From positions 1,056,001 through 1,120,000 of the forward strand of contig CAWIKF010000002.1 in the NCBI GenBank assembly GCA_963836755.1: a stretch of 64,000 bases of DNA. Reading direction: 5' to 3'. Of this stretch, positions 1 to 64,000 are shown one piece after another (the stretch's first letter is position 1; each line of letters opens with the position of its first letter). The notes under the pieces are model-generated. The model worked only from the letters and a program-made list of their open reading frames with translations, was not told where the DNA came from and did no database searches. Position numbers and translations under genes: made by a program. This DNA comes from an uncultured Verrucomicrobiae bacterium (GTDB lineage: Bacteria; Verrucomicrobiota; Verrucomicrobiia; Chthoniobacterales; Chthoniobacteraceae).

Positions 1-366
1 CAATCTTTCGGAGTCGTCGCTGACCAATTTTGCGCGCGCCGTTTGCAGAGGATTGTCGGCGACCAGCTGCGCCGTTTTTGCCAGCACATCGCGGAGCGCG
101 TGCACGGATTGCTCGAAATCATTATGAAACGCCGGCTCCTGCGTGAGCACATATCCGCGCATGCTTCCCTGCGCCTCGAACAAAAGTCGGAATGCGCTTT
201 CCGCCTGCGCGATGACGTCTTTCGTGTGGAATGCCCATCGCTGCGCCTCGCGCAAGTCGCTTTCGCGCTTGAACAAAACGGCGACGAACAAAACTTGGAA
301 CAGCACCGGCAGCGCGATCAAAAGCAGACCGCGCTGGAGAATCGAGCCGCGACGGAAAACCTTCAC
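1..366 (-). CDS. CHASE3-domain sensor protein (probable histidine kinase), N-terminal part; runs off window edge
   Basis: Manual translation from GTG at 366, overlapping the glmS stop: MKVFRRGSILQRGLLLIALPVLFQVLFVAVLF (TM helix), then HTKDVI...FEAQGSMRGYVLTQEPAF...LVADNPLQ, which follows the CHASE3 pattern. Not in the ORF track. Confidence 0.8.
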   Translation of the reverse strand, partial: MKVFRRGSILQRGLLLIALPVLFQVLFVAVLFKRESDLREAQRWAFHTKDVIAQAESAFRLLFEAQGSMRGYVLTQEPAFHNDFEQSVHALRDVLAKTAQLVADNPLQTARAKLVSDDSERL

Positions 367-2216
367 TCCACCGTCACGCTCTTCGCGAGGTTGCGCGGTT
401 TGTCGACGTCGCAACCGAGTTTCACCGCGAAATGATACGCCAGCAGTTGCAGCGGAATTGCCGTCAAAATCGGCGACAAATAATCCGCGCACTTCGGCAC
501 GAAAATTACATCATCCGCGACTTTCGCGAGCTTGTCGCAACCTTGCGTGCCGATCGCGATGATTGGGCCGCGGCGCGCTTTCACTTCTTCAATATTGCTG
601 ACGTTTTTGTCGAAAACCGAATCCTCCGGCGCGATGAACACGCTCGGCAGCTCCGGCGTGATCAACGCGATGACGCCATGCTTCAGCTCCGCGCTCGGAT
701 GGCCGGCGGCGTGAATGTAGCTGATTTCCTTCATCTTCAGCGCGCCTTCCATCGCGATCGGATAGTTGAATTGGCGGCCGAGAAACATCATCGCCTTCGC
801 GTCGGAATATTTATGCGCGATGTTTTTGATGTGCTCATTCAATTCCAAAATCGTTCGAATTTTGTCCGGCAGCGCTTCCAATTCCTCGATGATCCGGATG
901 CCTTCGCTCGTGGAAAGATGCCGGATGCGCCCGAGCAGCAGTGAGATCAAAGTTAAAATAACGACTTGTGAAGTGAACGACTTTGTTGCGGCCACGCCGA
1001 TCTCCGGCCCGGCGTGCATGTAGACGCCGCCGTCATCCTCGCGCGCGATCGTGCTCGCGACGTTGTTGCAAATGCCGAGCGTCCGATGGCCTTTGCGCTG
1101 GCTCTCGCGCAACGCCGCGAGCGTGTCCGCCGTCTCGCCGCTTTGGCTGATGACGAAGACGAGCGTGTCCTTCGTCATCGGCATGTTCCGATAGCGAAAT
1201 TCGCTCGCAAATTCCACTTCGGTCGGGACGTGCGCGAGCGTCTCGATCAAATATTCGCCGACCATCGCCGCGTGACATGCTGTGCCACATCCGGTTAACA
1301 CAATGCGTTCCACCGCGCGCAGCTCCGCGGCCGTCATTTCCAATCCGCCGAGCTTCGCAGTCGCTTCCTCAAATGAAAGTCGGCCACGCATCGCATCACG
1401 CACCGTCTCGGGCTGTTCGAAAATTTCCTTCAGCATGTAGTGCGGATATTCGCCTTTATCCACGTCCTTCTCGGTGAACTCGACCTTGCTCACCTCGTAG
1501 CCGCTCGGTCCGCTGGCGAGCAGCGAAGTGATCTCGAATTGGTCGCGGCCCACGCACGCGATGTCGTAATCATTCAAATAAACGGCGTCGCGCGTGTGCG
1601 CGACGATCGCGCTGACATCGCTCGCGAGAAAGTTTTCAGCGCTGCCCACGCCAAGCACGAGCGGGCTGCCACGCCGCGCGCCGATGATGATTTCCGGCAA
1701 ATCCTCGTGCAACATCACGATGCCGTAAGTGCCGATGACTTGGCGCAGTGCCGCGCGCAATGCATCGATGAGCCGCGCGGCAGAAGGCGCGCCGTTCGCC
1801 GCGTCGTAATGTTTGCCGACCAAGTGCGCGAGCACCTCCGTGTCCGTTTGCGATTTGAAAACATGGCCTTCGCGCGTCAATTCCTCACGGAGCACCTGAT
1901 AATTTTCGATAACGCCGTTATGGACAAGCGCAAGCTTTCCGTTTTGGTCGAGATGCGGATGCGCATTGGCATCGGTCACGCCGCCATGCGTCGCCCAGCG
2001 CGTGTGGCAAATGCCCACGCTCCCGCGCGGCGGCTCCTTTTGCAAAAGTTCCGCGAGCTTGCTGATGCGCCCGATGCACTTCCGCACGAGCAAACCGCCG
2101 CCATTGATCGTCGCCACTCCGGCCGAGTCGTAGCCGCGATATTCGAGCCGGCGCAATCCCTCGAGCAGGATCGGCGCCGCTTCTGTTTTGCCAATGTAGC
2201 CAACGATGCCGCACAT
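363..2216 (-). CDS. glmS: Glutamine--fructose-6-phosphate aminotransferase (isomerizing)
   Basis: MCGIVG N-terminus, HTRWATHG, HNGVIEN, SQSGETAD, C-terminal PRNLAKSVTVE. Confidence 0.99.
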   Translation of the reverse strand: MCGIVGYIGKTEAAPILLEGLRRLEYRGYDSAGVATINGGGLLVRKCIGRISKLAELLQKEPPRGSVGICHTRWATHGGVTDANAHPHLDQNGKLALVHNGVIENYQVLREELTREGHVFKSQTDTEVLAHLVGKHYDAANGAPSAARLIDALRAALRQVIGTYGIVMLHEDLPEIIIGARRGSPLVLGVGSAENFLASDVSAIVAHTRDAVYLNDYDIACVGRDQFEITSLLASGPSGYEVSKVEFTEKDVDKGEYPHYMLKEIFEQPETVRDAMRGRLSFEEATAKLGGLEMTAAELRAVERIVLTGCGTACHAAMVGEYLIETLAHVPTEVEFASEFRYRNMPMTKDTLVFVISQSGETADTLAALRESQRKGHRTLGICNNVASTIAREDDGGVYMHAGPEIGVAATKSFTSQVVILTLISLLLGRIRHLSTSEGIRIIEELEALPDKIRTILELNEHIKNIAHKYSDAKAMMFLGRQFNYPIAMEGALKMKEISYIHAAGHPSAELKHGVIALITPELPSVFIAPEDSVFDKNVSNIEEVKARRGPIIAIGTQGCDKLAKVADDVIFVPKCADYLSPILTAIPLQLLAYHFAVKLGCDVDKPRNLAKSVTVE

Positions 2217-2352
2217 GATGCAGGAAGGTGTCAGACTCGACTCGTCCGCGCAAGTCGCCGCGCCCGCTCGCGATCCGCATGGAGAAAAAGTGCGTGAACT
2301 TTTTTAGCGAGCGACACGTCGCGGCTCCGGGTATTTGTTTTGAACTCTTTGC

Positions 2353-2592
2353 GTGAAGATCAAATTTTTCGCCCAACTCAAATCAGTGACTGGCACCGGC
2401 GAATGCGACCTGCCGGTGCGCGGAACGTTGCACGCCGCGCAATTGTGGGAACTGCTCGTGTCGCAATATCCCGGCTTATCGCAATGGCGTGACGTTACGC
2501 GGGTCGCGAAAAACTTTTCCTACACGGACGAGAAAGCGGAATTTGCCGATACCGATGAAGTCGCTTTGATTCCGCCCGTCTCCGGCGGTTAA
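2353..2592 (+). CDS. moaD: Molybdopterin synthase sulfur carrier subunit
   Basis: 79 aa, KIKFFAQL start, C-terminal IPPVSGG; first gene of the Moco block. Confidence 0.93.
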   Translation: MKIKFFAQLKSVTGTGECDLPVRGTLHAAQLWELLVSQYPGLSQWRDVTRVAKNFSYTDEKAEFADTDEVALIPPVSGG

Positions 2593-2594
2593 AA

Positions 2595-2999
2595 ATGGCT
2601 GCGCGCATCACAATCATTCTCAGCGATCAACCGCTCGCGGAGCCGCCCGCGATTACATGCGGCTGCGGTGGGGTCGTCAATTTTTCCGGCATCGTGCGCG
2701 GCGAGGAAGATGGCAAACCGATTTCCGCGCTCGAGTATGAAGCTTATCATCCGATGGCGGAACGCGAGTTGAGCCGGATCGCGCGCAATCTGATGACGGA
2801 ATTTTCCTGCGACGAAATTTACATCGCTCATCGTTTCGGCATCGTGCCGGTCGGCGAAGCGGCGGTCATCGTGCGCGCCGCCGCGCAGCATCGCGGGCCC
2901 GTACTTTCGTTTGTGACACATTTCATGAACGTTCTAAAAACAGATGTGCCAATCTGGAAAGTGCGCGCGATTACATTGAAAGAGGAATCAAAAATATGA
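2595..2999 (+). CDS. moaE: Molybdopterin synthase catalytic subunit
   Basis: GGVVNFSGIVR, LEYEAYHPMA, HRFGIVPVGE, LKTDVPIWK. Confidence 0.95.
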   Translation: MAARITIILSDQPLAEPPAITCGCGGVVNFSGIVRGEEDGKPISALEYEAYHPMAERELSRIARNLMTEFSCDEIYIAHRFGIVPVGEAAVIVRAAAQHRGPVLSFVTHFMNVLKTDVPIWKVRAITLKEESKI

Positions 3000-4186
3000 T
3001 CTCCGCAGACGAAGCCCGCGCGTTGATTTTGTCCAAAGCTGCGCTCCTCGAAAGCGAGCGCGTCCCACTCGCGGACGCGCTGCATCGCGTGCTGCGAGAG
3101 GATATTTTGGCTGATCAAGATTCGCCGCGCTTCGATTGCTCGGCTATGGACGGTTACGCATTGCGCACAACCGATGCGGAAAATTTGCTGAGCATTGTCG
3201 CAGCAATTCCTGCGGGACATGCCGACGAGGTCACGATCGGCGAAAATGAATGCGCTCGAATATTTACGGGCGGCCGAATTCCGCGCGGCGCGGATCGCGT
3301 CGCGATGCAGGAGGATGTCGAAGAAAAAAATGGCGGCGTTCGAATCGTCGCTCAACGCAAGGAGTTAAACATTCGCGTGCAGGGTGAAAATTGTCGGCGC
3401 GGCGATCGGTTGATAGAAAACAGTCAACGTTTGCGCGCAATCGAACTTGCAATCATGGCTTCATGCGGAGTTACGCAACCACTCGTCACGCGCCGCGCGC
3501 GAGTGGCTCACTTTGCCACTGGAAACGAATTGGTCGATGCCGGCGAAACTCCCACCGGCTCGCAAATCCGCGACTGCAATTCAACTTTGATCCGCGCGCT
3601 GCTGCGCGAACATGGCGCAGAACTGGTGCGTCAAGAACGGATCGGCGATTCGCTGGATGTCTCCCAAGCGGCTCTGCATCAGCTTCGCGAGGAAATCGAT
3701 ATCTTGCTCATCTCAGGCGGTGCTGGCGGCGGCGACCACGATTTTACGCGCTCAATGCTGACTGCCTCCGGCTTCACAATTCATCTGGAAAAAATAAACC
3801 TCCGGCCTGGCAAGCCGCTCATCTTCGCATCGCGCGGCACCCAACTCGCATTCGGTCTGCCGGGAAATCCCGTGTCGCACTGGGCGATTTTTCAACTTTT
3901 CCTCGCACCACTTTTTGCGGCAATGAGCGGCTGCGAGATACCGCGCGTTCGGACGATGCGCGGACGACTTCGGCAAGACTTTGTCTCGCGTGCATCGGAG
4001 CGCGAAACCTGCTGGCCGGCGACTGCGGAATTTGACGCTGGTGAATGGCATCTGCGTCTGCTGCGTTTCATCAGCTCCGGCGATGTCGCCGGGCTGGCCG
4101 GTGCAAATGCGCTCGTCCGAATTGCTCCGAAAGTAGAGCGGATCGCTGAATCCGAAACCGTGGAGTTTTTATGGTGTCAAAGTTGA
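2996..4186 (+). CDS. moeA: Molybdopterin molybdotransferase
   Basis: FDCSAMDGYA, IFTGGRIPRGADRV, TGNEL, RPGKP, FGLPGNPVS. Confidence 0.97.
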   Translation: MISADEARALILSKAALLESERVPLADALHRVLREDILADQDSPRFDCSAMDGYALRTTDAENLLSIVAAIPAGHADEVTIGENECARIFTGGRIPRGADRVAMQEDVEEKNGGVRIVAQRKELNIRVQGENCRRGDRLIENSQRLRAIELAIMASCGVTQPLVTRRARVAHFATGNELVDAGETPTGSQIRDCNSTLIRALLREHGAELVRQERIGDSLDVSQAALHQLREEIDILLISGGAGGGDHDFTRSMLTASGFTIHLEKINLRPGKPLIFASRGTQLAFGLPGNPVSHWAIFQLFLAPLFAAMSGCEIPRVRTMRGRLRQDFVSRASERETCWPATAEFDAGEWHLRLLRFISSGDVAGLAGANALVRIAPKVERIAESETVEFLWCQS

Positions 4187-4662
4187 AAAAAAAGAACGCG
4201 TCTGCGGCAATAACCGGCGTCGAGTTTTCCCATCTCACGCGTTCCGGCGCCGCGCGAATGGTCAATGTCGCCCCGAAGCCGGATCAACTTCGCCGCGCAG
4301 TCGCGAGCGGATTTTTGCGCTGCAAGCGCGAAACGATCTTGCTTTTAAAAAAACGCGCGCTGCCGAAAGGCGACGTTTTGACGGTAGCGAAAATCGCGGG
4401 AATCCAGGCGGCAAAAGGGACGAGCAGCCTCATCCCGCTTTGCCACTCGCTGCCGCTGCACGGAATCGACGTGCAGTTTACGATCGAGAAAGATGGCGTC
4501 CGCATCGAGGCGAGCGCGGAAACGATCGCGAAGACCGGCGTCGAAATGGAAGCACTCACCGCTGTCAGCGTGGCCGCGCTGACGATTTACGACATGTGCA
4601 AGGCCGTGGACAAAACGATGGTCATCGAGTCAGTGCGGCTCGATAGCAAAACGAAAACATGA
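4171..4662 (+). CDS. moaC: Cyclic pyranopterin monophosphate synthase
   Basis: KGDVLTVAKIAGIQAAK, LIPLCH, TGVEMEALTA, IYDMCKAVDK. Confidence 0.97.
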   Translation: MVSKLKKKNASAAITGVEFSHLTRSGAARMVNVAPKPDQLRRAVASGFLRCKRETILLLKKRALPKGDVLTVAKIAGIQAAKGTSSLIPLCHSLPLHGIDVQFTIEKDGVRIEASAETIAKTGVEMEALTAVSVAALTIYDMCKAVDKTMVIESVRLDSKTKT

Positions 4663-5147
4663 AGGTTGCGCGGGTGACCTTGAGCGACCGCGCGGCGGCA
4701 GGAGTCTATGCCGACGCGAGCGGGCCGGAAATTGAGCGAGTGGTGCAGGAACTTTTTGTCGACAAAATCGATTGGCGCCGATGTCTGCTGCCGGACGATC
4801 AAGTGGCGATCGAGAATGCATTGCGCAACTTTGCCGACATTGAAAAATGCGCGCTCATCGTGACAACGGGCGGCACCGGACCGGCCGCGCGCGATGTCAC
4901 TCCGGAGGCGACACGAGCGGTCATCGAACGCGAGCTGCCTGGCTTCGGAGAAGTGATGCGAATGCAGAGCTTTAACAAGGTGAAGACCGCGATTCTTTCA
5001 CGCGCAACTGCTGGAACGCGCGGGAGCACTTTGATCATCAATCTTCCCGGCAGGCCCAGCGCGATTGCAGAATGCCTTCCACTTCTCGCGCCCGCCATTT
5101 GCGAAGCTGTGGAGCATCTGAGCGGCAGGCGCCCGCGGCTCACTTAG
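4659..5147 (+). CDS. mogA: Molybdopterin adenylyltransferase (MogA/MoaB family)
   Basis: TLSDRAAAGVYADASGP, TTGGTGPAARDVTPEAT, LSRATAG, NLPGRP. Confidence 0.92.
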   Translation: MKVARVTLSDRAAAGVYADASGPEIERVVQELFVDKIDWRRCLLPDDQVAIENALRNFADIEKCALIVTTGGTGPAARDVTPEATRAVIERELPGFGEVMRMQSFNKVKTAILSRATAGTRGSTLIINLPGRPSAIAECLPLLAPAICEAVEHLSGRRPRLT

Positions 5148-5183
5148 CTCGTTTAAAAAAATCGCGCGGAAGCTGCTCGCCGG

Positions 5184-6005
5184 TCATTTTCCTTCCAAGC
5201 CAATGGCCTCGAATTCCGCGTGCGCGCCGACCGCAACAAGCGCGACTCCGCCGATGACGTTGCCAATCAAAGTCGGGATCAGATAGCCGCCGAGGCAGTG
5301 CGTGAAAGTCAGCGCGCCGCTCGTCACGAGGTAAAAGGTTTCCACATTTCCTGCGATCACGTGCGGGAGGTTCGCGATTCCGACGACGTAGCCGATGATG
5401 ATGATGACCCAGATTCGAGACGCTTCCGCGAATGGCAGCAGCCAAACCATGAGCGCGATCAGCCAGCCCGCAAGAATCGCGCGCAGAAGAATCGTCCCAG
5501 GTCCGGGCACGATGGAAGCGGCGGCGATCTCGGAAAAAGCACGGTGGATGTCGGCGTCAAACAACGTCGTGTTCGAGAGCAGCCAGGCGAAGATGAAGGC
5601 GCCAACAAGGTTCGCGAGCAGCACCACAGTCCAGAGCCGGCAGACATTGATGAAAAGCGGAAGCTCCTTTTTTTTCAGCAAAGGCAAAATGACCGTGAGC
5701 GTATTTTTTGTGAACAGCTGCTGCCGGCCGAGAATGACAATGAGGAAACCGATGCTGTAACCAAACTTCGCGACGAGGGCCGTCCAATTCGCCTCCGGCA
5801 AATGCGCGCGCAGCAAGCCCTCCGAAACGAGCGAAAACCCCATCGATAATCCGGCGGCCAAACCCGAGAAAGCTAGCGCGCCGCTGTTGCGATTCAGCTC
5901 GTGTTCGCCTTCGCCGTAAATCGCCTGGTAGACGACGTTGCCGGGCGGTGCGGTCAGCTCTGCGATCTCCTCCTCTTTTCTTTCCTCTTCAGATTTCATG
6001 CTCAT
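5184..6005 (-). CDS. Formate/nitrite transporter family protein (YfdC-like)
   Basis: GEHELNR, SGLAAGLSMGFS, GYSIGFLIVILGRQQLFT, AGWLIALMVW, PTLIGNVIGG; about 6 TM helices. Confidence 0.9.
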   Translation of the reverse strand: MSMKSEEERKEEEIAELTAPPGNVVYQAIYGEGEHELNRNSGALAFSGLAAGLSMGFSLVSEGLLRAHLPEANWTALVAKFGYSIGFLIVILGRQQLFTKNTLTVILPLLKKKELPLFINVCRLWTVVLLANLVGAFIFAWLLSNTTLFDADIHRAFSEIAAASIVPGPGTILLRAILAGWLIALMVWLLPFAEASRIWVIIIIGYVVGIANLPHVIAGNVETFYLVTSGALTFTHCLGGYLIPTLIGNVIGGVALVAVGAHAEFEAIGLEGK

Positions 6006-6315
6006 GGCTAGTGTGCTGCAAACCTTGACGTCATGCGGGCTGCCGCGATCTGCCCATGCGCGATGCAGCCGTCATTGGCGGGCACGAGCCGATGCGAGAA
6101 TGAAGCGGAATTCTTCTGCGCGCAGCCGCTGCAGGCACTTCTCGCTGAGTTCGCGAGTTTCTCGAAAATACCCGCCGCTGAGCATCACATTCCGATGCCT
6201 GATTTTGCGCGCCACCGCCACAAAAATCTCCGTAAGCATCGTTGCATTTGCGCGGATTTCTTTTGATTGCAGACGCCGATCGTGGCGCAGGTCGCGAAAA
6301 TACTGTTTACAGAAA

Positions 6316-6333
6316 TTGTAACAACGTTTACAA
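6316..6333. promoter_or_regulatory. Palindrome TTGTAA-N6-TTACAA, candidate transcription-factor operator
   Basis: ttgtaa caacgt ttacaa in an AT-rich patch between the divergent FNT and sulfotransferase genes. Confidence 0.4.
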
Positions 6334-6353
6334 CGAGTGCTGGTCTTTGACCG

Positions 6354-7154
6354 GTGATCAACGTGGCGGGTGCAACAAAAAACATTGTGGTGGTGGGCTA
6401 TCCGAAAAGCGGCTGCACATGGCTTGCGAGGCTGATCGCCGAGTTGCTGGACTGCTCGGTCGGTGGTTTGTGGGATGCCGCGCGAAAGGGATTGCCCGTA
6501 AAAGGCGTTCACCGCGTCTCGGAATTCCGCTGCTTCAAATCGCACGAGCAACTGCATGAGTTGGAACGCACGACTGCGGGAGAGCGGCTCATCTACATTA
6601 TCCGGGACCCGCGCGACATCGCGGTCGCCGGAGCGGATCAACTTCACATCGCGCGATGGGAAAGTTTGATGAAGCCGTTGATCAGAATTCTGGGCGATCA
6701 AAACGCGGCACGCAAATTTTCGCAGCGTTTCTTTTCATCCGAAAAATATCGCCTCCGTCGGATGTGCCGCGCTGTGCTTTACGGTTGCGCGCGGGTTCAC
6801 CTTTTCTGCCGCGTGCCGTGGAAAGCGCATTATCTGCCTTATCACCAAAGAGGCGTTCTCTTTGTGCGATACGAAGACCTTCATGCCTCGCCAATCGAGG
6901 AGTGCGTGCGCATCCTTTCTTTTTTGGAAATGCCGCGAGACTTTGGTGCCATTGAGCAGGCGATCGAGAAGCAGTCGCGCCCGAACCGCAGAAGCCGGTT
7001 CCATGAAAGTGGAGAAGCGCGCGAGGAGAAGTTGCTGGGACGCGGCGCGCCCGGCGAATGGAAGCAGAAGCTCTCGGCATCGCAGAAAAAACTTTTTCTG
7101 CGCGAATTGCCGGAGGAGCTGAGCGGTTTTGGCTACCCGTCGCGAAACCACTAG
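6354..7154 (+). CDS. Sulfotransferase domain protein (Sulfotransfer_1-like)
   Basis: 5'-PSB loop GYPKSGCTW, KSH, IRDPRD, VRYEDL, C-terminal GRGAPGEWK. Confidence 0.85.
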   Translation: MINVAGATKNIVVVGYPKSGCTWLARLIAELLDCSVGGLWDAARKGLPVKGVHRVSEFRCFKSHEQLHELERTTAGERLIYIIRDPRDIAVAGADQLHIARWESLMKPLIRILGDQNAARKFSQRFFSSEKYRLRRMCRAVLYGCARVHLFCRVPWKAHYLPYHQRGVLFVRYEDLHASPIEECVRILSFLEMPRDFGAIEQAIEKQSRPNRRSRFHESGEAREEKLLGRGAPGEWKQKLSASQKKLFLRELPEELSGFGYPSRNH

Positions 7155-7156
7155 CC

Positions 7157-7181
7157 GCGGACGGTTTGCTCGCGCGTCCGC
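7157..7181. terminator. GC-rich hairpin between convergent genes (possible terminator)
   Basis: gcggacg / cgtccgc 7-bp stem with an 11-nt loop; no U tract. Confidence 0.25.
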
Positions 7182-9671
7182 TTAGGCAGCGGCTTTGGCG
7201 GGAGCCGGCTTTGCCGGTTTCTTTTCACGCGCAGCAAATTCCCATCCGATTTTTCCCTTCGCGTCGAGGGTCAGGTGGGCCGAGAAGCTTTTGCCTTTTC
7301 CTTTTTTCGAGACGAAGCCGTTGATGAGATCGGTCTTGCCAGTGGTGAGCAGTTTTTGGATTTGCGCGGTCGGAAGTTGTTTTTGAAGGATGACTTTGCC
7401 AATGCGGAGGTCGCATGTCTTCGCTTCGGCTGCGGCGTTTTCGCAGATGAACGCGCTGTCAGTCTCGAAGACGGTTCCTTTTTTGCAGACGGGGCAGGGG
7501 GCGATCGGCGTGGCGCCGGTGAGGTCGACAGCTTGTTTCGTGTCGCCGTTGTCAAAGTCGAACTGCGGTTTGAAGTCTTCACCGAGCTTAATGATGGCGC
7601 TGAATGCGCGGCCCATCTTGCTGCGGAAACCATCGAGCGGGCCGACTTTGCCCTCAGTGAGAAGGGTGCGGATTTCCTCCGGCTCGAACTCGCGGCCCGC
7701 CATGCTTTTCCAGATGCGGAGCGCGCAGCCGGCGCAGGTGTAGGTGCGGTAGTCTTCCTTAAACGGGCCGCCGCCGCACTTCGGGCATTTGATGTCGAGA
7801 GTGAGGAACTCCCCTTCGATCGGCTTTTCGCCGAAGGCTTTGACTTTCTCGACGATGTCGCTGGTGAGGCCGCGGATCTCGCGCATGAAGAGGTCGCGCG
7901 AAAGTTCGCCACGCTCCATTTGCTTGAGCTTGAATTCCCATTCGCCCGTCATCTCCGGCTTGCAAAGCGTCTCCGCGCGGAGGTTGCGCAGCAGCGTGAT
8001 GAGTGAAATGCCTTTCGCCGTGGCGATGAGCTCCCGGCCTTTGCGCTCGGCGTAACCCTCAAAGATGAGGCCCTCGATGATCGATGCGCGCGTGGCCGGC
8101 GTGCCGAGGCCTTTTTCGCGCATCGCTTCGCGCAATTCCTCGTCCTCGACAAATTTGCCCGCGCCTTCCATCGCGGAGAGCAGCGTCGCGTCATTGAATC
8201 GCGCGGCGGGTTTCGTCTCGCTTTCCTTGATTTCAATGGCCTCGACTTTCGCGATTTCTCCGGCGGTGATCGGCACGAGCGCTTTGTCGGACTCGGCTTC
8301 CGTCTCGGATTGGCGACCGTAAACTTCAAGCCAGCCGGGCTTCACCACGATCTTGCCGTCCGTCTTAAACTTCTCGCCGGCGACCGTGGTGATGCGCGTG
8401 GTCAGCTCAAATTCCGCCGCAGGAAAAAATACCGCGATGAAACGCCGCGCGACCATGTCGTAAACTTTGGCGTGAATCTCATCGAGGGACTTCGCGTCGG
8501 CGCCGGTCGGAACGATGGCAAAGTGGTCGCTGATTTTCGCGTTGTTAAAGATGCGTTTGTTCGGATGCACCCAGCCGTTGTTTAACGCTTTGCTGGCGTG
8601 GTTCGCGAGGCTCGCGTCGCCGAAACTGCCGAGCACGTTTTTCGCGGTGCCGATGTAATCTTCTGGCAGGTAACGCGAATCGGTGCGCGGATAAGTCAGG
8701 ACTTTGTAACGCTCGTAAAGCGCCTGCGCGATCTGCAGCGTGCGGCGCGCCGAGAGCCCGAAGCGCGAATTCGCCTCGCGCTGCAGCGTCGTCAAATCGT
8801 AAAGCTGCGGCGCAATTTGAGTCTGCGGCTTTTTCTCCTCGGTGATCGCGCCCGTCTGGCCGTCGCAGTTTGCCTTGATTTCATCAGCCTTCGCGCGATC
8901 CCAGATCCGTTCCGCGCGGGCATCTTCGTCCGCGCCTTTTTTAAAAGTTTCGTCGAACCAGCGGCCGCGATAGCTGCCGGCATCGACGCCGAAATCACCG
9001 AAGACCTCGAAATAAGTGCGCGCCTGAAACGCGCGGATTTTTTCCTCGCGCTCAACGAGAATTGCGAGCGTCGGCGTCTGCACGCGGCCCGCGGTCGTCT
9101 TTTGAAAACCGCCTACCTGTCGCGAGTTGAAAGCCGTGAGCGCGCGCGTAGAGTTGATGCCGACGAGCCAGTCGCTCTCCGAGCGCGACACGGCCGCGTC
9201 GGCGAGCGGCTGCATTTCCGCATCGCTCCGCAAACGCCCAAACGCGTCGCGGATTGATTGCGCCGTCATCGATTGCAGCCAAAGTCGGGCGATCGGTTTT
9301 TTCGTGCCGGTGAGTTTGACGAGGTTACGAAAAATCAACTCGCCCTCGCGTCCGGCGTCGCACGCATTGATGAGCGTCTCCACATCCTTGCGCGCGATGA
9401 GCCGTTTCAAAACTTTGTAACGCACCTCGGTTTTGTCGATCGGCTTCAAGTCAAACTCGCTCGGCAGCACCGGCAGATTTTCGAGATTCCACTTCCCGCG
9501 CTTCACCTCGACACCCTCCGGCGCGCAAAGCTCGACGAGATGGCCGATGGCCGACGAGATCACGTAGCGGTCGTTTTCGAACCAGTCGCTCTGCTTCTCA
9601 AACTTCCCGAGCACGCGCGCCAGGTCGGCCGCGACGCTCGGTTTTTCCGCGATGATCAAGGCTTTGCCCAT
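7182..9671 (-). CDS. topB: DNA topoisomerase III (type IA)
   Basis: IIAEKPSVA, NACDAGREGELIF, GRVQTPTL, TYPRTDS (catalytic Tyr), GLGTPATRA; C-terminal Zn ribbons and GFRSKMGR/GFVSKKGK repeats. Confidence 0.95.
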   Translation of the reverse strand: MGKALIIAEKPSVAADLARVLGKFEKQSDWFENDRYVISSAIGHLVELCAPEGVEVKRGKWNLENLPVLPSEFDLKPIDKTEVRYKVLKRLIARKDVETLINACDAGREGELIFRNLVKLTGTKKPIARLWLQSMTAQSIRDAFGRLRSDAEMQPLADAAVSRSESDWLVGINSTRALTAFNSRQVGGFQKTTAGRVQTPTLAILVEREEKIRAFQARTYFEVFGDFGVDAGSYRGRWFDETFKKGADEDARAERIWDRAKADEIKANCDGQTGAITEEKKPQTQIAPQLYDLTTLQREANSRFGLSARRTLQIAQALYERYKVLTYPRTDSRYLPEDYIGTAKNVLGSFGDASLANHASKALNNGWVHPNKRIFNNAKISDHFAIVPTGADAKSLDEIHAKVYDMVARRFIAVFFPAAEFELTTRITTVAGEKFKTDGKIVVKPGWLEVYGRQSETEAESDKALVPITAGEIAKVEAIEIKESETKPAARFNDATLLSAMEGAGKFVEDEELREAMREKGLGTPATRASIIEGLIFEGYAERKGRELIATAKGISLITLLRNLRAETLCKPEMTGEWEFKLKQMERGELSRDLFMREIRGLTSDIVEKVKAFGEKPIEGEFLTLDIKCPKCGGGPFKEDYRTYTCAGCALRIWKSMAGREFEPEEIRTLLTEGKVGPLDGFRSKMGRAFSAIIKLGEDFKPQFDFDNGDTKQAVDLTGATPIAPCPVCKKGTVFETDSAFICENAAAEAKTCDLRIGKVILQKQLPTAQIQKLLTTGKTDLINGFVSKKGKGKSFSAHLTLDAKGKIGWEFAAREKKPAKPAPAKAAA

Positions 9672-10762
9672 TAGTTTAATTTCACGAAATGCTGGCCGGG
9701 CAGTTGTTTAACAAGGCGTTTCATTTCGAGGGCGAGCAAGGTAGAAGACACTTTCCCGGATGGCAAACTGGTTTTTGCAATGATCGCATCGATCGGCGTC
9801 TCCGCCTCGTCCAGCGCAGCATAAACGGCCTGCTCGTCCCCCTGCAGGGAAGTGGCGCGCGCGGAAGGCCGCGGCTGCGGAGACTCATGAAAAAGCACGT
9901 GCATCTCGTCGAGAATGTCGCCCGCGCTCATCACGAGTTTCGCGCCTTGCTGGATCAGCCGGTTGGAGCCCGCCGCGCTCGGCCGGTCGATCTGTCCGGG
10001 CACCGCATAAACACTGCGCCCGCAGTCGATGGCTTGCGACGCGGTAATGAGCGCGCCGCTGTTCAGTCCCGCCTCGACCACGAGCACGCCAGAGCCCCAG
10101 CCCGCCACGATGCGGTTGCGCATTGGAAAAGTTTGCACGTCCGCTTTCACGTCCATGGAAAATTCCGTCACGACCGCGCCCGATTCTGCGATTTTTTCCG
10201 CGAGCGGGATGTTTTCGGCTGGATAAATCTTGTTTAAACCAGAGCCAAGCACCGAAATCGTTCGCCCCTTCGCCGCGAGCGCGCCTTGATGAGCCGCGGT
10301 GTCGATGCCGCGCGCAAGTCCGCTCACCACGCTGACGCCGGCGTAAGCGAGCTGATACGAAAGTTTTTTCGCCGACTCCGTTCCGTAATGGCTCGCTTGT
10401 CGCGATCCGACGACGCCGATGGCATGTTCCGGTTGTTCTAACAAGCGCCCCCACACGTAAAGCACGATCGGTGCGCTGTGGATTTCTCGCAGCAGCGGCG
10501 GGTAATCGCGCGACTCCTGCGTCACGACATGCGCGCCGACCTTCTCAATTCGCGCCAGTTCCGCCGCTAGATCCACCTGCTCTTCCCACTTTGCAATCGT
10601 CGCCGCGACTTCTGGCCCGATGCCAGCCACGGCGCGCAAATCAGCCGGCTTTGCCTGCAAAATCTGCTGCGGCTTTTGAAAGACCTCGAGCAATTTGCGC
10701 AGCCGCACCGGTCCCATTCCCGGGATCATGTTCAGTGCGATGCACGCCTCCGTCTCCGTCAT
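9671..10762 (-). CDS. dprA: DNA processing protein DprA (Smf)
   Basis: VVGSR, VSGLARGIDTAAHQGAL, FPMRNRIVAG, SGALITA, GSNRLIQQGA, C-terminal winged helix. Confidence 0.97.
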   Translation of the reverse strand: MTETEACIALNMIPGMGPVRLRKLLEVFQKPQQILQAKPADLRAVAGIGPEVAATIAKWEEQVDLAAELARIEKVGAHVVTQESRDYPPLLREIHSAPIVLYVWGRLLEQPEHAIGVVGSRQASHYGTESAKKLSYQLAYAGVSVVSGLARGIDTAAHQGALAAKGRTISVLGSGLNKIYPAENIPLAEKIAESGAVVTEFSMDVKADVQTFPMRNRIVAGWGSGVLVVEAGLNSGALITASQAIDCGRSVYAVPGQIDRPSAAGSNRLIQQGAKLVMSAGDILDEMHVLFHESPQPRPSARATSLQGDEQAVYAALDEAETPIDAIIAKTSLPSGKVSSTLLALEMKRLVKQLPGQHFVKLN

Positions 10763-10803
10763 GGCGGGAAAGTAACACGCGCGTCAAATGCGGCGGAGGG
10801 GAG

Positions 10804-10880
10804 TGGTCGGGCTGGCGGGATTCGAACCCGCGGCCTCCTGCACCCGAGGCAGGCGCTCTACCAAGCTGAGCCACAGCCCG
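10804..10880 (-). tRNA. tRNA-Pro (anticodon CGG), CCA encoded
   Basis: Reverse complement CGGGCTGTGGCTCAGCTTGGTAGAGCGCCTGCCTCGGGTGCAGGAGGCCGCGGGTTCGAATCCCGCCAGCCCGACCA: 7-bp acceptor stem, CCTGC/GCAGG anticodon stem with CTCGGGT loop, TTCGAAT T-loop. Confidence 0.97.
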
Positions 10881-10941
10881 AATTTGTGAGCGAGCAAACT
10901 AACACCGCAGCCGGGCCGGTCAACTCAATTGGAACGGCCAC

Positions 10942-13900
10942 TCAAGCCGCCGAATCGCCGTTGCCTGCCAGCCGCGCGATTTGCTCTTTTTGCGCGGCGA
11001 GTTCTTTTTGCAATTGCTCCATCGCCTGATCGCGCTCGCGCATCAACGCATTAAAATTTTCGCCGACCGCGTGGAGCTCGAGCTTGCTTTCGCGTTTCAC
11101 GGTTGCAATTTGCTCCTTCAATTCCGACACACGCTGGCGCGCGGCGGCGAGCTCTTCCTGAGCGACGCGCGCCTTCTCGGCCTCGGAATTTTTTTCCGCG
11201 AGAAGCTGCTCCCGCACGCGCGTCAAATTCTCGATCTCACGCTGCTTTTCAGAGATGGCCTGCGAAACTTTTTTCGCATCATCCTTGCCGCGACTGACTT
11301 TGTCGAGCTGCACCCGCAGGTCGCCGAGCTCCTGAATGTAAGCCTGCTTCGCGTCATCGAGCTTGTCGTAGTGAAGTTGTTTTTGCTGCGCCAACTCTGC
11401 CGTCACCGCACGATGTTTCGCGTCGAGTTCATCGCGCTGCGCAGACAGCGTCGAAATTTGCCCGCCGTGCTTTGATTCCATCTCCGCAAGCAGACGTTCG
11501 TGTTCCGCGTGCGCCTTTGCGGCGGAGGCGAGCGCGGTTTCTCTTTCGCGCGTCGCCTGCTGGCTCGCGGCCTGCAGCGCTTCCGCGCGTTTTTTGAAAT
11601 CTTCGTTCAACGCCGCGATTTGCTGCCGGTGATTCTCGCCAAGCGCCGCGATTTGCGCAGTGAGCTGCTCGCGCTCCTGCGTGAGGCGCGCCTGCTCGGC
11701 AGCGGCAGATTCGCGTTCCGAATCCAAAGACGAAATGCGCGCTTTTTGTTCGTCGGCTGTCCGCTGCAATTCCGCGAGCGCCACTTCCCGCTCGCGCGAT
11801 GCCGCGTTGATCTCTTCCAGTGCCTTTGCCTTGTTTTGCAATTCCGTTTCGAGCGCGGCGATGCGCGCTTTGTGACCGCTGTCAGTCTGCGACAATTGTG
11901 CAGCGATGCGATCGCGCTCCGTTGTCAGAGCCTTTTCGGCATCGGCAGCGTCCTCGCGCAATTTTTCCAGCGCAGCCTCCGCCTCCTGCTTCTCGCGCGC
12001 CGTTTGGCCACGGCTTTCGCGCAGGGCTGCGAGCTGCTTTTCATAATCCTCGCGCAAATTTTCGATCTGCTGCCGTTGCGAATTTTCGATCTGCACGATT
12101 CGCAGAGTGAGCTGGTCGCGGTGCGCCGCGAGCTCTTCCACGCGCTCATCGAATTCTGCATTGAGCGTCGTGATCCGCTTTTCCGCAGCGTCGCGCGTGG
12201 CGTCAATTTCCGCCAACGCCGCAGCTCGTTCTTCAAAAACAGCGTAGAGCTGCTTGCCAAGCGCGTCGGCCTGCTCTTTCGATTCCTTGCGCAGCTCGCG
12301 CAGTTGCCGCAAAGTTTTGTCGCGGTCGGCCGCCGCGGCATCGCGTTCCTTTGCGAAAATCTCCGCCTGCGCGCCATGATCGCGGCGCACCTCGGCGAGC
12401 TCGCTCTGCAATCGCTCGCGCAGCGCCTCGAGGTCGCGATTCGCATTTGCAATGGCCTCGTCTTTCGCGAGCACGATCGCCTCGCGTTCCTGCTGCAGAG
12501 CCACCGCGCGCTTCGCATGCTCCTCGGCGGCGGCGTCGATTTGTTTCGCAAATTGCTCGCGTGCCTCGGCCAGTTGCGCGGTTGATTCCTCGACCGCCTG
12601 CGCCAGCGCTTCGCGCTCTTGCGTCAAAGTTGCGAGCCGCTCGTTCATTGCCCGCGCCGTCTGCTCGATTTGCTCGCGCTGCATCGTCGCTTCCGCGAGC
12701 GCGCGTTGATGGCCTTCGCTTAAGGCATGCAACTGCTCTTGATGATCAGCGGCCGACTCGGTCAAACGCGCCTTTGCATGTTCCAGCTCGCGTTCCGTTT
12801 TGTTTAACGCGTCGTTTTTCTCGTCGCGCTCGTGCTGAAGTGCGATTGCCCGTTTCGCATGTTCCTCCGCGGCAGTTTCGAGCTGCTTTTGAAATTCTGC
12901 AGCAGTCGCGGCGAGCTTCGTCAGCGCTTCATCGCGAGCCTGCGTGAGTGCCTCCCGTTCCTCTTCCAGAGCGGTTCTCCGATGATTCGACTCGTCCGCG
13001 GCTTTCGCGATTTCTTCACGCTGCGCCTCGGCGTCCAGCAACGCGCGCCGATGAATTTCGCCGATCGACTTCAGCTGTTCCTGATGCTCTTTCTCAGCCT
13101 GCTCGCGCGCATTTTGGATCGCAGCGCGCTCTTCTTCAACCGCGTGCAACTTTTGCTCCAACTCAGAAATGTGCCGCGTCCGCGCCTCGGTGCTCGCCGC
13201 CATTTCCGTGCGAGTTTCCTCGAGATCTCGCGCAAACTGATCGCGCTGATGGCGCAATCCTGACACCTCGGCTTCGTGCTCAACTTTCGCCACCGCGAAT
13301 TGCTCCGTGCGCTCTTTCGCCTGTGCGAGTTCCGCCTGAAGCTGGTCGCGATCGGATTGCAGCGCGCCGCGTTGCGCATCGAGCGCGGCGATTTGTTTTT
13401 CGAGGTCCGCGCGCAAAGTTTGCGTCCCTTGCTCGAGTCGCGAGGTCTCCGCCGCGAGGTGCGCCGCAGTTTCATCGCGCTCGCGGATGACGCCGTGAAG
13501 CTGCTGCGTCAATTCCTCGACCTGCATCTTGTAATCGCGCCGGATTCGCGCGAGCTCGCCCGTGATTTTTTCGTTTTCCTTCCGAGCCTGCGAAAGTTGG
13601 TGATCGTGCGCAACCCGCGCCGTTGCTAGCTCCGCGGCGATTTCGTCGTGACGCGCACGCGCGGCGGCGTCCAGACTTTTTTGATTCTCGGCAGCTTCCT
13701 TGAGCTGTTCCAAAAGTGCCTCGCGTTCGTGCAACGCTGCGTCGCGCTGGCCTGCGACGGCGTCGAAACGGTGCATTTCCTCGTCGCGGACGGTCTGCAA
13801 TTCGGCGGCAGCCGCGGCGCGAACGCCGGCGATCGCCTCTTCTAATTCCTTTTGATGCTGCTCGCGCGCCAGCGCCATCGCCCCGTTGAGACGATGGTTT

Positions 13901-16900
13901 TCCGCAATCATCTGCTCGCGCTGTTTTTCAAAATTCGCGCGCGCTTCGGCGAGCTCCTCGCGAACTTTTTCACGTTCGCGCGAGGTCTCTTCGTGCTGGT
14001 GACGCAGCGCATCAATCTGCTGCTGATTTCCCTCGTTCGCGTGGGCAAACGCAGCCGCGAGCTGGTCTTTCGCCAGCGCGATTTCGTTGCGCTGCTGCTC
14101 GGCAAAATCCGCTTGCTTCCGATGCTCCGCGACGAGCGCCTCGATTTTCGCCTGGTGATTCGCATCCGCCGTTTCGCGCTGCGCCTGATGATCGCGCGCG
14201 AGCTGCTCTAGTTGTTGTTTGCCTTCCTCGCGAATACGCGCGCCCTGCGCGATCGCGTCGTCGCGCTCGTGCTCGAGCGCCATGCGCAATTGCACGAAAT
14301 GCTCCGCCTTTTTTTGCTGCTCCGCATGCAGCGCGGCTAGCTGCTTTTGATGCGCCGCGCCGAGAGCCTCGACCTGTGCCGCATGCTCAGCGCGCGTCGA
14401 TTCGAGCTGCGCTGCGAGTTGCTCGCGCTCGTGATTAAGATCGTTGCGCTGCTGCGTCACTTCGCCAAGCCGCCGCGCGTGATCTGTATTTAGTGCATCG
14501 ACCTGTTTTTGATGCGCATCGATTGCCTGCGCGAGTTTGTAAGACGCCGTGTCGCGCTCGCGCAAAATTTCATCGCGCTGCTTTGTGAGCGCCTCGAGAT
14601 GCTCGCGCGCTTCGCCGGAAATCGTCGCGACATGCGCGGCGTGCTGCTCATTGACCGCCGCGAGCTGCTTCTCGTGCTCGCCGTGCAGATCCACAGTCGC
14701 CTGCTCGTGCTCCTCGCGCATCCGCTGCAACACCGCGAGCAGCGAACTTTTTTCGTGCGCAAACGCGGCGCGCTCCTGCTGAAAAGTTTCTTCCGCACGC
14801 GCCGAATCCGCCTGCAGCGCGAGAATTTGCTCCGCATGTTTTCGATCGAGCGCGGTTTGCTGATTTTTAAAATCCGAAGCGATCGCTGCGATGCGGTTCC
14901 GTTGCTGTTCCTCAGCCGTCGCGAGTTCGGCCGCATGCGCTTCGCGCGCTTGTGCAAACTCCGCCGCGAGCTGCTCTTTCTCGCGCACAATTTCTGCGCG
15001 CTGTTGATTCAGCGCCTCGATTTGCTGCGCATGCGCCGCGTCATTTTGCGCGACGTGCGCAGCATGTTTTTGCCCGAGCGATTCAAGTTCGCCGCGATGA
15101 TTCGCCGACAAAGTTTCCACTTGCTCGTGATGCGACTGGGCGAGCTGCGCCAACTGCTGCCGCGCATTTTCGCCAGCGAGCGCGAGCGCCTGTTTGTGCT
15201 CGTCCTTTGCCTGCGACAATTGCGCGAACGCCATCTCTTTTTCGCGCGTCAGCACAGCGCGCTCCTGCTGGTGTCGCTGCACCAGCATATCGTTCGCTTT
15301 TTGATGATCCTCGTTTAACGCAGCGATTTGCTGGCGGTGCGCGTCAGCGAGATGGTCTAGCTGCTCCGCGCGAAGTTCTTCCGCCGCCTGCAACGCACTT
15401 TTATGCTCATCAATCGCCTGCGCGAGCTGCGCAAAGGCCGATTCTTTTTCCAGCGTGAGCGCGCCGAGTTCCTGTAAATGTTTTTGCGCCAGCGCATCAT
15501 TGTTTTTCTGATGACTCTCGGTGAGCTCCGCGATTTGCTGGTGATGTCTCGCGGCGAGCGCATCGAGCTGTCTCCGCGAACTTTCATCCGCCGCGTGGAG
15601 CGCAGCTTGGTGCTCTTCCTTTGCCTGCGTGAATTGCGCGAGGATTTGCTCGCGTTCGCGCGCCGCGGCCTCGCGCTGTTCGTAATGTTTCTGCGCGAGC
15701 GCCTCGGCCTCGGCCTTGTGCTCTGCGTGCAAAGTTTCCAGTTGCTGCCGATGCTTCAGCTCGACGCCTTCCAGCTGCAGCCGCGCTTTTTCCTGCTCGG
15801 CGGCGAGCGCTTTTTTGTGATCCTCTTTTGCGAGCATCAGCTTTCCAAAAGCGATGTCCTTTTCACGGCCGAGCGCCTCGCGCTGTTCCTGGAATTTCTG
15901 CGTCAGGACTTCGATTTGTTTTTTCTGGTCGGCTAAAAGCGCCTCGATCTGGCGCTTGTGCGCCTGCGCCAAAGCTTCGATCTGCTGGCGCGTTTTTTCC
16001 TGCGCATCGGCCAGCGCTTTTTGATGATCGGAGCGCGCCTGCGCGAGCTCGCGAAGCACCTGCTCTTTTTCGCGGGCGACCGCTTCGCGCTGAACTTTGG
16101 CGGCATCGAGCTGGCGCTGATGCTCGGTGCGCAGCAGATCAAACTCGCGTTTGTGCGCGATGCCGAGCGCATCCATTTTTTCGTGATGCGATTGGCCGAG
16201 CACGTCGAGCTGGCGGCGCGTTTCGACGGCGGCAGCGTCGAGCGCTTTTTTGTGATCCTCCCGCGTCTGCGCGAGTTCGGCGATCACCTGCGCTTTTTCC
16301 TGCACGACAAATTCGCGCTGCTGATTGAGTTGAGCGGCCGCTTTTTCATGCTCCGCGCGCAACGCATTCAGCTCGGCATCATGATTCTGTGCGAGCGCGG
16401 CGACTTGCTTTTTGTGATCGTCGCCGAGGATTTCGATCTGCCGGTGATGATCGTTGCGGACCGTCGCGAATTGTTTTTTGTGCGCTTCCTCGAGCGCGAT
16501 TAATTGCGCGGCGAGTTGTTCGCGTTCGGCAATGATCTGGTCGCGCTGGTTGTCGAGCGATTCGACATGCTTGCGATGATCGGCGTTGAGGAGCTCGAGT
16601 TGTTTTTGATGCGATTCGAGCGCCTGCGAAAGTTGGAACGAAAGCGAATCGCGCTCGCCGATCGCCGTGTCGCGCTGGTCGCTCAACCCGTTAACGCGTT
16701 GCTGGTGCTCCAGTGTCAGCGCCTCGACTTTTTGCCGATGCGATTCATTGAGCGAATCGACGAAACGCTTGTGGTCGTCGCGCGCCTGCGCGAGCTCCGC
16801 GGTCGTCGCATCGCGCTGGCGGATGACCTCGTCGCGCTGCGCGTGGAGCGCGGTGGAGCGCTTGTTGTAATCCTCATCGAGCGCCGCGACGTGCTTGCGA

Positions 16901-18960
16901 TGGTCGGCCGCGAGCGACTCGATTTGCTTTTGATGATCGCGCTCAGCCTCGACCAATTCCGCCGCGAGCGCCTCGCGTTCGCGATTCACATCGTCGCGCA
17001 ATTGATTGAGCGAAAGAATTTCCTTTTGATGATCCGCGCGCACTGCGCCGAGCTGCTTTGCAAAACCGGCATTCAGCGTCTCGACGGCTTTTTTGTGCTC
17101 ATCGCGCGCCTGGCGCAATTGCGTGTTTGCGATGTCACGCTCGCGGCCGAGCTCGTCGCGCTGTTGCGTGAGCTGCTCGAATTGTTTTTTGTGCTGGTCG
17201 CGCGTTTGCGCCAGCGTTTGCGTGAGATTATCGCGCTCTTTTGAAAGGGCGTCGCGCTGCTGCAAAATCGAGTCGATCGATTTTTTATGATCCTGCGCGA
17301 GCGCGTCGAGCTGCCGCTTGTAATCGGCCGTCAAATTCCGCACCTGCGCCGCGTGATCCTCGCGCGCCTGAGCGAGATGGCCGTTCACCTGATCGCGCTC
17401 CTGTAGCGCCTGCGCGCGCTCGTGCATGAAAGTATCGACGCGCTTTTTGTGGTCCTGCCGCAGCGCCTCGATCTGCTTTGTGTGTTCGGTGGAAAGCGAC
17501 GCGAGCTGCTTACTATAATCCTCGCTCAGCGCCTCGATCTGCTTTTTGTGCGTCTGCCGCAGCGCGTCGGTCTGCTTTTTGTATTCGGACTTTGACTGCG
17601 CGAGCTCCGAGGTCACCGCGTCGCGCTCGCGAACGGCGTTGTCGCGTTCCCAAGTGAACGCCTTGAGATTTTTCTTTTGGTCCTCGAGCGCCTTCGTAAG
17701 CTGCCCGAGCGCGCCATCCTTGCCCGTGACCACGGCCTCGCTGCGATGCGAGAGCGACTCGATTTCCTTGAGATGCGCGGCTTTGATTTGATTGAGCTGA
17801 TCGATCAATTCCTCGCGCTGCTTTGCGACCGCATTGCGCTCAAACGTGACGTTTTCCTGCTGCGCACGGAGCTGGTCGATCTCCTGCCGCAACTGCGCCA
17901 GCGCCTCGTCCTTTTCCTTGATGACCGCATCTTTTTCGCGCGAAAGTCCTTCGAGACGCGCGCGCTGCGCATCGGCATCCGAGTCGTCGCCGGTTGCGAC
18001 AAAAGTTTCACTCTGCTCACGTTTCAAATTGGCGAGCTGCGTGGCGATTTCATCGCGCTGGCGGAACGCCGCATCGCGCTCCTTGCTCAGCGAATCGATC
18101 TGCGCCGTCGCCTCGATCAACTTCTTCGAGAGATCGTCCTTCGCGCGCGCCGCCGCTTCGCGCGAGGTCTTGTCGAGCTGCAACGCCATCATCCGCTCGC
18201 GCACAGATTTCGAGCGCTCGATCGTTTTTTGATCCGGTAAATTTTGAAAAACTTCCGTCAACGGCAGCGGCACGCGGCGCGCTTCATCTACTGGGAAAAA
18301 GTTCCGAAAATCCTCCGGCAGCGCCGCCGTCAAATCCGCGAGCGCGATCTCCACCTTCCCCGTTGCGAGCTGTGGCTCCACGAGCTCGAGCGGCAGCGTC
18401 ACACGCAAATCTTCCGGCACCGCGCGCGTCACATTTTTCCGCAAATCCTCCGGCAGCCCCGCAATGATCGCGCTGAGGCTGAGATGAATTTCGCCGCGCG
18501 ACGGCACATCGAGACCGCCGTTCGTCTCGGCAAAAAACGGCATGTGCCCGCTCAAGATCGCCGCGGGTCCGGTCGCCTGGATCGTGGGCCGGCGCGGCGG
18601 AAACATTTCCGCATCGAGCGGAATGCCGTAGCGAAGATCGCCGCGATTGCGCGTGTCGGTTTTGCGCGTGGAGCCGGAGATTTGACCGACCACTTTTTGC
18701 CACGGGAAAAGCACGTCGATGTCTTCCTTCCCGCCGAGATCGGCTTGAAAAACATCGGGACAAACCTTCGCGAGACGCGAGAGAGGCATCGTCGTTTTTC
18801 CAGTCGCGATATCGCCGGCGAGCTCGCTGACTTTGAAAGAAACTTTCTGCTTCAGATCGTGCGGCCCGGGTTTCAGATAAGCCGGCGGCACCCGCTGCAA
18901 AACGTCGCCCAAGTCTAAAACGATTTCTTTTTCCGGGGGTGCGATTTCGTGATTGCCCAT
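10942..18960 (-). CDS. Giant (2672 aa) coiled-coil protein with duplicated N-terminal globular domain; function unknown
   Basis: Uninterrupted ORF; no Pro or Cys seen after residue 242; rich in A/E/Q/R/L/K/H with 11- and 7-residue periodicity; no signal peptide, TM helix or Walker motif. Confidence 0.93.
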   Translation of the reverse strand: MGNHEIAPPEKEIVLDLGDVLQRVPPAYLKPGPHDLKQKVSFKVSELAGDIATGKTTMPLSRLAKVCPDVFQADLGGKEDIDVLFPWQKVVGQISGSTRKTDTRNRGDLRYGIPLDAEMFPPRRPTIQATGPAAILSGHMPFFAETNGGLDVPSRGEIHLSLSAIIAGLPEDLRKNVTRAVPEDLRVTLPLELVEPQLATGKVEIALADLTAALPEDFRNFFPVDEARRVPLPLTEVFQNLPDQKTIERSKSVRERMMALQLDKTSREAAARAKDDLSKKLIEATAQIDSLSKERDAAFRQRDEIATQLANLKREQSETFVATGDDSDADAQRARLEGLSREKDAVIKEKDEALAQLRQEIDQLRAQQENVTFERNAVAKQREELIDQLNQIKAAHLKEIESLSHRSEAVVTGKDGALGQLTKALEDQKKNLKAFTWERDNAVRERDAVTSELAQSKSEYKKQTDALRQTHKKQIEALSEDYSKQLASLSTEHTKQIEALRQDHKKRVDTFMHERAQALQERDQVNGHLAQAREDHAAQVRNLTADYKRQLDALAQDHKKSIDSILQQRDALSKERDNLTQTLAQTRDQHKKQFEQLTQQRDELGRERDIANTQLRQARDEHKKAVETLNAGFAKQLGAVRADHQKEILSLNQLRDDVNREREALAAELVEAERDHQKQIESLAADHRKHVAALDEDYNKRSTALHAQRDEVIRQRDATTAELAQARDDHKRFVDSLNESHRQKVEALTLEHQQRVNGLSDQRDTAIGERDSLSFQLSQALESHQKQLELLNADHRKHVESLDNQRDQIIAEREQLAAQLIALEEAHKKQFATVRNDHHRQIEILGDDHKKQVAALAQNHDAELNALRAEHEKAAAQLNQQREFVVQEKAQVIAELAQTREDHKKALDAAAVETRRQLDVLGQSHHEKMDALGIAHKREFDLLRTEHQRQLDAAKVQREAVAREKEQVLRELAQARSDHQKALADAQEKTRQQIEALAQAHKRQIEALLADQKKQIEVLTQKFQEQREALGREKDIAFGKLMLAKEDHKKALAAEQEKARLQLEGVELKHRQQLETLHAEHKAEAEALAQKHYEQREAAAREREQILAQFTQAKEEHQAALHAADESSRRQLDALAARHHQQIAELTESHQKNNDALAQKHLQELGALTLEKESAFAQLAQAIDEHKSALQAAEELRAEQLDHLADAHRQQIAALNEDHQKANDMLVQRHQQERAVLTREKEMAFAQLSQAKDEHKQALALAGENARQQLAQLAQSHHEQVETLSANHRGELESLGQKHAAHVAQNDAAHAQQIEALNQQRAEIVREKEQLAAEFAQAREAHAAELATAEEQQRNRIAAIASDFKNQQTALDRKHAEQILALQADSARAEETFQQERAAFAHEKSSLLAVLQRMREEHEQATVDLHGEHEKQLAAVNEQHAAHVATISGEAREHLEALTKQRDEILRERDTASYKLAQAIDAHQKQVDALNTDHARRLGEVTQQRNDLNHEREQLAAQLESTRAEHAAQVEALGAAHQKQLAALHAEQQKKAEHFVQLRMALEHERDDAIAQGARIREEGKQQLEQLARDHQAQRETADANHQAKIEALVAEHRKQADFAEQQRNEIALAKDQLAAAFAHANEGNQQQIDALRHQHEETSREREKVREELAEARANFEKQREQMIAENHRLNGAMALAREQHQKELEEAIAGVRAAAAAELQTVRDEEMHRFDAVAGQRDAALHEREALLEQLKEAAENQKSLDAAARARHDEIAAELATARVAHDHQLSQARKENEKITGELARIRRDYKMQVEELTQQLHGVIRERDETAAHLAAETSRLEQGTQTLRADLEKQIAALDAQRGALQSDRDQLQAELAQAKERTEQFAVAKVEHEAEVSGLRHQRDQFARDLEETRTEMAASTEARTRHISELEQKLHAVEEERAAIQNAREQAEKEHQEQLKSIGEIHRRALLDAEAQREEIAKAADESNHRRTALEEEREALTQARDEALTKLAATAAEFQKQLETAAEEHAKRAIALQHERDEKNDALNKTERELEHAKARLTESAADHQEQLHALSEGHQRALAEATMQREQIEQTARAMNERLATLTQEREALAQAVEESTAQLAEAREQFAKQIDAAAEEHAKRAVALQQEREAIVLAKDEAIANANRDLEALRERLQSELAEVRRDHGAQAEIFAKERDAAAADRDKTLRQLRELRKESKEQADALGKQLYAVFEERAAALAEIDATRDAAEKRITTLNAEFDERVEELAAHRDQLTLRIVQIENSQRQQIENLREDYEKQLAALRESRGQTAREKQEAEAALEKLREDAADAEKALTTERDRIAAQLSQTDSGHKARIAALETELQNKAKALEEINAASREREVALAELQRTADEQKARISSLDSERESAAAEQARLTQEREQLTAQIAALGENHRQQIAALNEDFKKRAEALQAASQQATRERETALASAAKAHAEHERLLAEMESKHGGQISTLSAQRDELDAKHRAVTAELAQQKQLHYDKLDDAKQAYIQELGDLRVQLDKVSRGKDDAKKVSQAISEKQREIENLTRVREQLLAEKNSEAEKARVAQEELAAARQRVSELKEQIATVKRESKLELHAVGENFNALMRERDQAMEQLQKELAAQKEQIARLAGNGDSAA
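15199..16026 (-). repeat. Four tandem 207-nt (69-aa) diverged super-repeats within the giant coiled-coil gene
   Basis: His codons at 16026, 15819, 15612, 15405 and 15198 begin homologous units (HQKALADAQEK, HKKALAAEQEK, HQAALHAADES, HKSALQAAEEL); each unit is 5x11+2x7 aa. Confidence 0.85.
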
Positions 18961-19049
18961 GTCAGGAGTAAATAATGCGCCCGCGCGCAGCGTGATAAAA
19001 CGGGAAAAACCGGCGGTAAGAAAGCATTAAGAGAGACGGCGTCAAGGTT

Positions 19050-20105
19050 TCACACCACGTCCGTCGCGGCAAATTCTGACGGCGCTGCTTCTGCACAAAC
19101 TCCATGCCGCTCGCCAATCCGCCCAATCGCCCACCGTGCATGCTCCGCTATCAGCGGCTCGGCATCATCCGCGGCGCGCGCGAGCGCCGGCAGATCGCGA
19201 GGCGTCCCGACATTGCCGAGCGCCACGCAGACATTGCGCAGAAAGCTGCGGCGCTTGATGCGTTTGATCGGCGATTTGCGAAAAAGTTCGCGGAATCCCG
19301 CGTCGTCCAGCGCGAGATAATCCGCGAGCGAAAGCCCGGTCGTCTCACGGCGCGCTGCAAACGCGCCTTCACGCGAAACCTGCGCGAAGCGGTTCCACGG
19401 ACACACCGTTAAGCAATCGTCACAGCCATAAATCCGGTCGCCGATCAGCGGCCGGAACTCCAGCGGGATGCTGCCTTTGAATTCGATCGTGAGATACGAA
19501 ATGCAGCGGCGCGCATCGAGCGAATGCGGCGCGGTGATCGCGCCGGTCGGGCACGCATCGATGCAGCGCGTGCAACTCCCGCAGCGGTCCGGCTGCGGCA
19601 GATCTGCTTCGATGTCCAACGTCGTCAAAATCTCCGCCAGAAAAAACCAGGTGCCCAGCCGCGGGCTGACGAGCATCGTGCTTTTGCCATGCCAGCCGAG
19701 ACCGGCGCGCGCCGCGAAATCGCGTTCCAAAATCGGCCCGGTGTCCACGTAGCATTTCTGCACGCCGCCGTGCGTTTGCAAAAAAGTGTCGAGCTCGCGC
19801 AGCCGGCTCTCGATCAATTCGTGATAATCCTCGCCCCACGCGTAGCGCGCGATTTTGCCATCCGCGCGCGTCGCGTCGCCCTGGAAATAATTCATCGCCA
19901 GCGCGATCACCGACCGCGCGCCCGGCAAAACTTTCTGCGGATCCGTGCGTCGATCTTTGTTCCGCTCCAGCCACGCCATTTCGCCGGCGCGTCCCTCGCC
20001 AAGCCAGTGGTGAAAGGCATCCGCGTGCGGCGGCGCCTCGCACGGCGCGACGCGACACAGGTCAAATCCGAGCGCTTCCGCGCGCGCGATGAGCAGATCT
20101 TTCAC
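19050..20105 (-). CDS. queG: tRNA epoxyqueuosine(34) reductase
   Basis: ARYAWGEDYH, VDTGPILER, CGSCTRCIDACPT, RCISYLTIE, YGCDDCLTVCPWN. Confidence 0.97.
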   Translation of the reverse strand: MKDLLIARAEALGFDLCRVAPCEAPPHADAFHHWLGEGRAGEMAWLERNKDRRTDPQKVLPGARSVIALAMNYFQGDATRADGKIARYAWGEDYHELIESRLRELDTFLQTHGGVQKCYVDTGPILERDFAARAGLGWHGKSTMLVSPRLGTWFFLAEILTTLDIEADLPQPDRCGSCTRCIDACPTGAITAPHSLDARRCISYLTIEFKGSIPLEFRPLIGDRIYGCDDCLTVCPWNRFAQVSREGAFAARRETTGLSLADYLALDDAGFRELFRKSPIKRIKRRSFLRNVCVALGNVGTPRDLPALARAADDAEPLIAEHARWAIGRIGERHGVCAEAAPSEFAATDVV

Positions 20106-20108
20106 GCG

Positions 20109-20642
20109 CTACTTTTCGCACGAAAAAAAGCGCCGCGCCTCCGAAATCACCGCGTCCGCAATTTCGGTGTGCGAGCGCGTGGAAGTGTCGATCGAAAAAT
20201 GCGCCGCGCTTTCATAAAGCGGTCGCCGCGCCGCGAGCAGCGTCACGACCGTCGCGCGCGGATCGGGCGTGTGCAGCAGCGGCCGCTTCGTCGTGCGCGA
20301 CACGCGCTCAAAAATCACCTCTTCGCTCGCCGTGAGCCAGACCACAAAACTCATCGAGCGCAGCAGCGAAACATTTTCCGCGCGCAGCACAATTCCGCCG
20401 CCGGTCGCGATGATTTGGCGCGACTCATCCGCTCGCGAACGAAGCGCGGCCATTTCCGAATCGCGAAAAAAGTCCTCGCCTTCCGCAGCGAAAATTTCAG
20501 CGATTTCAGCTCCCGTCTGCGCGACGACGAGCTGGTCGATGTCGAAAAAATTCCAGTTCAACTTTCGGGCAATGATTCGGCCAATCGAAGATTTGCCAGT
20601 TCCCATGAAACCAATCAGCGCCACATTTTCCCGCGCGCTCAT
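20109..20642 (-). CDS. aroK: Shikimate kinase
   Basis: LIGFMGTGKS P-loop, GEDFFRDSE, ATGGG, RPLL, RRPLY; start placed at the ATG at 20642. Confidence 0.95.
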   Translation of the reverse strand: MSARENVALIGFMGTGKSSIGRIIARKLNWNFFDIDQLVVAQTGAEIAEIFAAEGEDFFRDSEMAALRSRADESRQIIATGGGIVLRAENVSLLRSMSFVVWLTASEEVIFERVSRTTKRPLLHTPDPRATVVTLLAARRPLYESAAHFSIDTSTRSHTEIADAVISEARRFFSCEK

Positions 20643-20888
20643 GATTTTTGAAATGCCCGGGAAACAGCGCGGCGCCAGCATTTCCGGCCATCGCCATGGG
20701 TTGCAAAGTTGTGCACAGATTTTCTTGCGAGCTGAAGCGGGAGTTTTAAAAAACGGGCTTCAGATTTTGGGGCGCCGCATTTTCTTGCGGGAAAAGTTCC
20801 GCGCGGTCAAGCACCGCCTGCACGGAGAAACCGCAGTGCGCGTTTCGCCTTTACACACTCCGCGCCGTCTCCAAAATCCCGCCTCCAG

Positions 20889-21377
20889 ATGAAACCTTCG
20901 CCGCTCGTCGCCGTCGTCATGGGCAGCAAATCCGATTGGGAAACGATGCGCGCCGCCGTGGAAATTTTGGACCAGCTCGGCGTGCCTGGCGAGCACCGCG
21001 TCGTCAGCGCGCATCGCACGCCCGACTTGATGGCGCAGTTCGCAAAAGAGGCAGCGTCGCGTGGAGTCAAAGTGATCATCGCCGGCGCGGGCGGCGCGGC
21101 GCATTTGCCCGGCATGATCGCGGCGCAAACGTGGCTGCCGGTGCTCGGCGTGCCGATCGAGAGCCGCGCGCTCAAAGGGCTCGACTCGCTTTTGTCCATC
21201 GCGCAAATGCCCGGAGGCATCCCCGTCGGCACGCTCGCGATCGGCCCAGCCGGCGCGAAGAATGCCGCGCTGCTTGCCGCGAGCATCCTCGCGCTGACCG
21301 ACGAAAAAGTTCGCGCGTCCTTGCAAAAATTCCGCGAGCGGCAAACAGCCGAATCACTTGCCTCGAAGCTCGAATGA
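20889..21377 (+). CDS. purE: N5-carboxyaminoimidazole ribonucleotide mutase
   Basis: [37 protein letters not shown]. Confidence 0.98.
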
Positions 21378-22522
21378 CGAGCCCGCGCGTTTTTCTGCCC
21401 GGCACCAAAATCGGCGTGATGGGCGGTGGCCAGCTCGGCCGCATGTTTGCCATCGAGGCGCGCAAAATGGGCTACCGCGTTCACACGTTCAGCCCCGGCG
21501 AGGACACCCCGACCGGCCAGCTCGCCGACTGCGAAGTGGCCGGCTCCTACGGCGATGAAGCGGCGGTGAAAAAGTTTGCGCAGGGCATCGATGTGCTCAC
21601 GTTTGAATTCGAAAATATTCCCGCGCGCACCATCGAATGGTGCGCGGAATTTTGCGAAGTGAGGCCATCGGGAAAGATTTTGCACATCGCGCAGAACCGG
21701 CTCCGCGAGAAGGAATTTCTCGATCAAGCAGGGCTGCCGCTGCCCGCGTTCATCGCCGTCGGCAGCGCAGGAGAACTCGCAGCCGCGGTCAACGAAGTCG
21801 GCACAAATGCAGTTTTAAAAACGGCAAGTTTTGGCTACGACGGTAAAGGTCAGCACAAACTTTCACCCGGCGAAGATCTCGCGGCCGCGTGGTCGCCTTT
21901 CGCTCAAACCGGTGCGGTGCTCGAGCAGTTCGTCGATTTTCAAAAAGAAATTTCCGTCCTCGTCGCGCGCGGCGCGGACGGCGCAAAGGTGACGTATCCC
22001 GTCTGCGAAAATGTGCATCGCAACCACATCCTCGACGTGACCGTTGTTCCCGCGAACGTCAGCGACGCGATCGAAAAATCCGCGCGCGAACTCGCGCTCA
22101 CCATCGCCGAAAAACTCGAGCTTGTCGGATTGCTGGCGGTCGAAATGTTTTTACGGCCTGACAACACGTTGCTGATCAACGAACTCGCGCCGCGTCCGCA
22201 CAACTCCGGGCATTTCAGCTTCGACGCGTGCATCACGAGCCAGTTCGAGCAACAACTCCGCGCGGTGTGCGGACTGCCGCTCGGCTCGACCGAATTGCTG
22301 CGGTCGTGCGCGATGGCAAACCTGCTCGGCGAGCTTTGGGAGAAGGGCGAGCCCGATTGGAAAGCCGCGCTTCAAATCCCGGATGTCAAACTTCATCTAT
22401 ACGGAAAAACTGAGCCGCGCGCCGGCAGAAAAATGGGTCATCTAACTGCGTTCGGTGCGAATACGGACGAAGCCGCCCGACGTGTGCGCGCCGCGCGCGA
22501 AGCGTTGACGGAACACCAGTGA
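21374..22522 (+). CDS. purK: N5-carboxyaminoimidazole ribonucleotide synthase
   Basis: ATG overlaps the purE stop (ATGA); [38 protein letters not shown]. Confidence 0.97.
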
Positions 22523-23587
22523 TCACACAACTGCTCCCGGCCGCGGATCCAGCCACCATCGGCCCTGCAGTCAATTTGCTCGCAGCCGGCGAGGTCGTCG
22601 CGCTTCCGACTGAAACGGTTTACGGACTCGCGGCAGACGCGCTGCGGGCCGAAGCGGCCGCCAAAATTTTCGAAGCAAAAGAGCGCCCATTTTTTGACCC
22701 GCTCATCGTTCATTTGCCATCGCGCCACTGGCTTGAAAAAATCGCGACCGTTCCGGAGCGGAGCAAAGTTTTGGTCGATGCGTTGATCGAAAAATTCTGG
22801 CCAGGGCCGCTCACCCTCGTGCTGCCGCGGCAAAAAATTGTGCCCGATCTTGTCACCGCTGGACTCGACACGGTGGCCGTGCGGATGAGCTCGCATCCAG
22901 TTTTTCAAAACGTCATCGAGCGTTTCGGAAAGCCGCTCGCCGCGCCGAGCGCAAATCGCTTTGGGCGGATCAGCCCAACCGCGGCGGGTCATGTTTTCGC
23001 GGAGTTAAACAACCGGATTCCGCTGATCGTTGACGCCGGGACGACGCAGCACGGAATCGAATCGACGATTCTCGCAGTCGAAGGCGGCGAACTGCGCTTG
23101 CTGCGCGCCGGGCCGATCACGCCCGAGGAAATCGGCGGCGTCTGGCAAAGCGTTTGCAAGCGGCAAAAATTTGCGCCGACCGAGAAGGACGTGAATGCCT
23201 TTTTCGAAAAGCTCGGCGTTTCTTTTCGGGCAATGTTGCGCGGCGCGCATGACACCCGGATCGAGGCGCCAGGCCAGTTGCAGAGCCATTACGCGCCGCG
23301 CACACCGCTGCGTTTGCTCGCACTCGGTGCGCACGCGCGGGTTTATGAAAAAGTTCGCGCGGGCTATCTGGCGTGGGAATCGGCGCCAAAAGAAAATTGT
23401 TTTTGCGCCATCGAAATTCTCAGCGAATCCGGAGATTTTCGCGAAGCGGCGGCGACGTTTGTTCGCAAAGCTGCGCAAATTGGACGACGCGAAACTCGAC
23501 GTGATTTTCGCGGATTGCGTGCCGGAGCGCGGGCTGGGCATTGCGATTATGGATCGTTTGCGCAAAGCTGCCGCCCCAAATTCATGA
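22519..23587 (+). CDS. sua5: L-threonylcarbamoyladenylate synthase, Sua5-type (YrdC + SUA5 domain); one apparent +1 frameshift at about 23458-23460
   Basis: PTETVYGL, KERPFFDPLIVH, FWPGPLT, APSANRFG, SHYAP; removing one T restores ATLFAKLRKLD...GLGIAIMDRLRKAA and a stop at 23587. Confidence 0.88.
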
Positions 23588-25183
23588 GCGACTCGGATCG
23601 AAAATTCAGCGCGAAATCCGCCGGCGTCGTCGGCATCGCCGTCATGTGCTCGCGCGTGCTCGGGCTTGTGCGCGAGCTGGTTTTTGCGGCGCTGTTCGGC
23701 GCTGGTTTCAAAATGGACGCGTTCGTCGCCGCGTTTCGCGCGCCAAATTTGCTGCGCGATCTTTTTGCCGAGGGCGCTCTCTCTACCGCGTTTGTGACGA
23801 CTTTTTCAAAAAAAATCGCGACGGAAGGCGACGAGTCTGCGTGGAAGCTGGCGAACAAGGTTGCGACTTTGACGGTGATTTTCATGAGCTTTGTCACGCT
23901 GCTGGGAATCATTTTCGCGCCGCAGCTGATGTTTTTGCTCGCGCACGGATTTGAGGCGGAGCCGGGAAAGTTCCAGCTCGCGGTGCTGCTCACGCGGATC
24001 ATGTTTCCGTTCATCTTGATGGTGTCGCTGTCGGCGCTCGTCATGGGAATGCTGAACGCGAAGCACGTCTTCGGCATGCCCGCGCTGGCGTCGAGTTTCT
24101 TCAATCTCGGCTCGATCGTCGGCGGCGCTGCGCTCGGCTGGCTGATGGATCCGCACTTCGGCACCCGTTCGCTCATCGGGCTGTCGATCGGCACGTTGAT
24201 CGGCGGATTTTTGCAGCTCGTCGTGCAATTTCCGGCGCTGCGCAAAGTGCGTTTTCGTTTTCGTCCGGACTTTGTCTGGCGCGATGAGGGCGTGCGGCAG
24301 GTGCTTTTATTAATGGGTCCCGCGGTCATCGCGGCGAGCGCGGTGCAGGTGAATGTAATGGTCAACGGCAACTTCGCATCGCATCTCGGCAACGGCCCGG
24401 TGAGCTGGCTCAACTACGCGTTTCGGTTGATGCAATTGCCGATTGGGATTTTCGGCGTTGCGCTCGGGACAGTGACGCTGCCGGCGATCTCGCGCAGCGC
24501 TGCGATGGGCGACACGGCGCAGTTGCGCAGCACGCTCGCCCATGCGTTGAAGCTCGCATTTTTGCTGACGATCCCGTGCGCGATCGGGCTGATCTTTTTC
24601 TCCGAACCGATCATCTCGCTCATTTTTCAGCGCGGTCGATTCACTTTTGATTCGACGCTGCAAACGGCGGCGGCATTGAGATTTTACGCCATCGGTCTCG
24701 TCGCCTACGCCGGAATCAAAGTGCTGGCGCCGGCGTTTTACGCGATCGACAAGCGCTACGCTCCGATGCTCGTGAGTTTTTTTTCCATCGCGACGAATTG
24801 GTATTTGAACCAGCTCTTCACCTTCAAACTTGGCTACGGTCATCGCGGTCTCGCGCTCTCGACCGGCTTCGTCGCTTCGATCAATTTCGTGATCCTTTTT
24901 CTGATGATGTCGCATCATGTGAAAGGGCTGGAGGCATTTTCGCTGTTTAAAACGATATTTAAAATCCTGCTGGCCAGCTCATTATTGGCCGCCGTTTGCT
25001 CACTTTCGCGAAAAGTTGCTCTTCGTGAATCTCGCGACGATGCACTTTTTGCCGAAGCTCTTGGCAGTGCCGATGACCATCGGCGTCGCGGGCGTGGTTT
25101 TTTTCGCCGGGGTTTACTTCCTAAAAGTGGACGAAGTGCATGAGCTGAGCACGCTGCTGCGCCGCAGATTTTTGAAACGATGA
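23584..25183 (+). CDS. murJ: Lipid II flippase MurJ (MviN); apparent +1 frameshift at about 25011-25014 near the C-terminus
   Basis: ATG overlaps the corrected sua5 stop; SRVLGLVRE, AFRAPNLLRDLFAEGALSTAFV, YAFRLMQLPIG; removing one A restores a final TM segment ending at an ATGA overlap with gdh. Confidence 0.92.
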
Positions 25184-26454
25184 AGCCAGCGACGCAAATC
25201 TACGACGACCCGGCATTCGCAATGGCGTGCGAGCAATTCCGCGTCGTTGCAGATTATCTCGGGCTCGATGAAAGCATCCGCGCGCGCATGGTTTATCCGA
25301 AACGCGCGATGGCCGTGACGCTGCCGATCCGCCGCGATGATGGGCGCATCGAGGTCTTCGAAGGTTATCGCGTGCAGCATCATCTCGCGTTTGGCCCGAC
25401 CAAAGGCGGCACGCGTTTTCATCCCGCGGTTTCACTTGGCGAGGTCGCCGCGCTCGCGACATGGATGAGCTGGAAATGCGCACTGACCGGCCTGCCGTAT
25501 GGCGGCGCGAAAGGCGGCGTGACCGTCGATCCCGCGCGGCTTTCCAAGCGCGAAATCGAAGCGCTTTCGCGGCGTTACATGCAGGAAATGATTCCGTTCG
25601 TCGGGCCGCGCACCGACATCATGGGGCCCGACATGGGCACGAATGAAGAAGTGATGGGCTGGTTCATGGACACGTATTCGGTGCATCACGGTTGCGCTGT
25701 CCCGGAAATCGTAACGGGCAAACCGGTCGCGATCGGCGGCATCGTCGGCCGGCGCGAGGCGACCGGACGCGGCGTGGTTTATTTGATCGAGCGCGCGCTG
25801 AATGTTTTAAAAATGCAGCCGGACCGTTGCACAGCCGTTGTGCAAGGTTTTGGCAATGTCGGCGCTGTCGCCGCGCAAGGGTTGTCGTTTAAAGATGGGA
25901 TGAAAATCATCGGCCTCAGCGACGCGTTCGCCGCCTTTCACAATCCGCGCGGGATCGACGTCACGGCGGCGGAGCGGCACGTCGCGCAGCACGGAAATCT
26001 TTCGAACTTTGACGGCGGCGAGCGCATCAGTCCGGAGGAATTACTGACGTTGAAATGCGACGTGCTCGTGCCCGCGGCCGTCGAGGGCGTGATCACCGAG
26101 CATAACGCGGCGAAGCTCCAATGCCGCATCCTCGCGGAGGCCGCGAATGGCCCAACCACGCCGGCTGCCGACCAAATCCTGTTTCAACGCTGGCAGGAGA
26201 TTTTTGTGATTCCCGACATCCTTTGCAACGCCGGCGGCGTCATCGTTTCCTATTTCGAATGGGTGCAGGACGTGCAGCAGTTTTTTTGGAATGAAACCGA
26301 AAGCACCGACAAACTTTTCCGCATCCTCGAGCAGGCTTTCGTGACCGTGATCAAGCGCGCCCGCGATGCGAAAATCCCACACCGCATGTCCGCGATGTCG
26401 ATCGGCGTCGAGCGTGTGCTCGCGGCGAAAGCGAGCCGCGGTTTGTTTCCGTGA
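25180..26454 (+). CDS. gdhA: Glu/Leu/Phe/Val dehydrogenase (glutamate dehydrogenase)
   Basis: GYRVQH, GPTKGGTRF, PYGGAKGG, VTGKP, GRREATGRG, QGFGNVG, NAGGVIVSYFEW. Confidence 0.93.
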   Translation: MKPATQIYDDPAFAMACEQFRVVADYLGLDESIRARMVYPKRAMAVTLPIRRDDGRIEVFEGYRVQHHLAFGPTKGGTRFHPAVSLGEVAALATWMSWKCALTGLPYGGAKGGVTVDPARLSKREIEALSRRYMQEMIPFVGPRTDIMGPDMGTNEEVMGWFMDTYSVHHGCAVPEIVTGKPVAIGGIVGRREATGRGVVYLIERALNVLKMQPDRCTAVVQGFGNVGAVAAQGLSFKDGMKIIGLSDAFAAFHNPRGIDVTAAERHVAQHGNLSNFDGGERISPEELLTLKCDVLVPAAVEGVITEHNAAKLQCRILAEAANGPTTPAADQILFQRWQEIFVIPDILCNAGGVIVSYFEWVQDVQQFFWNETESTDKLFRILEQAFVTVIKRARDAKIPHRMSAMSIGVERVLAAKASRGLFP

Positions 26455-26499
26455 GTTTTTCCATTCGCGAAAACAATTGCCGGGTTTCAAAGTGACGCG

Positions 26500-27300
26500 A
26501 TGAACCTCGGATTTATCGGCTGCGGCAAAATGGCATCGGCGCTCGTCGAGGGTGTTTTGAGCGCAGGGATTTTTTCCGCAGAGCAGATCTTTGTCAGCGA
26601 TCGCTTTGAGCAAGCCGTTGCGGCGCTGGTGGAAAAGTGCGGCGTTCAGCCTTCCGCGAACAATGCGGAAGTCGCCGCGAAGGCTGATGCACTCTTGCTT
26701 TGCGTCAAACCAGGTGACGTTGCGGCGGCGCTGCAGGAAATGCGCGGCACGCGTGACAAGCTCGTCATTTCCATCGCCGCCGGCGTGACGTTGCAGACGC
26801 TGCAAAAGCACGCGGGCGAGGGGACGCGATGCGTGCGCGTGATGCCGAACACGCCGGCGCTCGTGCACAAGGGCGCGGCAGCTTACGCGCTCGGCGCAAG
26901 TGCGACCGAAGCGGACGCGGCGCTGACGGAGCGAATATTTTCCTCGGTCGGTTTTGTTGCGCGCGTTGAAGAAAAGTTGCTCGATGCAGTGACTGGTCTG
27001 AGCGGCAGCGGGCCAGCTTACATTTATGTCGTTATCGAAGCGCTGGCGAAGGCGGGAGCCGAACAAGGTTTGCCGCAGGAACTGGCGCTGAAGCTGGCTG
27101 CGCAGACCGTAAACGGCGCGGCGTCGATGGTGTTACAAACGAGCATCTCTCCCGACGAGCTCAAGCGAGCGGTGATGAGCCCCGGCGGGACAACGGTCGC
27201 AGGATTGGAAGCCCTGGAAACATCGGGCGTCCGCGCAGCTTTCTCGAATGCGGTGCGCGTGGCGACGGAACGCTCGCGCGAACTTGGCGCAGAGAAATGA
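26500..27300 (+). CDS. proC: Pyrroline-5-carboxylate reductase
   Basis: GFIGCGKMA, ISIAAGV, RVMPNTP, TGLSGSGPAY, SPGGTT. Confidence 0.97.
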   Translation: MNLGFIGCGKMASALVEGVLSAGIFSAEQIFVSDRFEQAVAALVEKCGVQPSANNAEVAAKADALLLCVKPGDVAAALQEMRGTRDKLVISIAAGVTLQTLQKHAGEGTRCVRVMPNTPALVHKGAAAYALGASATEADAALTERIFSSVGFVARVEEKLLDAVTGLSGSGPAYIYVVIEALAKAGAEQGLPQELALKLAAQTVNGAASMVLQTSISPDELKRAVMSPGGTTVAGLEALETSGVRAAFSNAVRVATERSRELGAEK

Positions 27301-27998
27301 TCGGGCCAATGAAATTGCGCGCCGTTGTTTGTTGGCTGTCGCTTTTCGCCGCCGCACATGCGGCACCGCCGGACTCGCCGGCCGCGCTGCCGCAAAAAGT
27401 TCCGGACACGCCGGAGAGTGCGAAACTTTCCACGGAGGCAAAGTCTGCCGCCGAAGCGGGGCTCGTTGCGTTCGCGAAAGGCGATCTCGAAGTGGCTCGA
27501 ACAAAGTTTCAAAAACTCGTGCAACTTTCGCCGGGAAATTTGACGGGATTGGTCAATCTCGGATCGGTGGAATATCGGCTGAAGCACATGGAGGCCGCGG
27601 AAAAGTTGCTCGCGCGCGCGGTGCGCATCGATCCCGACGCGGGCCTCGCGTGGCTCACGCTCGGCGTGATTTATAATGATGAAAACAAGCTCGACGAAGC
27701 GCTCGCGGCGCTGAGTCGCGCGGTGCTGCTCGATCCGAAAAATGCGCGCGCGCACAATGCGCTTGCGGACACTTTGTGGCGCAAGGGCTGGACTGGCGGC
27801 ACGGAGGATGAGCTGCAAAAAACCGTGGAGCTCGATCCCGATTTCGCCGACGCGCACTACAATCTGGCGCTCGCGTATTTGCGCCGCACGCCGCCGGCGA
27901 TTGAACTCGCGCGGCGGCATTATGAAAGGGCGCGCGAGCTCGGCGCGGCGCGGGACGCGGCGGTCGAAAAACAACTTTCGGACGCGCCGGCTCCGTGA
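27297..27998 (+). CDS. Exported tetratricopeptide repeat protein
   Basis: Signal peptide ending AAHA; about 5 TPR-like helical repeats (LVNLG, AWLTLG, AHNALA, AHYNLA). Confidence 0.85.
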   Translation: MIGPMKLRAVVCWLSLFAAAHAAPPDSPAALPQKVPDTPESAKLSTEAKSAAEAGLVAFAKGDLEVARTKFQKLVQLSPGNLTGLVNLGSVEYRLKHMEAAEKLLARAVRIDPDAGLAWLTLGVIYNDENKLDEALAALSRAVLLDPKNARAHNALADTLWRKGWTGGTEDELQKTVELDPDFADAHYNLALAYLRRTPPAIELARRHYERARELGAARDAAVEKQLSDAPAP

Positions 27999-28053
27999 GT
28001 TTTTCCGCCGCGGAGCTTGCGCAATGCGGATCTTCTTTTTACTTACGCAGCAG

Positions 28054-28950
28054 ATGATGCGCCGATTTTTTACTTTCGCCGCTTGTGCCATCGTGCTCGC
28101 GCTCAGTTGCGACGCCTCAGGTGCAACGAAAAAAAAGACGTCGGCGAAAAAGTCCGCTTCGCAAAGCAGCGATCAAGTGGAAGCGCCGAAGCTGGCCGGC
28201 GGCGTCCCGCTTGTGCGAGCCGCGTCAGTCGTCGTGCTCGATGCGCGCACCGGTGAAATCATTTATGAAAAAAACGCGGACCAGCATCGGCCGCCCGCGA
28301 GCACGCAAAAGCTGCTGACGTCATTGATCGTGGTGGAAGCGGGGAATCTCGACAAGCCGGTGACGGCGGCGGTCGAGGACACTTTCGCCGAACCGGTCAA
28401 ACTGAACCTCCAGCCGGGCGACACGTATCGGCGGATCGATTTGCTGCAAGTGCTGCTCGTGCACAGCATGAATGACGTGGCGCGCTGTCTCGCGCGGGAC
28501 AATGCCGGCAGCGTGGACGCTTTCGCCGACAAGATGAATCGCAAAGCGACGGAACTTGGGATGAGCGAATCGCATTTCGTCAATCCAAACGGACTGCCCG
28601 CGCCAGGCCAGTATTCGACGGCGCGCGACATGTCGCGGGTCGCGTTCGCGGCTTATCAAAACCGGACGATCCGCTCGATCGTATGTCTGCACGAGCTCGT
28701 TTTCCATTACGCCGACGGCCGCGTGCGGACTTTTGAAAACACGAACAAAGTTTTACGCGCGTTTCCATTGTGCAACGGAATGAAAACGGGTTACACGGAA
28801 GCTGCGGGGCATTGTCTTATTTCGAGCGCGAGCAATGGCAGCCACGAAATCATCTCGGTCGTGCTCGGCGACGGTGCCTCGGTTTGGAAAGATTCCTACG
28901 CGCTGCTGCTCTGGGGGCTGGGCAGCGACCGGCTCGGCGCGCGCGAGTAA
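28054..28950 (+). CDS. D-alanyl-D-alanine carboxypeptidase (peptidase S11)
   Basis: Signal peptide; SxxK (ASTQK), SxN (SMN), FVNPNGL, STARD, KTGYT; start approximate. Confidence 0.92.
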   Translation: MMRRFFTFAACAIVLALSCDASGATKKKTSAKKSASQSSDQVEAPKLAGGVPLVRAASVVVLDARTGEIIYEKNADQHRPPASTQKLLTSLIVVEAGNLDKPVTAAVEDTFAEPVKLNLQPGDTYRRIDLLQVLLVHSMNDVARCLARDNAGSVDAFADKMNRKATELGMSESHFVNPNGLPAPGQYSTARDMSRVAFAAYQNRTIRSIVCLHELVFHYADGRVRTFENTNKVLRAFPLCNGMKTGYTEAAGHCLISSASNGSHEIISVVLGDGASVWKDSYALLLWGLGSDRLGARE

Positions 28951-30152
28951 TGCCGCGCAGCATCGAGGCGCAGCTGGCAGACCTGCGGACGCGCTCGCTG
29001 CTCCGTCGTCTGCGGGGAATCGATTCGCCTCAGCAGCCGCTGATCGGAACGGAGGGAAAAACAGTCGTTAACTTTTCGTCAAACGATTATCTCGGGCTCG
29101 CAAACGAGCCTTTTTTGCGAGAGGCAGCAAAGCGCGCGATCGACGAATTCGGCGTCGGCGCGGGCGCGTCGCGTTTGGTTTGCGGCAACATGGAGCCGCA
29201 CATGCGCCTCGAGCGGACGCTCGCGGTCTTCAAGCAGACCGAGGCGGCGCTGAGTTTTTCCAGCGGTTACGCAGCCGCGGTCGGCACGATCGGCGCACTT
29301 TGTTCACGGGAGGATGTCGTCATTCTCGACAAGCTCGCGCACGCGTCGCTCATCGACGGCGCACGGCTCAGCGGCGCGCTGCTCCGCATTTTTCCGCACA
29401 ATCACATCGGGAAATTGGAAAGCCATTTGCGATGGGCGCAGGAAAATGTGCCGGACGCGCGCGTGCTCGTCGTGACGGAATCGGTCTTCAGCATGGATGG
29501 CGATCGCGCGCCGCTGCTGGAGATCGTGGAAATCAAGGAGCGCTACGGCGCGATGCTGCTGCTCGATGAGGCGCACGCGATCGGCGTGATCGGCGAGAAC
29601 GGGCGCGGGCTCGCAGCGAAGCGCGGACTGACCGAGCGCGTGGACATCCAGTTGGGCACGCTCAGCAAAGCAGTGGGGACGAGCGGCGGTTATGTTTGCG
29701 GACGCAAGACTTTGATCGAGTTGTTGTTCAATCGCGCGCGAAGTTTCATTTACTCGACCGCGCCATGGCCGGCGGCAGCAGCGACGGCAACGGCAAGCCT
29801 CGAATTTCTGATGTCCGCTGAAGGCGAGTCACGACGGCAGGAGCTTTGGAAAAACGTGCGGCGTTTCTTCGCCGAAATGCCGCCGTCTTTCAGCGCGCCA
29901 TCGCAGCCATCGAGCGCGATTATTCCGCTCATTCTCGGCAGCGAGGAGATCGCGATGGCGGCGTCGCAGTGGCTTTTGGAAAAAGGTTTTCTCGTGCCGG
30001 CGATTCGTTATCCGACTGTCGCGAAAGGCGCGGCGCGGCTCCGCATCACGCTTTGCGCGAGCCACACTGCGGAGCAGATCGGCGGCCTTTGCGCGACGTT
30101 GCACAAACTGCCGGCGAGCGAACAAATCGACACGCGCGCTTGGAAGGACTAA
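28950..30152 (+). CDS. bioF: 8-amino-7-oxononanoate synthase
   Basis: ATG overlaps the upstream TAA; NFSSNDYLGL, GAGASRL, HASLIDG, ESVFSMDGD, DEAHA, GTLSKA, AIRYPTV. Confidence 0.95.
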   Translation: MPRSIEAQLADLRTRSLLRRLRGIDSPQQPLIGTEGKTVVNFSSNDYLGLANEPFLREAAKRAIDEFGVGAGASRLVCGNMEPHMRLERTLAVFKQTEAALSFSSGYAAAVGTIGALCSREDVVILDKLAHASLIDGARLSGALLRIFPHNHIGKLESHLRWAQENVPDARVLVVTESVFSMDGDRAPLLEIVEIKERYGAMLLLDEAHAIGVIGENGRGLAAKRGLTERVDIQLGTLSKAVGTSGGYVCGRKTLIELLFNRARSFIYSTAPWPAAAATATASLEFLMSAEGESRRQELWKNVRRFFAEMPPSFSAPSQPSSAIIPLILGSEEIAMAASQWLLEKGFLVPAIRYPTVAKGAARLRITLCASHTAEQIGGLCATLHKLPASEQIDTRAWKD

Positions 30153-30161
30153 ATCCAAACC

Positions 30162-31271
30162 ATGACCAAAAAACTCCCTCAGCTCGTTTTGGAACAGTTA
30201 AAGGACGCGCGGCCGCGGCTTGCGCAATCACCGGCGCTCGTCGGCCTCGACGGATTTGTCGACACGATTTTACATGTGGTCGACAAACGTGCATCCGCCG
30301 CGAAATACACGCGCGTCACCGAGATGGAGGAGTTCGCGCGCCGCATTCATTCTGCCGCGGGCCTGAGCGCGAATTTTGAGCTGGTCTCGCAAATGGTAAA
30401 GCTCGGCGGCAACGGCCCGATCATGGCAAACGCACTCGGCAGCTACGGCGCGCCCGTGACATATGTCGGCAACCTCGGCGCGCCGAACGTGCATCCGGTT
30501 TTCGCCAGTTTCGCGAAAAGCGCGCGCGTCATTTCGCTCGCAGAGCCGAGCTACACGGACGCGATCGAGTTCGACAACGGCAAATTGATGTGCGGCAAAA
30601 CCGACAATCTCAAGTTGGTCAACTGGCAGACGATCCTTAAACACCTGCCGGAGGAAAAGTTGTTCGCCGTGATCAAAGATTCCGCGCTGGTCGCGCTGGT
30701 GAACTGGACGATGCTCCCGTTCATGAGCGCGATTTTGCAGAAGCTGCTCACGCGCATCGCGCCGCGGCTGAAGGGCGAAAAGCGCTGGCTCTTTTTTGAC
30801 CTTGCCGATCCTGCCAAGCGGACGCGCGAGGATATTGCGGCGGTGTTGAAGTTGATCGCGAAATTCCAAAAATATTTTCGCGTCGTGCTCGGCCTCAATT
30901 TGCAGGAAAGCCGGCAGATTGGGGATGTGCTCGGCATCCGGCTCGTCGACGATTCATTCTCGAGCGTCACCGAACATGCCGCGCTTATTCGCGAGAAAAT
31001 GAAGATCGAAACCGTAGTCGTGCATCCGACGAGCTTTGCGGCGGCAGCGGATCAAAGTGGCGCGACGCATGTGGTCGGGCCCTACACGGCGAAACCGAAA
31101 ATCACGACGGGCGCCGGCGATCATTTCAACGCTGGCTTTTGCATTGGCCGGCTGCTCGGGTGCGATCTCGCAGCGAGTTTGCAGATCGGCGTAGCGACCT
31201 CGGGCTTTTACGTGCGCGAGGCGAAAAGTCCGCGACTCGACGATCTCAAAAAATTTCTGAAAACCTTGTAA
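30162..31271 (+). CDS. Ribokinase/PfkB-superfamily carbohydrate kinase of unknown substrate
   Basis: GLDGFVD, KLGGNGPIMANAL, C-terminal TTGAGDHFNAGF motif. Confidence 0.8.
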   Translation: MTKKLPQLVLEQLKDARPRLAQSPALVGLDGFVDTILHVVDKRASAAKYTRVTEMEEFARRIHSAAGLSANFELVSQMVKLGGNGPIMANALGSYGAPVTYVGNLGAPNVHPVFASFAKSARVISLAEPSYTDAIEFDNGKLMCGKTDNLKLVNWQTILKHLPEEKLFAVIKDSALVALVNWTMLPFMSAILQKLLTRIAPRLKGEKRWLFFDLADPAKRTREDIAAVLKLIAKFQKYFRVVLGLNLQESRQIGDVLGIRLVDDSFSSVTEHAALIREKMKIETVVVHPTSFAAAADQSGATHVVGPYTAKPKITTGAGDHFNAGFCIGRLLGCDLAASLQIGVATSGFYVREAKSPRLDDLKKFLKTL

Positions 31272-31274
31272 AAT

Positions 31275-31309
31275 AAAAAAGGCGGCCGTTCGTGGCCGCC
31301 TTTCTTTTT
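31275..31309. terminator. Bidirectional rho-independent terminator
   Basis: aaaaaa-ggcggcc-gttcgt-ggccgcc-tttcttttt between convergent genes. Confidence 0.85.
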
Positions 31310-31326
31310 AAGGGTTGCTTTGAGAT

Positions 31327-31812
31327 TTATTGGGAGTCGGCGCTGGCCTTCTTTTTCTTGGTCTTGCCGGCGCCGGCGGTTTTCGCGCCGACTTTCAGCA
31401 TTTTGACTTCGAGAGTTCCGTCGCTCGATTTCGTGTAGGAGCCGCGAACGGATTCGCCGACTTTCAAGTCATCCCACGTGGCCGTGGCGTCGGTATCGCC
31501 CTTCGAAAGCGTCGTGCTGTCGCCGATCACAAAGGTGCGGCTTTCGCCTTTTTTCGAGGTGAGGGTGATTGTCTTTTTGTCTTTGTCGGCGCTCGCGATT
31601 TTGCCTTTGAACGGCAATGACATCGCCTTTGTTTCCTTGCTGGCCGATGTTGCCGCAGCGGGCGTCGCCGCCTCGACCGGTTTGTCGGGGCCGTTGTCCG
31701 GTCGTGCGGGCGCGGGCGTGCTGTCAGCCGCGTTCAGCGAAGTCGCAAATGCGGCGGCGGCGAGCGCGGTGATGGTGAAAAGATGCAGTTTATTTTTCAT
31801 ATGGATTTTCAT
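31327..31812 (-). CDS. Secreted Lys-rich small beta-barrel (DUF5666/OB-fold-like) protein
   Basis: Signal peptide ending SLNA, Pro/Ala linker, FKGKIASAD...ITL...DLKVGESVRGSY. Confidence 0.75.
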   Translation of the reverse strand: MKIHMKNKLHLFTITALAAAAFATSLNAADSTPAPARPDNGPDKPVEAATPAAATSASKETKAMSLPFKGKIASADKDKKTITLTSKKGESRTFVIGDSTTLSKGDTDATATWDDLKVGESVRGSYTKSSDGTLEVKMLKVGAKTAGAGKTKKKKASADSQ

Positions 31813-31901
31813 GTGTTAGCTGAGACGCAAACATTCCTAACTTAATCAAAGTTCTTTGCGAGAAAAGTCGGTGAAACAAAATTTCTCATCCTGACAACGC
31901 A

Positions 31902-32591
31902 CTAAAAATCGAGCAGCCACGTGAGGAGGCCGTGCGTCGGCTGGACGCGCGCGGCGGGATAAGTCGCTCCGCCCGCCAGGATTTCGTCGACGACGCCGGA
32001 TTTCTCGCGGCCTTTTACGAGAAAACAGACATGGCGCGCGGCGTTGATCAGCGGATAGGTGAAAGTGATGCGGTCCGCGGAAAATTTCGGAACAAAGTTC
32101 GCGACGACATTTTTTTCCGTTTCGGAAAGTGCGGCGGTGTCGGGAAAAAGCGATGCGGTGTGGCCGTCGGGGCCGAGGCCGAGCAGCAACAAATCGTGCA
32201 CGTAACGCGGCTCGGCATTTTTTGCGGCAGCGGCGGCGAGGTCTTTTTCGTAATCCTCGGCGGCGGCGTCGGGAGCGAGTTCGCCGCGAATCCGCAGCAC
32301 ATTTTCACGCGGGATTTTGACTGCATCGAGCAGTGATTCCTTCGCCATTTTATAATTGCTCTGCGCATCGTCCGGCGGAACGCAGCGTTCGTCGCCAAAC
32401 GTGCAGACGACGCGATCCCACGGCAAATCGATGCGCGCGAGCTGCGCGTAAATTTCTCGCGGGGTGTTGCCGCCGGAAAGCGCGATGCGAAAAACCTCAC
32501 GCTGCGCGACAGCTCCTCGCGCGCTCTCGACGATGAGGCGCAGCGCATCGTCGATGAATGCACTGCTGTGAATGACGCGTGGTTTTTCCAT
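31902..32591 (-). CDS. pgl: 6-phosphogluconolactonase
   Basis: IALSGGNTP, FGDERCVPPDDAQSN, LGLGPDGHTASLFP, RITFT; ATG at 32591. Confidence 0.96.
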   Translation of the reverse strand: MEKPRVIHSSAFIDDALRLIVESARGAVAQREVFRIALSGGNTPREIYAQLARIDLPWDRVVCTFGDERCVPPDDAQSNYKMAKESLLDAVKIPRENVLRIRGELAPDAAAEDYEKDLAAAAAKNAEPRYVHDLLLLGLGPDGHTASLFPDTAALSETEKNVVANFVPKFSADRITFTYPLINAARHVCFLVKGREKSGVVDEILAGGATYPAARVQPTHGLLTWLLDF

Positions 32592-32593
32592 GG

Positions 32594-33331
32594 CTACATC
32601 ACCATTCCTCCGTCGACGGTCAGGCACTGGCCGGTGATATATTTCGCCTCGGCGCTCGCGAGGAATGCGACCGCTGCCGCGATGTCCTCGGGATCGCCGA
32701 ATTTGCCGAGCGGGATGCCGCCGAGGACCGCGGACTTTATTTGCTCCGGTAAAACATCCGTCATGTCCGTGGCGATGAACCCGGGCGCGACGACATTGAC
32801 CGTGATGTTCCGACTCGCGAGTTCGCGCGCGAGCGATTTTGAGAGCCCGAGCAGCCCGGCTTTGCTTGCCGCGTAATTCGCCTGGCCCGCGTTGCCGGTG
32901 AGTCCGCTGACGGACGAAATATTGACGATTCTGCCGGCGCGCGCCTTCACCATCGGGCGCATGACGCCTTGCATGAAATTGAATGCGCCTTTCAAATTTG
33001 CGTCGAGCACCGTGTCCCAATCCTCCTCGCTCATCCGCATCGCGAGGCCGTCGCGCGTGAGGCCGGCGTTGTTCACCAAAACATCGACGCGCCCGAAGTC
33101 GGCGAGGATTTGCTGGCACGTCGCGGCGACGGCTTTCGTGTCGGCGACATCGACTGCGTAACCTTTTGCGCCATCGGCCGGCAAGGCTGATACAGCTTGA
33201 GCGGAGCTCGCATCGGAGCGGCTGATGGCGGCGATTTTCGCACCTTCGCTGGCGAGACGTTTGGCAATGGCGAGACCGATCCCGCGGCTGGCGCCGGTGA
33301 CGATGGCGACTTGGTTTTCAAAGCGTTTCAT
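32594..33331 (-). CDS. fabG: 3-oxoacyl-ACP reductase
   Basis: VTGASRGIG, LVNNAGLTRDGL, GNAGQANYAASK, VAPGFIATDMT; ATG at 33331. Confidence 0.95.
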   Translation of the reverse strand: MKRFENQVAIVTGASRGIGLAIAKRLASEGAKIAAISRSDASSAQAVSALPADGAKGYAVDVADTKAVAATCQQILADFGRVDVLVNNAGLTRDGLAMRMSEEDWDTVLDANLKGAFNFMQGVMRPMVKARAGRIVNISSVSGLTGNAGQANYAASKAGLLGLSKSLARELASRNITVNVVAPGFIATDMTDVLPEQIKSAVLGGIPLGKFGDPEDIAAAVAFLASAEAKYITGQCLTVDGGMVM

Positions 33332-33507
33332 GGGGTTTTGATTTTGCGCCTCGCGCGTTCCGCGCGTCGAGACGTTTGCACTTTTCTCCGGAGAATTCTT
33401 CGCGATCAAAGTCCGCGAGAGCTCCTGCGACCGGCAGCGCAGCAATCTTTTTTGAGGCTGACAAATGCGAGACGGCGCGACAAAGTCGTCAGCGGTTCTC
33501 CTCCCTT

Positions 33508-34800
33508 ATGATGGCAAACACTGTTCCTACCGCCGCCAGTCAAACTCTCGCGATCATCATGGGCGGCGGCGCCGGGACGCGGCTTTTTCCTTTGACGAAA
33601 GACCGCTCGAAACCGGCGGTGCCGCTCGGCGGCAAATACCGCATCGTCGACATCCCGATTTCGAATTGCATCAACTCGGGACTGCGGCACATGTATGTTT
33701 TAACGCAGTTTAACAGCACGTCGCTCATCCGTCATATCGCCGCGAGCTACAAGTTCGACCATTTCTCGCGCAGCTTCGTGGAAATTCTTGCCGCGCAGCA
33801 GACGCCGAGCGGCTCGGAATGGTATCAGGGCACGGCCGACGCGGTGCGCAAGAACATGGAGGATTTTCTGCAGCGGCCTTACGAATATTACATCATTCTC
33901 AGCGGCGATCAGCTTTACCGGATGGATTACCGGCTCGTGCTCGCGCAGCACATCGAGAAAAAAAGCGACATCACCATCGCGACGATTCCCGTGGATCGGC
34001 GTGCGGCGATGGACTTTGGAATCATGCACACCGATGCGGATCGGAAGATCATTCAGTTTGAAGAAAAACCGAAAGATCCGGCGCTGCTCGATGAGCTGAA
34101 AATTCCTCGAGAGCTGCTCCAGGACCTCGGCAAAGGCAAGGACGAGGAATTGTATCAAGCCTCGATGGGCATCTACATTTTCAACCGCGACGCGCTCATC
34201 GATGCGCTCGATAATCACTACGATGATTTCGGCAAACACATCCTGCCGACCTCGATCAAAACGAAGGCGGTGCACGCCTATATTTTCCAGGGCTACTGGG
34301 AAGACATCGGCACGATTCGCGCGTTTTTTGACGCGAATCTCAATCTGACGAACCCGATGCCGCAGTATTCTTTTTTCGACACGGTCGCGCCTGTTTACAC
34401 GCATGCGCGATTCTTGCCCGCGAGCAAAGTCAACGGCGCGACGATCAAGCAGGCGATCATTTCCGACGGCTGCATCATTTCCGACGCGCATCTCGAGCGC
34501 TGCGTGGTCGGCGTCCGCAGCTACATCGGCAGCGGCACAAAGATCCGGCAATCGATCGTGATGGGCGCCGATTTCTACGACGCGTCGAAGGAAAAACAAA
34601 GCGGTCTGCCGGACATCGGCATCGGTCGCAATTGCGTGATCGATCACGCAATCATCGACAAAAATGCACGCATCGGAAATGGCGTCGTCATCACGCCCGA
34701 AGGGAAGCCGGAAAAATTCGACGGTGAGAATTTTTACATCCGCGATGGGATCGTGATCGTGCCGAAAAATGCAAGCATCCCCGACGGCACCTCGATTTAG
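33508..34800 (+). CDS. glgC: Glucose-1-phosphate adenylyltransferase
   Basis: GGGAGTRLFPLT, KPAVPLGGKYR, WYQGTADAVR, ASMGIY, DFGK, YWEDIGT. Confidence 0.98.
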   Translation: MMANTVPTAASQTLAIIMGGGAGTRLFPLTKDRSKPAVPLGGKYRIVDIPISNCINSGLRHMYVLTQFNSTSLIRHIAASYKFDHFSRSFVEILAAQQTPSGSEWYQGTADAVRKNMEDFLQRPYEYYIILSGDQLYRMDYRLVLAQHIEKKSDITIATIPVDRRAAMDFGIMHTDADRKIIQFEEKPKDPALLDELKIPRELLQDLGKGKDEELYQASMGIYIFNRDALIDALDNHYDDFGKHILPTSIKTKAVHAYIFQGYWEDIGTIRAFFDANLNLTNPMPQYSFFDTVAPVYTHARFLPASKVNGATIKQAIISDGCIISDAHLERCVVGVRSYIGSGTKIRQSIVMGADFYDASKEKQSGLPDIGIGRNCVIDHAIIDKNARIGNGVVITPEGKPEKFDGENFYIRDGIVIVPKNASIPDGTSI

Positions 34801-36517
34801 CCGCCTGCAAAAATTGGTCTCGATCGGCGTCGGCGTCGCATTTTTTGGCGGCGTCGCGCTTGGCTACTTTGTTAACGCTGCGTCAACGGTCCGCGAAAAG
34901 CAGCGCGCGGCTGACATCGCAGCGAGCGAGAGCCACGGCGGCGGCGGGTCGGCGATCGCTCGGAATCAAAGTTCCGCATCCGCAACGCGCGAAAAAAACG
35001 CGGCCGATTTTCCGACGCGGCTGCACGAGGCGCTCAGCGGCAGCATGCGGAATCGGTGGGGCAGGATTTTTTCCATCGCCGATGATCTGAGCCCTGCCGA
35101 GGTGCGTGCCGCGCTTGCGGAAGTCGAGAAACTGCACATGACTGAGCGGCCCTTTATCATTGGCCAACTGCTGGCGCGCTGGGCCGAGCAAGATCCGAAA
35201 GCCGCGCTCGCTTATGCGAATGCGATCACGAAAAGCAACGAACGCCAGGAAGCGCTCGCCTCGGTGGTCGGTGGCTGGGCGGATAAAGATCCGAAGGCCG
35301 CGCAGGCATGGGCAACGGCGCTTCCGCCAGGTCAAATGCGCGATGGCGTTTGCCAGGCGCTCATCGGTGCGTTCGCGGCGAGCGATCCCGAGCAGGCGTT
35401 GAAACTGTTGGAAACGGGCTCGCTGCGCATGCAGACGTCGAGCGTGTATATGATTTTTAGCACTTGGGCGGGCCGCGATCCCGATGCGGCTGCGGCGCGC
35501 GCGGCTTTGCTCACTGGCAGCGCGCGCCGCAACGCGATCAACGTTGTGGCCACCGCGTGGGCAGCGTCGGATGTGCCGGCCGCGTTGGCATGGGCGCAAA
35601 ATCTCACCGATGGCGAAGGCCGCCGCGACGCGCTCTCGACTGTGGCGCAGCAATGGGCGCAAACCGATCCGCAGGCTGCGACTGAGTTTGCCGCAAAATT
35701 GCCGACCGGCTCGGCGACGCAGGTGATGGCGAGCACGTTGTCCACGTGGGCCAACTCTGATTTAAAAAGTGCGCTTGATTGGATTAACGATCTGCCCGAC
35801 AGCGCGCAGAAAACAAATGTGCTCCAGCAAATGAGCTACCGCGGAATGCAGGACCCGTCCCGCGCGTTGCAGATCGCGCAGCTCATGCCGCCCGGAACTT
35901 CGCAGGATAACGTGCTGCGCAATGTCGCGAGCAATTGGATCCAGACCGATCCGACTGGCGCGATGGCTTGGGCGCAACAACAAACCGATGATCATGTGCG
36001 GCAAATGATCTGGCCCTCCATCGCCGCCGGACTTGCGCAAAGTGATCCACTCGCCGCCGTCAAAATTGCGCAATCGCTCACCGCAGGGCAGGAGCGCGAA
36101 AATGCCACCGGCAACGTCCTTTCCACATGGGCGGAAAACGATCCGACAGCGGCGATGAACTGGACGCTGCAGCAAATGCCCGATGGACGGCAAAAAAACG
36201 CATCGGTGGGCCAGGTCATTTCGACCTGGGCGCGCAATGACATCACCGGCGCCGAGCAATTCATCGCCAAGCTGCCCGCCGGCGAGATGCGCGACGATTC
36301 GCTGCGCTCGGCGAGTTTTCAATTCATGAGCAGCGATCCCGCGACGGCCGCGCAATTCATCGCTGGAATCGGTGATGAGAAAGCGCGCACGATGCAATAC
36401 GAAAATCTCGCGCGAAACTGGCTGCGCACCGATCCGCAAAACGCGCTCGCCTGGATTTCTCAATCTCCGCTTCCCGCCGAGACGAAGGAACGTCTCGCAA
36501 AAGAGGCGCCACACTAA
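34769..36517 (+). CDS. Membrane-anchored protein with about 14 tandem W-A-x-x-D-P-x-A-A helical repeats
   Basis: N-terminal TM (LVSIGVGVAFFGGVALGYFV); repeats from WAEQDPKAA to WLRTDPQNA at about 31-33 aa spacing. Confidence 0.85.
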   Translation: MQASPTAPRFSRLQKLVSIGVGVAFFGGVALGYFVNAASTVREKQRAADIAASESHGGGGSAIARNQSSASATREKNAADFPTRLHEALSGSMRNRWGRIFSIADDLSPAEVRAALAEVEKLHMTERPFIIGQLLARWAEQDPKAALAYANAITKSNERQEALASVVGGWADKDPKAAQAWATALPPGQMRDGVCQALIGAFAASDPEQALKLLETGSLRMQTSSVYMIFSTWAGRDPDAAAARAALLTGSARRNAINVVATAWAASDVPAALAWAQNLTDGEGRRDALSTVAQQWAQTDPQAATEFAAKLPTGSATQVMASTLSTWANSDLKSALDWINDLPDSAQKTNVLQQMSYRGMQDPSRALQIAQLMPPGTSQDNVLRNVASNWIQTDPTGAMAWAQQQTDDHVRQMIWPSIAAGLAQSDPLAAVKIAQSLTAGQERENATGNVLSTWAENDPTAAMNWTLQQMPDGRQKNASVGQVISTWARNDITGAEQFIAKLPAGEMRDDSLRSASFQFMSSDPATAAQFIAGIGDEKARTMQYENLARNWLRTDPQNALAWISQSPLPAETKERLAKEAPH

Positions 36518-36521
36518 AATT

Positions 36522-37346
36522 TTAGCGCGGCAGGATCGCGATGTAATTGCGGACGTTCACGTTTGGATTCCCGATGTCCGAAGTGTCGCGGCCACGAATC
36601 CACATCCCGGTGGACGAGCCGCCGTCGAGATTAAGCGCGCGATCGACGGCGTGCGTTCCCGTTCGCAAGCGCGTGGCGAGGATTTCCGCAAACTCGGCGA
36701 GCGTCACCGGCTCGCACACGACCAGCCTATACACATCGGCCACATCTCCTTCATTGCCGCTGCATTTGCTGAAAATCACCGCGGTCCGCCGCGCGCTTCG
36801 CACGTCATTCAAACCGGCGATGACTTCTCCATGCTCCACTAAAAACGGCCCGGCTTGCAGCGCATCGGTCAGTTTTTGACGCGACGAATATTCACCCGAC
36901 CGCAGCAGAGAAATGTGGCTCTGACCAATTGCGAGGACGCCGCTGAGCAGCTTTGCGCGTTCAAAAGGATGCACCAACTTTTCTGCGCTGATCTCCAGCC
37001 CGAGCGGCGTTCGATCGGGATGAAAAAATCCGCCGTTCACACCTGCCAATGCGCCACGTTTTTGCATCGCAGCCGACAGCGTCTCGTCGCCACGCGGATT
37101 ATCGATCACCGCCAGCCGTCCTTCGTCCACGCTGAAATGGATGGATCGCAAACGGACCACGTTGCCGGTAGCGCGATTCAAAAGCGTCTGTGTCGTCGGG
37201 AAAACCGTGTGCGGAGCAGGCTTGTCGAGATCTTCATACTGGTGCTGCTCTTCCTCCCAGATGCCACCGCCCGCAGCCTCCACGCGCCGATTTCCCGCAG
37301 CACAAAAAACAAGAACGCACGCCAGCCTGACGAACCGCTTTCGCAC
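36522..37346 (-). CDS. Phosphodiester glycosidase family protein (NAGPA/DUF2233)
   Basis: GVNGGFF, LQAGPFLV, ARRTAV, ALNLDGGSS; N-terminal hydrophobic stretch; start (GTG) approximate. Confidence 0.85.
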   Translation of the reverse strand: MRKRFVRLACVLVFCAAGNRRVEAAGGGIWEEEQHQYEDLDKPAPHTVFPTTQTLLNRATGNVVRLRSIHFSVDEGRLAVIDNPRGDETLSAAMQKRGALAGVNGGFFHPDRTPLGLEISAEKLVHPFERAKLLSGVLAIGQSHISLLRSGEYSSRQKLTDALQAGPFLVEHGEVIAGLNDVRSARRTAVIFSKCSGNEGDVADVYRLVVCEPVTLAEFAEILATRLRTGTHAVDRALNLDGGSSTGMWIRGRDTSDIGNPNVNVRNYIAILPR

Positions 37347-37385
37347 TTGCCCAAGTTTCACCGCGCTTTGATACTGGACGCCGCC

Positions 37386-38387
37386 ATGATTGTCACCACT
37401 GCCGACCTTTACAGAGTCGCCTACGGCAAGTTCGCCATCGGCGCTTACAACATAAACAACGCCGAGCAAACCATCGGCTTGTTCCGCGGCTGCATCGAGA
37501 GCAAGGCGCCGTTCATCATCCAGCTTTCCAAAGGCGCGCGCAAATATACCGACAAACGCATGCTCGAGGCGATCATCCGCTCGGCCATCGAGATTTTTCC
37601 CGACGCGATTTTCGCGGTGCATCTCGATCATGGCGACGAGGAATCATGCTACGACTGCATCGAGAGCGGCTTTTACAGCTCCGTCATGATCGACGCGTCG
37701 CACGATCCGTTTGACGAAAATATCGCGATCACGAAACGCGTAGTCGACCGCGCGCACGCCCGCGGCATCAGCGTCGAGGCCGAGCTCGGCCAGCTCGGCG
37801 GCGTCGAGGAAGACATCGCGGTGGACGAGGGCAACGCTTGTTTGACAAACCCAGACGAAGTCGTGGAATTCATCCAGCGCACCGGCTGCGATTCCCTCGC
37901 AGCGGCCATTGGCACCAGCCACGGCGCGTATAAATTCAAAGGCCAGCAAAGTTTGCATTTCCACGTCATCGAAGCGATTCGCGACAAAATTAAAGCCGCC
38001 AGTTTGCCGCCGACGCCGATCGTCATGCATGGCTCCTCGAGCGTGCCGAAAAGCGAAGTCGAGCGGATCAACGCCGCTGGTGGAAAGCTCGACCCGAGCG
38101 CGTGCGGCGTGAACGAAGACGAATATTTACCCGCGGCGAAACTCGGCGTGACGAAGATCAACATCGACACCGATGGCCGGCTCGTCTGGACGCGCGTGCA
38201 TCGCGAATTTTTCCGCGATCATCCGGCGGAATTTGATTTCCGCCCGCCCGGCAAAATCTTCATGGACGAATACGCGAGCTTCATCGCGCACAAAAACGAA
38301 AAGCTCGGCAGCGCCGGCAAACTTTCCGAAGTGCGCGAGTGGCTCGAAAAAAATCACGGCCACGCAAAATTCGCCGGTGTCGCCTAG
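37386..38387 (+). CDS. fba: Fructose-bisphosphate aldolase class II
   Basis: AIGAYNINN, VHLDHG, SSVMIDAS, VEAELG, IGTSHGAYKF, VMHGSS, KINIDTD. Confidence 0.96.
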   Translation: MIVTTADLYRVAYGKFAIGAYNINNAEQTIGLFRGCIESKAPFIIQLSKGARKYTDKRMLEAIIRSAIEIFPDAIFAVHLDHGDEESCYDCIESGFYSSVMIDASHDPFDENIAITKRVVDRAHARGISVEAELGQLGGVEEDIAVDEGNACLTNPDEVVEFIQRTGCDSLAAAIGTSHGAYKFKGQQSLHFHVIEAIRDKIKAASLPPTPIVMHGSSSVPKSEVERINAAGGKLDPSACGVNEDEYLPAAKLGVTKINIDTDGRLVWTRVHREFFRDHPAEFDFRPPGKIFMDEYASFIAHKNEKLGSAGKLSEVREWLEKNHGHAKFAGVA

Positions 38388-39070
38388 CGCAGCTCAGCGA
38401 TGATTTTTTCGGCCGCCGCGCGCGGGTCCGCATGCGCGGTGATCGGCCGGCCGATGACGAGATAATTGGCGCCCGCGTCCACCGCTGCTCGCGGCGTCAT
38501 CATGCGCTGCTGGTCATTTGCAGCGGCCCATTCCGGCCGAACGCCCGGCGTCACGAGCGTTAACTTTTGTGCAAAAACCTGACGCAGCAGCGAAACTTCC
38601 TGCGGGCTGGCGACAACGCCACGCAAACCGTTATCCACAGCAAGCCGCGCGAGCCGCAACACCTGATCCTCGACCGAAGTTTCGATCGAGATCTCGTGCA
38701 ATGTTTCGCGCGTGCTGCTCGTCAAAACGCTGACGCCGAGCACGAGCGTCTCGCCAGCCGCTTCCGCTGCGGCGCTGATCATTTTCGCGCCGCCGCACAA
38801 GTGGATCGTGAGCATGTCGACGCCGAGCGCGCAGGCGGATTCGACCGCGTGCCGCACCGTGTTCGGGATGTCGTGAAACTTCAGATCGAGAAAAACTTTT
38901 GCGCCAGTTTGTTTCACGAGCTGCAAAACCGAAGGCCCGCACTTGGTGAAAAGCTGCAGCCCAATCTTGTAAATGCGAATGCTGTCGCCGAGTTGATCGA
39001 TCAATCGCGTCGCCGATTCCGCATCCGGCACGTCGAGCGCGACGATGATTTTTTCCGCCGCGCTTTTCAA
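38384..39070 (-). CDS. pyrF: Orotidine-5'-phosphate decarboxylase
   Basis: IVALD, KIG, FLDLKFHDIPNTV, VTPGVR, DQQR, LVIGRPI. Confidence 0.98.
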   Translation of the reverse strand: MKSAAEKIIVALDVPDAESATRLIDQLGDSIRIYKIGLQLFTKCGPSVLQLVKQTGAKVFLDLKFHDIPNTVRHAVESACALGVDMLTIHLCGGAKMISAAAEAAGETLVLGVSVLTSSTRETLHEISIETSVEDQVLRLARLAVDNGLRGVVASPQEVSLLRQVFAQKLTLVTPGVRPEWAAANDQQRMMTPRAAVDAGANYLVIGRPITAHADPRAAAEKIIAELR

Positions 39071-39094
39071 ATTTGGCTTCGCACTCCGGGCTGA

Positions 39095-39556
39095 TTAGTG
39101 CCCTGAAAGCGGCTGACCTTCTTCGTTCAGCAGCAGCTTGTGGCTTTTGCCGCCGGCATTCACGGTCACTTCAAACACTGTGCCGCCGACCTTTTCGACT
39201 TTCGTGAAATGCGAAATTTTTCCATCCGGGAACTTTTTCTTCATTGCCTCTTTCACCTGCGCCGGCGCGTCCTCCGGCGAAAGTCGATGCTCGGTCTGAA
39301 TCAATTTTCCCGTCTCTGAAATCACGATCGCCATCTTTTCGTCGTTCCGCCGAAACTCGACTTCGTAAGCGCGCTTGCCGCCTTCAAATGTGTCCTCAAC
39401 CTCCTCAACCTTCAGTTTGCCGACCAGCGCGCGGGCCGTTTTTTGGACTGCCGGCGGCAGGCTCCTGAGATCATCTTCCTCGGCCAAGACGTTTCCGGCT
39501 GAGCAAAAAACGAGTGCCGCAAAAACGGCGTTGCGCGAGGCGGAGAGAACTTTCAT
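39095..39556 (-). CDS. Periplasmic PepSY-like domain protein
   Basis: Signal peptide; two units LPPAVQKT...YEVEF...GKLI and APAQVKEAM...FEVTV...EGQPL. Confidence 0.75.
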   Translation of the reverse strand: MKVLSASRNAVFAALVFCSAGNVLAEEDDLRSLPPAVQKTARALVGKLKVEEVEDTFEGGKRAYEVEFRRNDEKMAIVISETGKLIQTEHRLSPEDAPAQVKEAMKKKFPDGKISHFTKVEKVGGTVFEVTVNAGGKSHKLLLNEEGQPLSGH

Positions 39557-39661
39557 TAGACTGGAAACTATTGCACGCCGGGCCGTTCAGCAAGCATCGC
39601 GCGCTCTTCGCGAGATACGGCTTTTTTCGCACCGGCATCCGATTTCGACCCGAAATTGCCG

Positions 39662-42460
39662 ATGAATCTACCAGACATCCCGAGCGCGACCTATCGCCTA
39701 CAATTTAACAAAGATTTTACGTTCGCCCAGGCGCGGAAGCTCATTCCGTATTTGCACGAGCTCGGAATCAGCCATCTTTATGCGTCGCCCTATTTTCAGG
39801 CGTCGCCCGACAGCCCGCATGGCTACGACATCTGCAACCATAACGAGCTGAATCCCGCGATCGGCTCGCGTGCGGAATACGACGCGATGGTGGCCGCGCT
39901 GCACGAGCATGGGATGAGGCAAATCGTCGACTTTGTGCCGAACCACATGGGCATCGCCGAGCCGCTTAACAAGTGGTGGATGGATGTTTTGGAAAACGGG
40001 CCGAGTTCGCGTTACGCGCCGTTTTTCGACATCGACTGGCACCCGCTGATGGAGGAATTGGAGAACAAAGTTTTACTGCCGATTCTCGGCGATCAATACG
40101 GGCGGATTTTGGAAAAAGGGGATCTGAAGCTGATCTTCGAGCAGGGCGCATTTTTTCTGACATATTTCGCCGCGAAGCTCCCGCTCACTCCGCGCAGCTA
40201 TGGCGCGATCCTCAGCCGCGCGATCGACAAAATGAGCGGGCGTTATGCGACGCAGGATTTTTTTCTTGAGCTGCAAAGCATCCTCACTGCGGCCGAGCAT
40301 CTGCCGCGGCGCACGGACGTGGAGGAGGACAAGGTTCTCGAGCGGGCGCGCGAAAAGGAGATGGTCAAAAAACGGCTTGAGCGCCTTTGCAATGAATGTC
40401 CGCAGGTTGCCACCGCGATTGACGAGACGCTTCACGAATTTGCCGGCCAGCCGGGCAATGCGCGGAGTTTTGACGCGCTTGACGCGCTCATCGATGCGCA
40501 GCCTTACCGGCTTAGTTTCTGGCGCGTGGCGGCGGAGGAAATCAACTACCGCCGTTTTTTCGACATCAATACGCTTGCCGCGCTGCGGATGGAATTGCCG
40601 GAAGTTTTCGATGCCGCGCACGTGCTGATTTTCGAGCTGCTGAAAAGCGGAGCCGTCAGCGGACTGCGCATCGACCATGTTGACGGTCTGTTAAACCCGC
40701 GTGAATATCTGGAAAAGTTGCAAATCGCCTTTGCGGAGCGCGCCGACACCGCGGCGACGGAGCAGCCGCTCTATTTGCTCGTCGAAAAAATTCTGCTCGG
40801 GGACGAGCGGCTGCGCGCCGACTGGCCGGTGCACGGCACGACCGGCTACGATTTTACAAACCAGCTCATTTCGCTTTTCGTCGATCGCGCCGCAGAGCGC
40901 TCTTTCACCGAGACGTATCATAAATTCATCGGTGGCAGCGTCAACTTCGGCGATTTGGTTTACCAAAAAAAACAGCTCACGATGCAGCTTTCGCTCGCGA
41001 GCGAAATCAACGTGCTCGGCCACATGCTTAACCGCCTGTCCGAGCGCAACCGCTGGTATCGCGACTTCACGCTCGGCGCGCTCACCACCGCCGTGCGCGA
41101 GGTGATCGCCTGCTTCCCGGTCTATCGCACTTACCTCGAGCCGGGCCGCGAGACGAGCGACGCCGGCCGGAAAGTTTTGTCGACCGCAGTCGCAGCGGCG
41201 AAGCGGCGCAACGCGGGCATCGAGACATCGATCTTCGATTTTCTCCACGAGATTTTGCTGATGAAATTTCCCGCGAACATTGATGACGAGGCCCGCGCGG
41301 AGCACCAGCGCTTCGTGATGAAATTCCAGCAATGCACCGGGCCGATCATGGCGAAAGGCCTCGAGGACACCGCATTCTACATCTATAACCGGCTCGTCGC
41401 GCTCAACGAAGTCGGCGGCGAGCCGCAGCATTTCGGCGCCTCTCGCGAGACGCTGCACCAGCAAAATGCGGCGCGCCAAAAAGATTTTCCGCACGCGATG
41501 CTGGCCACTTCGACGCACGACACAAAACGTAGCGAAGACGTTCGCGCGCGGCTCGCGGCGTTGTCGGAAATCCCGGCGGAATGGCGTCGCGCGCTCGTGC
41601 GCTGGCGCTCCTTGAATCGCAGGCACGCAGCGGAGGTCGGCGGCGAATCGGCGCCAGACGCGAACGAAGAATATCTGCTTTACCAAACGCTGCTCGGCAC
41701 GTGGCCATTCGACGGGAAGCCCGATGAACACTACATCCCGCGCATCCAGGACTACATGACGAAGGCGATCAAGGAGGCGAAAGTCAACAGCAGTTGGATC
41801 CAGCCGAACGAAGCGTGGGACGACGCGGTGCGCAACTTCATCGCGAAAATCTTGGATCCTTCGCGGCGCAATCGGTTCATCGAAAACTTTGCTCCGCTCG
41901 CCGAAAAACTTGCGCAGCTCGGTGCGGTAAATTCGCTGAGCCAGACATTGATCAAGCTCACTGCTCCCGGCGTTCCCGACATTTATCAAGGCATGGAAAC
42001 TTGGGATTTTTCGCTGGTCGATCCGGACAATCGCCGGCCGGTTGATTACGATTTGCGAGCGCGGCAACTCGAGTCGTTCAAAGACGGCGCTTCACCCGCG
42101 GAGCTTCTTCAACAGTGGACTGACGGGCGAATCAAAAGTTTTCTCACGCAAAAAGTGCTGCAGTTTCGGCGGGAGAATTTCGCGCTTTTCGCGCACGGCG
42201 ATTACGTGCCGGTTGAAAGCACAGGCGCCTTTGCGGAAAATGTTTTCGCGTTCACGCGCCGCCACGAAAATCGGACGCTTCTCGTCATCGCCCCGCGGTT
42301 GACGGCGCGGATCGGGTTTCCGCCGGTCGGCGAACTTTGGCGCGATACCGCGGTGAATTTCCAAGGCGAAAACCTGCGCGACATTTTTACCGGCAATGCC
42401 TTCAAACCCGCTCTGGCAGAGGCTTTGCGCGAACTGCCATTCGCGGCTTTTGCTGGTTAA
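39662..42460 (+). CDS. treY: Malto-oligosyltrehalose synthase
   Basis: PSATYRLQF, DFVPNHMG, INYRRFFDIN, LRIDHVDGL, VEKIL, STHDTKRSEDVRAR, SLVDPDNRRPVD. Confidence 0.97.
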   Translation: MNLPDIPSATYRLQFNKDFTFAQARKLIPYLHELGISHLYASPYFQASPDSPHGYDICNHNELNPAIGSRAEYDAMVAALHEHGMRQIVDFVPNHMGIAEPLNKWWMDVLENGPSSRYAPFFDIDWHPLMEELENKVLLPILGDQYGRILEKGDLKLIFEQGAFFLTYFAAKLPLTPRSYGAILSRAIDKMSGRYATQDFFLELQSILTAAEHLPRRTDVEEDKVLERAREKEMVKKRLERLCNECPQVATAIDETLHEFAGQPGNARSFDALDALIDAQPYRLSFWRVAAEEINYRRFFDINTLAALRMELPEVFDAAHVLIFELLKSGAVSGLRIDHVDGLLNPREYLEKLQIAFAERADTAATEQPLYLLVEKILLGDERLRADWPVHGTTGYDFTNQLISLFVDRAAERSFTETYHKFIGGSVNFGDLVYQKKQLTMQLSLASEINVLGHMLNRLSERNRWYRDFTLGALTTAVREVIACFPVYRTYLEPGRETSDAGRKVLSTAVAAAKRRNAGIETSIFDFLHEILLMKFPANIDDEARAEHQRFVMKFQQCTGPIMAKGLEDTAFYIYNRLVALNEVGGEPQHFGASRETLHQQNAARQKDFPHAMLATSTHDTKRSEDVRARLAALSEIPAEWRRALVRWRSLNRRHAAEVGGESAPDANEEYLLYQTLLGTWPFDGKPDEHYIPRIQDYMTKAIKEAKVNSSWIQPNEAWDDAVRNFIAKILDPSRRNRFIENFAPLAEKLAQLGAVNSLSQTLIKLTAPGVPDIYQGMETWDFSLVDPDNRRPVDYDLRARQLESFKDGASPAELLQQWTDGRIKSFLTQKVLQFRRENFALFAHGDYVPVESTGAFAENVFAFTRRHENRTLLVIAPRLTARIGFPPVGELWRDTAVNFQGENLRDIFTGNAFKPALAEALRELPFAAFAG

Positions 42461-43050
42461 GGGACGGGCGGCGGGATGAGCACGCATTGCATCCCGGCGG
42501 CGTGTGCGGCGGTGACGCCGATCTGCGTGTCTTCAAAAACCAAGCAGCGCACGGGCTCGACTCCGAGACGCGCGGCAGCGGTCAGAAACGGGTCGGGCGA
42601 CGGTTTGCCGTTCACGTAATCTTCCGCGCCGATGATCGCATCGAACAACTGCGTGATGCCGAGCGCGTCGAGCGTTTTCGTGACGATCGCGCGATGTCCG
42701 CCAGAGGCGACAGCCATCGGCAATTTTCCGTGCACATCTTTCGCGATCGCGACGACGGGTTCGATCGGGCCGATCTGCGCGATCATTTCCAGATAAAGCT
42801 GTTCCTTGTGTTGCGCGGTTTCGACCGTCGGGATTTTCAAACCGTGACGCTCGTTTAAAATCTCGACGATGCGAACGGTCGGAACGCCGCCGAGCTCGTA
42901 AAACATCGCCTCCGGAAAATTGTAATCAAACTCGCTGAGCGCGGCGCGCCACGCCTTGTAATGCAGCGGCATCGTGTCGGCGAGCGTGCCGTCGCAATCA
43001 AAAATATAGGCAGCAAAGTCGCCGGTTGGCAGTTCGAGTTTCACGCGCAT
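42457..43050 (-). CDS. HAD-family phosphatase (beta-PGM/YqaB-like)
   Basis: IFDCDGTLADTMPLH, VASGG, GKPSPDPF, VFED. Confidence 0.92.
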   Translation of the reverse strand: MRVKLELPTGDFAAYIFDCDGTLADTMPLHYKAWRAALSEFDYNFPEAMFYELGGVPTVRIVEILNERHGLKIPTVETAQHKEQLYLEMIAQIGPIEPVVAIAKDVHGKLPMAVASGGHRAIVTKTLDALGITQLFDAIIGAEDYVNGKPSPDPFLTAAARLGVEPVRCLVFEDTQIGVTAAHAAGMQCVLIPPPVP

Positions 43051-43155
43051 AAAAAGCGTGCGCGGCGCGCGCAAAGGCAAGCGCATTTCGTCCGCCTCCG
43101 CATAAAAGGCGCGACGCGTGGCGCGGTGGGATGGTATTGATGCGGCGTTGAAGCG

Positions 43156-43839
43156 ATGAACAATAAAGTGCTCATAGCCGACGATGAGGCTGATGTTTTG
43201 AACCTGGTCGCCGCTAATTTAAAAGGCGCGGGCTTCGTCGTGATGAAAGCCAGCAACGGCGCGGAAGCGCTCGCCAAGGCGCAGCGCGATTCGCCGTCGC
43301 TGCTCGTGCTGGATTTGATGCTGCCGGAGATGAGCGGGCTCGAGGTTTGCAAAACGCTCAAGGGCGATCCCGCGACGTCGTCATTGCCGATCATCATGCT
43401 CACGGCAAAGGCCGAGGAAGTGGACCGGATCGTCGGGCTGGAGCTGGGCGCGGACGATTACATGACGAAGCCATTCAGCCCGCGCGAACTGGTGCTGCGG
43501 GTCAAATCCGTCTTGCGCCGCGCGCACGGCGAACTCGATCCAAATGAGCCGCTGAAATCCGGCACGATCATGATCGATCGCGCGCGCCATCAGGTGCGGG
43601 TGAAGAATAAACCGGTCGATCTCACCGCGACGGAATTCAATTTGCTCGCGCTGCTGCTCGAGCGCCGGGGCCGCGTGCAGAGTCGCGAGAAATTGCTCAA
43701 CGAAGTTTGGGGCTACGAAAGCGCGATCGACACGCGGACCGTGGACACTCACGTGCGCCGCCTGCGCGAAAAACTCGGGCCCGCGTCCGATTGCATCGAG
43801 ACCGTGCGCGGCTTTGGTTATCGCATCGCGACCACTTAA
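43156..43839 (+). CDS. OmpR/PhoB-family response regulator (PhoB/PhoP-like)
   Basis: IADDE, LDLMLP, GADDYMTKPFSPREL, LTATEF, TRTVDTHVRRLREKL, TVRGFGY. Confidence 0.95.
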   Translation: MNNKVLIADDEADVLNLVAANLKGAGFVVMKASNGAEALAKAQRDSPSLLVLDLMLPEMSGLEVCKTLKGDPATSSLPIIMLTAKAEEVDRIVGLELGADDYMTKPFSPRELVLRVKSVLRRAHGELDPNEPLKSGTIMIDRARHQVRVKNKPVDLTATEFNLLALLLERRGRVQSREKLLNEVWGYESAIDTRTVDTHVRRLREKLGPASDCIETVRGFGYRIATT

Positions 43840-43875
43840 CGGGCCGCTGCTGCGCGTTTAACGGACGTTCACTGA

Positions 43876-45177
43876 ATGCTTATTTCGGTCACATTGCTGG
43901 TTTGCCTCATCTCCGTCTGTGGCGCATGGATCTGGCAGCGACGTAAATTTTTGCGGCACCTGCAGCACGTCGAGCAGATCATCGACGACGTCGCGGCCGG
44001 TCGGCGGTCGACGAGTTTCGTTTTCCGCAAAACGCGCGACTTCAGCGGCCTCGCGTTGCGGCTCGAGCATTTGAGCGACGAGCACGAACTTTTGAAAAAA
44101 GAGGTCGGCGAAAAAAAGTTCAACCTTGATGCCGTTCTCGCGAGCATGGCCGAAGGCGTGCTCGTGGTGGGCGATGCGCACGTTATTCGCATGGTGAACG
44201 ATTCGTTTTGCAAAATGTTTCAACTGCCCGCGAAGCCGCTTGGGCAGACGATCCTGCACGCGACCCGCGCCGCGGCCGTCGACGAAATCATTCGCGAAGC
44301 GCTCGAGCATGGCGCGGTGCGCTCGCGGGAAATCGTGGTCACGACTCCGAACAGCGGCGATCGCCATTTCAATGTAAATGCCGTGCCGCTGAAAGGAACG
44401 GCGGCCGAAAACACCGGCGTGGTCGCCGTCTTTCACGACATCTCGCGCCTCCGTCAACTCGAGGAAGTGCGGCGAGACTTTGTCGCCAATGTCTCGCACG
44501 AACTGCGCACACCGCTTTCGATCTTGCATGGCTATCTTGAAAATCTGATCGAAAATCCATCCCTCCCGAAAGCGGAGCGCGCGCAAATTTTGCAAATCAT
44601 GAGCAAGCATTCGCATCGCCTGAACGCGTTGCTCGAGGATTTGCTCACGCTCGCGCGACTGGAATCGCGGCGCGACACGCTCGATTCGCGCGAGATTTTG
44701 CTCGAGCCGTTTGTGAAGACGCTCGTGCGCGAATGGTCGCCGAAACTTTCCGACAAACACGCGGCGGTGAACGTGGAGATTGCGCCCGACCTGAAAGTGC
44801 GGGCGGATGTATTTCGATTGGAACAGGTGTTGAGCAACCTGCTTGACAACGCGCTGAAATTCAGCCGTGACCCCGGCGTCATCGCCATCCAGGCCTCGGC
44901 GGAAGAAGCGGACGCCGCGGTCGAAATGCGCGTGGAAGACGACGGGATCGGCATCCCGAAACTCGATCTGCCGCATATTTTTGAAAGATTCTACCGCGTG
45001 GAAAAGACGCGCACACGCGATGCAGGCGGCACCGGCCTCGGTTTATCCATCGTTAAACACATTGTTGGTTTGCACGGGGGAACGGTGCGGGCGGAGAGCG
45101 TTCTGGGGCGCGGGACGGCGATCGTGCTCCGTTTCCCTCAAAATGGCGCGAACGGCAAAGACGCACAAAAACCATAA
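43876..45177 (+). CDS. PhoR-like PAS sensor histidine kinase
   Basis: N-terminal TM, PAS, RRDFVANVSHELRTPL, NLLDNALKF, DDGIGI, IFERFYRV, GGTGLGLSIVKH. Confidence 0.93.
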   Translation: MLISVTLLVCLISVCGAWIWQRRKFLRHLQHVEQIIDDVAAGRRSTSFVFRKTRDFSGLALRLEHLSDEHELLKKEVGEKKFNLDAVLASMAEGVLVVGDAHVIRMVNDSFCKMFQLPAKPLGQTILHATRAAAVDEIIREALEHGAVRSREIVVTTPNSGDRHFNVNAVPLKGTAAENTGVVAVFHDISRLRQLEEVRRDFVANVSHELRTPLSILHGYLENLIENPSLPKAERAQILQIMSKHSHRLNALLEDLLTLARLESRRDTLDSREILLEPFVKTLVREWSPKLSDKHAAVNVEIAPDLKVRADVFRLEQVLSNLLDNALKFSRDPGVIAIQASAEEADAAVEMRVEDDGIGIPKLDLPHIFERFYRVEKTRTRDAGGTGLGLSIVKHIVGLHGGTVRAESVLGRGTAIVLRFPQNGANGKDAQKP

Positions 45178-45214
45178 GGGGTGTGCACGCATCCTGCTAA
45201 AAGAAGGTCTCACA

Positions 45215-45622
45215 ATGCCTTTCACCGATTGTCCAGCGCAGTGCACGCTACGGGACGAGCCGACGACGACCGCGCCGCCGGACGCGAATCCTACGTGCTA
45301 TTCCGTGACGATTTTTACGAATTCGTGGAAGGAAATCCGCGATTTTTACGTGGAGATTTTGGGCGCTAAAATCCTCAGCGAGCACGCCGGGCGCTACTGC
45401 GAAATGAGCTTGGGCGGGCTGCCTATCTGCCTGCGCCGGTCGGAATTTGGGGAGATGGTGAGCTATTTTCATCTCTACCTTTCAATGAAAAATCGCGAGC
45501 CGGTTTTGCGCGAGCTGCGCAACCGCGGGATCATCGTCACGACCGTCGGACCTTACACCAATTTCCGCGATCCCGAGGGACGTGTGATCAAACTTTCCGA
45601 GTCAAAGACGCTCGTCGGTTAG
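45215..45622 (+). CDS. VOC/glyoxalase-like protein
   Basis: DFYVEILG...LRNRGI...FRDPEGRVI pattern; ATG at 45215. Confidence 0.7.
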   Translation: MPFTDCPAQCTLRDEPTTTAPPDANPTCYSVTIFTNSWKEIRDFYVEILGAKILSEHAGRYCEMSLGGLPICLRRSEFGEMVSYFHLYLSMKNREPVLRELRNRGIIVTTVGPYTNFRDPEGRVIKLSESKTLVG

Positions 45623-45624
45623 CG

Positions 45625-46311
45625 TCAAAGTCCGAGGGTTTTAATCACGCCGTCCACGTCCGACAAATCGTCGAACAAAAAATCGGGGTTGTGTGCAGCG
45701 AGCTCCGCGCGCGTCGAATTGCCAGTCGCGATCGCGACAGTTTTGGCGCCAATCGCGCGGCCGCAATCGATGTCGTGAATCGTGTCGCCGAGGACGAAAA
45801 TGTTTTCCGGCGCGAATTCCACGCCATGCTTTTCGCGCGCCCGGGCACTCGCGAACGGTCCGAGCTGATTGCGGTCGTGCGAGTCATCGGCGAAGGCGCC
45901 GAATTCAAAAAAATGTCCCACGCCGTAATGCGCGAGCTTGAGATCGGCGCCGCGCGAAAGATTGCCGGTCAAAAGCGCGAGCGCGACGTGCGGCCGGGCG
46001 CGCAGCGCCTCAAGCAAAGGCAGGATTCCCGGCAACAATTTTCCCTTTTTTTGCGGAAGCTGCGTTTCGAGATGGCCCAGGTAGCTGTCTAAAAATGCGC
46101 TCACGTTTTCCGGCGTAGGCTCGATTCCGTGCAGTGCGAAAATTTTGCGCGCAATCGCGGAATCCGTTTTTCCTGCGAGCGGGATTTGCGCCAGGTCGTC
46201 GTCGCGCCCGAAGCGCTCCTTGAGCGCGAGCCGCAGCGCTTTTTCGCCCGCGCCTCCGGAGTGTAAGAGCGTGCCATCGATGTCAAACAAGACGAGTTTG
46301 GTTTTCGTCAT
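45625..46311 (-). CDS. HAD-family hydrolase
   Basis: LFDIDGTL, AGKTD, LLTGN, FGAFADD, GDTIHD, IATG. Confidence 0.92.
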   Translation of the reverse strand: MTKTKLVLFDIDGTLLHSGGAGEKALRLALKERFGRDDDLAQIPLAGKTDSAIARKIFALHGIEPTPENVSAFLDSYLGHLETQLPQKKGKLLPGILPLLEALRARPHVALALLTGNLSRGADLKLAHYGVGHFFEFGAFADDSHDRNQLGPFASARAREKHGVEFAPENIFVLGDTIHDIDCGRAIGAKTVAIATGNSTRAELAAHNPDFLFDDLSDVDGVIKTLGL

Positions 46312-46353
46312 GGCGCGAAAAAGCACGGACGCGCGCGGCTCACGAGCATCGCG

Positions 46354-46932
46354 CTATTTTTCCTCGTTTTCCTCTTCGTCGAACTCTTCTGTCGGCGGTT
46401 CAAACTTCCGCTTGCGCTTGTTTGCCGGCAGCGGCGAGAGCGTCATGCTGATGCTTTTGCCGGTAAGTTTCGGCTCCATCTCGACCTGCGCCATCGTGAG
46501 CAGATCGCCTTTCACGCGCTGCATTACGGCCATGCCGAGTTCCTGGTGCGCCATTTCGCGCCCGCGGAATTGCAGGTGAACTTTGAGCTTGTTTGCCTTG
46601 TCGAGAAAGTCTTCGGCGTGCCGCAGCTTCGTGAGGTAATCGTGCTCGTCGATGTTCACGCGGAATTTGATTTCCTTGAGCTTGCTGCCCGAGCTCTTGC
46701 GATCTTTTTCCTGCTTCGCGAGCGCGTAGCGGAATTTACCGAAATCGACGATGCGGCAGACGGGCGGGTTGGCATTCGGCGCCACCTCCACGAGGTCGAG
46801 CCCCAGGGTTTGCGCCTTGCGCAAGGCGTCGGATAACTTCATGACGCCGAGTTGCTCGTTGGTAGCCGCGACGATGACGCGGACTTCCCGCGCGCGGATG
46901 CGGCCGTTTACACGAATTTGCTGTTGTTGGAT
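46354..46932 (-). CDS. infC: Translation initiation factor IF-3, non-canonical ATC start
   Basis: RVNGRIRAREVRVI, LDLVEVAPNANPPVCRIVDFGKF, KEIKFR, FRGREMAH; no ATG/GTG/TTG upstream of the conserved N-domain. Confidence 0.93.
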   Translation of the reverse strand: MQQQQIRVNGRIRAREVRVIVAATNEQLGVMKLSDALRKAQTLGLDLVEVAPNANPPVCRIVDFGKFRYALAKQEKDRKSSGSKLKEIKFRVNIDEHDYLTKLRHAEDFLDKANKLKVHLQFRGREMAHQELGMAVMQRVKGDLLTMAQVEMEPKLTGKSISMTLSPLPANKRKRKFEPPTEEFDEEENEEK

Positions 46933-46941
46933 AAGCGTTAA

Positions 46942-46947
46942 CTCCTT
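46942..46947 (-). promoter_or_regulatory. Shine-Dalgarno AAGGAG of infC
   Basis: AAGGAG 9 nt upstream of the in-frame ATC at 46932. Confidence 0.75.
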
Positions 46948-47204
46948 GGAAACCGTGCGAAGCGAAGACGCGGCCTCTATTTTTTCTAAAATTTTACCCG
47001 ATCACTTTGCATCTCGCCGAGGAAACCTCGCGCGCATCGCTCCTGTCCGCGCCCCGTGGCACAAAAGCCGCGCGGCGCGACGCACGTTCGGGCCGTGCGC
47101 ACGAGCCTTATCTAGCAAGCTGAGAGCTACGGGCAAGGCGAATCGTTTCGCGGTCGCGGAAAAAACCGCTCCTCAACCGCGCTGCTTCGCGGCAGATTTC
47201 GGGC

Positions 47205-48287
47205 ATGGACCAAACAGCGAAAACTTTTCTCTTCGATCTTCTCAATACGCCGAGCCCGACTGGCTTCGAGCTCGCGGGCCAGCGCAAATGGGCCGACTAC
47301 ATCCGCGCCTTTGCTGACCGCGTCGAGAATGACGCCTACGGCACCGCGTGGGCCACGCACGATGGCGCCGATGCGAACGCGCCGCGCATCATGCTCGAGG
47401 CGCACGCGGACGAGATCGGCTTCATCATCAAGCAAATCACGAAGGACGGCTTTCTCCGCGTCGACCGCATCGGCGGCTCGGACGTCGCCACCGCGCGCGG
47501 CCGCCGCCTCACCTTTCTCGGCGAAAAAGGAACCGTCCGCGGCATCCTCGGCAACACCGCCATTCATCTCCGCCGCGACAGCTTCAGCGATGAAAAGGCG
47601 CCAAAAATCCACGAGCTTTACGTTGATGTCGGCGCGTCGAGCGGCGACGAAGTCCGCGCGCTCGGGCTCCGCGTCGGCCATCCCGCCGTCTATGCCGACA
47701 CTGCCGAACTTCTCGGCGAAAACCATCTCGTCGCGCGCGCGATCGATAACCGCATCGGCGGCTTCATCATCGCGGAAGTTTTGAAAAAAGTCCGCCAGCG
47801 GACCGCACCGATCGCCGCGACTCTTTACGCCGTCAACGCCGTTCAGGAGGAAATCGGCGGGCACGGCGCGCGCATGGTTGCCCACCGGCTTCGGCCCGAC
47901 CTCTGCATCGTCCTCGACGTCACGCACGCGACCGACACGCCCGGGATCGAGCACGCGCAGCACGGCGACGTGAAGCTCGGCGGCGGCCCCGCGATCACGC
48001 ACGGCACTTGCAATCACCCGAAGCTCATCGCCCGGCTACTCGAGGTCGCCGATTCGCTACAAATCCCGATCCAGCACGAAAGCTCCTCGCGCTACAGCGG
48101 CACCGACACCGACGTGATCTTTCAAACACGCGACGGCATCCCGAGCGCGCTGGTCTCGATGCCGCTGCGCTACATGCACAGCGTCGTGGAAATGGCGGAC
48201 CTGCGCGACGTGCAGCGCGTCATCGATCTTCTCGCCGCCTTCGTTGAATCGATCGCCGCCGACGACACCTTTGGCGTCAAACTTTAA
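47205..48287 (+). CDS. M42 family metallopeptidase (TET-like aminopeptidase)
   Basis: TPSPTGFE, AHADEIG, RAIDNRIG, VQEEIG, DVTHATD, SGTDTD, PLRYMHS. Confidence 0.93.
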   Translation: MDQTAKTFLFDLLNTPSPTGFELAGQRKWADYIRAFADRVENDAYGTAWATHDGADANAPRIMLEAHADEIGFIIKQITKDGFLRVDRIGGSDVATARGRRLTFLGEKGTVRGILGNTAIHLRRDSFSDEKAPKIHELYVDVGASSGDEVRALGLRVGHPAVYADTAELLGENHLVARAIDNRIGGFIIAEVLKKVRQRTAPIAATLYAVNAVQEEIGGHGARMVAHRLRPDLCIVLDVTHATDTPGIEHAQHGDVKLGGGPAITHGTCNHPKLIARLLEVADSLQIPIQHESSSRYSGTDTDVIFQTRDGIPSALVSMPLRYMHSVVEMADLRDVQRVIDLLAAFVESIAADDTFGVKL

Positions 48288-48421
48288 CCGCGAGTGAATA
48301 CAAACGTGGGGTGAAATCGACGCCTAGCCTGCGCAAGATGCTCTCCTGTTGAAGCCTCGGCTTTCCCTCTTTTTGCGAGTGAGGCCGCTCTTGCGCTCAC
48401 TGCCCAGAATGAACCTTCCGG

Positions 48422-50278
48422 CTACGGCTTTTCTTCCTCGGGAATCTCCACGTCGGGTTCGCGCTGCATCAGGTGACAGACAATGCCGCGATAATGGTTG
48501 GAAATCCAAAGTTCCTCGAGGTTCACTGTCACATACGCGCGGTATTGCTCGGCCAGCGGGTGCTCGTCGTCAAAAAACGATGGGGGCGGATCGATCTTTT
48601 CTTTGATCGCAATGCCGATTTCGTCATCGCCGCCGCCTTCTTCATCCTCTTCATCGCCTTCTTCCCACGGAGGTTTAGGATACGGCTGCGTGCCGGCGGG
48701 CGAGAACTCGTCGGGATCGATCTCCGCGCCTTCCTGTTTCTTTAACTCCATTTGATGAAGCTTCTCCAGGTATTCGGCACGGTCGCGGAAATGCTGCTCC
48801 ATCTCCCACTCGTCTTGTCTTTCCCGGAACTGCGCTTCGAGTTCCTTCTGCGCTGGTGTGGCCTCGGGCGGCTTGACTCGGAGGGAGATCGTTAAATCGC
48901 CGGCGTAATTGCCCCGGAGCCGGGCAAGGATCGCGCGGATGCCCTCGACGATTTCCGAGAGTCGCTCGACGACACCGAAGGACTCGACAGTGGCGTGGAT
49001 GGTGCGGTAGGCGCCATTGGCTTTGATGGTTCCCCAGTCCGGGTTGTCGAGGAGGTTGCTGATGAATGTTTGCGCGTAAGCCTGGACCCATCGGCCGTGG
49101 CATTCGCGCAGGCCCGCGTCGATGAGGCCATTGTCCTCCGGGTCGAGCTCTTCTTGGTTGCGCGGTTCGTGGGGCGGATGCGGGGAAACGATGATCCGCA
49201 GCGGCGGGAGCGGTCGCGGCTCGGGCAAAAGGAGCACATCATCCCACGGCTGGAGGCCGGCATTGATGGCGGCGACTTCCATCTGCACGGGCGGGCATTG
49301 GGTCACGACCAGCTCGCGCAAAGCTGGCGCCTCCGCGAGCGGAGAGTAGTCGCGCGGATGGTCGAGATAAACGTGCGGGGGGCCGATTTTGAAATACGCA
49401 AGCTTCGGCAGACGGGTGAGCGGTGAGACATCGAGCGGCTGACGTTCCGTGACGGGGTCGCCGTCGGGTGTGACGGTGAGGCAGGTGAGTTCTTTCAACG
49501 ACTCGAGCGGAGTGAAGCTCTGGAAGGCCCCGAGGATGGTGAGGTTGCGCAAGCGGGGCATCTTTTCAATGCCATCGAGCCGCTCCGCGCCGGAGAGAGT
49601 GAGGAACTCGCAGGCGGGAAACTGCGGGAGGTCGGCGACATTGCGCGACGCGAGCGGGATGCAGTAAAGTCCGCCTCGGCGGACGCTCGGGAAGATGATT
49701 CCGCGCGGCAATGCGTGGAGATTGCCGGAGAGGATGAAGGACTCGAGCTGGGTCAATGCATCGAGTCCGTCGAGATTCGGCCAATGGACATTGAAAGCGA
49801 GCGTCAGTTCGCGCAATGCAGTGCAGCGGGCGAGGGGACTGAAGTCCTCGCACCGGGTGTTGTATGTGGGCGAGCCGGGATAGCCGAGGGAGAGCTTCGT
49901 GAGCGAGGGCAAATCCGCGAGGGGTGAGACATCGGATGGCTCGGCAAAGGCGATGTCCACGCTTTCCAGCGCGGTGAGGAAGCGAAAGGCCCCGAGGCTG
50001 CGGATGGGAAGGTCGGGGCGCGCCCACCATGATTTCATCACCGCCAGAGATTCGACCGACTTCGCGAGACTCTCCTCGGAATACTGGGGCTGATAGGCCG
50101 GGTTCAGCTTCCGCTCGCGGCTGAGTGCCATCCGCTGGTCGAAGGTCTGGGTATCGAAGATCTTCCGCTTGCTATTCCAATGCGACACGCCCATCTCGAC
50201 GAGGAGTTCCACGGTGTAGCGCTCGTCAATCGTGCGCGCTGGGTCAAGTGACCAGGCAATGAAGGCTTCGGTGTCCAT
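48422..50278 (-). CDS. Leucine-rich repeat protein with uncharacterised acidic C-terminal region
   Basis: Repeats DVSPLADLPSLTKLSL, DFSPLARCTALRELTL, LDGLDALTQLESFILSGN, LDGIEKMPRLRNLTI, DVSPLTRLPKLAYFKI, DYSPLAEAPALRELVV. Confidence 0.82.
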   Translation of the reverse strand: MDTEAFIAWSLDPARTIDERYTVELLVEMGVSHWNSKRKIFDTQTFDQRMALSRERKLNPAYQPQYSEESLAKSVESLAVMKSWWARPDLPIRSLGAFRFLTALESVDIAFAEPSDVSPLADLPSLTKLSLGYPGSPTYNTRCEDFSPLARCTALRELTLAFNVHWPNLDGLDALTQLESFILSGNLHALPRGIIFPSVRRGGLYCIPLASRNVADLPQFPACEFLTLSGAERLDGIEKMPRLRNLTILGAFQSFTPLESLKELTCLTVTPDGDPVTERQPLDVSPLTRLPKLAYFKIGPPHVYLDHPRDYSPLAEAPALRELVVTQCPPVQMEVAAINAGLQPWDDVLLLPEPRPLPPLRIIVSPHPPHEPRNQEELDPEDNGLIDAGLRECHGRWVQAYAQTFISNLLDNPDWGTIKANGAYRTIHATVESFGVVERLSEIVEGIRAILARLRGNYAGDLTISLRVKPPEATPAQKELEAQFRERQDEWEMEQHFRDRAEYLEKLHQMELKKQEGAEIDPDEFSPAGTQPYPKPPWEEGDEEDEEGGGDDEIGIAIKEKIDPPPSFFDDEHPLAEQYRAYVTVNLEELWISNHYRGIVCHLMQREPDVEIPEEEKP

Positions 50279-50290
50279 ATTACCAGTAAG

Positions 50291-52318
50291 TTATGCGCGC
50301 CGTTCCTTGACAGCCTGCAAGATGTCGGCAAGGACTTCGTCGCGCGGCTTCGCACCAAGGTTCCCTTTGCCATGGACACGAACACTTACCGCGCCCGCCT
50401 CGAGATCGCGGTGACCTATCACAAGCATCGTGTGGACTTTTTTCTGCTCGGCGCTGGCGATCTTAGCCTTGATCGGATCTTTTGAAAAGTCGGCCTCAGC
50501 GCGGACCTCGGAAGCCCGGAGTTCTGCGACGATGGAGTTGGAATAAGCAATGAGTGCGTCATCCTGCTCGCCGCCAAGGATGGGAAGCACACGGACTTGC
50601 ATAGGCGCGAGCCAAAGTGGGAAGTTGCCAGCGTAGTGTTCGATGAGGAAGCCGATGAATCTTTCATGCGTGCCCAATGGTGCGCGATGGATGCAAAGCG
50701 GAGTGGCATCGGTGTTATCGCGAGTCTTGTAGGTCAGTCCAAACCGTCCTGGCACGGCGAAGTCCACTTGATTAGTCGCGATGGTGAACTCGCGGCCGAT
50801 CGCACTCCAGACTTGGACGTCGATCTTTGGGCCATAAAACGCGGCTTCATTGGGGACTTCGATGAAGTTGATGCCGGACTTTTGAAGGACGTTACGCACC
50901 ATCTCTTCCGTTTTAAGCCATAACTCAGAGTTATCGACGAACTTTTGCCCGAGCTTGTCGGGATCATGAGTGGAGAAGCGCATGAGATACTTCTCGATGC
51001 CGAAGATCGCGAAGTATTTGAGATACATCTCGTTCACGGCATTGAACTCCTGCTCGAACTGCTCTTCCGTGCAATAAATGTGCGCATCATTCATCTGCAT
51101 CGAGCGCACGCGCATGAGTCCGAACAGTTCGCCCGACTGTTCGTAGCGATAGCAAGTGCCGTATTCCGCAAGTCGCAATGGCAAGTCGCGATAACTCCGC
51201 GGCACCGCCCCAAAGAGCTTGTGATGATGCGGACAGTTCATGGCTTTGAGGTAGTAGCGATAACGGCCGCGAAGACGGTTCAACGTGTCTTCTAACTGAC
51301 CAATCTTCATCCCAACTGAATCCTGCTTGGCAAAGGCGGCGACTGGGTTCAAGTCGTCCAGCATCAAGGCTTCAGTAGTCTTTTCCAGTTCGCTAAATTC
51401 TCCCTCCTTGCGCATGCGCAGCGTGTTCAAATCACTTTCTAGCTGTCGTTCTTCCTCTGTCGAATCCGCCGCCAGAAGCATCGGCGGAAACATACTCTCC
51501 GCGTAGTAAGGCAAGTGTCCGCTGGTTATATAGAGACCTTCGCGTGCAAGATGTGGTGTCCTGACTCTCTGATAACCCGCAGCGAACTCTGTTTCCTTTG
51601 CGAGCTTCTCCAGTTCTTCTATGAGAACGGTGCCATTCGGCAGCCACAATGGCAGGCCGGGACCTACATCATCGTCGAAGGTGAAAAGTTCCATCTCTTT
51701 GCCAAGCTTCCTGTGGTCACGTTTCTTCGCTTCCTCCAGCATGGTGAAGTAGGCTTCCATCTCGGTCTTGTTCTTGAACGCGGTGCCGTAGATGCGCTGG
51801 AGCTGCGGGTTCTTCTCGTCGCCTTTGTAGTAGGCGCTCGCGACGTGGGTGAGTTTGAATGCTCCGATGTTGCCGGTGCGCATGACGTGCGGGCCGGCGC
51901 ATAGGTCGGTGAAGTCGCCGTTGCGATAGAGTGAGATTTCTTCGCCTTCGGGAATGCCCTGGATGATGTCTAGTTTGAACTTACTTGGCTGAGGCCTTTC
52001 ACCTAGTCCGGCTAGGTTTCCCCTTCGCGCCAAGTCCAAAGCTTCTTCGCGACTGACTACTACTTTTTCAAAGACGTTGTTGGCCTTGGTCTCCTTCTTC
52101 ATCTCGGCTTCGATCTTCTCAAAGTCTTCCGGTGAAATGCGGTGCGGCATTTCCAAGTCGTAGTAGAAGCCGTTCTCTACCGGCGGCCCAGCGGCGAACT
52201 GAGCCTCGGGCCAGATACGCAAAATCGCGGTCGCGAGAACGTGCGCGGCGCTGTGGCGCAGGCGCTCGAGGTCGGTCATCTGATGGCGTTGTTCGAGAGT
52301 TTTGCGTTCTTCGGGCAT
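50291..52318 (-). CDS. thrS: Threonine--tRNA ligase (no TGS domain; insertion in catalytic domain)
   Basis: RHSAAHVLA, DLCAGPHV, LQRIYGTAF, RDHRKLG, MNCPHH, YRYEQSGEL.GLMRVR, AFYGPKID, HRAPLGTHERF. Confidence 0.98.
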   Translation of the reverse strand: MPEERKTLEQRHQMTDLERLRHSAAHVLATAILRIWPEAQFAAGPPVENGFYYDLEMPHRISPEDFEKIEAEMKKETKANNVFEKVVVSREEALDLARRGNLAGLGERPQPSKFKLDIIQGIPEGEEISLYRNGDFTDLCAGPHVMRTGNIGAFKLTHVASAYYKGDEKNPQLQRIYGTAFKNKTEMEAYFTMLEEAKKRDHRKLGKEMELFTFDDDVGPGLPLWLPNGTVLIEELEKLAKETEFAAGYQRVRTPHLAREGLYITSGHLPYYAESMFPPMLLAADSTEEERQLESDLNTLRMRKEGEFSELEKTTEALMLDDLNPVAAFAKQDSVGMKIGQLEDTLNRLRGRYRYYLKAMNCPHHHKLFGAVPRSYRDLPLRLAEYGTCYRYEQSGELFGLMRVRSMQMNDAHIYCTEEQFEQEFNAVNEMYLKYFAIFGIEKYLMRFSTHDPDKLGQKFVDNSELWLKTEEMVRNVLQKSGINFIEVPNEAAFYGPKIDVQVWSAIGREFTIATNQVDFAVPGRFGLTYKTRDNTDATPLCIHRAPLGTHERFIGFLIEHYAGNFPLWLAPMQVRVLPILGGEQDDALIAYSNSIVAELRASEVRAEADFSKDPIKAKIASAEQKKVHTMLVIGHRDLEAGAVSVRVHGKGNLGAKPRDEVLADILQAVKERRA

Positions 52319-52458
52319 TGGAGTGGTCAGGTTAAAGTGCGAGTGGATGTCTTGCAATGTCACGCTGAGCGTCCGCAACTTTGACGCGCGTGCAGCGACT
52401 ATTGGCTAGGACAGTGGATGGTCGCGTCAAGTGCGGCCGCCGAGTTCAGCTTATGGAA

Positions 52459-53451
52459 TCAATACTTTCGCTTCGGCAGTTCCGCGGCGGCGTCCGACTG
52501 ATCGAAGACATGTTCTTCGGATTTTATCCGGCGCGGCAGAGGCTTCCCGGCTGCCAGCTTTTCCGCGGCATCGCAAATCGCCGGGCCGATCAGCGGATTG
52601 CATTCCACCGTGCAATTGAGCTTGCCTGCGACCATTGCTTCAAACGCGGCGCGGATGCCGTCGATGGAGACGATCATGATATCCTTTCCAGGCTTTAGCC
52701 CGGCTTCCTCAATCGCTTGAATGGCGCCGAGAGCCATGTCGTCATTGTGCGCGTAGAGCGCGGTGATTTCCTTTGCGTCAGGCGACTTGAGGAACGCCTC
52801 CATGACTTCCTTTCCCTTCGCGCGCGTGAAGTCACCGCTCTGCGACTTGATGATTTTCATGCCGGGATACTTCGCAATGACTTCCTCAAAACCTTTCTTG
52901 CGGTCAATGGCTGGAGCGGCGCCCGGCGTCCCTTGCAACTCCGCGATCGTCGCCTTTCCGTCGGTATGCTTCGCGAGCCATTCAGCGGCCTGCTTTCCTT
53001 CCTCGATAAAGTCGGAGCCGATGAAAGTCGCATAAAGCGATGGATCGCTGACATCGACGGCCCGGTCGGAAAGAACGACGGGAATTCCTGCTTGCTGGAT
53101 ATCTTTCAAAACCGGCTCCCAACCCGTTTCCACGACCGGCGAGAACGCGATGACATTGACGCCTTGCGCGATGAAAGAACGCAGCGCCTTGATTTGATTT
53201 TCCTGTTTTTGCTGCGCGTCTGAAAACAGCAGGTTGATGTGACGCTCCGCCGCGGCGCTTTTGATCGACTCCGAGTTTGCCGTGCGCCAGCCGCTCTCCG
53301 CGCCGATCTGCGAAAAACCGAGCGTCAGTTGTTTTCCGCCTTCGCTTTCTTTTTTTCCACAACCGGCAAGAAGAATCATGAGCGCAAAAACGAACATGTG
53401 CCGGAATGGGAAAAGGTTCCTGTTGATCGAAATGGAGAAGGGGAGGTTCAT
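52459..53451 (-). CDS. Sugar ABC transporter substrate-binding lipoprotein (YtfQ/galactofuranose-like)
   Basis: Lipobox LLAGC; GFSQIGAESGWRTANS, DAQQKQENQIKA, GSDFIEEG, AHNDDMALGA, VECNPL; start approximate. Confidence 0.92.
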   Translation of the reverse strand: MNLPFSISINRNLFPFRHMFVFALMILLAGCGKKESEGGKQLTLGFSQIGAESGWRTANSESIKSAAAERHINLLFSDAQQKQENQIKALRSFIAQGVNVIAFSPVVETGWEPVLKDIQQAGIPVVLSDRAVDVSDPSLYATFIGSDFIEEGKQAAEWLAKHTDGKATIAELQGTPGAAPAIDRKKGFEEVIAKYPGMKIIKSQSGDFTRAKGKEVMEAFLKSPDAKEITALYAHNDDMALGAIQAIEEAGLKPGKDIMIVSIDGIRAAFEAMVAGKLNCTVECNPLIGPAICDAAEKLAAGKPLPRRIKSEEHVFDQSDAAAELPKRKY

Positions 53452-53533
53452 CGGGAAAAGCGTTATAAACTTTGGTTGCCGAATGCCAAATATTTCCTTG
53501 AAGTCGCCGCGGCGGAGCGACTTCATCTGGCGC

Positions 53534-53854
53534 ATGGCGCAGGAAGCACTTCTTGTTTTCAGCACTTTTCCGAACGTGGAAATGGCGCGGCGCATCGGCC
53601 GGACGCTGGTGGAGGAAAAGCTCGCGGCTTGCGTGAATATCCTGCCGCGCGTGGAGTCGGTTTACCGCTGGCAGGAAAAAATCGAAACAGCCGACGAGAT
53701 AGTCGCAATCATTAAGACGACGATCGGGAAATATCAGCAGCTCGAGCAACGGATTCGCGCGATGCATTCCTACGAAGTGCCGGAGATCGTAGCTGTGCGG
53801 CTGCACGACGGGCTGCCCGATTATCTGAATTGGATCGAGCAATCGATGCAGTGA
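53534..53854 (+). CDS. cutA: Divalent-cation tolerance protein CutA
   Basis: LVEEKLAACVNI, SVYRWQEKI, IKT, HSYEVPEI, YLNWI. Confidence 0.95.
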   Translation: MAQEALLVFSTFPNVEMARRIGRTLVEEKLAACVNILPRVESVYRWQEKIETADEIVAIIKTTIGKYQQLEQRIRAMHSYEVPEIVAVRLHDGLPDYLNWIEQSMQ

Positions 53855-53920
53855 AAAGGCGCGGCCTTTCGTGAAACTGTGTTTGCAGCGCAGCCGCGGG
53901 ACGTTCATCGTCGGCGCTGC

Positions 53921-55099
53921 GTGAAGTCGGGCTTTTTGCAGAAACTCATCGAACGGATCGGACGCGTCGGGCCGGAGGAAGTGCAGAATTATCTGGTGCG
54001 GCTGGCGCAGGAGAAAGGTTTTTTTGAAACGATCTTCAACGCGATTCACGAGGGAATCATCGTCACCGATCCGACGGGAAACATCTCGTTCGTCAACCAG
54101 GCGGCGTGCTCGCTTTTCGGGCTGGACAAAGAGGAATGCGCTGGCCGAATGCTGACGGAGCGCGTGCCCGGGCTGCATTGGGAATCGCTGGCGCAGAGCG
54201 AGCAAATCGTCAGCCGCGACATGGAAATTTTTTACCCGCAGAATCGTTTTTTAAACTTTTACGTCGTCCCACTGAATGTCGATACGGACGAGGAAAAGCC
54301 GCGCGGGAAGCGCCGCCGCGCGCAAGGACTCGTCGGCTACGCGATGATTTTGCGCGACATCACCGCATCGCGCCGCTCGACCGAGGAAACGATCGAAAGC
54401 GAGCGGCTGAACGCGCTGACGCTTCTCGCAGCCGGCGTGGCGCACGAGATCGGTAATCCGCTCAACTCGCTGCACATTCATCTGCAATTGATGGAGCGAA
54501 AGTCGCGGAAGATGCCCGAGCCGGGACGCAAGGATTTGCAGGAATCGATCGACATCGCGAAAGGCGAAATCACGCGGCTCGACTACATCATCAACCAATT
54601 CCTCCGCGCGATCCGGCCCGCGCCGCTGCGCACCGAGCCGCAAAATATTAACGCCATTCTCGAGGAATCGATTTCGTTTTTGGCGGCGGAAATCCGGGAC
54701 CGCGACATCATCGTCGAGCGCGAGCTGCGGCCGGATTTGCCGAGCGTGCAGGCGGATCGCGACCAGCTGAAACAGGTTTTTTACAACATCATAAAGAATG
54801 CTTTCCAGGCGATGAAGAGCGAAGGAATTCTGCACATCAAAACCGACTTCGACGATCAGCAGATCATGATACAATTCACGGACACCGGCGGCGGGATTTC
54901 ACCCGATGACATGAGCAAGATTTTCGATCCTTATTTCACGACAAAGCCCGCTGGCACAGGGCTGGGGCTGATGATCGTGCGTCGCATCGTTCGCGAGCAC
55001 GGCGGCGAAATCGACATCATGAACAACGAAGGCCGCGGGATTTCGCTGACGATCCGGCTGCCAATGCGCGACCGTCGCGTGCGGCTTCTCGAGGGATGA
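53921..55099 (+). CDS. PAS sensor histidine kinase (NtrB-like)
   Basis: PAS (HEGIIVTD...VNQAA), LAAGVAHEIGNPL, NIIKNAFQAM, DTGGGI, FDPYFTTK, GTGLGL. Confidence 0.93.
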   Translation: MKSGFLQKLIERIGRVGPEEVQNYLVRLAQEKGFFETIFNAIHEGIIVTDPTGNISFVNQAACSLFGLDKEECAGRMLTERVPGLHWESLAQSEQIVSRDMEIFYPQNRFLNFYVVPLNVDTDEEKPRGKRRRAQGLVGYAMILRDITASRRSTEETIESERLNALTLLAAGVAHEIGNPLNSLHIHLQLMERKSRKMPEPGRKDLQESIDIAKGEITRLDYIINQFLRAIRPAPLRTEPQNINAILEESISFLAAEIRDRDIIVERELRPDLPSVQADRDQLKQVFYNIIKNAFQAMKSEGILHIKTDFDDQQIMIQFTDTGGGISPDDMSKIFDPYFTTKPAGTGLGLMIVRRIVREHGGEIDIMNNEGRGISLTIRLPMRDRRVRLLEG

Positions 55100-56355
55100 A
55101 CGCGTGGCGGCGATTCCTGTTTTTCGGACTGCTCGGCGCCGGCGTGCTGCTGGTCGCGCTGTATTTGTTTTTAACAACGGCCGCTGAGCCGGCACTCAAA
55201 TCGACCGCTGCGTCTCGCACGCCGGTTGCGCCTGATATTTCCGCAAAACCCGCGCCATCGCATGCGGCGGAAACTCCGCGGCCATCGACGCCTTCGCCCG
55301 CGCCGACTCATCCGCCGGGAGCGAATGCGGCAGATTTTTACAAAGACGCCATCGCACTTTTCCACGCGCTGACGGATGAGGAAAAAAAAGCGCTCGCGCA
55401 CTTTGACCCGAAGATGGATCCCGAAAAAGCCGCGGCGCTTTTCGCAAAAATCCAGCCGATCATGGATCTGCTCCGGCGCGCAAAGTCCGAAGCGACTTAT
55501 GCCGATTGGGGCATAGGGCTGCTCCGTTTCGACTCACCGATGCCGCATATCATGGCGGCGGTTTCGCTCGGCCAGGTCGCGCGCTGGAGTGCGGCGTATC
55601 GTTTTCCCACCGATGCTGCGGGCGCATTGAACGACCTCGCCGCCGAGTCGCAACTAGGTGCGAGCATGGCGGATCAAGCGATGATCGGAATGATGGTCTC
55701 GAGCTCATTCACGAACAGCTCGATCAATCTCATTCACGACAATCTCGGCTCCATCCCGCCCGAGCTCATGCCGCAGGTCGCGCAAATGTTTACCGCGTCA
55801 GACATCAGCGCCGACCTCGCCAGCGGCATGAAGGCGGAAAGCGATTCCATCCAGAACTCGCTCAAATCTCTCAACGATCCCGCGCAGCAGGAAAAATTGG
55901 CGAGAATGTTGCAAGGGATGCCGACTGGGAATGGCGAGAAGATGACTGCCGCGGAAATTCAGGCACAACTTGCCACACTGCCTGAGCAGGCCGCATGGCT
56001 CACGCAAGTGAACCAGGATTTCGCGCAAAAAGCGCTGCTGCCCGACGCGCAATTCCAGCAGTGGTGGGCTTCCGTGCAGGATCAGGCAAAGGCACGGCCG
56101 TTCGTTTCGCTCGTCCTGCCGGCGCTCAACGGCGTGCGCAGCTCGCTCGTCAACGCCAGCGTCAATCGCGCCATGCTCTCGGCAGGAATTGCCGTGATGC
56201 AAAGTGGCCCCGCTGCATACGCGACCGTGATCGATCCCTCGACCGGGCGCCCTTTTATTTATGTGCCGACCGCGAACGGCTTTGAACTCCATTCGCCGTT
56301 CCTTTTCAGAAACAAAGCCGTTGTCAGGTCATTTGCGTCGCCAGCCGCGCAGTGA
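55096..56355 (+). CDS. Membrane-anchored hypothetical protein
   Basis: ATGA overlap with the kinase; N-terminal TM, Pro-rich linker, helical body, C-terminal DPSTGRPFIY...GFELHS. Confidence 0.78.
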   Translation: MNAWRRFLFFGLLGAGVLLVALYLFLTTAAEPALKSTAASRTPVAPDISAKPAPSHAAETPRPSTPSPAPTHPPGANAADFYKDAIALFHALTDEEKKALAHFDPKMDPEKAAALFAKIQPIMDLLRRAKSEATYADWGIGLLRFDSPMPHIMAAVSLGQVARWSAAYRFPTDAAGALNDLAAESQLGASMADQAMIGMMVSSSFTNSSINLIHDNLGSIPPELMPQVAQMFTASDISADLASGMKAESDSIQNSLKSLNDPAQQEKLARMLQGMPTGNGEKMTAAEIQAQLATLPEQAAWLTQVNQDFAQKALLPDAQFQQWWASVQDQAKARPFVSLVLPALNGVRSSLVNASVNRAMLSAGIAVMQSGPAAYATVIDPSTGRPFIYVPTANGFELHSPFLFRNKAVVRSFASPAAQ

Positions 56356-56366
56356 ATCGCTTCCGC

Positions 56367-56999
56367 TTAAAAATAATCTTTCTCGGCGTGCAATCGCGAC
56401 TCGAGCGTGCCAAGCGGCGCGGTTTCATGGACGAGGCCGGCGGCGCTGATGGAACGAAAGCGCGAAAGGTGCAAACCACTTTTTTGCAACTGCTCGGCCA
56501 CCCAGTAATTGCACATTTTCGGAAAATAAAACGATTCGCGCGCGGCGTAAAATTCGCTGCCGGGCACGAAACCGTCTTCGATGCGAATCGGCTTCCCCGC
56601 TGCATTGCGGGCAAATTCGCCATCAATCCTCGCGCGCAATTTTTCGAAACTTTGACGCGATAACTCGAGGCGAATCACATCGCTGTGCGAATACTTTGAC
56701 GCAACTTTTTCGCGGAGCGGGACGAGCAGCAGCACGCTCGGCGTCGGCCATAGAACGGCGCTGCACGCGGTCGATGCGTTCACGTTTCCGCGATACCATT
56801 GCGAGTCGCCCCAGCCGATGAGTAAAAAGTTTGCGTCGTGCGCAACGGGCAGCGCGCGCAGTTCCGGCACGTCGCGCACGCGCACCGCTAGGGAGCTGTG
56901 AAAGCCGTTGCTGACGATCCAGACCGGTGTCGAAAATGCGTTCGAGGAAAATCCGAGCGCGAGGAGCAACGCGATTGCGAGGCAGCGGCAGGTCGGCAT
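56367..56999 (-). CDS. Exported DUF2459-like protein
   Basis: Signal peptide; NGFHSSL, IGWGD..WY, FYAA...FYFPKMCNYWVA. Confidence 0.75.
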   Translation of the reverse strand: MPTCRCLAIALLLALGFSSNAFSTPVWIVSNGFHSSLAVRVRDVPELRALPVAHDANFLLIGWGDSQWYRGNVNASTACSAVLWPTPSVLLLVPLREKVASKYSHSDVIRLELSRQSFEKLRARIDGEFARNAAGKPIRIEDGFVPGSEFYAARESFYFPKMCNYWVAEQLQKSGLHLSRFRSISAAGLVHETAPLGTLESRLHAEKDYF

Positions 57000-57085
57000 T
57001 TGTTTTCACTTTGTTCCCAGCCGATGCGCGACGGCAACGAGAAGTTGTGTCGCCGCGGAAGTTCCGCCATTTTTGCGGCGCATCA

Positions 57086-58492
57086 ATGAATCCCACGATT
57101 CTCATCGTTGACGACGAGAAACACACGCGCGACGGGCTGCGCGCGGCGCTCGAGGAGCGTTTCGATGTCTACGTCGCGGCCGAGATCGCGGGCGCGATGA
57201 ACGTTTTGGAAAATGAAAGCGTCCAGTTGCTCGTGACCGATCTGCGGCTCGGCGGCGACGATGGGATGAAGCTCATCGACCGCGCGTTGAAGATGCCGCA
57301 TCCGCCGATCTGCATCATGATGACGGCCTACGGATCGGTGGACACGGCGGTCGAAGCGATGAAGCATGGCGCGTATGATTTCGTGACGAAGCCGATCAAC
57401 ATCGATCGGCTGGAGATCCTGATCCAGCGGGCCTTGCGAGGCCGCGAGGCGGAGACGGAAGTCAAGGAACTCCGGCAGCAAGTGGAGAAAAAGTTCGGCG
57501 TTGAAAACATCATCGGCGACTCGCTCGTAATGCAGGAAATTTTTGACACGATCAAACAAGTCGCGCCCGTGCGGACGACGGTTTTGATCGAGGGCGAGAG
57601 CGGCACGGGCAAGGAATTGGTCGCGCACGCGATCCATAATTTGAGCAATCGGGCGAAGTCAAAATTCGTCGCAGTGCATTGCGCTGCGCTTTCGCCGCAG
57701 CTTTTGGAGAGCGAACTTTTCGGGCACGAGCGCGGCGCATTCACCGGCGCGGTCGAGCGTCGCGTCGGTCGGTTCGAGCAGGCGAACGGCGGGACGATTT
57801 TTCTCGATGAAATCGGCGAGATCGACGCGAGCACGCAGGTGAAACTTTTACGCGTTCTGGGCGAGCGCGAGTTTGAGCGCGTGGGTGGAAATTCGCCGTT
57901 GAAAGTGGATGTGCGGCTGATCGCGGCGACGAACAGGAACCTCGAAAAAATGGTCGCCGAGGAAAAATTTCGCGACGATTTATTTTATCGATTGAATGTC
58001 GTCAAAATCACGCTGCCGGCTTTGCGCCAGCGCAAGGAAGACATCCCGGTGCTCGTGAACGCATTTCTAAAATCGTTCGCGAAAGAAAACGAAAAGCCGT
58101 TTCGCGAGCTGACGTCGGAGGCGATGAATACGATCCTCTCCTACAATTGGCCCGGCAATGTCCGCGAGCTCCGGACGGCGATCGAGCATGGAGTGGTGAT
58201 GGCGACTGGCGCCAAAATTTCGGTGCGCGATTTGCCGATGAATCTGCGGGAAGCGGCGCCGCCAAACTCGGCGAGTGCGGCGCGTTTCCTCGTGCAGCAA
58301 GGGCAGCATTTGAATTTGCACGAAACTGAACATCGCCTCATGATGCGCGCTCTTGACGAATGCGACGGTAACATTACAAAGGCGGCGCAGAAGCTCGGGA
58401 TCAGCCGCCGCACATTGCACCGCAAACTGAAAGCGTTGCGCGACGGCGAGACTCTCGCTGAAGATAAAACCCCGGCTCCTCCGAATCCGTAA
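57086..58492 (+). CDS. Sigma-54-dependent response regulator (NtrC/AtoC family)
   Basis: Receiver (IVDDE, TDLRL, MTAYG, KP), GESGTGKE, ESELFGHERGAFTGA, FLDEIGE, WPGNVREL, Fis-type HTH. Confidence 0.96.
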   Translation: MNPTILIVDDEKHTRDGLRAALEERFDVYVAAEIAGAMNVLENESVQLLVTDLRLGGDDGMKLIDRALKMPHPPICIMMTAYGSVDTAVEAMKHGAYDFVTKPINIDRLEILIQRALRGREAETEVKELRQQVEKKFGVENIIGDSLVMQEIFDTIKQVAPVRTTVLIEGESGTGKELVAHAIHNLSNRAKSKFVAVHCAALSPQLLESELFGHERGAFTGAVERRVGRFEQANGGTIFLDEIGEIDASTQVKLLRVLGEREFERVGGNSPLKVDVRLIAATNRNLEKMVAEEKFRDDLFYRLNVVKITLPALRQRKEDIPVLVNAFLKSFAKENEKPFRELTSEAMNTILSYNWPGNVRELRTAIEHGVVMATGAKISVRDLPMNLREAAPPNSASAARFLVQQGQHLNLHETEHRLMMRALDECDGNITKAAQKLGISRRTLHRKLKALRDGETLAEDKTPAPPNP

Positions 58493-58504
58493 ATTTTTTA
58501 ATCC

Positions 58505-60274
58505 GTGGCGTTTGAAACCCAAGTCCAAAGCTTTGTCCGCTCCGTCGATACCGGCAAATGGCGGGAGATTTTGCTCTTTCTTTTGCTCGGCGCGGCGTGC
58601 GCCGGCGTATGGGTCATTTTTATATTCGGCCAGTTCCGCGGCATAAGCTCGGAGAAGGCGATGGACCAGGCGCAGATCGCGCGCGAGCTGGCTCGCGGCA
58701 ATGGATTTTCCACGAAGTTCGTCCGGCCTGCGGCGATCGCGCAGTTCGAGCAAAACAAACACGTGTTCCCCTCGACGAACACACCGGACACTTACAACGC
58801 GCCGCTCTATCCGTGGTTCAATTCCTGGCTGCTGCGCTGCACGAAAAGTTCCTGGGCGATGACGCAAAAGGATGTCGTTTACACGAGCGATCGCGTGATT
58901 GCGGCGATCGCGCTGATGCTTTTTTTCCTGTCGGTCGTCGTCAATTATTTCACGGCGAAACGGCTCTTCGATCGGCGGCTCGCACTGCTCGGGATGGGCT
59001 TGGTTTTGCTGGCCGATGCGTTCTGGAAGTTCTCGGTGTCGGGATTGCCGCAGGCGATGATGCTGCTCATTTTCAGCGGCTGCACGCATGCACTCGTGCG
59101 CGCGCTGGAAGCGAGGCGCGAAGGCCGGATCGCGTGGTTCTGGCTCGCCGCGACCGGTGCGATGTTTGGGCTGCTCGCGCTGACACACGCGCTGACGATT
59201 TGGATTTTTCTCGGCGCGCTTTTGTTTCTCGCCCTGGCGTTCTGGCCGCCGACAAAGTATTGGTGGATGCGCGGTTTGAAAAATCCCGCGCTGCTGGTGC
59301 TGGTGGTGTTCCTGCTTTTTTACGTGCCGTGGCTGGTGCGGACTTATCACGCTTGCGGCAGTCCGTTCGGCGTCGCGGCTTATTCGGTGCTTTTTCAAAT
59401 TCGCGGCACGGAAAGCCAGGTGATGCGCTCGCTGACGCCGAGCTTCAGCGGAGTCGGATTGGCGACCTTTCGCAGCAAAATCCAAAACCAGGTCGTCGGT
59501 CAGTTCGGCAATATTTACGGACTGCTCGGGCAATCCCTTGTCGCGCCGCTTTTTTTCGTGGCGCTGTTGCACTTGTTTAAAAATCCGGTCACGAGCCTTT
59601 TTCGGTGGTGCATCCTCTTGATGTGGCTTTTTGCGCTGCTCGGCATGGCGGTTTTCGGCTTCGCCGATGAAGGGACATTGCAGTCGAATGATCTGCACCT
59701 GCTCTTCATCCCGATTTTTATTTTTTACGGGCTCGCTTTCGTGCTGGTGCTCTGGACGCGCGTGACGAACGAGCGGCCGAAGCTGAATCTGCGGATGATC
59801 AACGTCACTTTTCTGACGATCATTTTTCTCATCTCAGGCTTTCCGCTCGTGAACACGCTCCTCAGCGGTTCGCCGTTGCGCGTCCAATGGCCACCCTACG
59901 TGCCGCCATTCATCGCGATCCTCAATAAATGGACATCGGAAAATGAATACATCGCCTCGGACATGCCATGGGCCGTGGCGTGGTATGCCGATCGCAAGAG
60001 CCTTTGGCTGCCGGATTCGATCAAAGATTTTCTGGCGCTGAGCGATTACAACCGGCTCGGCGGCCCGCTCGCCGGACTTTACCTGACGCCGGAGACCGGG
60101 AACAAGGCGCTCATCTCCGATGTGGTCAAAGGCGAATACAAAGAGTGGGCGCCGTTCATCCTGCGGAATGTCAACATGCGCGATTTTCCCTTGCACGCAG
60201 CGACCGCACTGCCGTTGGATAACGAATGCATTTTTTACTCCGACCGGCCTCGCTGGTCGGAGAAAACGGATTAA
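58505..60274 (+). CDS. Polytopic membrane protein, GT-C/ArnT-PMT (GT39)-like glycosyltransferase
   Basis: About 11-13 TM helices; MDQAQIARELARGNGF first loop, APLYP motif, soluble C-terminal domain (SDMPWAVAWY). Confidence 0.65.
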   Translation: MAFETQVQSFVRSVDTGKWREILLFLLLGAACAGVWVIFIFGQFRGISSEKAMDQAQIARELARGNGFSTKFVRPAAIAQFEQNKHVFPSTNTPDTYNAPLYPWFNSWLLRCTKSSWAMTQKDVVYTSDRVIAAIALMLFFLSVVVNYFTAKRLFDRRLALLGMGLVLLADAFWKFSVSGLPQAMMLLIFSGCTHALVRALEARREGRIAWFWLAATGAMFGLLALTHALTIWIFLGALLFLALAFWPPTKYWWMRGLKNPALLVLVVFLLFYVPWLVRTYHACGSPFGVAAYSVLFQIRGTESQVMRSLTPSFSGVGLATFRSKIQNQVVGQFGNIYGLLGQSLVAPLFFVALLHLFKNPVTSLFRWCILLMWLFALLGMAVFGFADEGTLQSNDLHLLFIPIFIFYGLAFVLVLWTRVTNERPKLNLRMINVTFLTIIFLISGFPLVNTLLSGSPLRVQWPPYVPPFIAILNKWTSENEYIASDMPWAVAWYADRKSLWLPDSIKDFLALSDYNRLGGPLAGLYLTPETGNKALISDVVKGEYKEWAPFILRNVNMRDFPLHAATALPLDNECIFYSDRPRWSEKTD

Positions 60275-60276
60275 CG

Positions 60277-60579
60277 ATGGCGACCAACGATCAGCCGACA
60301 TTTGAAAGCGCGATGGAGCAGCTCGAGGAAATCGTGGCAAAGATGGAATCGGACACGCTCCCGCTCGAGGAGCTGCTGACGCGCTATGAGGAAGGGCTGA
60401 AGCTCGTGAAATTATGCGAGGAGAAACTTGACGCCGCCGAGAAGCGCATCGAAATCATCACCCGCGACGCACGCGGAAAAACGAAGCTGGTGGATTTTGA
60501 GCCAACAGCGAAGCCGACTGGTGAAGCGGCGCCGAATCCCGCCGCACGCAGCAAGACCCCCGACGTTCGGCTTTTTTAG
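60277..60579 (+). CDS. xseB: Exodeoxyribonuclease VII small subunit
   Basis: TFESAMEQLEEIVAKMES..LPLEE....YEEGLKL...C...L..AEKRI. Confidence 0.95.
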   Translation: MATNDQPTFESAMEQLEEIVAKMESDTLPLEELLTRYEEGLKLVKLCEEKLDAAEKRIEIITRDARGKTKLVDFEPTAKPTGEAAPNPAARSKTPDVRLF

Positions 60580-60591
60580 AAAATCAAAACA

Positions 60592-62505
60592 ATGCGATTT
60601 TTAGACCAGATCCATTCCCCCGCGGACATCAAATCTCTCGATGAAAAAGATCTGCCGCAGCTCGCGCAGGAAGTCCGCGAGGAGCTCGTCACGGTGCTCT
60701 CGGAAAAAAATCCCAACTCCGTCGGCGGCCATCTCGGCCCGAATCTCGGCGTCGTCGAGCTAACGATCGCATTGCACCGCGTTTTCACGACGCCACAGGA
60801 CAAGTTTGTATTTGACGTGAGCCATCAAGGTTACGTGCACAAACTTTTCACCGGACGGCGCGAACGTTTCAATACGATGCGCCAGTATGAAGGGCTCAAC
60901 GGCTTTTTGCTGCGCAGCGAAAGCGATCACGACTGCTACGGCGCCGGCCACGCGGGCACCGCACTTTCAGCCGCGCTCGGCATGGCCGTCGGGCGCGACA
61001 TGGCGGGCACGGATGACCACGTCGTTGCCATCGCGGGCGACGCCGCATTGACCTGCGGCATCAGTTACGAAGCGCTAAACAACGTTGCTCACTCGACGAA
61101 AAAATTCATCGTCGTCCTCAACGACAACGAATGGTCGATCGCGAAAAACGTTGGCGCCATTGCCCATTATCTCAACAAAATCGCGACGAGCCCGACCTAT
61201 GCGCATTTGCACGATCAGGCCGCGAAACTCGTGCAGGCATTTGCCGGCAAACACGCCGTCAATCTCGCGCATCGCGTCGAGACTGGCGTCAAAAGTCTGC
61301 TGCTGCCGAGCGTCCTTTTCGAAGATCTCGGCCTTCGCTATTACGGGCCGATCGACGGGCACGACATCCCGCTGCTCATCCGCACATTCGAGTTTCTCAA
61401 GACGCAGAACGAACCGGTCATCCTCCACATCCTCACGCAAAAAGGCAAAGGCTACGCGCCCGCGATCGAGAAGCCGGACAAATTTCACGGCCTCGGGAAA
61501 TTTCAGGCCGAGACAGGCGCGACCGCGGCCAGCAGCGCACCGACCTACTCCGAGTTGCTCGGCAAAACGCTCGCGAAATTTGCCGACACGAACAACAAAA
61601 TCTGCGCGATCACCGGTGCGATGCCGACCGGCACGGGTTTGATTTTTTTCCAGCAAAAGCACCCGGAGAAATATTTTGACGTCGGTATCGCGGAGGAGCA
61701 CGCGGCGCTTTTCGCATGCGGCCTCGCTGTGCAAGGTTTTAAGCCTTTTTTAACGATCTACTCGACCTTCATGCAGCGCGCTTATGACATGATCATTCAC
61801 GACATGGCGCTGCAAAATCTCAACGTCGCGCTTTGCATGGACCGCGCCGGATTGAGCGGCGACGACGGCCCGACGCATCACGGACTTTTCGACATCGGCT
61901 ATCTGCGGCACGTGCCGGGCATCATCCACATGCAGCCGAAGGACGAGGAGGAATTTGTCGACATGCTCTGGACGATGGCGCATCACAATTCCGGCCCGAT
62001 CGCGATCCGTTATCCGCGCGGGGCCGGCACTGGCGCGAAACCAAAAGAGATGCCGAAGCTGCTCGAAATCGGCAAAGCGGAAGTGGTGAAACACGGCACG
62101 CAAGTCGCATTTTTCGGCCTCGGCAACATGTGCTCTGTGGCCGCGGAAGCCGCTCAGATGCTGGAAGCGCAGGGAATTTCCTGCGCGGTCATCAACCCGC
62201 GTTGGATCAAGCCGCTCGATGCGGGGACGATTGAATTTTTCGCGCGCAGCGTGGACGTTATTTGCACGCTGGAAGACCACGTGCTGCACAATGGTTTCGG
62301 CTGCGGCGTCATCGAGTTGCTCAACGACGCCGGCATCAAGACGCCGGTCGTGCGTGTCGGCTGGCCCGACCAATTTGTCGAGCACGGCGCCGTCGATATT
62401 TTACGGCGCAAGCATGGCCTGACTGCGCAGGCCGCCGTGGAAAAAGTTCTTCCGTTCGTCAAAACAAAAGTGGGCGCGCGTCCGGAGCCAAAGACCGCGG
62501 CGTAA
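60592..62505 (+). CDS. dxs: 1-deoxy-D-xylulose-5-phosphate synthase
   Basis: GGHLGPNLGVVELTIALH, FDVSHQGY.HK, GDAALT, LNDNEWSI, DVGIAEEHA, YSTFMQRAYD, DGPTHHG, IRYPRG. Confidence 0.98.
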   Translation: MRFLDQIHSPADIKSLDEKDLPQLAQEVREELVTVLSEKNPNSVGGHLGPNLGVVELTIALHRVFTTPQDKFVFDVSHQGYVHKLFTGRRERFNTMRQYEGLNGFLLRSESDHDCYGAGHAGTALSAALGMAVGRDMAGTDDHVVAIAGDAALTCGISYEALNNVAHSTKKFIVVLNDNEWSIAKNVGAIAHYLNKIATSPTYAHLHDQAAKLVQAFAGKHAVNLAHRVETGVKSLLLPSVLFEDLGLRYYGPIDGHDIPLLIRTFEFLKTQNEPVILHILTQKGKGYAPAIEKPDKFHGLGKFQAETGATAASSAPTYSELLGKTLAKFADTNNKICAITGAMPTGTGLIFFQQKHPEKYFDVGIAEEHAALFACGLAVQGFKPFLTIYSTFMQRAYDMIIHDMALQNLNVALCMDRAGLSGDDGPTHHGLFDIGYLRHVPGIIHMQPKDEEEFVDMLWTMAHHNSGPIAIRYPRGAGTGAKPKEMPKLLEIGKAEVVKHGTQVAFFGLGNMCSVAAEAAQMLEAQGISCAVINPRWIKPLDAGTIEFFARSVDVICTLEDHVLHNGFGCGVIELLNDAGIKTPVVRVGWPDQFVEHGAVDILRRKHGLTAQAAVEKVLPFVKTKVGARPEPKTAA

Positions 62506-62526
62506 GCTTTTGCGGGGTTTCGGGGT

Positions 62527-64000
62527 GTGAAATTGACGCGGGACGAGCTGGAGCAAAGGCTGCGTCGCGCGGAGGCGTTGCTGCGCGAGCGGGAAGAGGA
62601 AACGCGGATCGCGTTTGAATTATCCGGCGTCGGCCAGGTCATCGCCGATGCCGAGACGACGCGCTTTTTGCGCGTCAACCAAAGCTTCTGCGTGATGATG
62701 GGCTACAGCGAGGCGGAGCTTCTGGAGCTGAGCGCGCGGGAAATTTCGCACCCAGACGACGCGGACATTTTCAGCGGGACTTTTTACCCAAAAATCCAGA
62801 GCGGCGAGATCTCCGAATACGTGACGGAAAAGCGTTACGTGCATCGGCGAGGGGACGTCGTCTGGGTTTCGATCAATGCGATGATGCTGCCCGATCGGGC
62901 GCGCCGGCCGCGGCGGATTGCGGCATTGATCCGCGACATCAGCGCGCAAAAAAAAGCGGAGCAATCTGCGATGCAGAGCGCGACAATGTTTCGCGCGATC
63001 TTCGAAAACTCGGTCGATGCGATCGCGGTTTACGAGGGATATTTTCACGCGATGGTGAACCCGGCTTACGTCAAACTTTTCGGCTACTCTGACGCGGCGG
63101 AGTTGATCGGAAAGCCCGGTCCTGACTTGATCGCGCCCGCCGCGCGAGAGCGGATCAAACGGCGGATCGCGGCGCGACTGCGCGGCGAGATCGTCCCCGC
63201 GGCGTATGTCACGCGCGGGCTGCGGCGCGACGGCACCGAGTTCGATCTCGACATTCACGCCTCTTATTTTGAGATCGACGGCGGCCAATTTCGTCTCGTG
63301 ATTTTGCGTGACGTTACGAAAAAACTGCTCGCGGAAAAAATCCTCAAGAAGTCGCGCGCCGAACTTGAACTGCGCGTCGCGGAGCGCACTGCGGAGCTGA
63401 GCAGGGCGAACGCGAGGCTACAGCGCGCGAGCCGGCATCGCAAAAGACTGGAGACGGAATTGTGGGCAGCGACCGATCGCGAGCAGGAGCGGATCGGCGC
63501 TGATTTGCACGATGGCCTCGGCCAGCAGCTCGCGGGCATCGGCTACTTTGTGAGCGCGATGGAAATGCGCAATCCCGGCGCGTCGCCGCGGCTCGCCGCT
63601 GACCTGCGGCACATCTCGGCCTTCCTGAACAATGCGGTCGCGCAAACGCGCGAGATCGCGCGCGGTCTTTATCCGCCGGAGCTCGAGAAAGGGTTATTTG
63701 TCGCGCTGGAAAAATTCGCCGAGAACGTGGCGCGCACGCACGAAATCGAATGCAACTTTTCTTGCGCAAAAAAGTTCGCGATTAAAAAAAGTGCCGCGAA
63801 TCAGCTTTATCGCATCGCGCAGGAAGCAGTCACGAATGCGCTTCGACACGGGCGCGCGACGCGCATCACGCTCGAGCTCATCTGCGCGCGCTCGCGGGGT
63901 CGTTTGGTGATTCGCGACAACGGCTCCGGCAAATTTGACGCCATAAAAAAGTCGCATGGGCTTGGGCTGCGGACGATGCGCAACCGCGCCGGACTTCTCG
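62527..64000 (+). CDS. Dual-PAS sensor histidine kinase (HisKA_3/NarX-UhpB type), runs off window edge
   Basis: Manual translation: RVNQSFCVMMGYSEAELL...SHPDD (PAS), second PAS VNPAYVKLFGY, ERIGADLHDGLGQQLAG, LYRIAQEAVTNALRHG, DNGSG, GLGLRTM. Not in the ORF track. Confidence 0.92.
   Translation, partial: MKLTRDELEQRLRRAEALLREREEETRIAFELSGVGQVIADAETTRFLRVNQSFCVMMGYSEAELLELSAREISHPDDADIFSGTFYPKIQSGEISEYVTEKRYVHRRGDVVWVSINAMMLPDRARRPRRIAALIRDISAQKKAEQSAMQSATMFRAIFENSVDAIAVYEGYFHAMVNPAYVKLFGYSDAAELIGKPGPDLIAPAARERIKRRIAARLRGEIVPAAYVTRGLRRDGTEFDLDIHASYFEIDGGQFRLVILRDVTKKLLAEKILKKSRAELELRVAERTAELSRANARLQRASRHRKRLETELWAATDREQERIGADLHDGLGQQLAGIGYFVSAMEMRNPGASPRLAADLRHISAFLNNAVAQTREIARGLYPPELEKGLFVALEKFAENVARTHEIECNFSCAKKFAIKKSAANQLYRIAQEAVTNALRHGRATRITLELICARSRGRLVIRDNGSGKFDAIKKSHGLGLRTMRNRAGLL

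Follow-up and report, generated by a model that had tools for sequence, protein, structure and literature searches.

The coiled-coil scaffolds of bacteria have been described in a handful of model phyla, and none comparable to the protein described here has been annotated for Verrucomicrobiota; our full-text literature searches turned up no publication on a protein of this kind. Among the closest known systems are Scy and FilP of Streptomyces, DivIVA-related cytoskeletal proteins with an N-terminal DivIVA-like motif, which PMC9858780 describes as having a short N-terminal head and a very long Ala-rich rod, with hendecads replacing many heptads and almost no supercoil. FrzS and AglZ of Myxococcus xanthus, as presented in PMC9811614, couple a small N-terminal interaction domain to an extended coiled coil; controlled by MglA/MglB, they serve type IV pili or gliding as beacons at the pole or as scaffolds. 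HmpF is described in PMC12288463 as a cyanobacteria-only coiled-coil regulator of type IV pilus motors encoded near signaling genes, and can be set by description only beside our protein as another lineage-restricted coiled-coil protein. Finally, the eukaryotic golgins, giantin and other long coiled-coil tethers offer a parallel in the manner of working alone, namely a very long rod whose two ends carry binding sites and which serves as a tether or spacer (PMC4707255, PMC5082667); they show no homology to the present protein, which is bacterial, cytoplasmic and devoid of a membrane anchor.

The gene in question comes from a soil Verrucomicrobiae bacterium (G000) and occupies positions 10942–18960 on the minus strand of the 64,000-nucleotide stretch of DNA analyzed here (the window). 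The ORF listing and translation give one ORF of 2672 codons plus a stop, whose product shares the N-terminus MGN... with both of its same-genus orthologs (2703 aa, L032:10097–18208; 2470 aa, L033:8571–15983). Both are colinear with it, one at 50% identity over 2540 positions and the other at 57% over 2328, with dN/dS values of 0.27–0.29 for the rod, 0.25–0.39 for the head and about 0.28 overall, indicating a real gene under constraint. The initial annotation had allowed for a mis-assembled repeat expansion; since the internal DNA repeats are only 60–82% identical to their reference copy and the orthologs are colinear, a recent or mis-assembled expansion is ruled out. The host-like composition it had reported also holds (GC 0.60–0.61 for the gene against 0.55–0.61 over the window), and a set of soil-metagenome contigs (35% of sampled words) yielded 28 short contigs, 21 of them at 99% likeness or higher, covering 26 of the 30 bins. 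The 2672-aa gene is genuine, native and conserved. A promoter and terminator scan of the region gave counts close to shuffle expectation, with none at the gene ends.

The gene codes for a giant coiled-coil protein, lineage-specific and cytoplasmic. It is rich in Ala (17%), Glu (12.7%), Leu (10.5%), Gln (10.3%) and Arg (8.8%), with 4.4% His; all 25 prolines lie within residues 8–242 and the sole cysteine is at residue 67, leaving, as first noted, 2430 residues (243–2672) without Pro or Cys. The absence of a TM helix or signal peptide is borne out by a maximal 19-residue Kyte–Doolittle mean of 0.79, and scans of the whole protein against Pfam and NCBIfam returned nothing beyond sub-threshold coiled-coil noise (KIF21A_4th at 23 bits against a cut-off of 33.1; ASRP at 21.6 against 300); a PDB sequence search with the whole protein was likewise without a match. 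The protein lies outside the Scy/FilP, SMC, tape-measure and chemoreceptor (MCP) families: it has neither Pfam SMC domains nor a Pfam match or hydropathy befitting an MCP, finds no PHROGs family, and is flanked by aroK, queG, a tRNA gene, dprA and topB. One detail of the initial annotation, that there is no Walker motif, needs amending, as a Walker-A-like string is present at residue 49. Its Lys varies among K, R, E, N and Q across homologs (alignment A2) and it sits at a helix-to-strand turn of the predicted head structure, for which reasons we consider it a chance match.

The first 250 residues constitute a tandem pair of an undescribed α/β module of about 90 aa. The N-module (residues 8–100; 18661–18939, minus strand) adopts four β-α units in the AlphaFold2 (AF2) model, its pLDDT being about 94 when both modules are modeled together and 85 for the single module; a Pro-rich disordered linker (residues 101–151; 18508–18660, minus strand; pLDDT 47–53), variable in length and sequence among relatives (alignment A1), separates it from the C-module (residues 152–250; 18211–18507, minus strand; pLDDT 90–96). 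The latter is a diverged copy of the former: the two share their order of secondary-structure elements in the model, MAFFT places stand-alone C-modules of other genomes on the N-module columns, and the C-module region (query residues 125–255) has genome matches of its own. We found no relative of the head in Pfam, NCBIfam, PHROGs or the PDB, and neither DivIVA nor Response_reg among Pfam matches of the head alone at E-values up to 10. The best Foldseek hits of the head models against the PDB had E-values of 1.0–1.3, and VIA-align over 48,161 chains gave best Z-scores of 2.6–2.8, a missing match that is not proof of a new fold. The only PDB match of the N-module profile was a designed trefoil-knot protein, which had no passing stretch and was treated as chance.

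A word-index protein search recovered only two relatives (P0002 and P0003), and an exhaustive profile search revealed a wider family of 1181 clusters at E≤1e-3, 659 of them at E≤1e-10. Each member has the module once or twice, recognizable by the signature LxLGDxLxRIP ... G ... P ... FPWQK, to which the G000 protein conforms in alignments A1 and A2, the profile and the tree. Of 61 related genomes, 42 gave a match to the N-module, but a phylum-wide sample of 301 genomes held the head family in only 5; an ESM Atlas lead and the one MAG locus recovered by a single-protein scan also place it in Verrucomicrobiota/Verrucomicrobiae. The head defines an unannotated family of some 1200 clusters that is nearly restricted to one Verrucomicrobiae order and whose fold is predicted with confidence yet unmatched, and the giant protein is not an orphan. 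In the N-module tree the family falls into two sister branches (support 96/92), one linked to a PilB-like ATPase and the other holding all 12 giants. A C-terminal Roadblock/LC7 end occurs in 2 of the 41 head-protein representatives scanned and in G046.

The genomic associations of the first branch offer a functional lead. The source genome itself codes for a paralog of the head (262 aa, 36% identical) in an operon-like run comprising genes for a TPR-MshEN protein, a PilB-like ATPase, the head protein, ExbB and ExbD. Across 30 loci with the orthologous ATPase, a highly conserved enzyme of the PilB/GspE type, the TPR-MshEN gene lies upstream in every case and a head module lies directly 3′ on the same strand in 14, with 2 loci ending at the ATPase itself. 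Three loci (G041, G055 and G046) continue with genes for an MglA-like small GTPase of the Ras/Arf type and for a Roadblock/LC7 protein that has MglB as its best NCBIfam match; in G000 the queries used found no MglA-like or Roadblock gene. The giants themselves are set apart from this arrangement: none of the 10 giant loci examined adjoins the ATPase gene, and the ATPase ortholog is missing (E≤1e-150) from 5 of 20 giant-branch genomes, one of which, G022, is a single contig that is 96% complete. A single-domain response regulator is encoded directly upstream of two related giants (G015 and G022), reminiscent of the FrzS/AglZ theme, but with 2 of 10 giant loci this adjacency is not a family trait. 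The giants thus resemble FrzS and AglZ in layout and in the ties of their head family to PilB-like, MglA-like and MglB-like genes, and differ in having a head other than a receiver domain, a rod several times as long and no detected homology, with MglA/B-like genes not recovered from G000 by the queries used. The conserved gene set formed by the TPR-MshEN protein, the PilB-like ATPase, the head protein and, in part, the MglA–MglB-like pair provides a handle on the organization of pili or polarity in these bacteria.

Beyond the head, about 2420 residues form one Pro-free helical rod of diverged repeats, each combining three heptads with one to five hendecads. In its N-terminal part (residues 294–1740; 13741–18081, minus strand) the 21-aa heptad block is of the type QRDxxxxERD... 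and the motif recurs at successive spacings that include 32, 43, 54 (four times), 69, 76 (three times) and 87 aa; a windowed hydrophobic period of 3.56–3.65 runs from about residue 410 to 1730. The C-terminal part (residues 1741–2672; 10945–13740, minus strand) is nearer heptad periodicity, with windowed values of 3.51–3.60, and ends prematurely relative to the orthologs. The Fourier spectrum of the whole rod peaks at 3.599 with a power of 6.5, where shuffled sequences reach at most 1.4 and the power at period 3.5 is 0.54, and the rod shows a lag series of 54 residues, which over 15 turns equals 3.60; the rods of G002, G033 and G001 have periods of 3.598, 3.602 and 3.572, respectively. Local periods range over 3.45–3.65, the rod keeps its phase only partly over its length, and the power of the whole-rod peak is far under the value expected for full coherence. 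As the mean hydrophobic period is 3.60, very slight supercoiling is expected; that the rod oligomerizes, runs straight and is unbroken is predicted from sequence, as are filament formation and the span of about 350 nm put forward in the initial annotation.

The likeness to Scy and FilP drawn in the initial annotation accordingly fits the rod, which is also hendecad-rich. It does not extend to the rest of the protein, which comes from another phylum and lacks a DivIVA-like motif or Pfam match; moreover, the rod is about twice the length of that of Scy (more than 1000 residues in PMC9858780), is built on a repeat of 21 aa plus n × 11, and has His rather than Ala at the third hendecad core position. 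A further feature lies at the far end: among the eight other giants with an available C-terminus, seven conserve a terminal peptide, LPR[VI]RPxxxPPP, namely G001, G002 and five of the six remoter giants whose C-terminus is complete, the exception being G025 (the G033 giant was left out of the count as its contig stops before the C-terminus). The same peptide is found in seven long family representatives.

Based on these features, we propose that the protein is a putative cytoplasmic tether or scaffold linked to a pilus-motor or polarity module, a reading to which we would tentatively assign a probability of about 0.45. The head is predicted to dock onto the pilus-motor/polarity machinery or onto a partner shared with it, and the rod would homo-oligomerize to give a stiff spacer with a length of up to about 360 nm. 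The terminal peptide of complete members would bind a second site, yielding a long tether, scaffold or ruler. Should this be so, rod length could serve as an intracellular ruler, with orthologs spanning 1460–2700 aa.

The suggestion of the initial annotation that this is a native cell-architecture protein is upheld insofar as the gene is genuine and native, but a generic shape-determining filament is disfavored, because the sister branch of the head sits at the PilB-like/MglAB-like locus. An element of the Scy, FilP or crescentin type, self-assembling like an intermediate filament to shape or stiffen the cell, with the head as an assembly or regulatory domain free of any link to pilus motors, is nonetheless the strongest competitor and we regard it as unlikely rather than negligible. 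It would account for the head–rod layout, the hendecad- and Ala-rich rod shared with Scy and FilP (PMC9858780), the separation of the giant genes from the ATPase gene and the giant of G022, which lacks the ATPase ortholog. Against this, neither a DivIVA-like nor any other known filament head is present; the rod has a weak hydrophobic core, with polar Arg and His at core positions that argue against a very stable bundle; and the conserved terminal peptide suggests end-on docking over lateral assembly.

The copy in the window departs from the complete members at its 3′ end. Upstream, queG (19050–20105) and aroK (20109–20681), and downstream, tRNA-Pro(cgg) (10804–10880), dprA (9671–10762) and the topoisomerase III gene topB (7182–9671), all on the minus strand, are laid out as first described, but they fail as a functional signal, since upstream queG is the sole neighbor common to G000 and G002. 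In G002 the gene is followed by a TPR–gyrA block that in G000 is located some 870 kb away, and DNA similarity between the two genomes starts exactly past the G002 stop codon; this places the rearrangement junction in the stop codon and 61-nt spacer to tRNA-Pro (10881–10944, minus strand). In alignment A5 the G000 rod is colinear with those of G001 and G002 to its last residues, after which about 75 aa are missing, including LPRVRPMxVPPP, and the lost tail was not found elsewhere in G000. The tail and its proline motif were thus lost at the rearrangement breakpoint, and the protein is C-terminally truncated relative to its orthologs. The bin after the stop codon (10968–11334) has no metagenome contig cover and no listed contig spans the stop–tRNA junction, one joint with a side of 20 letters having been disregarded, so the truncation lacks independent read confirmation.

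This loss raises the alternative of a gene in decay: the rearrangement would have removed the C-terminal anchor and with it the function, with stop codons yet to accumulate. Compared with its orthologs in the genus, each of the two head-family genes of G000 is shorter at the C-terminal end, the second lacking its C-terminal domain, and the failure to find MglA/B-like genes with our queries points the same way; the head-protein system may hence be decaying in this genome. Still, the 8-kb frame is free of stops and frameshifts, and dN/dS stays at about 0.28 over the full length including the C-terminal rod, though this mostly reflects older history. On balance we find it rather improbable that the gene is already a remnant. 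Under the tether reading, the G000 copy may act through its head and rod only or may be impaired.

The straight hydrophobic stripe implied by a period of 3.60 would also suit a flat surface, and numerous 11-residue repeats, together with a short MKSFLDRFRRK-type peptide at the start of related giants, recall the lipid-associated 11-mer helices of apolipoproteins, perilipins, α-synuclein and LEA proteins. That the rod is such a membrane- or lipid-coating amphipathic helix instead of a coiled coil is very unlikely: in a helical wheel of the consensus the stripe is narrow (about 100°; positions 2, 5 and 9), with His at its center and Lys opposite rather than flanking, the net charge of the rod amounts to −94, and the 21-aa heptad blocks are regular. 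Even less probable is a secreted or surface fibrous adhesin-like protein, possibly exported by a type II/type IV-pilus-like route, as the fibrous architecture and the family tie to a GspE/PilB-type ATPase might intimate; nothing resembling a signal peptide, TM segment, anchor motif or adhesin-typical repeats is present, and the MglA/MglB-like and MshEN neighbors of the paralogs belong to cytoplasmic families. An SMC/Rad50-like or other DNA-associated role, suggested by a long coiled coil adjoining the DNA-processing genes dprA and topB, can practically be set aside, given that the protein has no ATPase head, hinge or zinc hook and a single Cys, that its score for ASRP, the SMC-related NCBIfam entry, and its unconserved Walker-like string offer no support, and that the dprA–topB adjacency is seen in G000 alone as a product of the rearrangement.

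Returning to the proposed tether, a bolder version would make it a new kind of bacterial cytoskeletal element: a nearly unsupercoiled rod of about 0.2–0.36 µm whose head docks to a c-di-GMP-sensing PilB-type motor/MglAB module and whose proline peptide docks to a second site, with a His ladder of one residue in every 11 letting pH or metal ions switch the zippering of the rod. We see this as a long shot. Irrespective of it, a natural 2400-residue coiled coil of period 3.60 with a His-lined core should be useful for the study of coiled-coil structure and for design: the third core position of the hendecad, position 9, is taken by His in 58% of the context windows of this rod (43 of 74) and in 49–72% of the windows in four genomes, against a background of 4–5%.

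The minus-strand ORF at window 10942–18960 comprises 2672 codons and, as its translation confirms, leaves 2430 residues (243–2672) free of Pro and Cys, as the initial annotation had described: all 25 prolines are confined to residues 8–242, and the sole cysteine is residue 67. Its composition (A 17%, E 12.7%, L 10.5%, Q 10.3%, R 8.8%) is of the helical-rod type, with an unusual histidine content of 4.4%. The GC content matches that of the surrounding DNA, in agreement with the host-like composition noted earlier, and the neighbors are also those named there: aroK, queG, the giant, tRNA-Pro(cgg), dprA and topoisomerase III (topB), in this order and all on the minus strand. Scans against Pfam, NCBIfam and PHROGs recovered no above-threshold match.

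Residues 1–260, the head, find matches in 42 of 61 related genomes, and these matches resolve two separable pieces (residues ~8–100 and ~150–250). An alignment of 35 sequences places stand-alone C-pieces on the columns of the N-piece, which makes the pieces diverged copies of one ~90-aa module, hereinafter the N- and C-modules. With this alignment, AlphaFold2 predicts both modules at a pLDDT of ~94 (85 for the N-module modeled alone), each with a β-α order repeated four times and joined by a proline-rich disordered linker. Foldseek with these models found no structural neighbor (best E 1.0–1.3), nor did VIA-align against 48,161 chains (best Z 2.6–2.8), and sequence profiles found no relative among solved structures; hence, the modeled fold has no match that we could find, which does not in itself prove novelty. 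The head-seeded homology search proposed in the initial annotation was extended to an exhaustive profile census over 1.84 billion representatives, which yielded 1181 clusters at E ≤ 1e-3, 659 at ≤1e-10 and 214 at ≤1e-30, the 150 representatives listed being 100–1577 aa long. On 41 representatives Pfam gave no match in 37, a terminal Roadblock/LC7 domain in two and sub-threshold noise in two, and one word-index match bears the source name of a Roadblock/LC7/MglB-family regulator. The family is phylogenetically narrow: in an even, phylum-wide sample of 301 genomes the N-module profile matches 5 (the window's own genome, three others from its order and one more from its class), and an ESM Atlas lead and the title of one MAG record likewise point to Verrucomicrobiota/Verrucomicrobiae.

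The window's own genome, G000, has exactly two head genes. The second codes for a 262-aa protein, 36% identical, in an operon-like same-strand run on the minus strand (G000:C2:2151844–2159278; L049:11844–19278): DUF7657/7654, TPR-MshEN, a PilB/GspE-type ATPase, the head paralogue, ExbB, ExbD and an unknown 247-aa protein. The ATPase has an MshEN domain and scores 657 bits against the TIGR02538 cut-off of 675.65; no PilC gene adjoins this run, and the genome as a whole codes for four full-length PilB/GspE-like ATPases, six shorter PilT-like T2SSE ATPases and four PilC/GspF proteins. Orthologues of the ATPase, 72–92% identical, are present in 38 of the 61 relatives, across several families of the order. 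In all 30 fetched loci the ATPase is preceded by the TPR-MshEN gene, and in 14 it is immediately followed by a head module of the same strand; two of the 30 loci end at the ATPase. The G015 orthologue (G015:C16:69740–71449, L071) contains one in-frame TAA. Three genomes, G041 (L053:3782–9852), G055 (L054:3928–10795) and G046 (L055:6582–11711), show the order PilB-like ATPase, head, small Ras/Arf-like GTPase and Roadblock/LC7, the last a 155-aa protein whose best NCBIfam match is MglB at ~60 bits, below the cut-off; in G046 the head protein, too, carries Roadblock/LC7. This pilus-motor/polarity gene set is apparently undescribed in Verrucomicrobiae.

A maximum-likelihood tree of 31 N-modules splits in two (support 96/92), with 10 ATPase-linked rows and one other on one side, and all 12 giants (long head-plus-rod proteins) and eight further rows on the other; the window's N-module clusters with those of G001 and G002, both of the same genus, and G033 (98/95). 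Together with the ATPase-linked loci, this split makes the giants the sister paralogues of one member of a PilB-like/MglAB-like locus, a relationship that is their sole functional lead, and an indirect one. In the 10 giant loci examined the giants never adjoin that ATPase, 5 of the 20 giant-branch genomes, near-complete G022 among them, have no ATPase orthologue at E ≤ 1e-150, and with the queries used neither an MglA-like nor a Roadblock gene was found in G000. The sub-branch of G015 and G022 has a local synteny of its own: the gene immediately before the giant codes for a single-domain response regulator (L037:6174–6635 and L035:14865–15230, respectively), and the one immediately after it is OsmC-like.

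For the function of the giant we infer a cytoplasmic tether or scaffold as the most likely reading, with a probability of about 0.45. The head might dock either onto the PilB-type motor/polarity machinery or onto a partner that it has in common with that machinery, with the rod serving as a stiff spacer, and the C-terminal peptide of intact family members might bind a second site. It would work like FrzS/AglZ and HmpF, as portrayed in PMC9811614 and PMC12288463, respectively. It is not a member of either, nor of Scy/FilP, which it resembles in the rod: lacking a receiver domain and a DivIVA motif, it falls outside FrzS/AglZ and Scy/FilP. The giant belongs with the bacterial coiled-coil scaffolds, and its head family is undescribed.

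Core hydrophobics (LIVMFYW) across 2427 rod residues give a Fourier spectrum that peaks at 3.599 residues with a power of 6.5 (shuffle maximum 1.4), as against 0.54 at 3.5 and 0.27 at 11/3. The local period ranges over 3.45–3.65, being longest at residues ~410–1730 and closer to 3.5 in the C-terminal third, and phase is coherent only in part. Autocorrelation of residue identity has its peaks at lags 11, 25, 43, 54, 108, 162 and 216. Cut at the recurring QRDxxxxERD, the sequence resolves into units in which one to five hendecads (11-residue repeats) of consensus Q-[LIV]-[AE]-A-[LA]-R-E-[DE]-H-[KR]-K follow a 21-residue heptad block, with lengths of 32, 43, 54 (four times), 69, 76 (three times) and 87; 54 residues over 15 turns give 3.60. 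Since an undistorted helix has 3.63 residues per turn according to PMC9858780, the supercoil should be slight and left-handed, and a continuous helix of 2427 residues would span ~360 nm. The period recurs in G002 (3.598) and G033 (3.602), and that of G001 is 3.572; more distant giants have other mixtures and periods of 3.51–3.55, with a 32-residue repeat of power 14 in G024. Hendecad windows were chosen solely by their hydrophobics at positions 2 and 5 in each of two successive units. His then occupies position 9 in 43 of 74 such windows (58%) in G000, 49% in G001, 55% in G002 and 72% in G033, over a background of 4–5%. On a 100-degree wheel position 9 lies, by arithmetic, between positions 2 and 5 at the center of a narrow stripe, and both arginines of the QRD/ERD motif probably occupy core positions. 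Window 13741–18081 (residues 294–1740) thus has a polar, ionisable core, its position-9 His common to the four genomes. This histidine-lined, 3.60-period rod is unusual. Taken alone, the rod is also compatible with a generic IF-like filament, which we consider rather unlikely; the paralogy of the head is what points to a tether or scaffold.

The initial annotation had raised a mis-assembled repeat expansion, which, like a recent one, is unlikely because the intragenic DNA repeats share just 60–82% identity with their reference copy. The two same-genus genomes carry colinear orthologues of 2703 and 2470 aa with the same start (50% identity over 2540 and 57% over 2328 aligned positions), and of 28 short-read contigs from a single soil metagenome run, 21 agree with the locus at 99% or more and none bridges the 3′ junction. 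More distant giants start with a short MKSFLDRFRRK-type peptide, shared by 22 of 152 family representatives, and five of the six with a complete C-terminus, G025 lacking it, end in a conserved LPR[VI]RPxxxPPP plus a few residues, a motif that ends seven long representatives and is retained in G001 and G002. The window's giant is colinear with the latter two to its last residues, whereupon ~75 residues including this peptide are missing; no other place in G000 was found to hold them. In G002 the giant is followed by a TPR-gyrA block whose G000 counterpart is ~870 kb distant, with similarity to G002 beginning exactly past the G002 stop codon; these observations place a rearrangement breakpoint at the 3′ end. 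With dprA on other contigs in G001 and G002, the tRNA-Pro-dprA-topB adjacency is a recent accident. The scaffold proposal of the initial annotation is upheld in part and sharpened, while the housekeeping context on this side drops out. The 262-aa paralogue (L049:13748–14536) likewise lacks the linker and ~110-residue C-terminal domain of its same-genus orthologues (L061:6973–8241 in G001, 422 aa; L060:6532–8052 in G002, 506 aa), so that both head-family genes of G000 are 3′-shortened. That the giant is a decaying remnant in G000 is nevertheless improbable, dN/dS against the orthologues being 0.25–0.39 for the head and 0.27–0.29 for each rod half, with dS near saturation.

A surface-binding amphipathic helix is a poor candidate, given the narrowness of the stripe and the His at its center, and a secreted fiber is poorer still, as the protein has no hydrophobic segment (top 19-residue hydropathy mean 0.79), just as first annotated. 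The Walker motif said to be absent does have a look-alike at residue 49, which is a chance match, as its Lys varies (K/R/E/N/Q) among homologues and the string falls in the model at the turn leading from a helix into a strand; an SMC-like protein is hardly credible.

Elsewhere in the window, a plus-strand 874-aa ORF (22519–25143) combines a Sua5/YciO/YrdC (TsaC-like) domain (20–198) with a MurJ flippase domain (389–827), and is either a single fused gene or a pair of genes that no stop codon separates. The purK ORF (20936–22522, plus strand) has a putative N-terminal extension of ~150 aa, which overlaps a minus-strand 306-aa ORF (20807–21727) with no family match.
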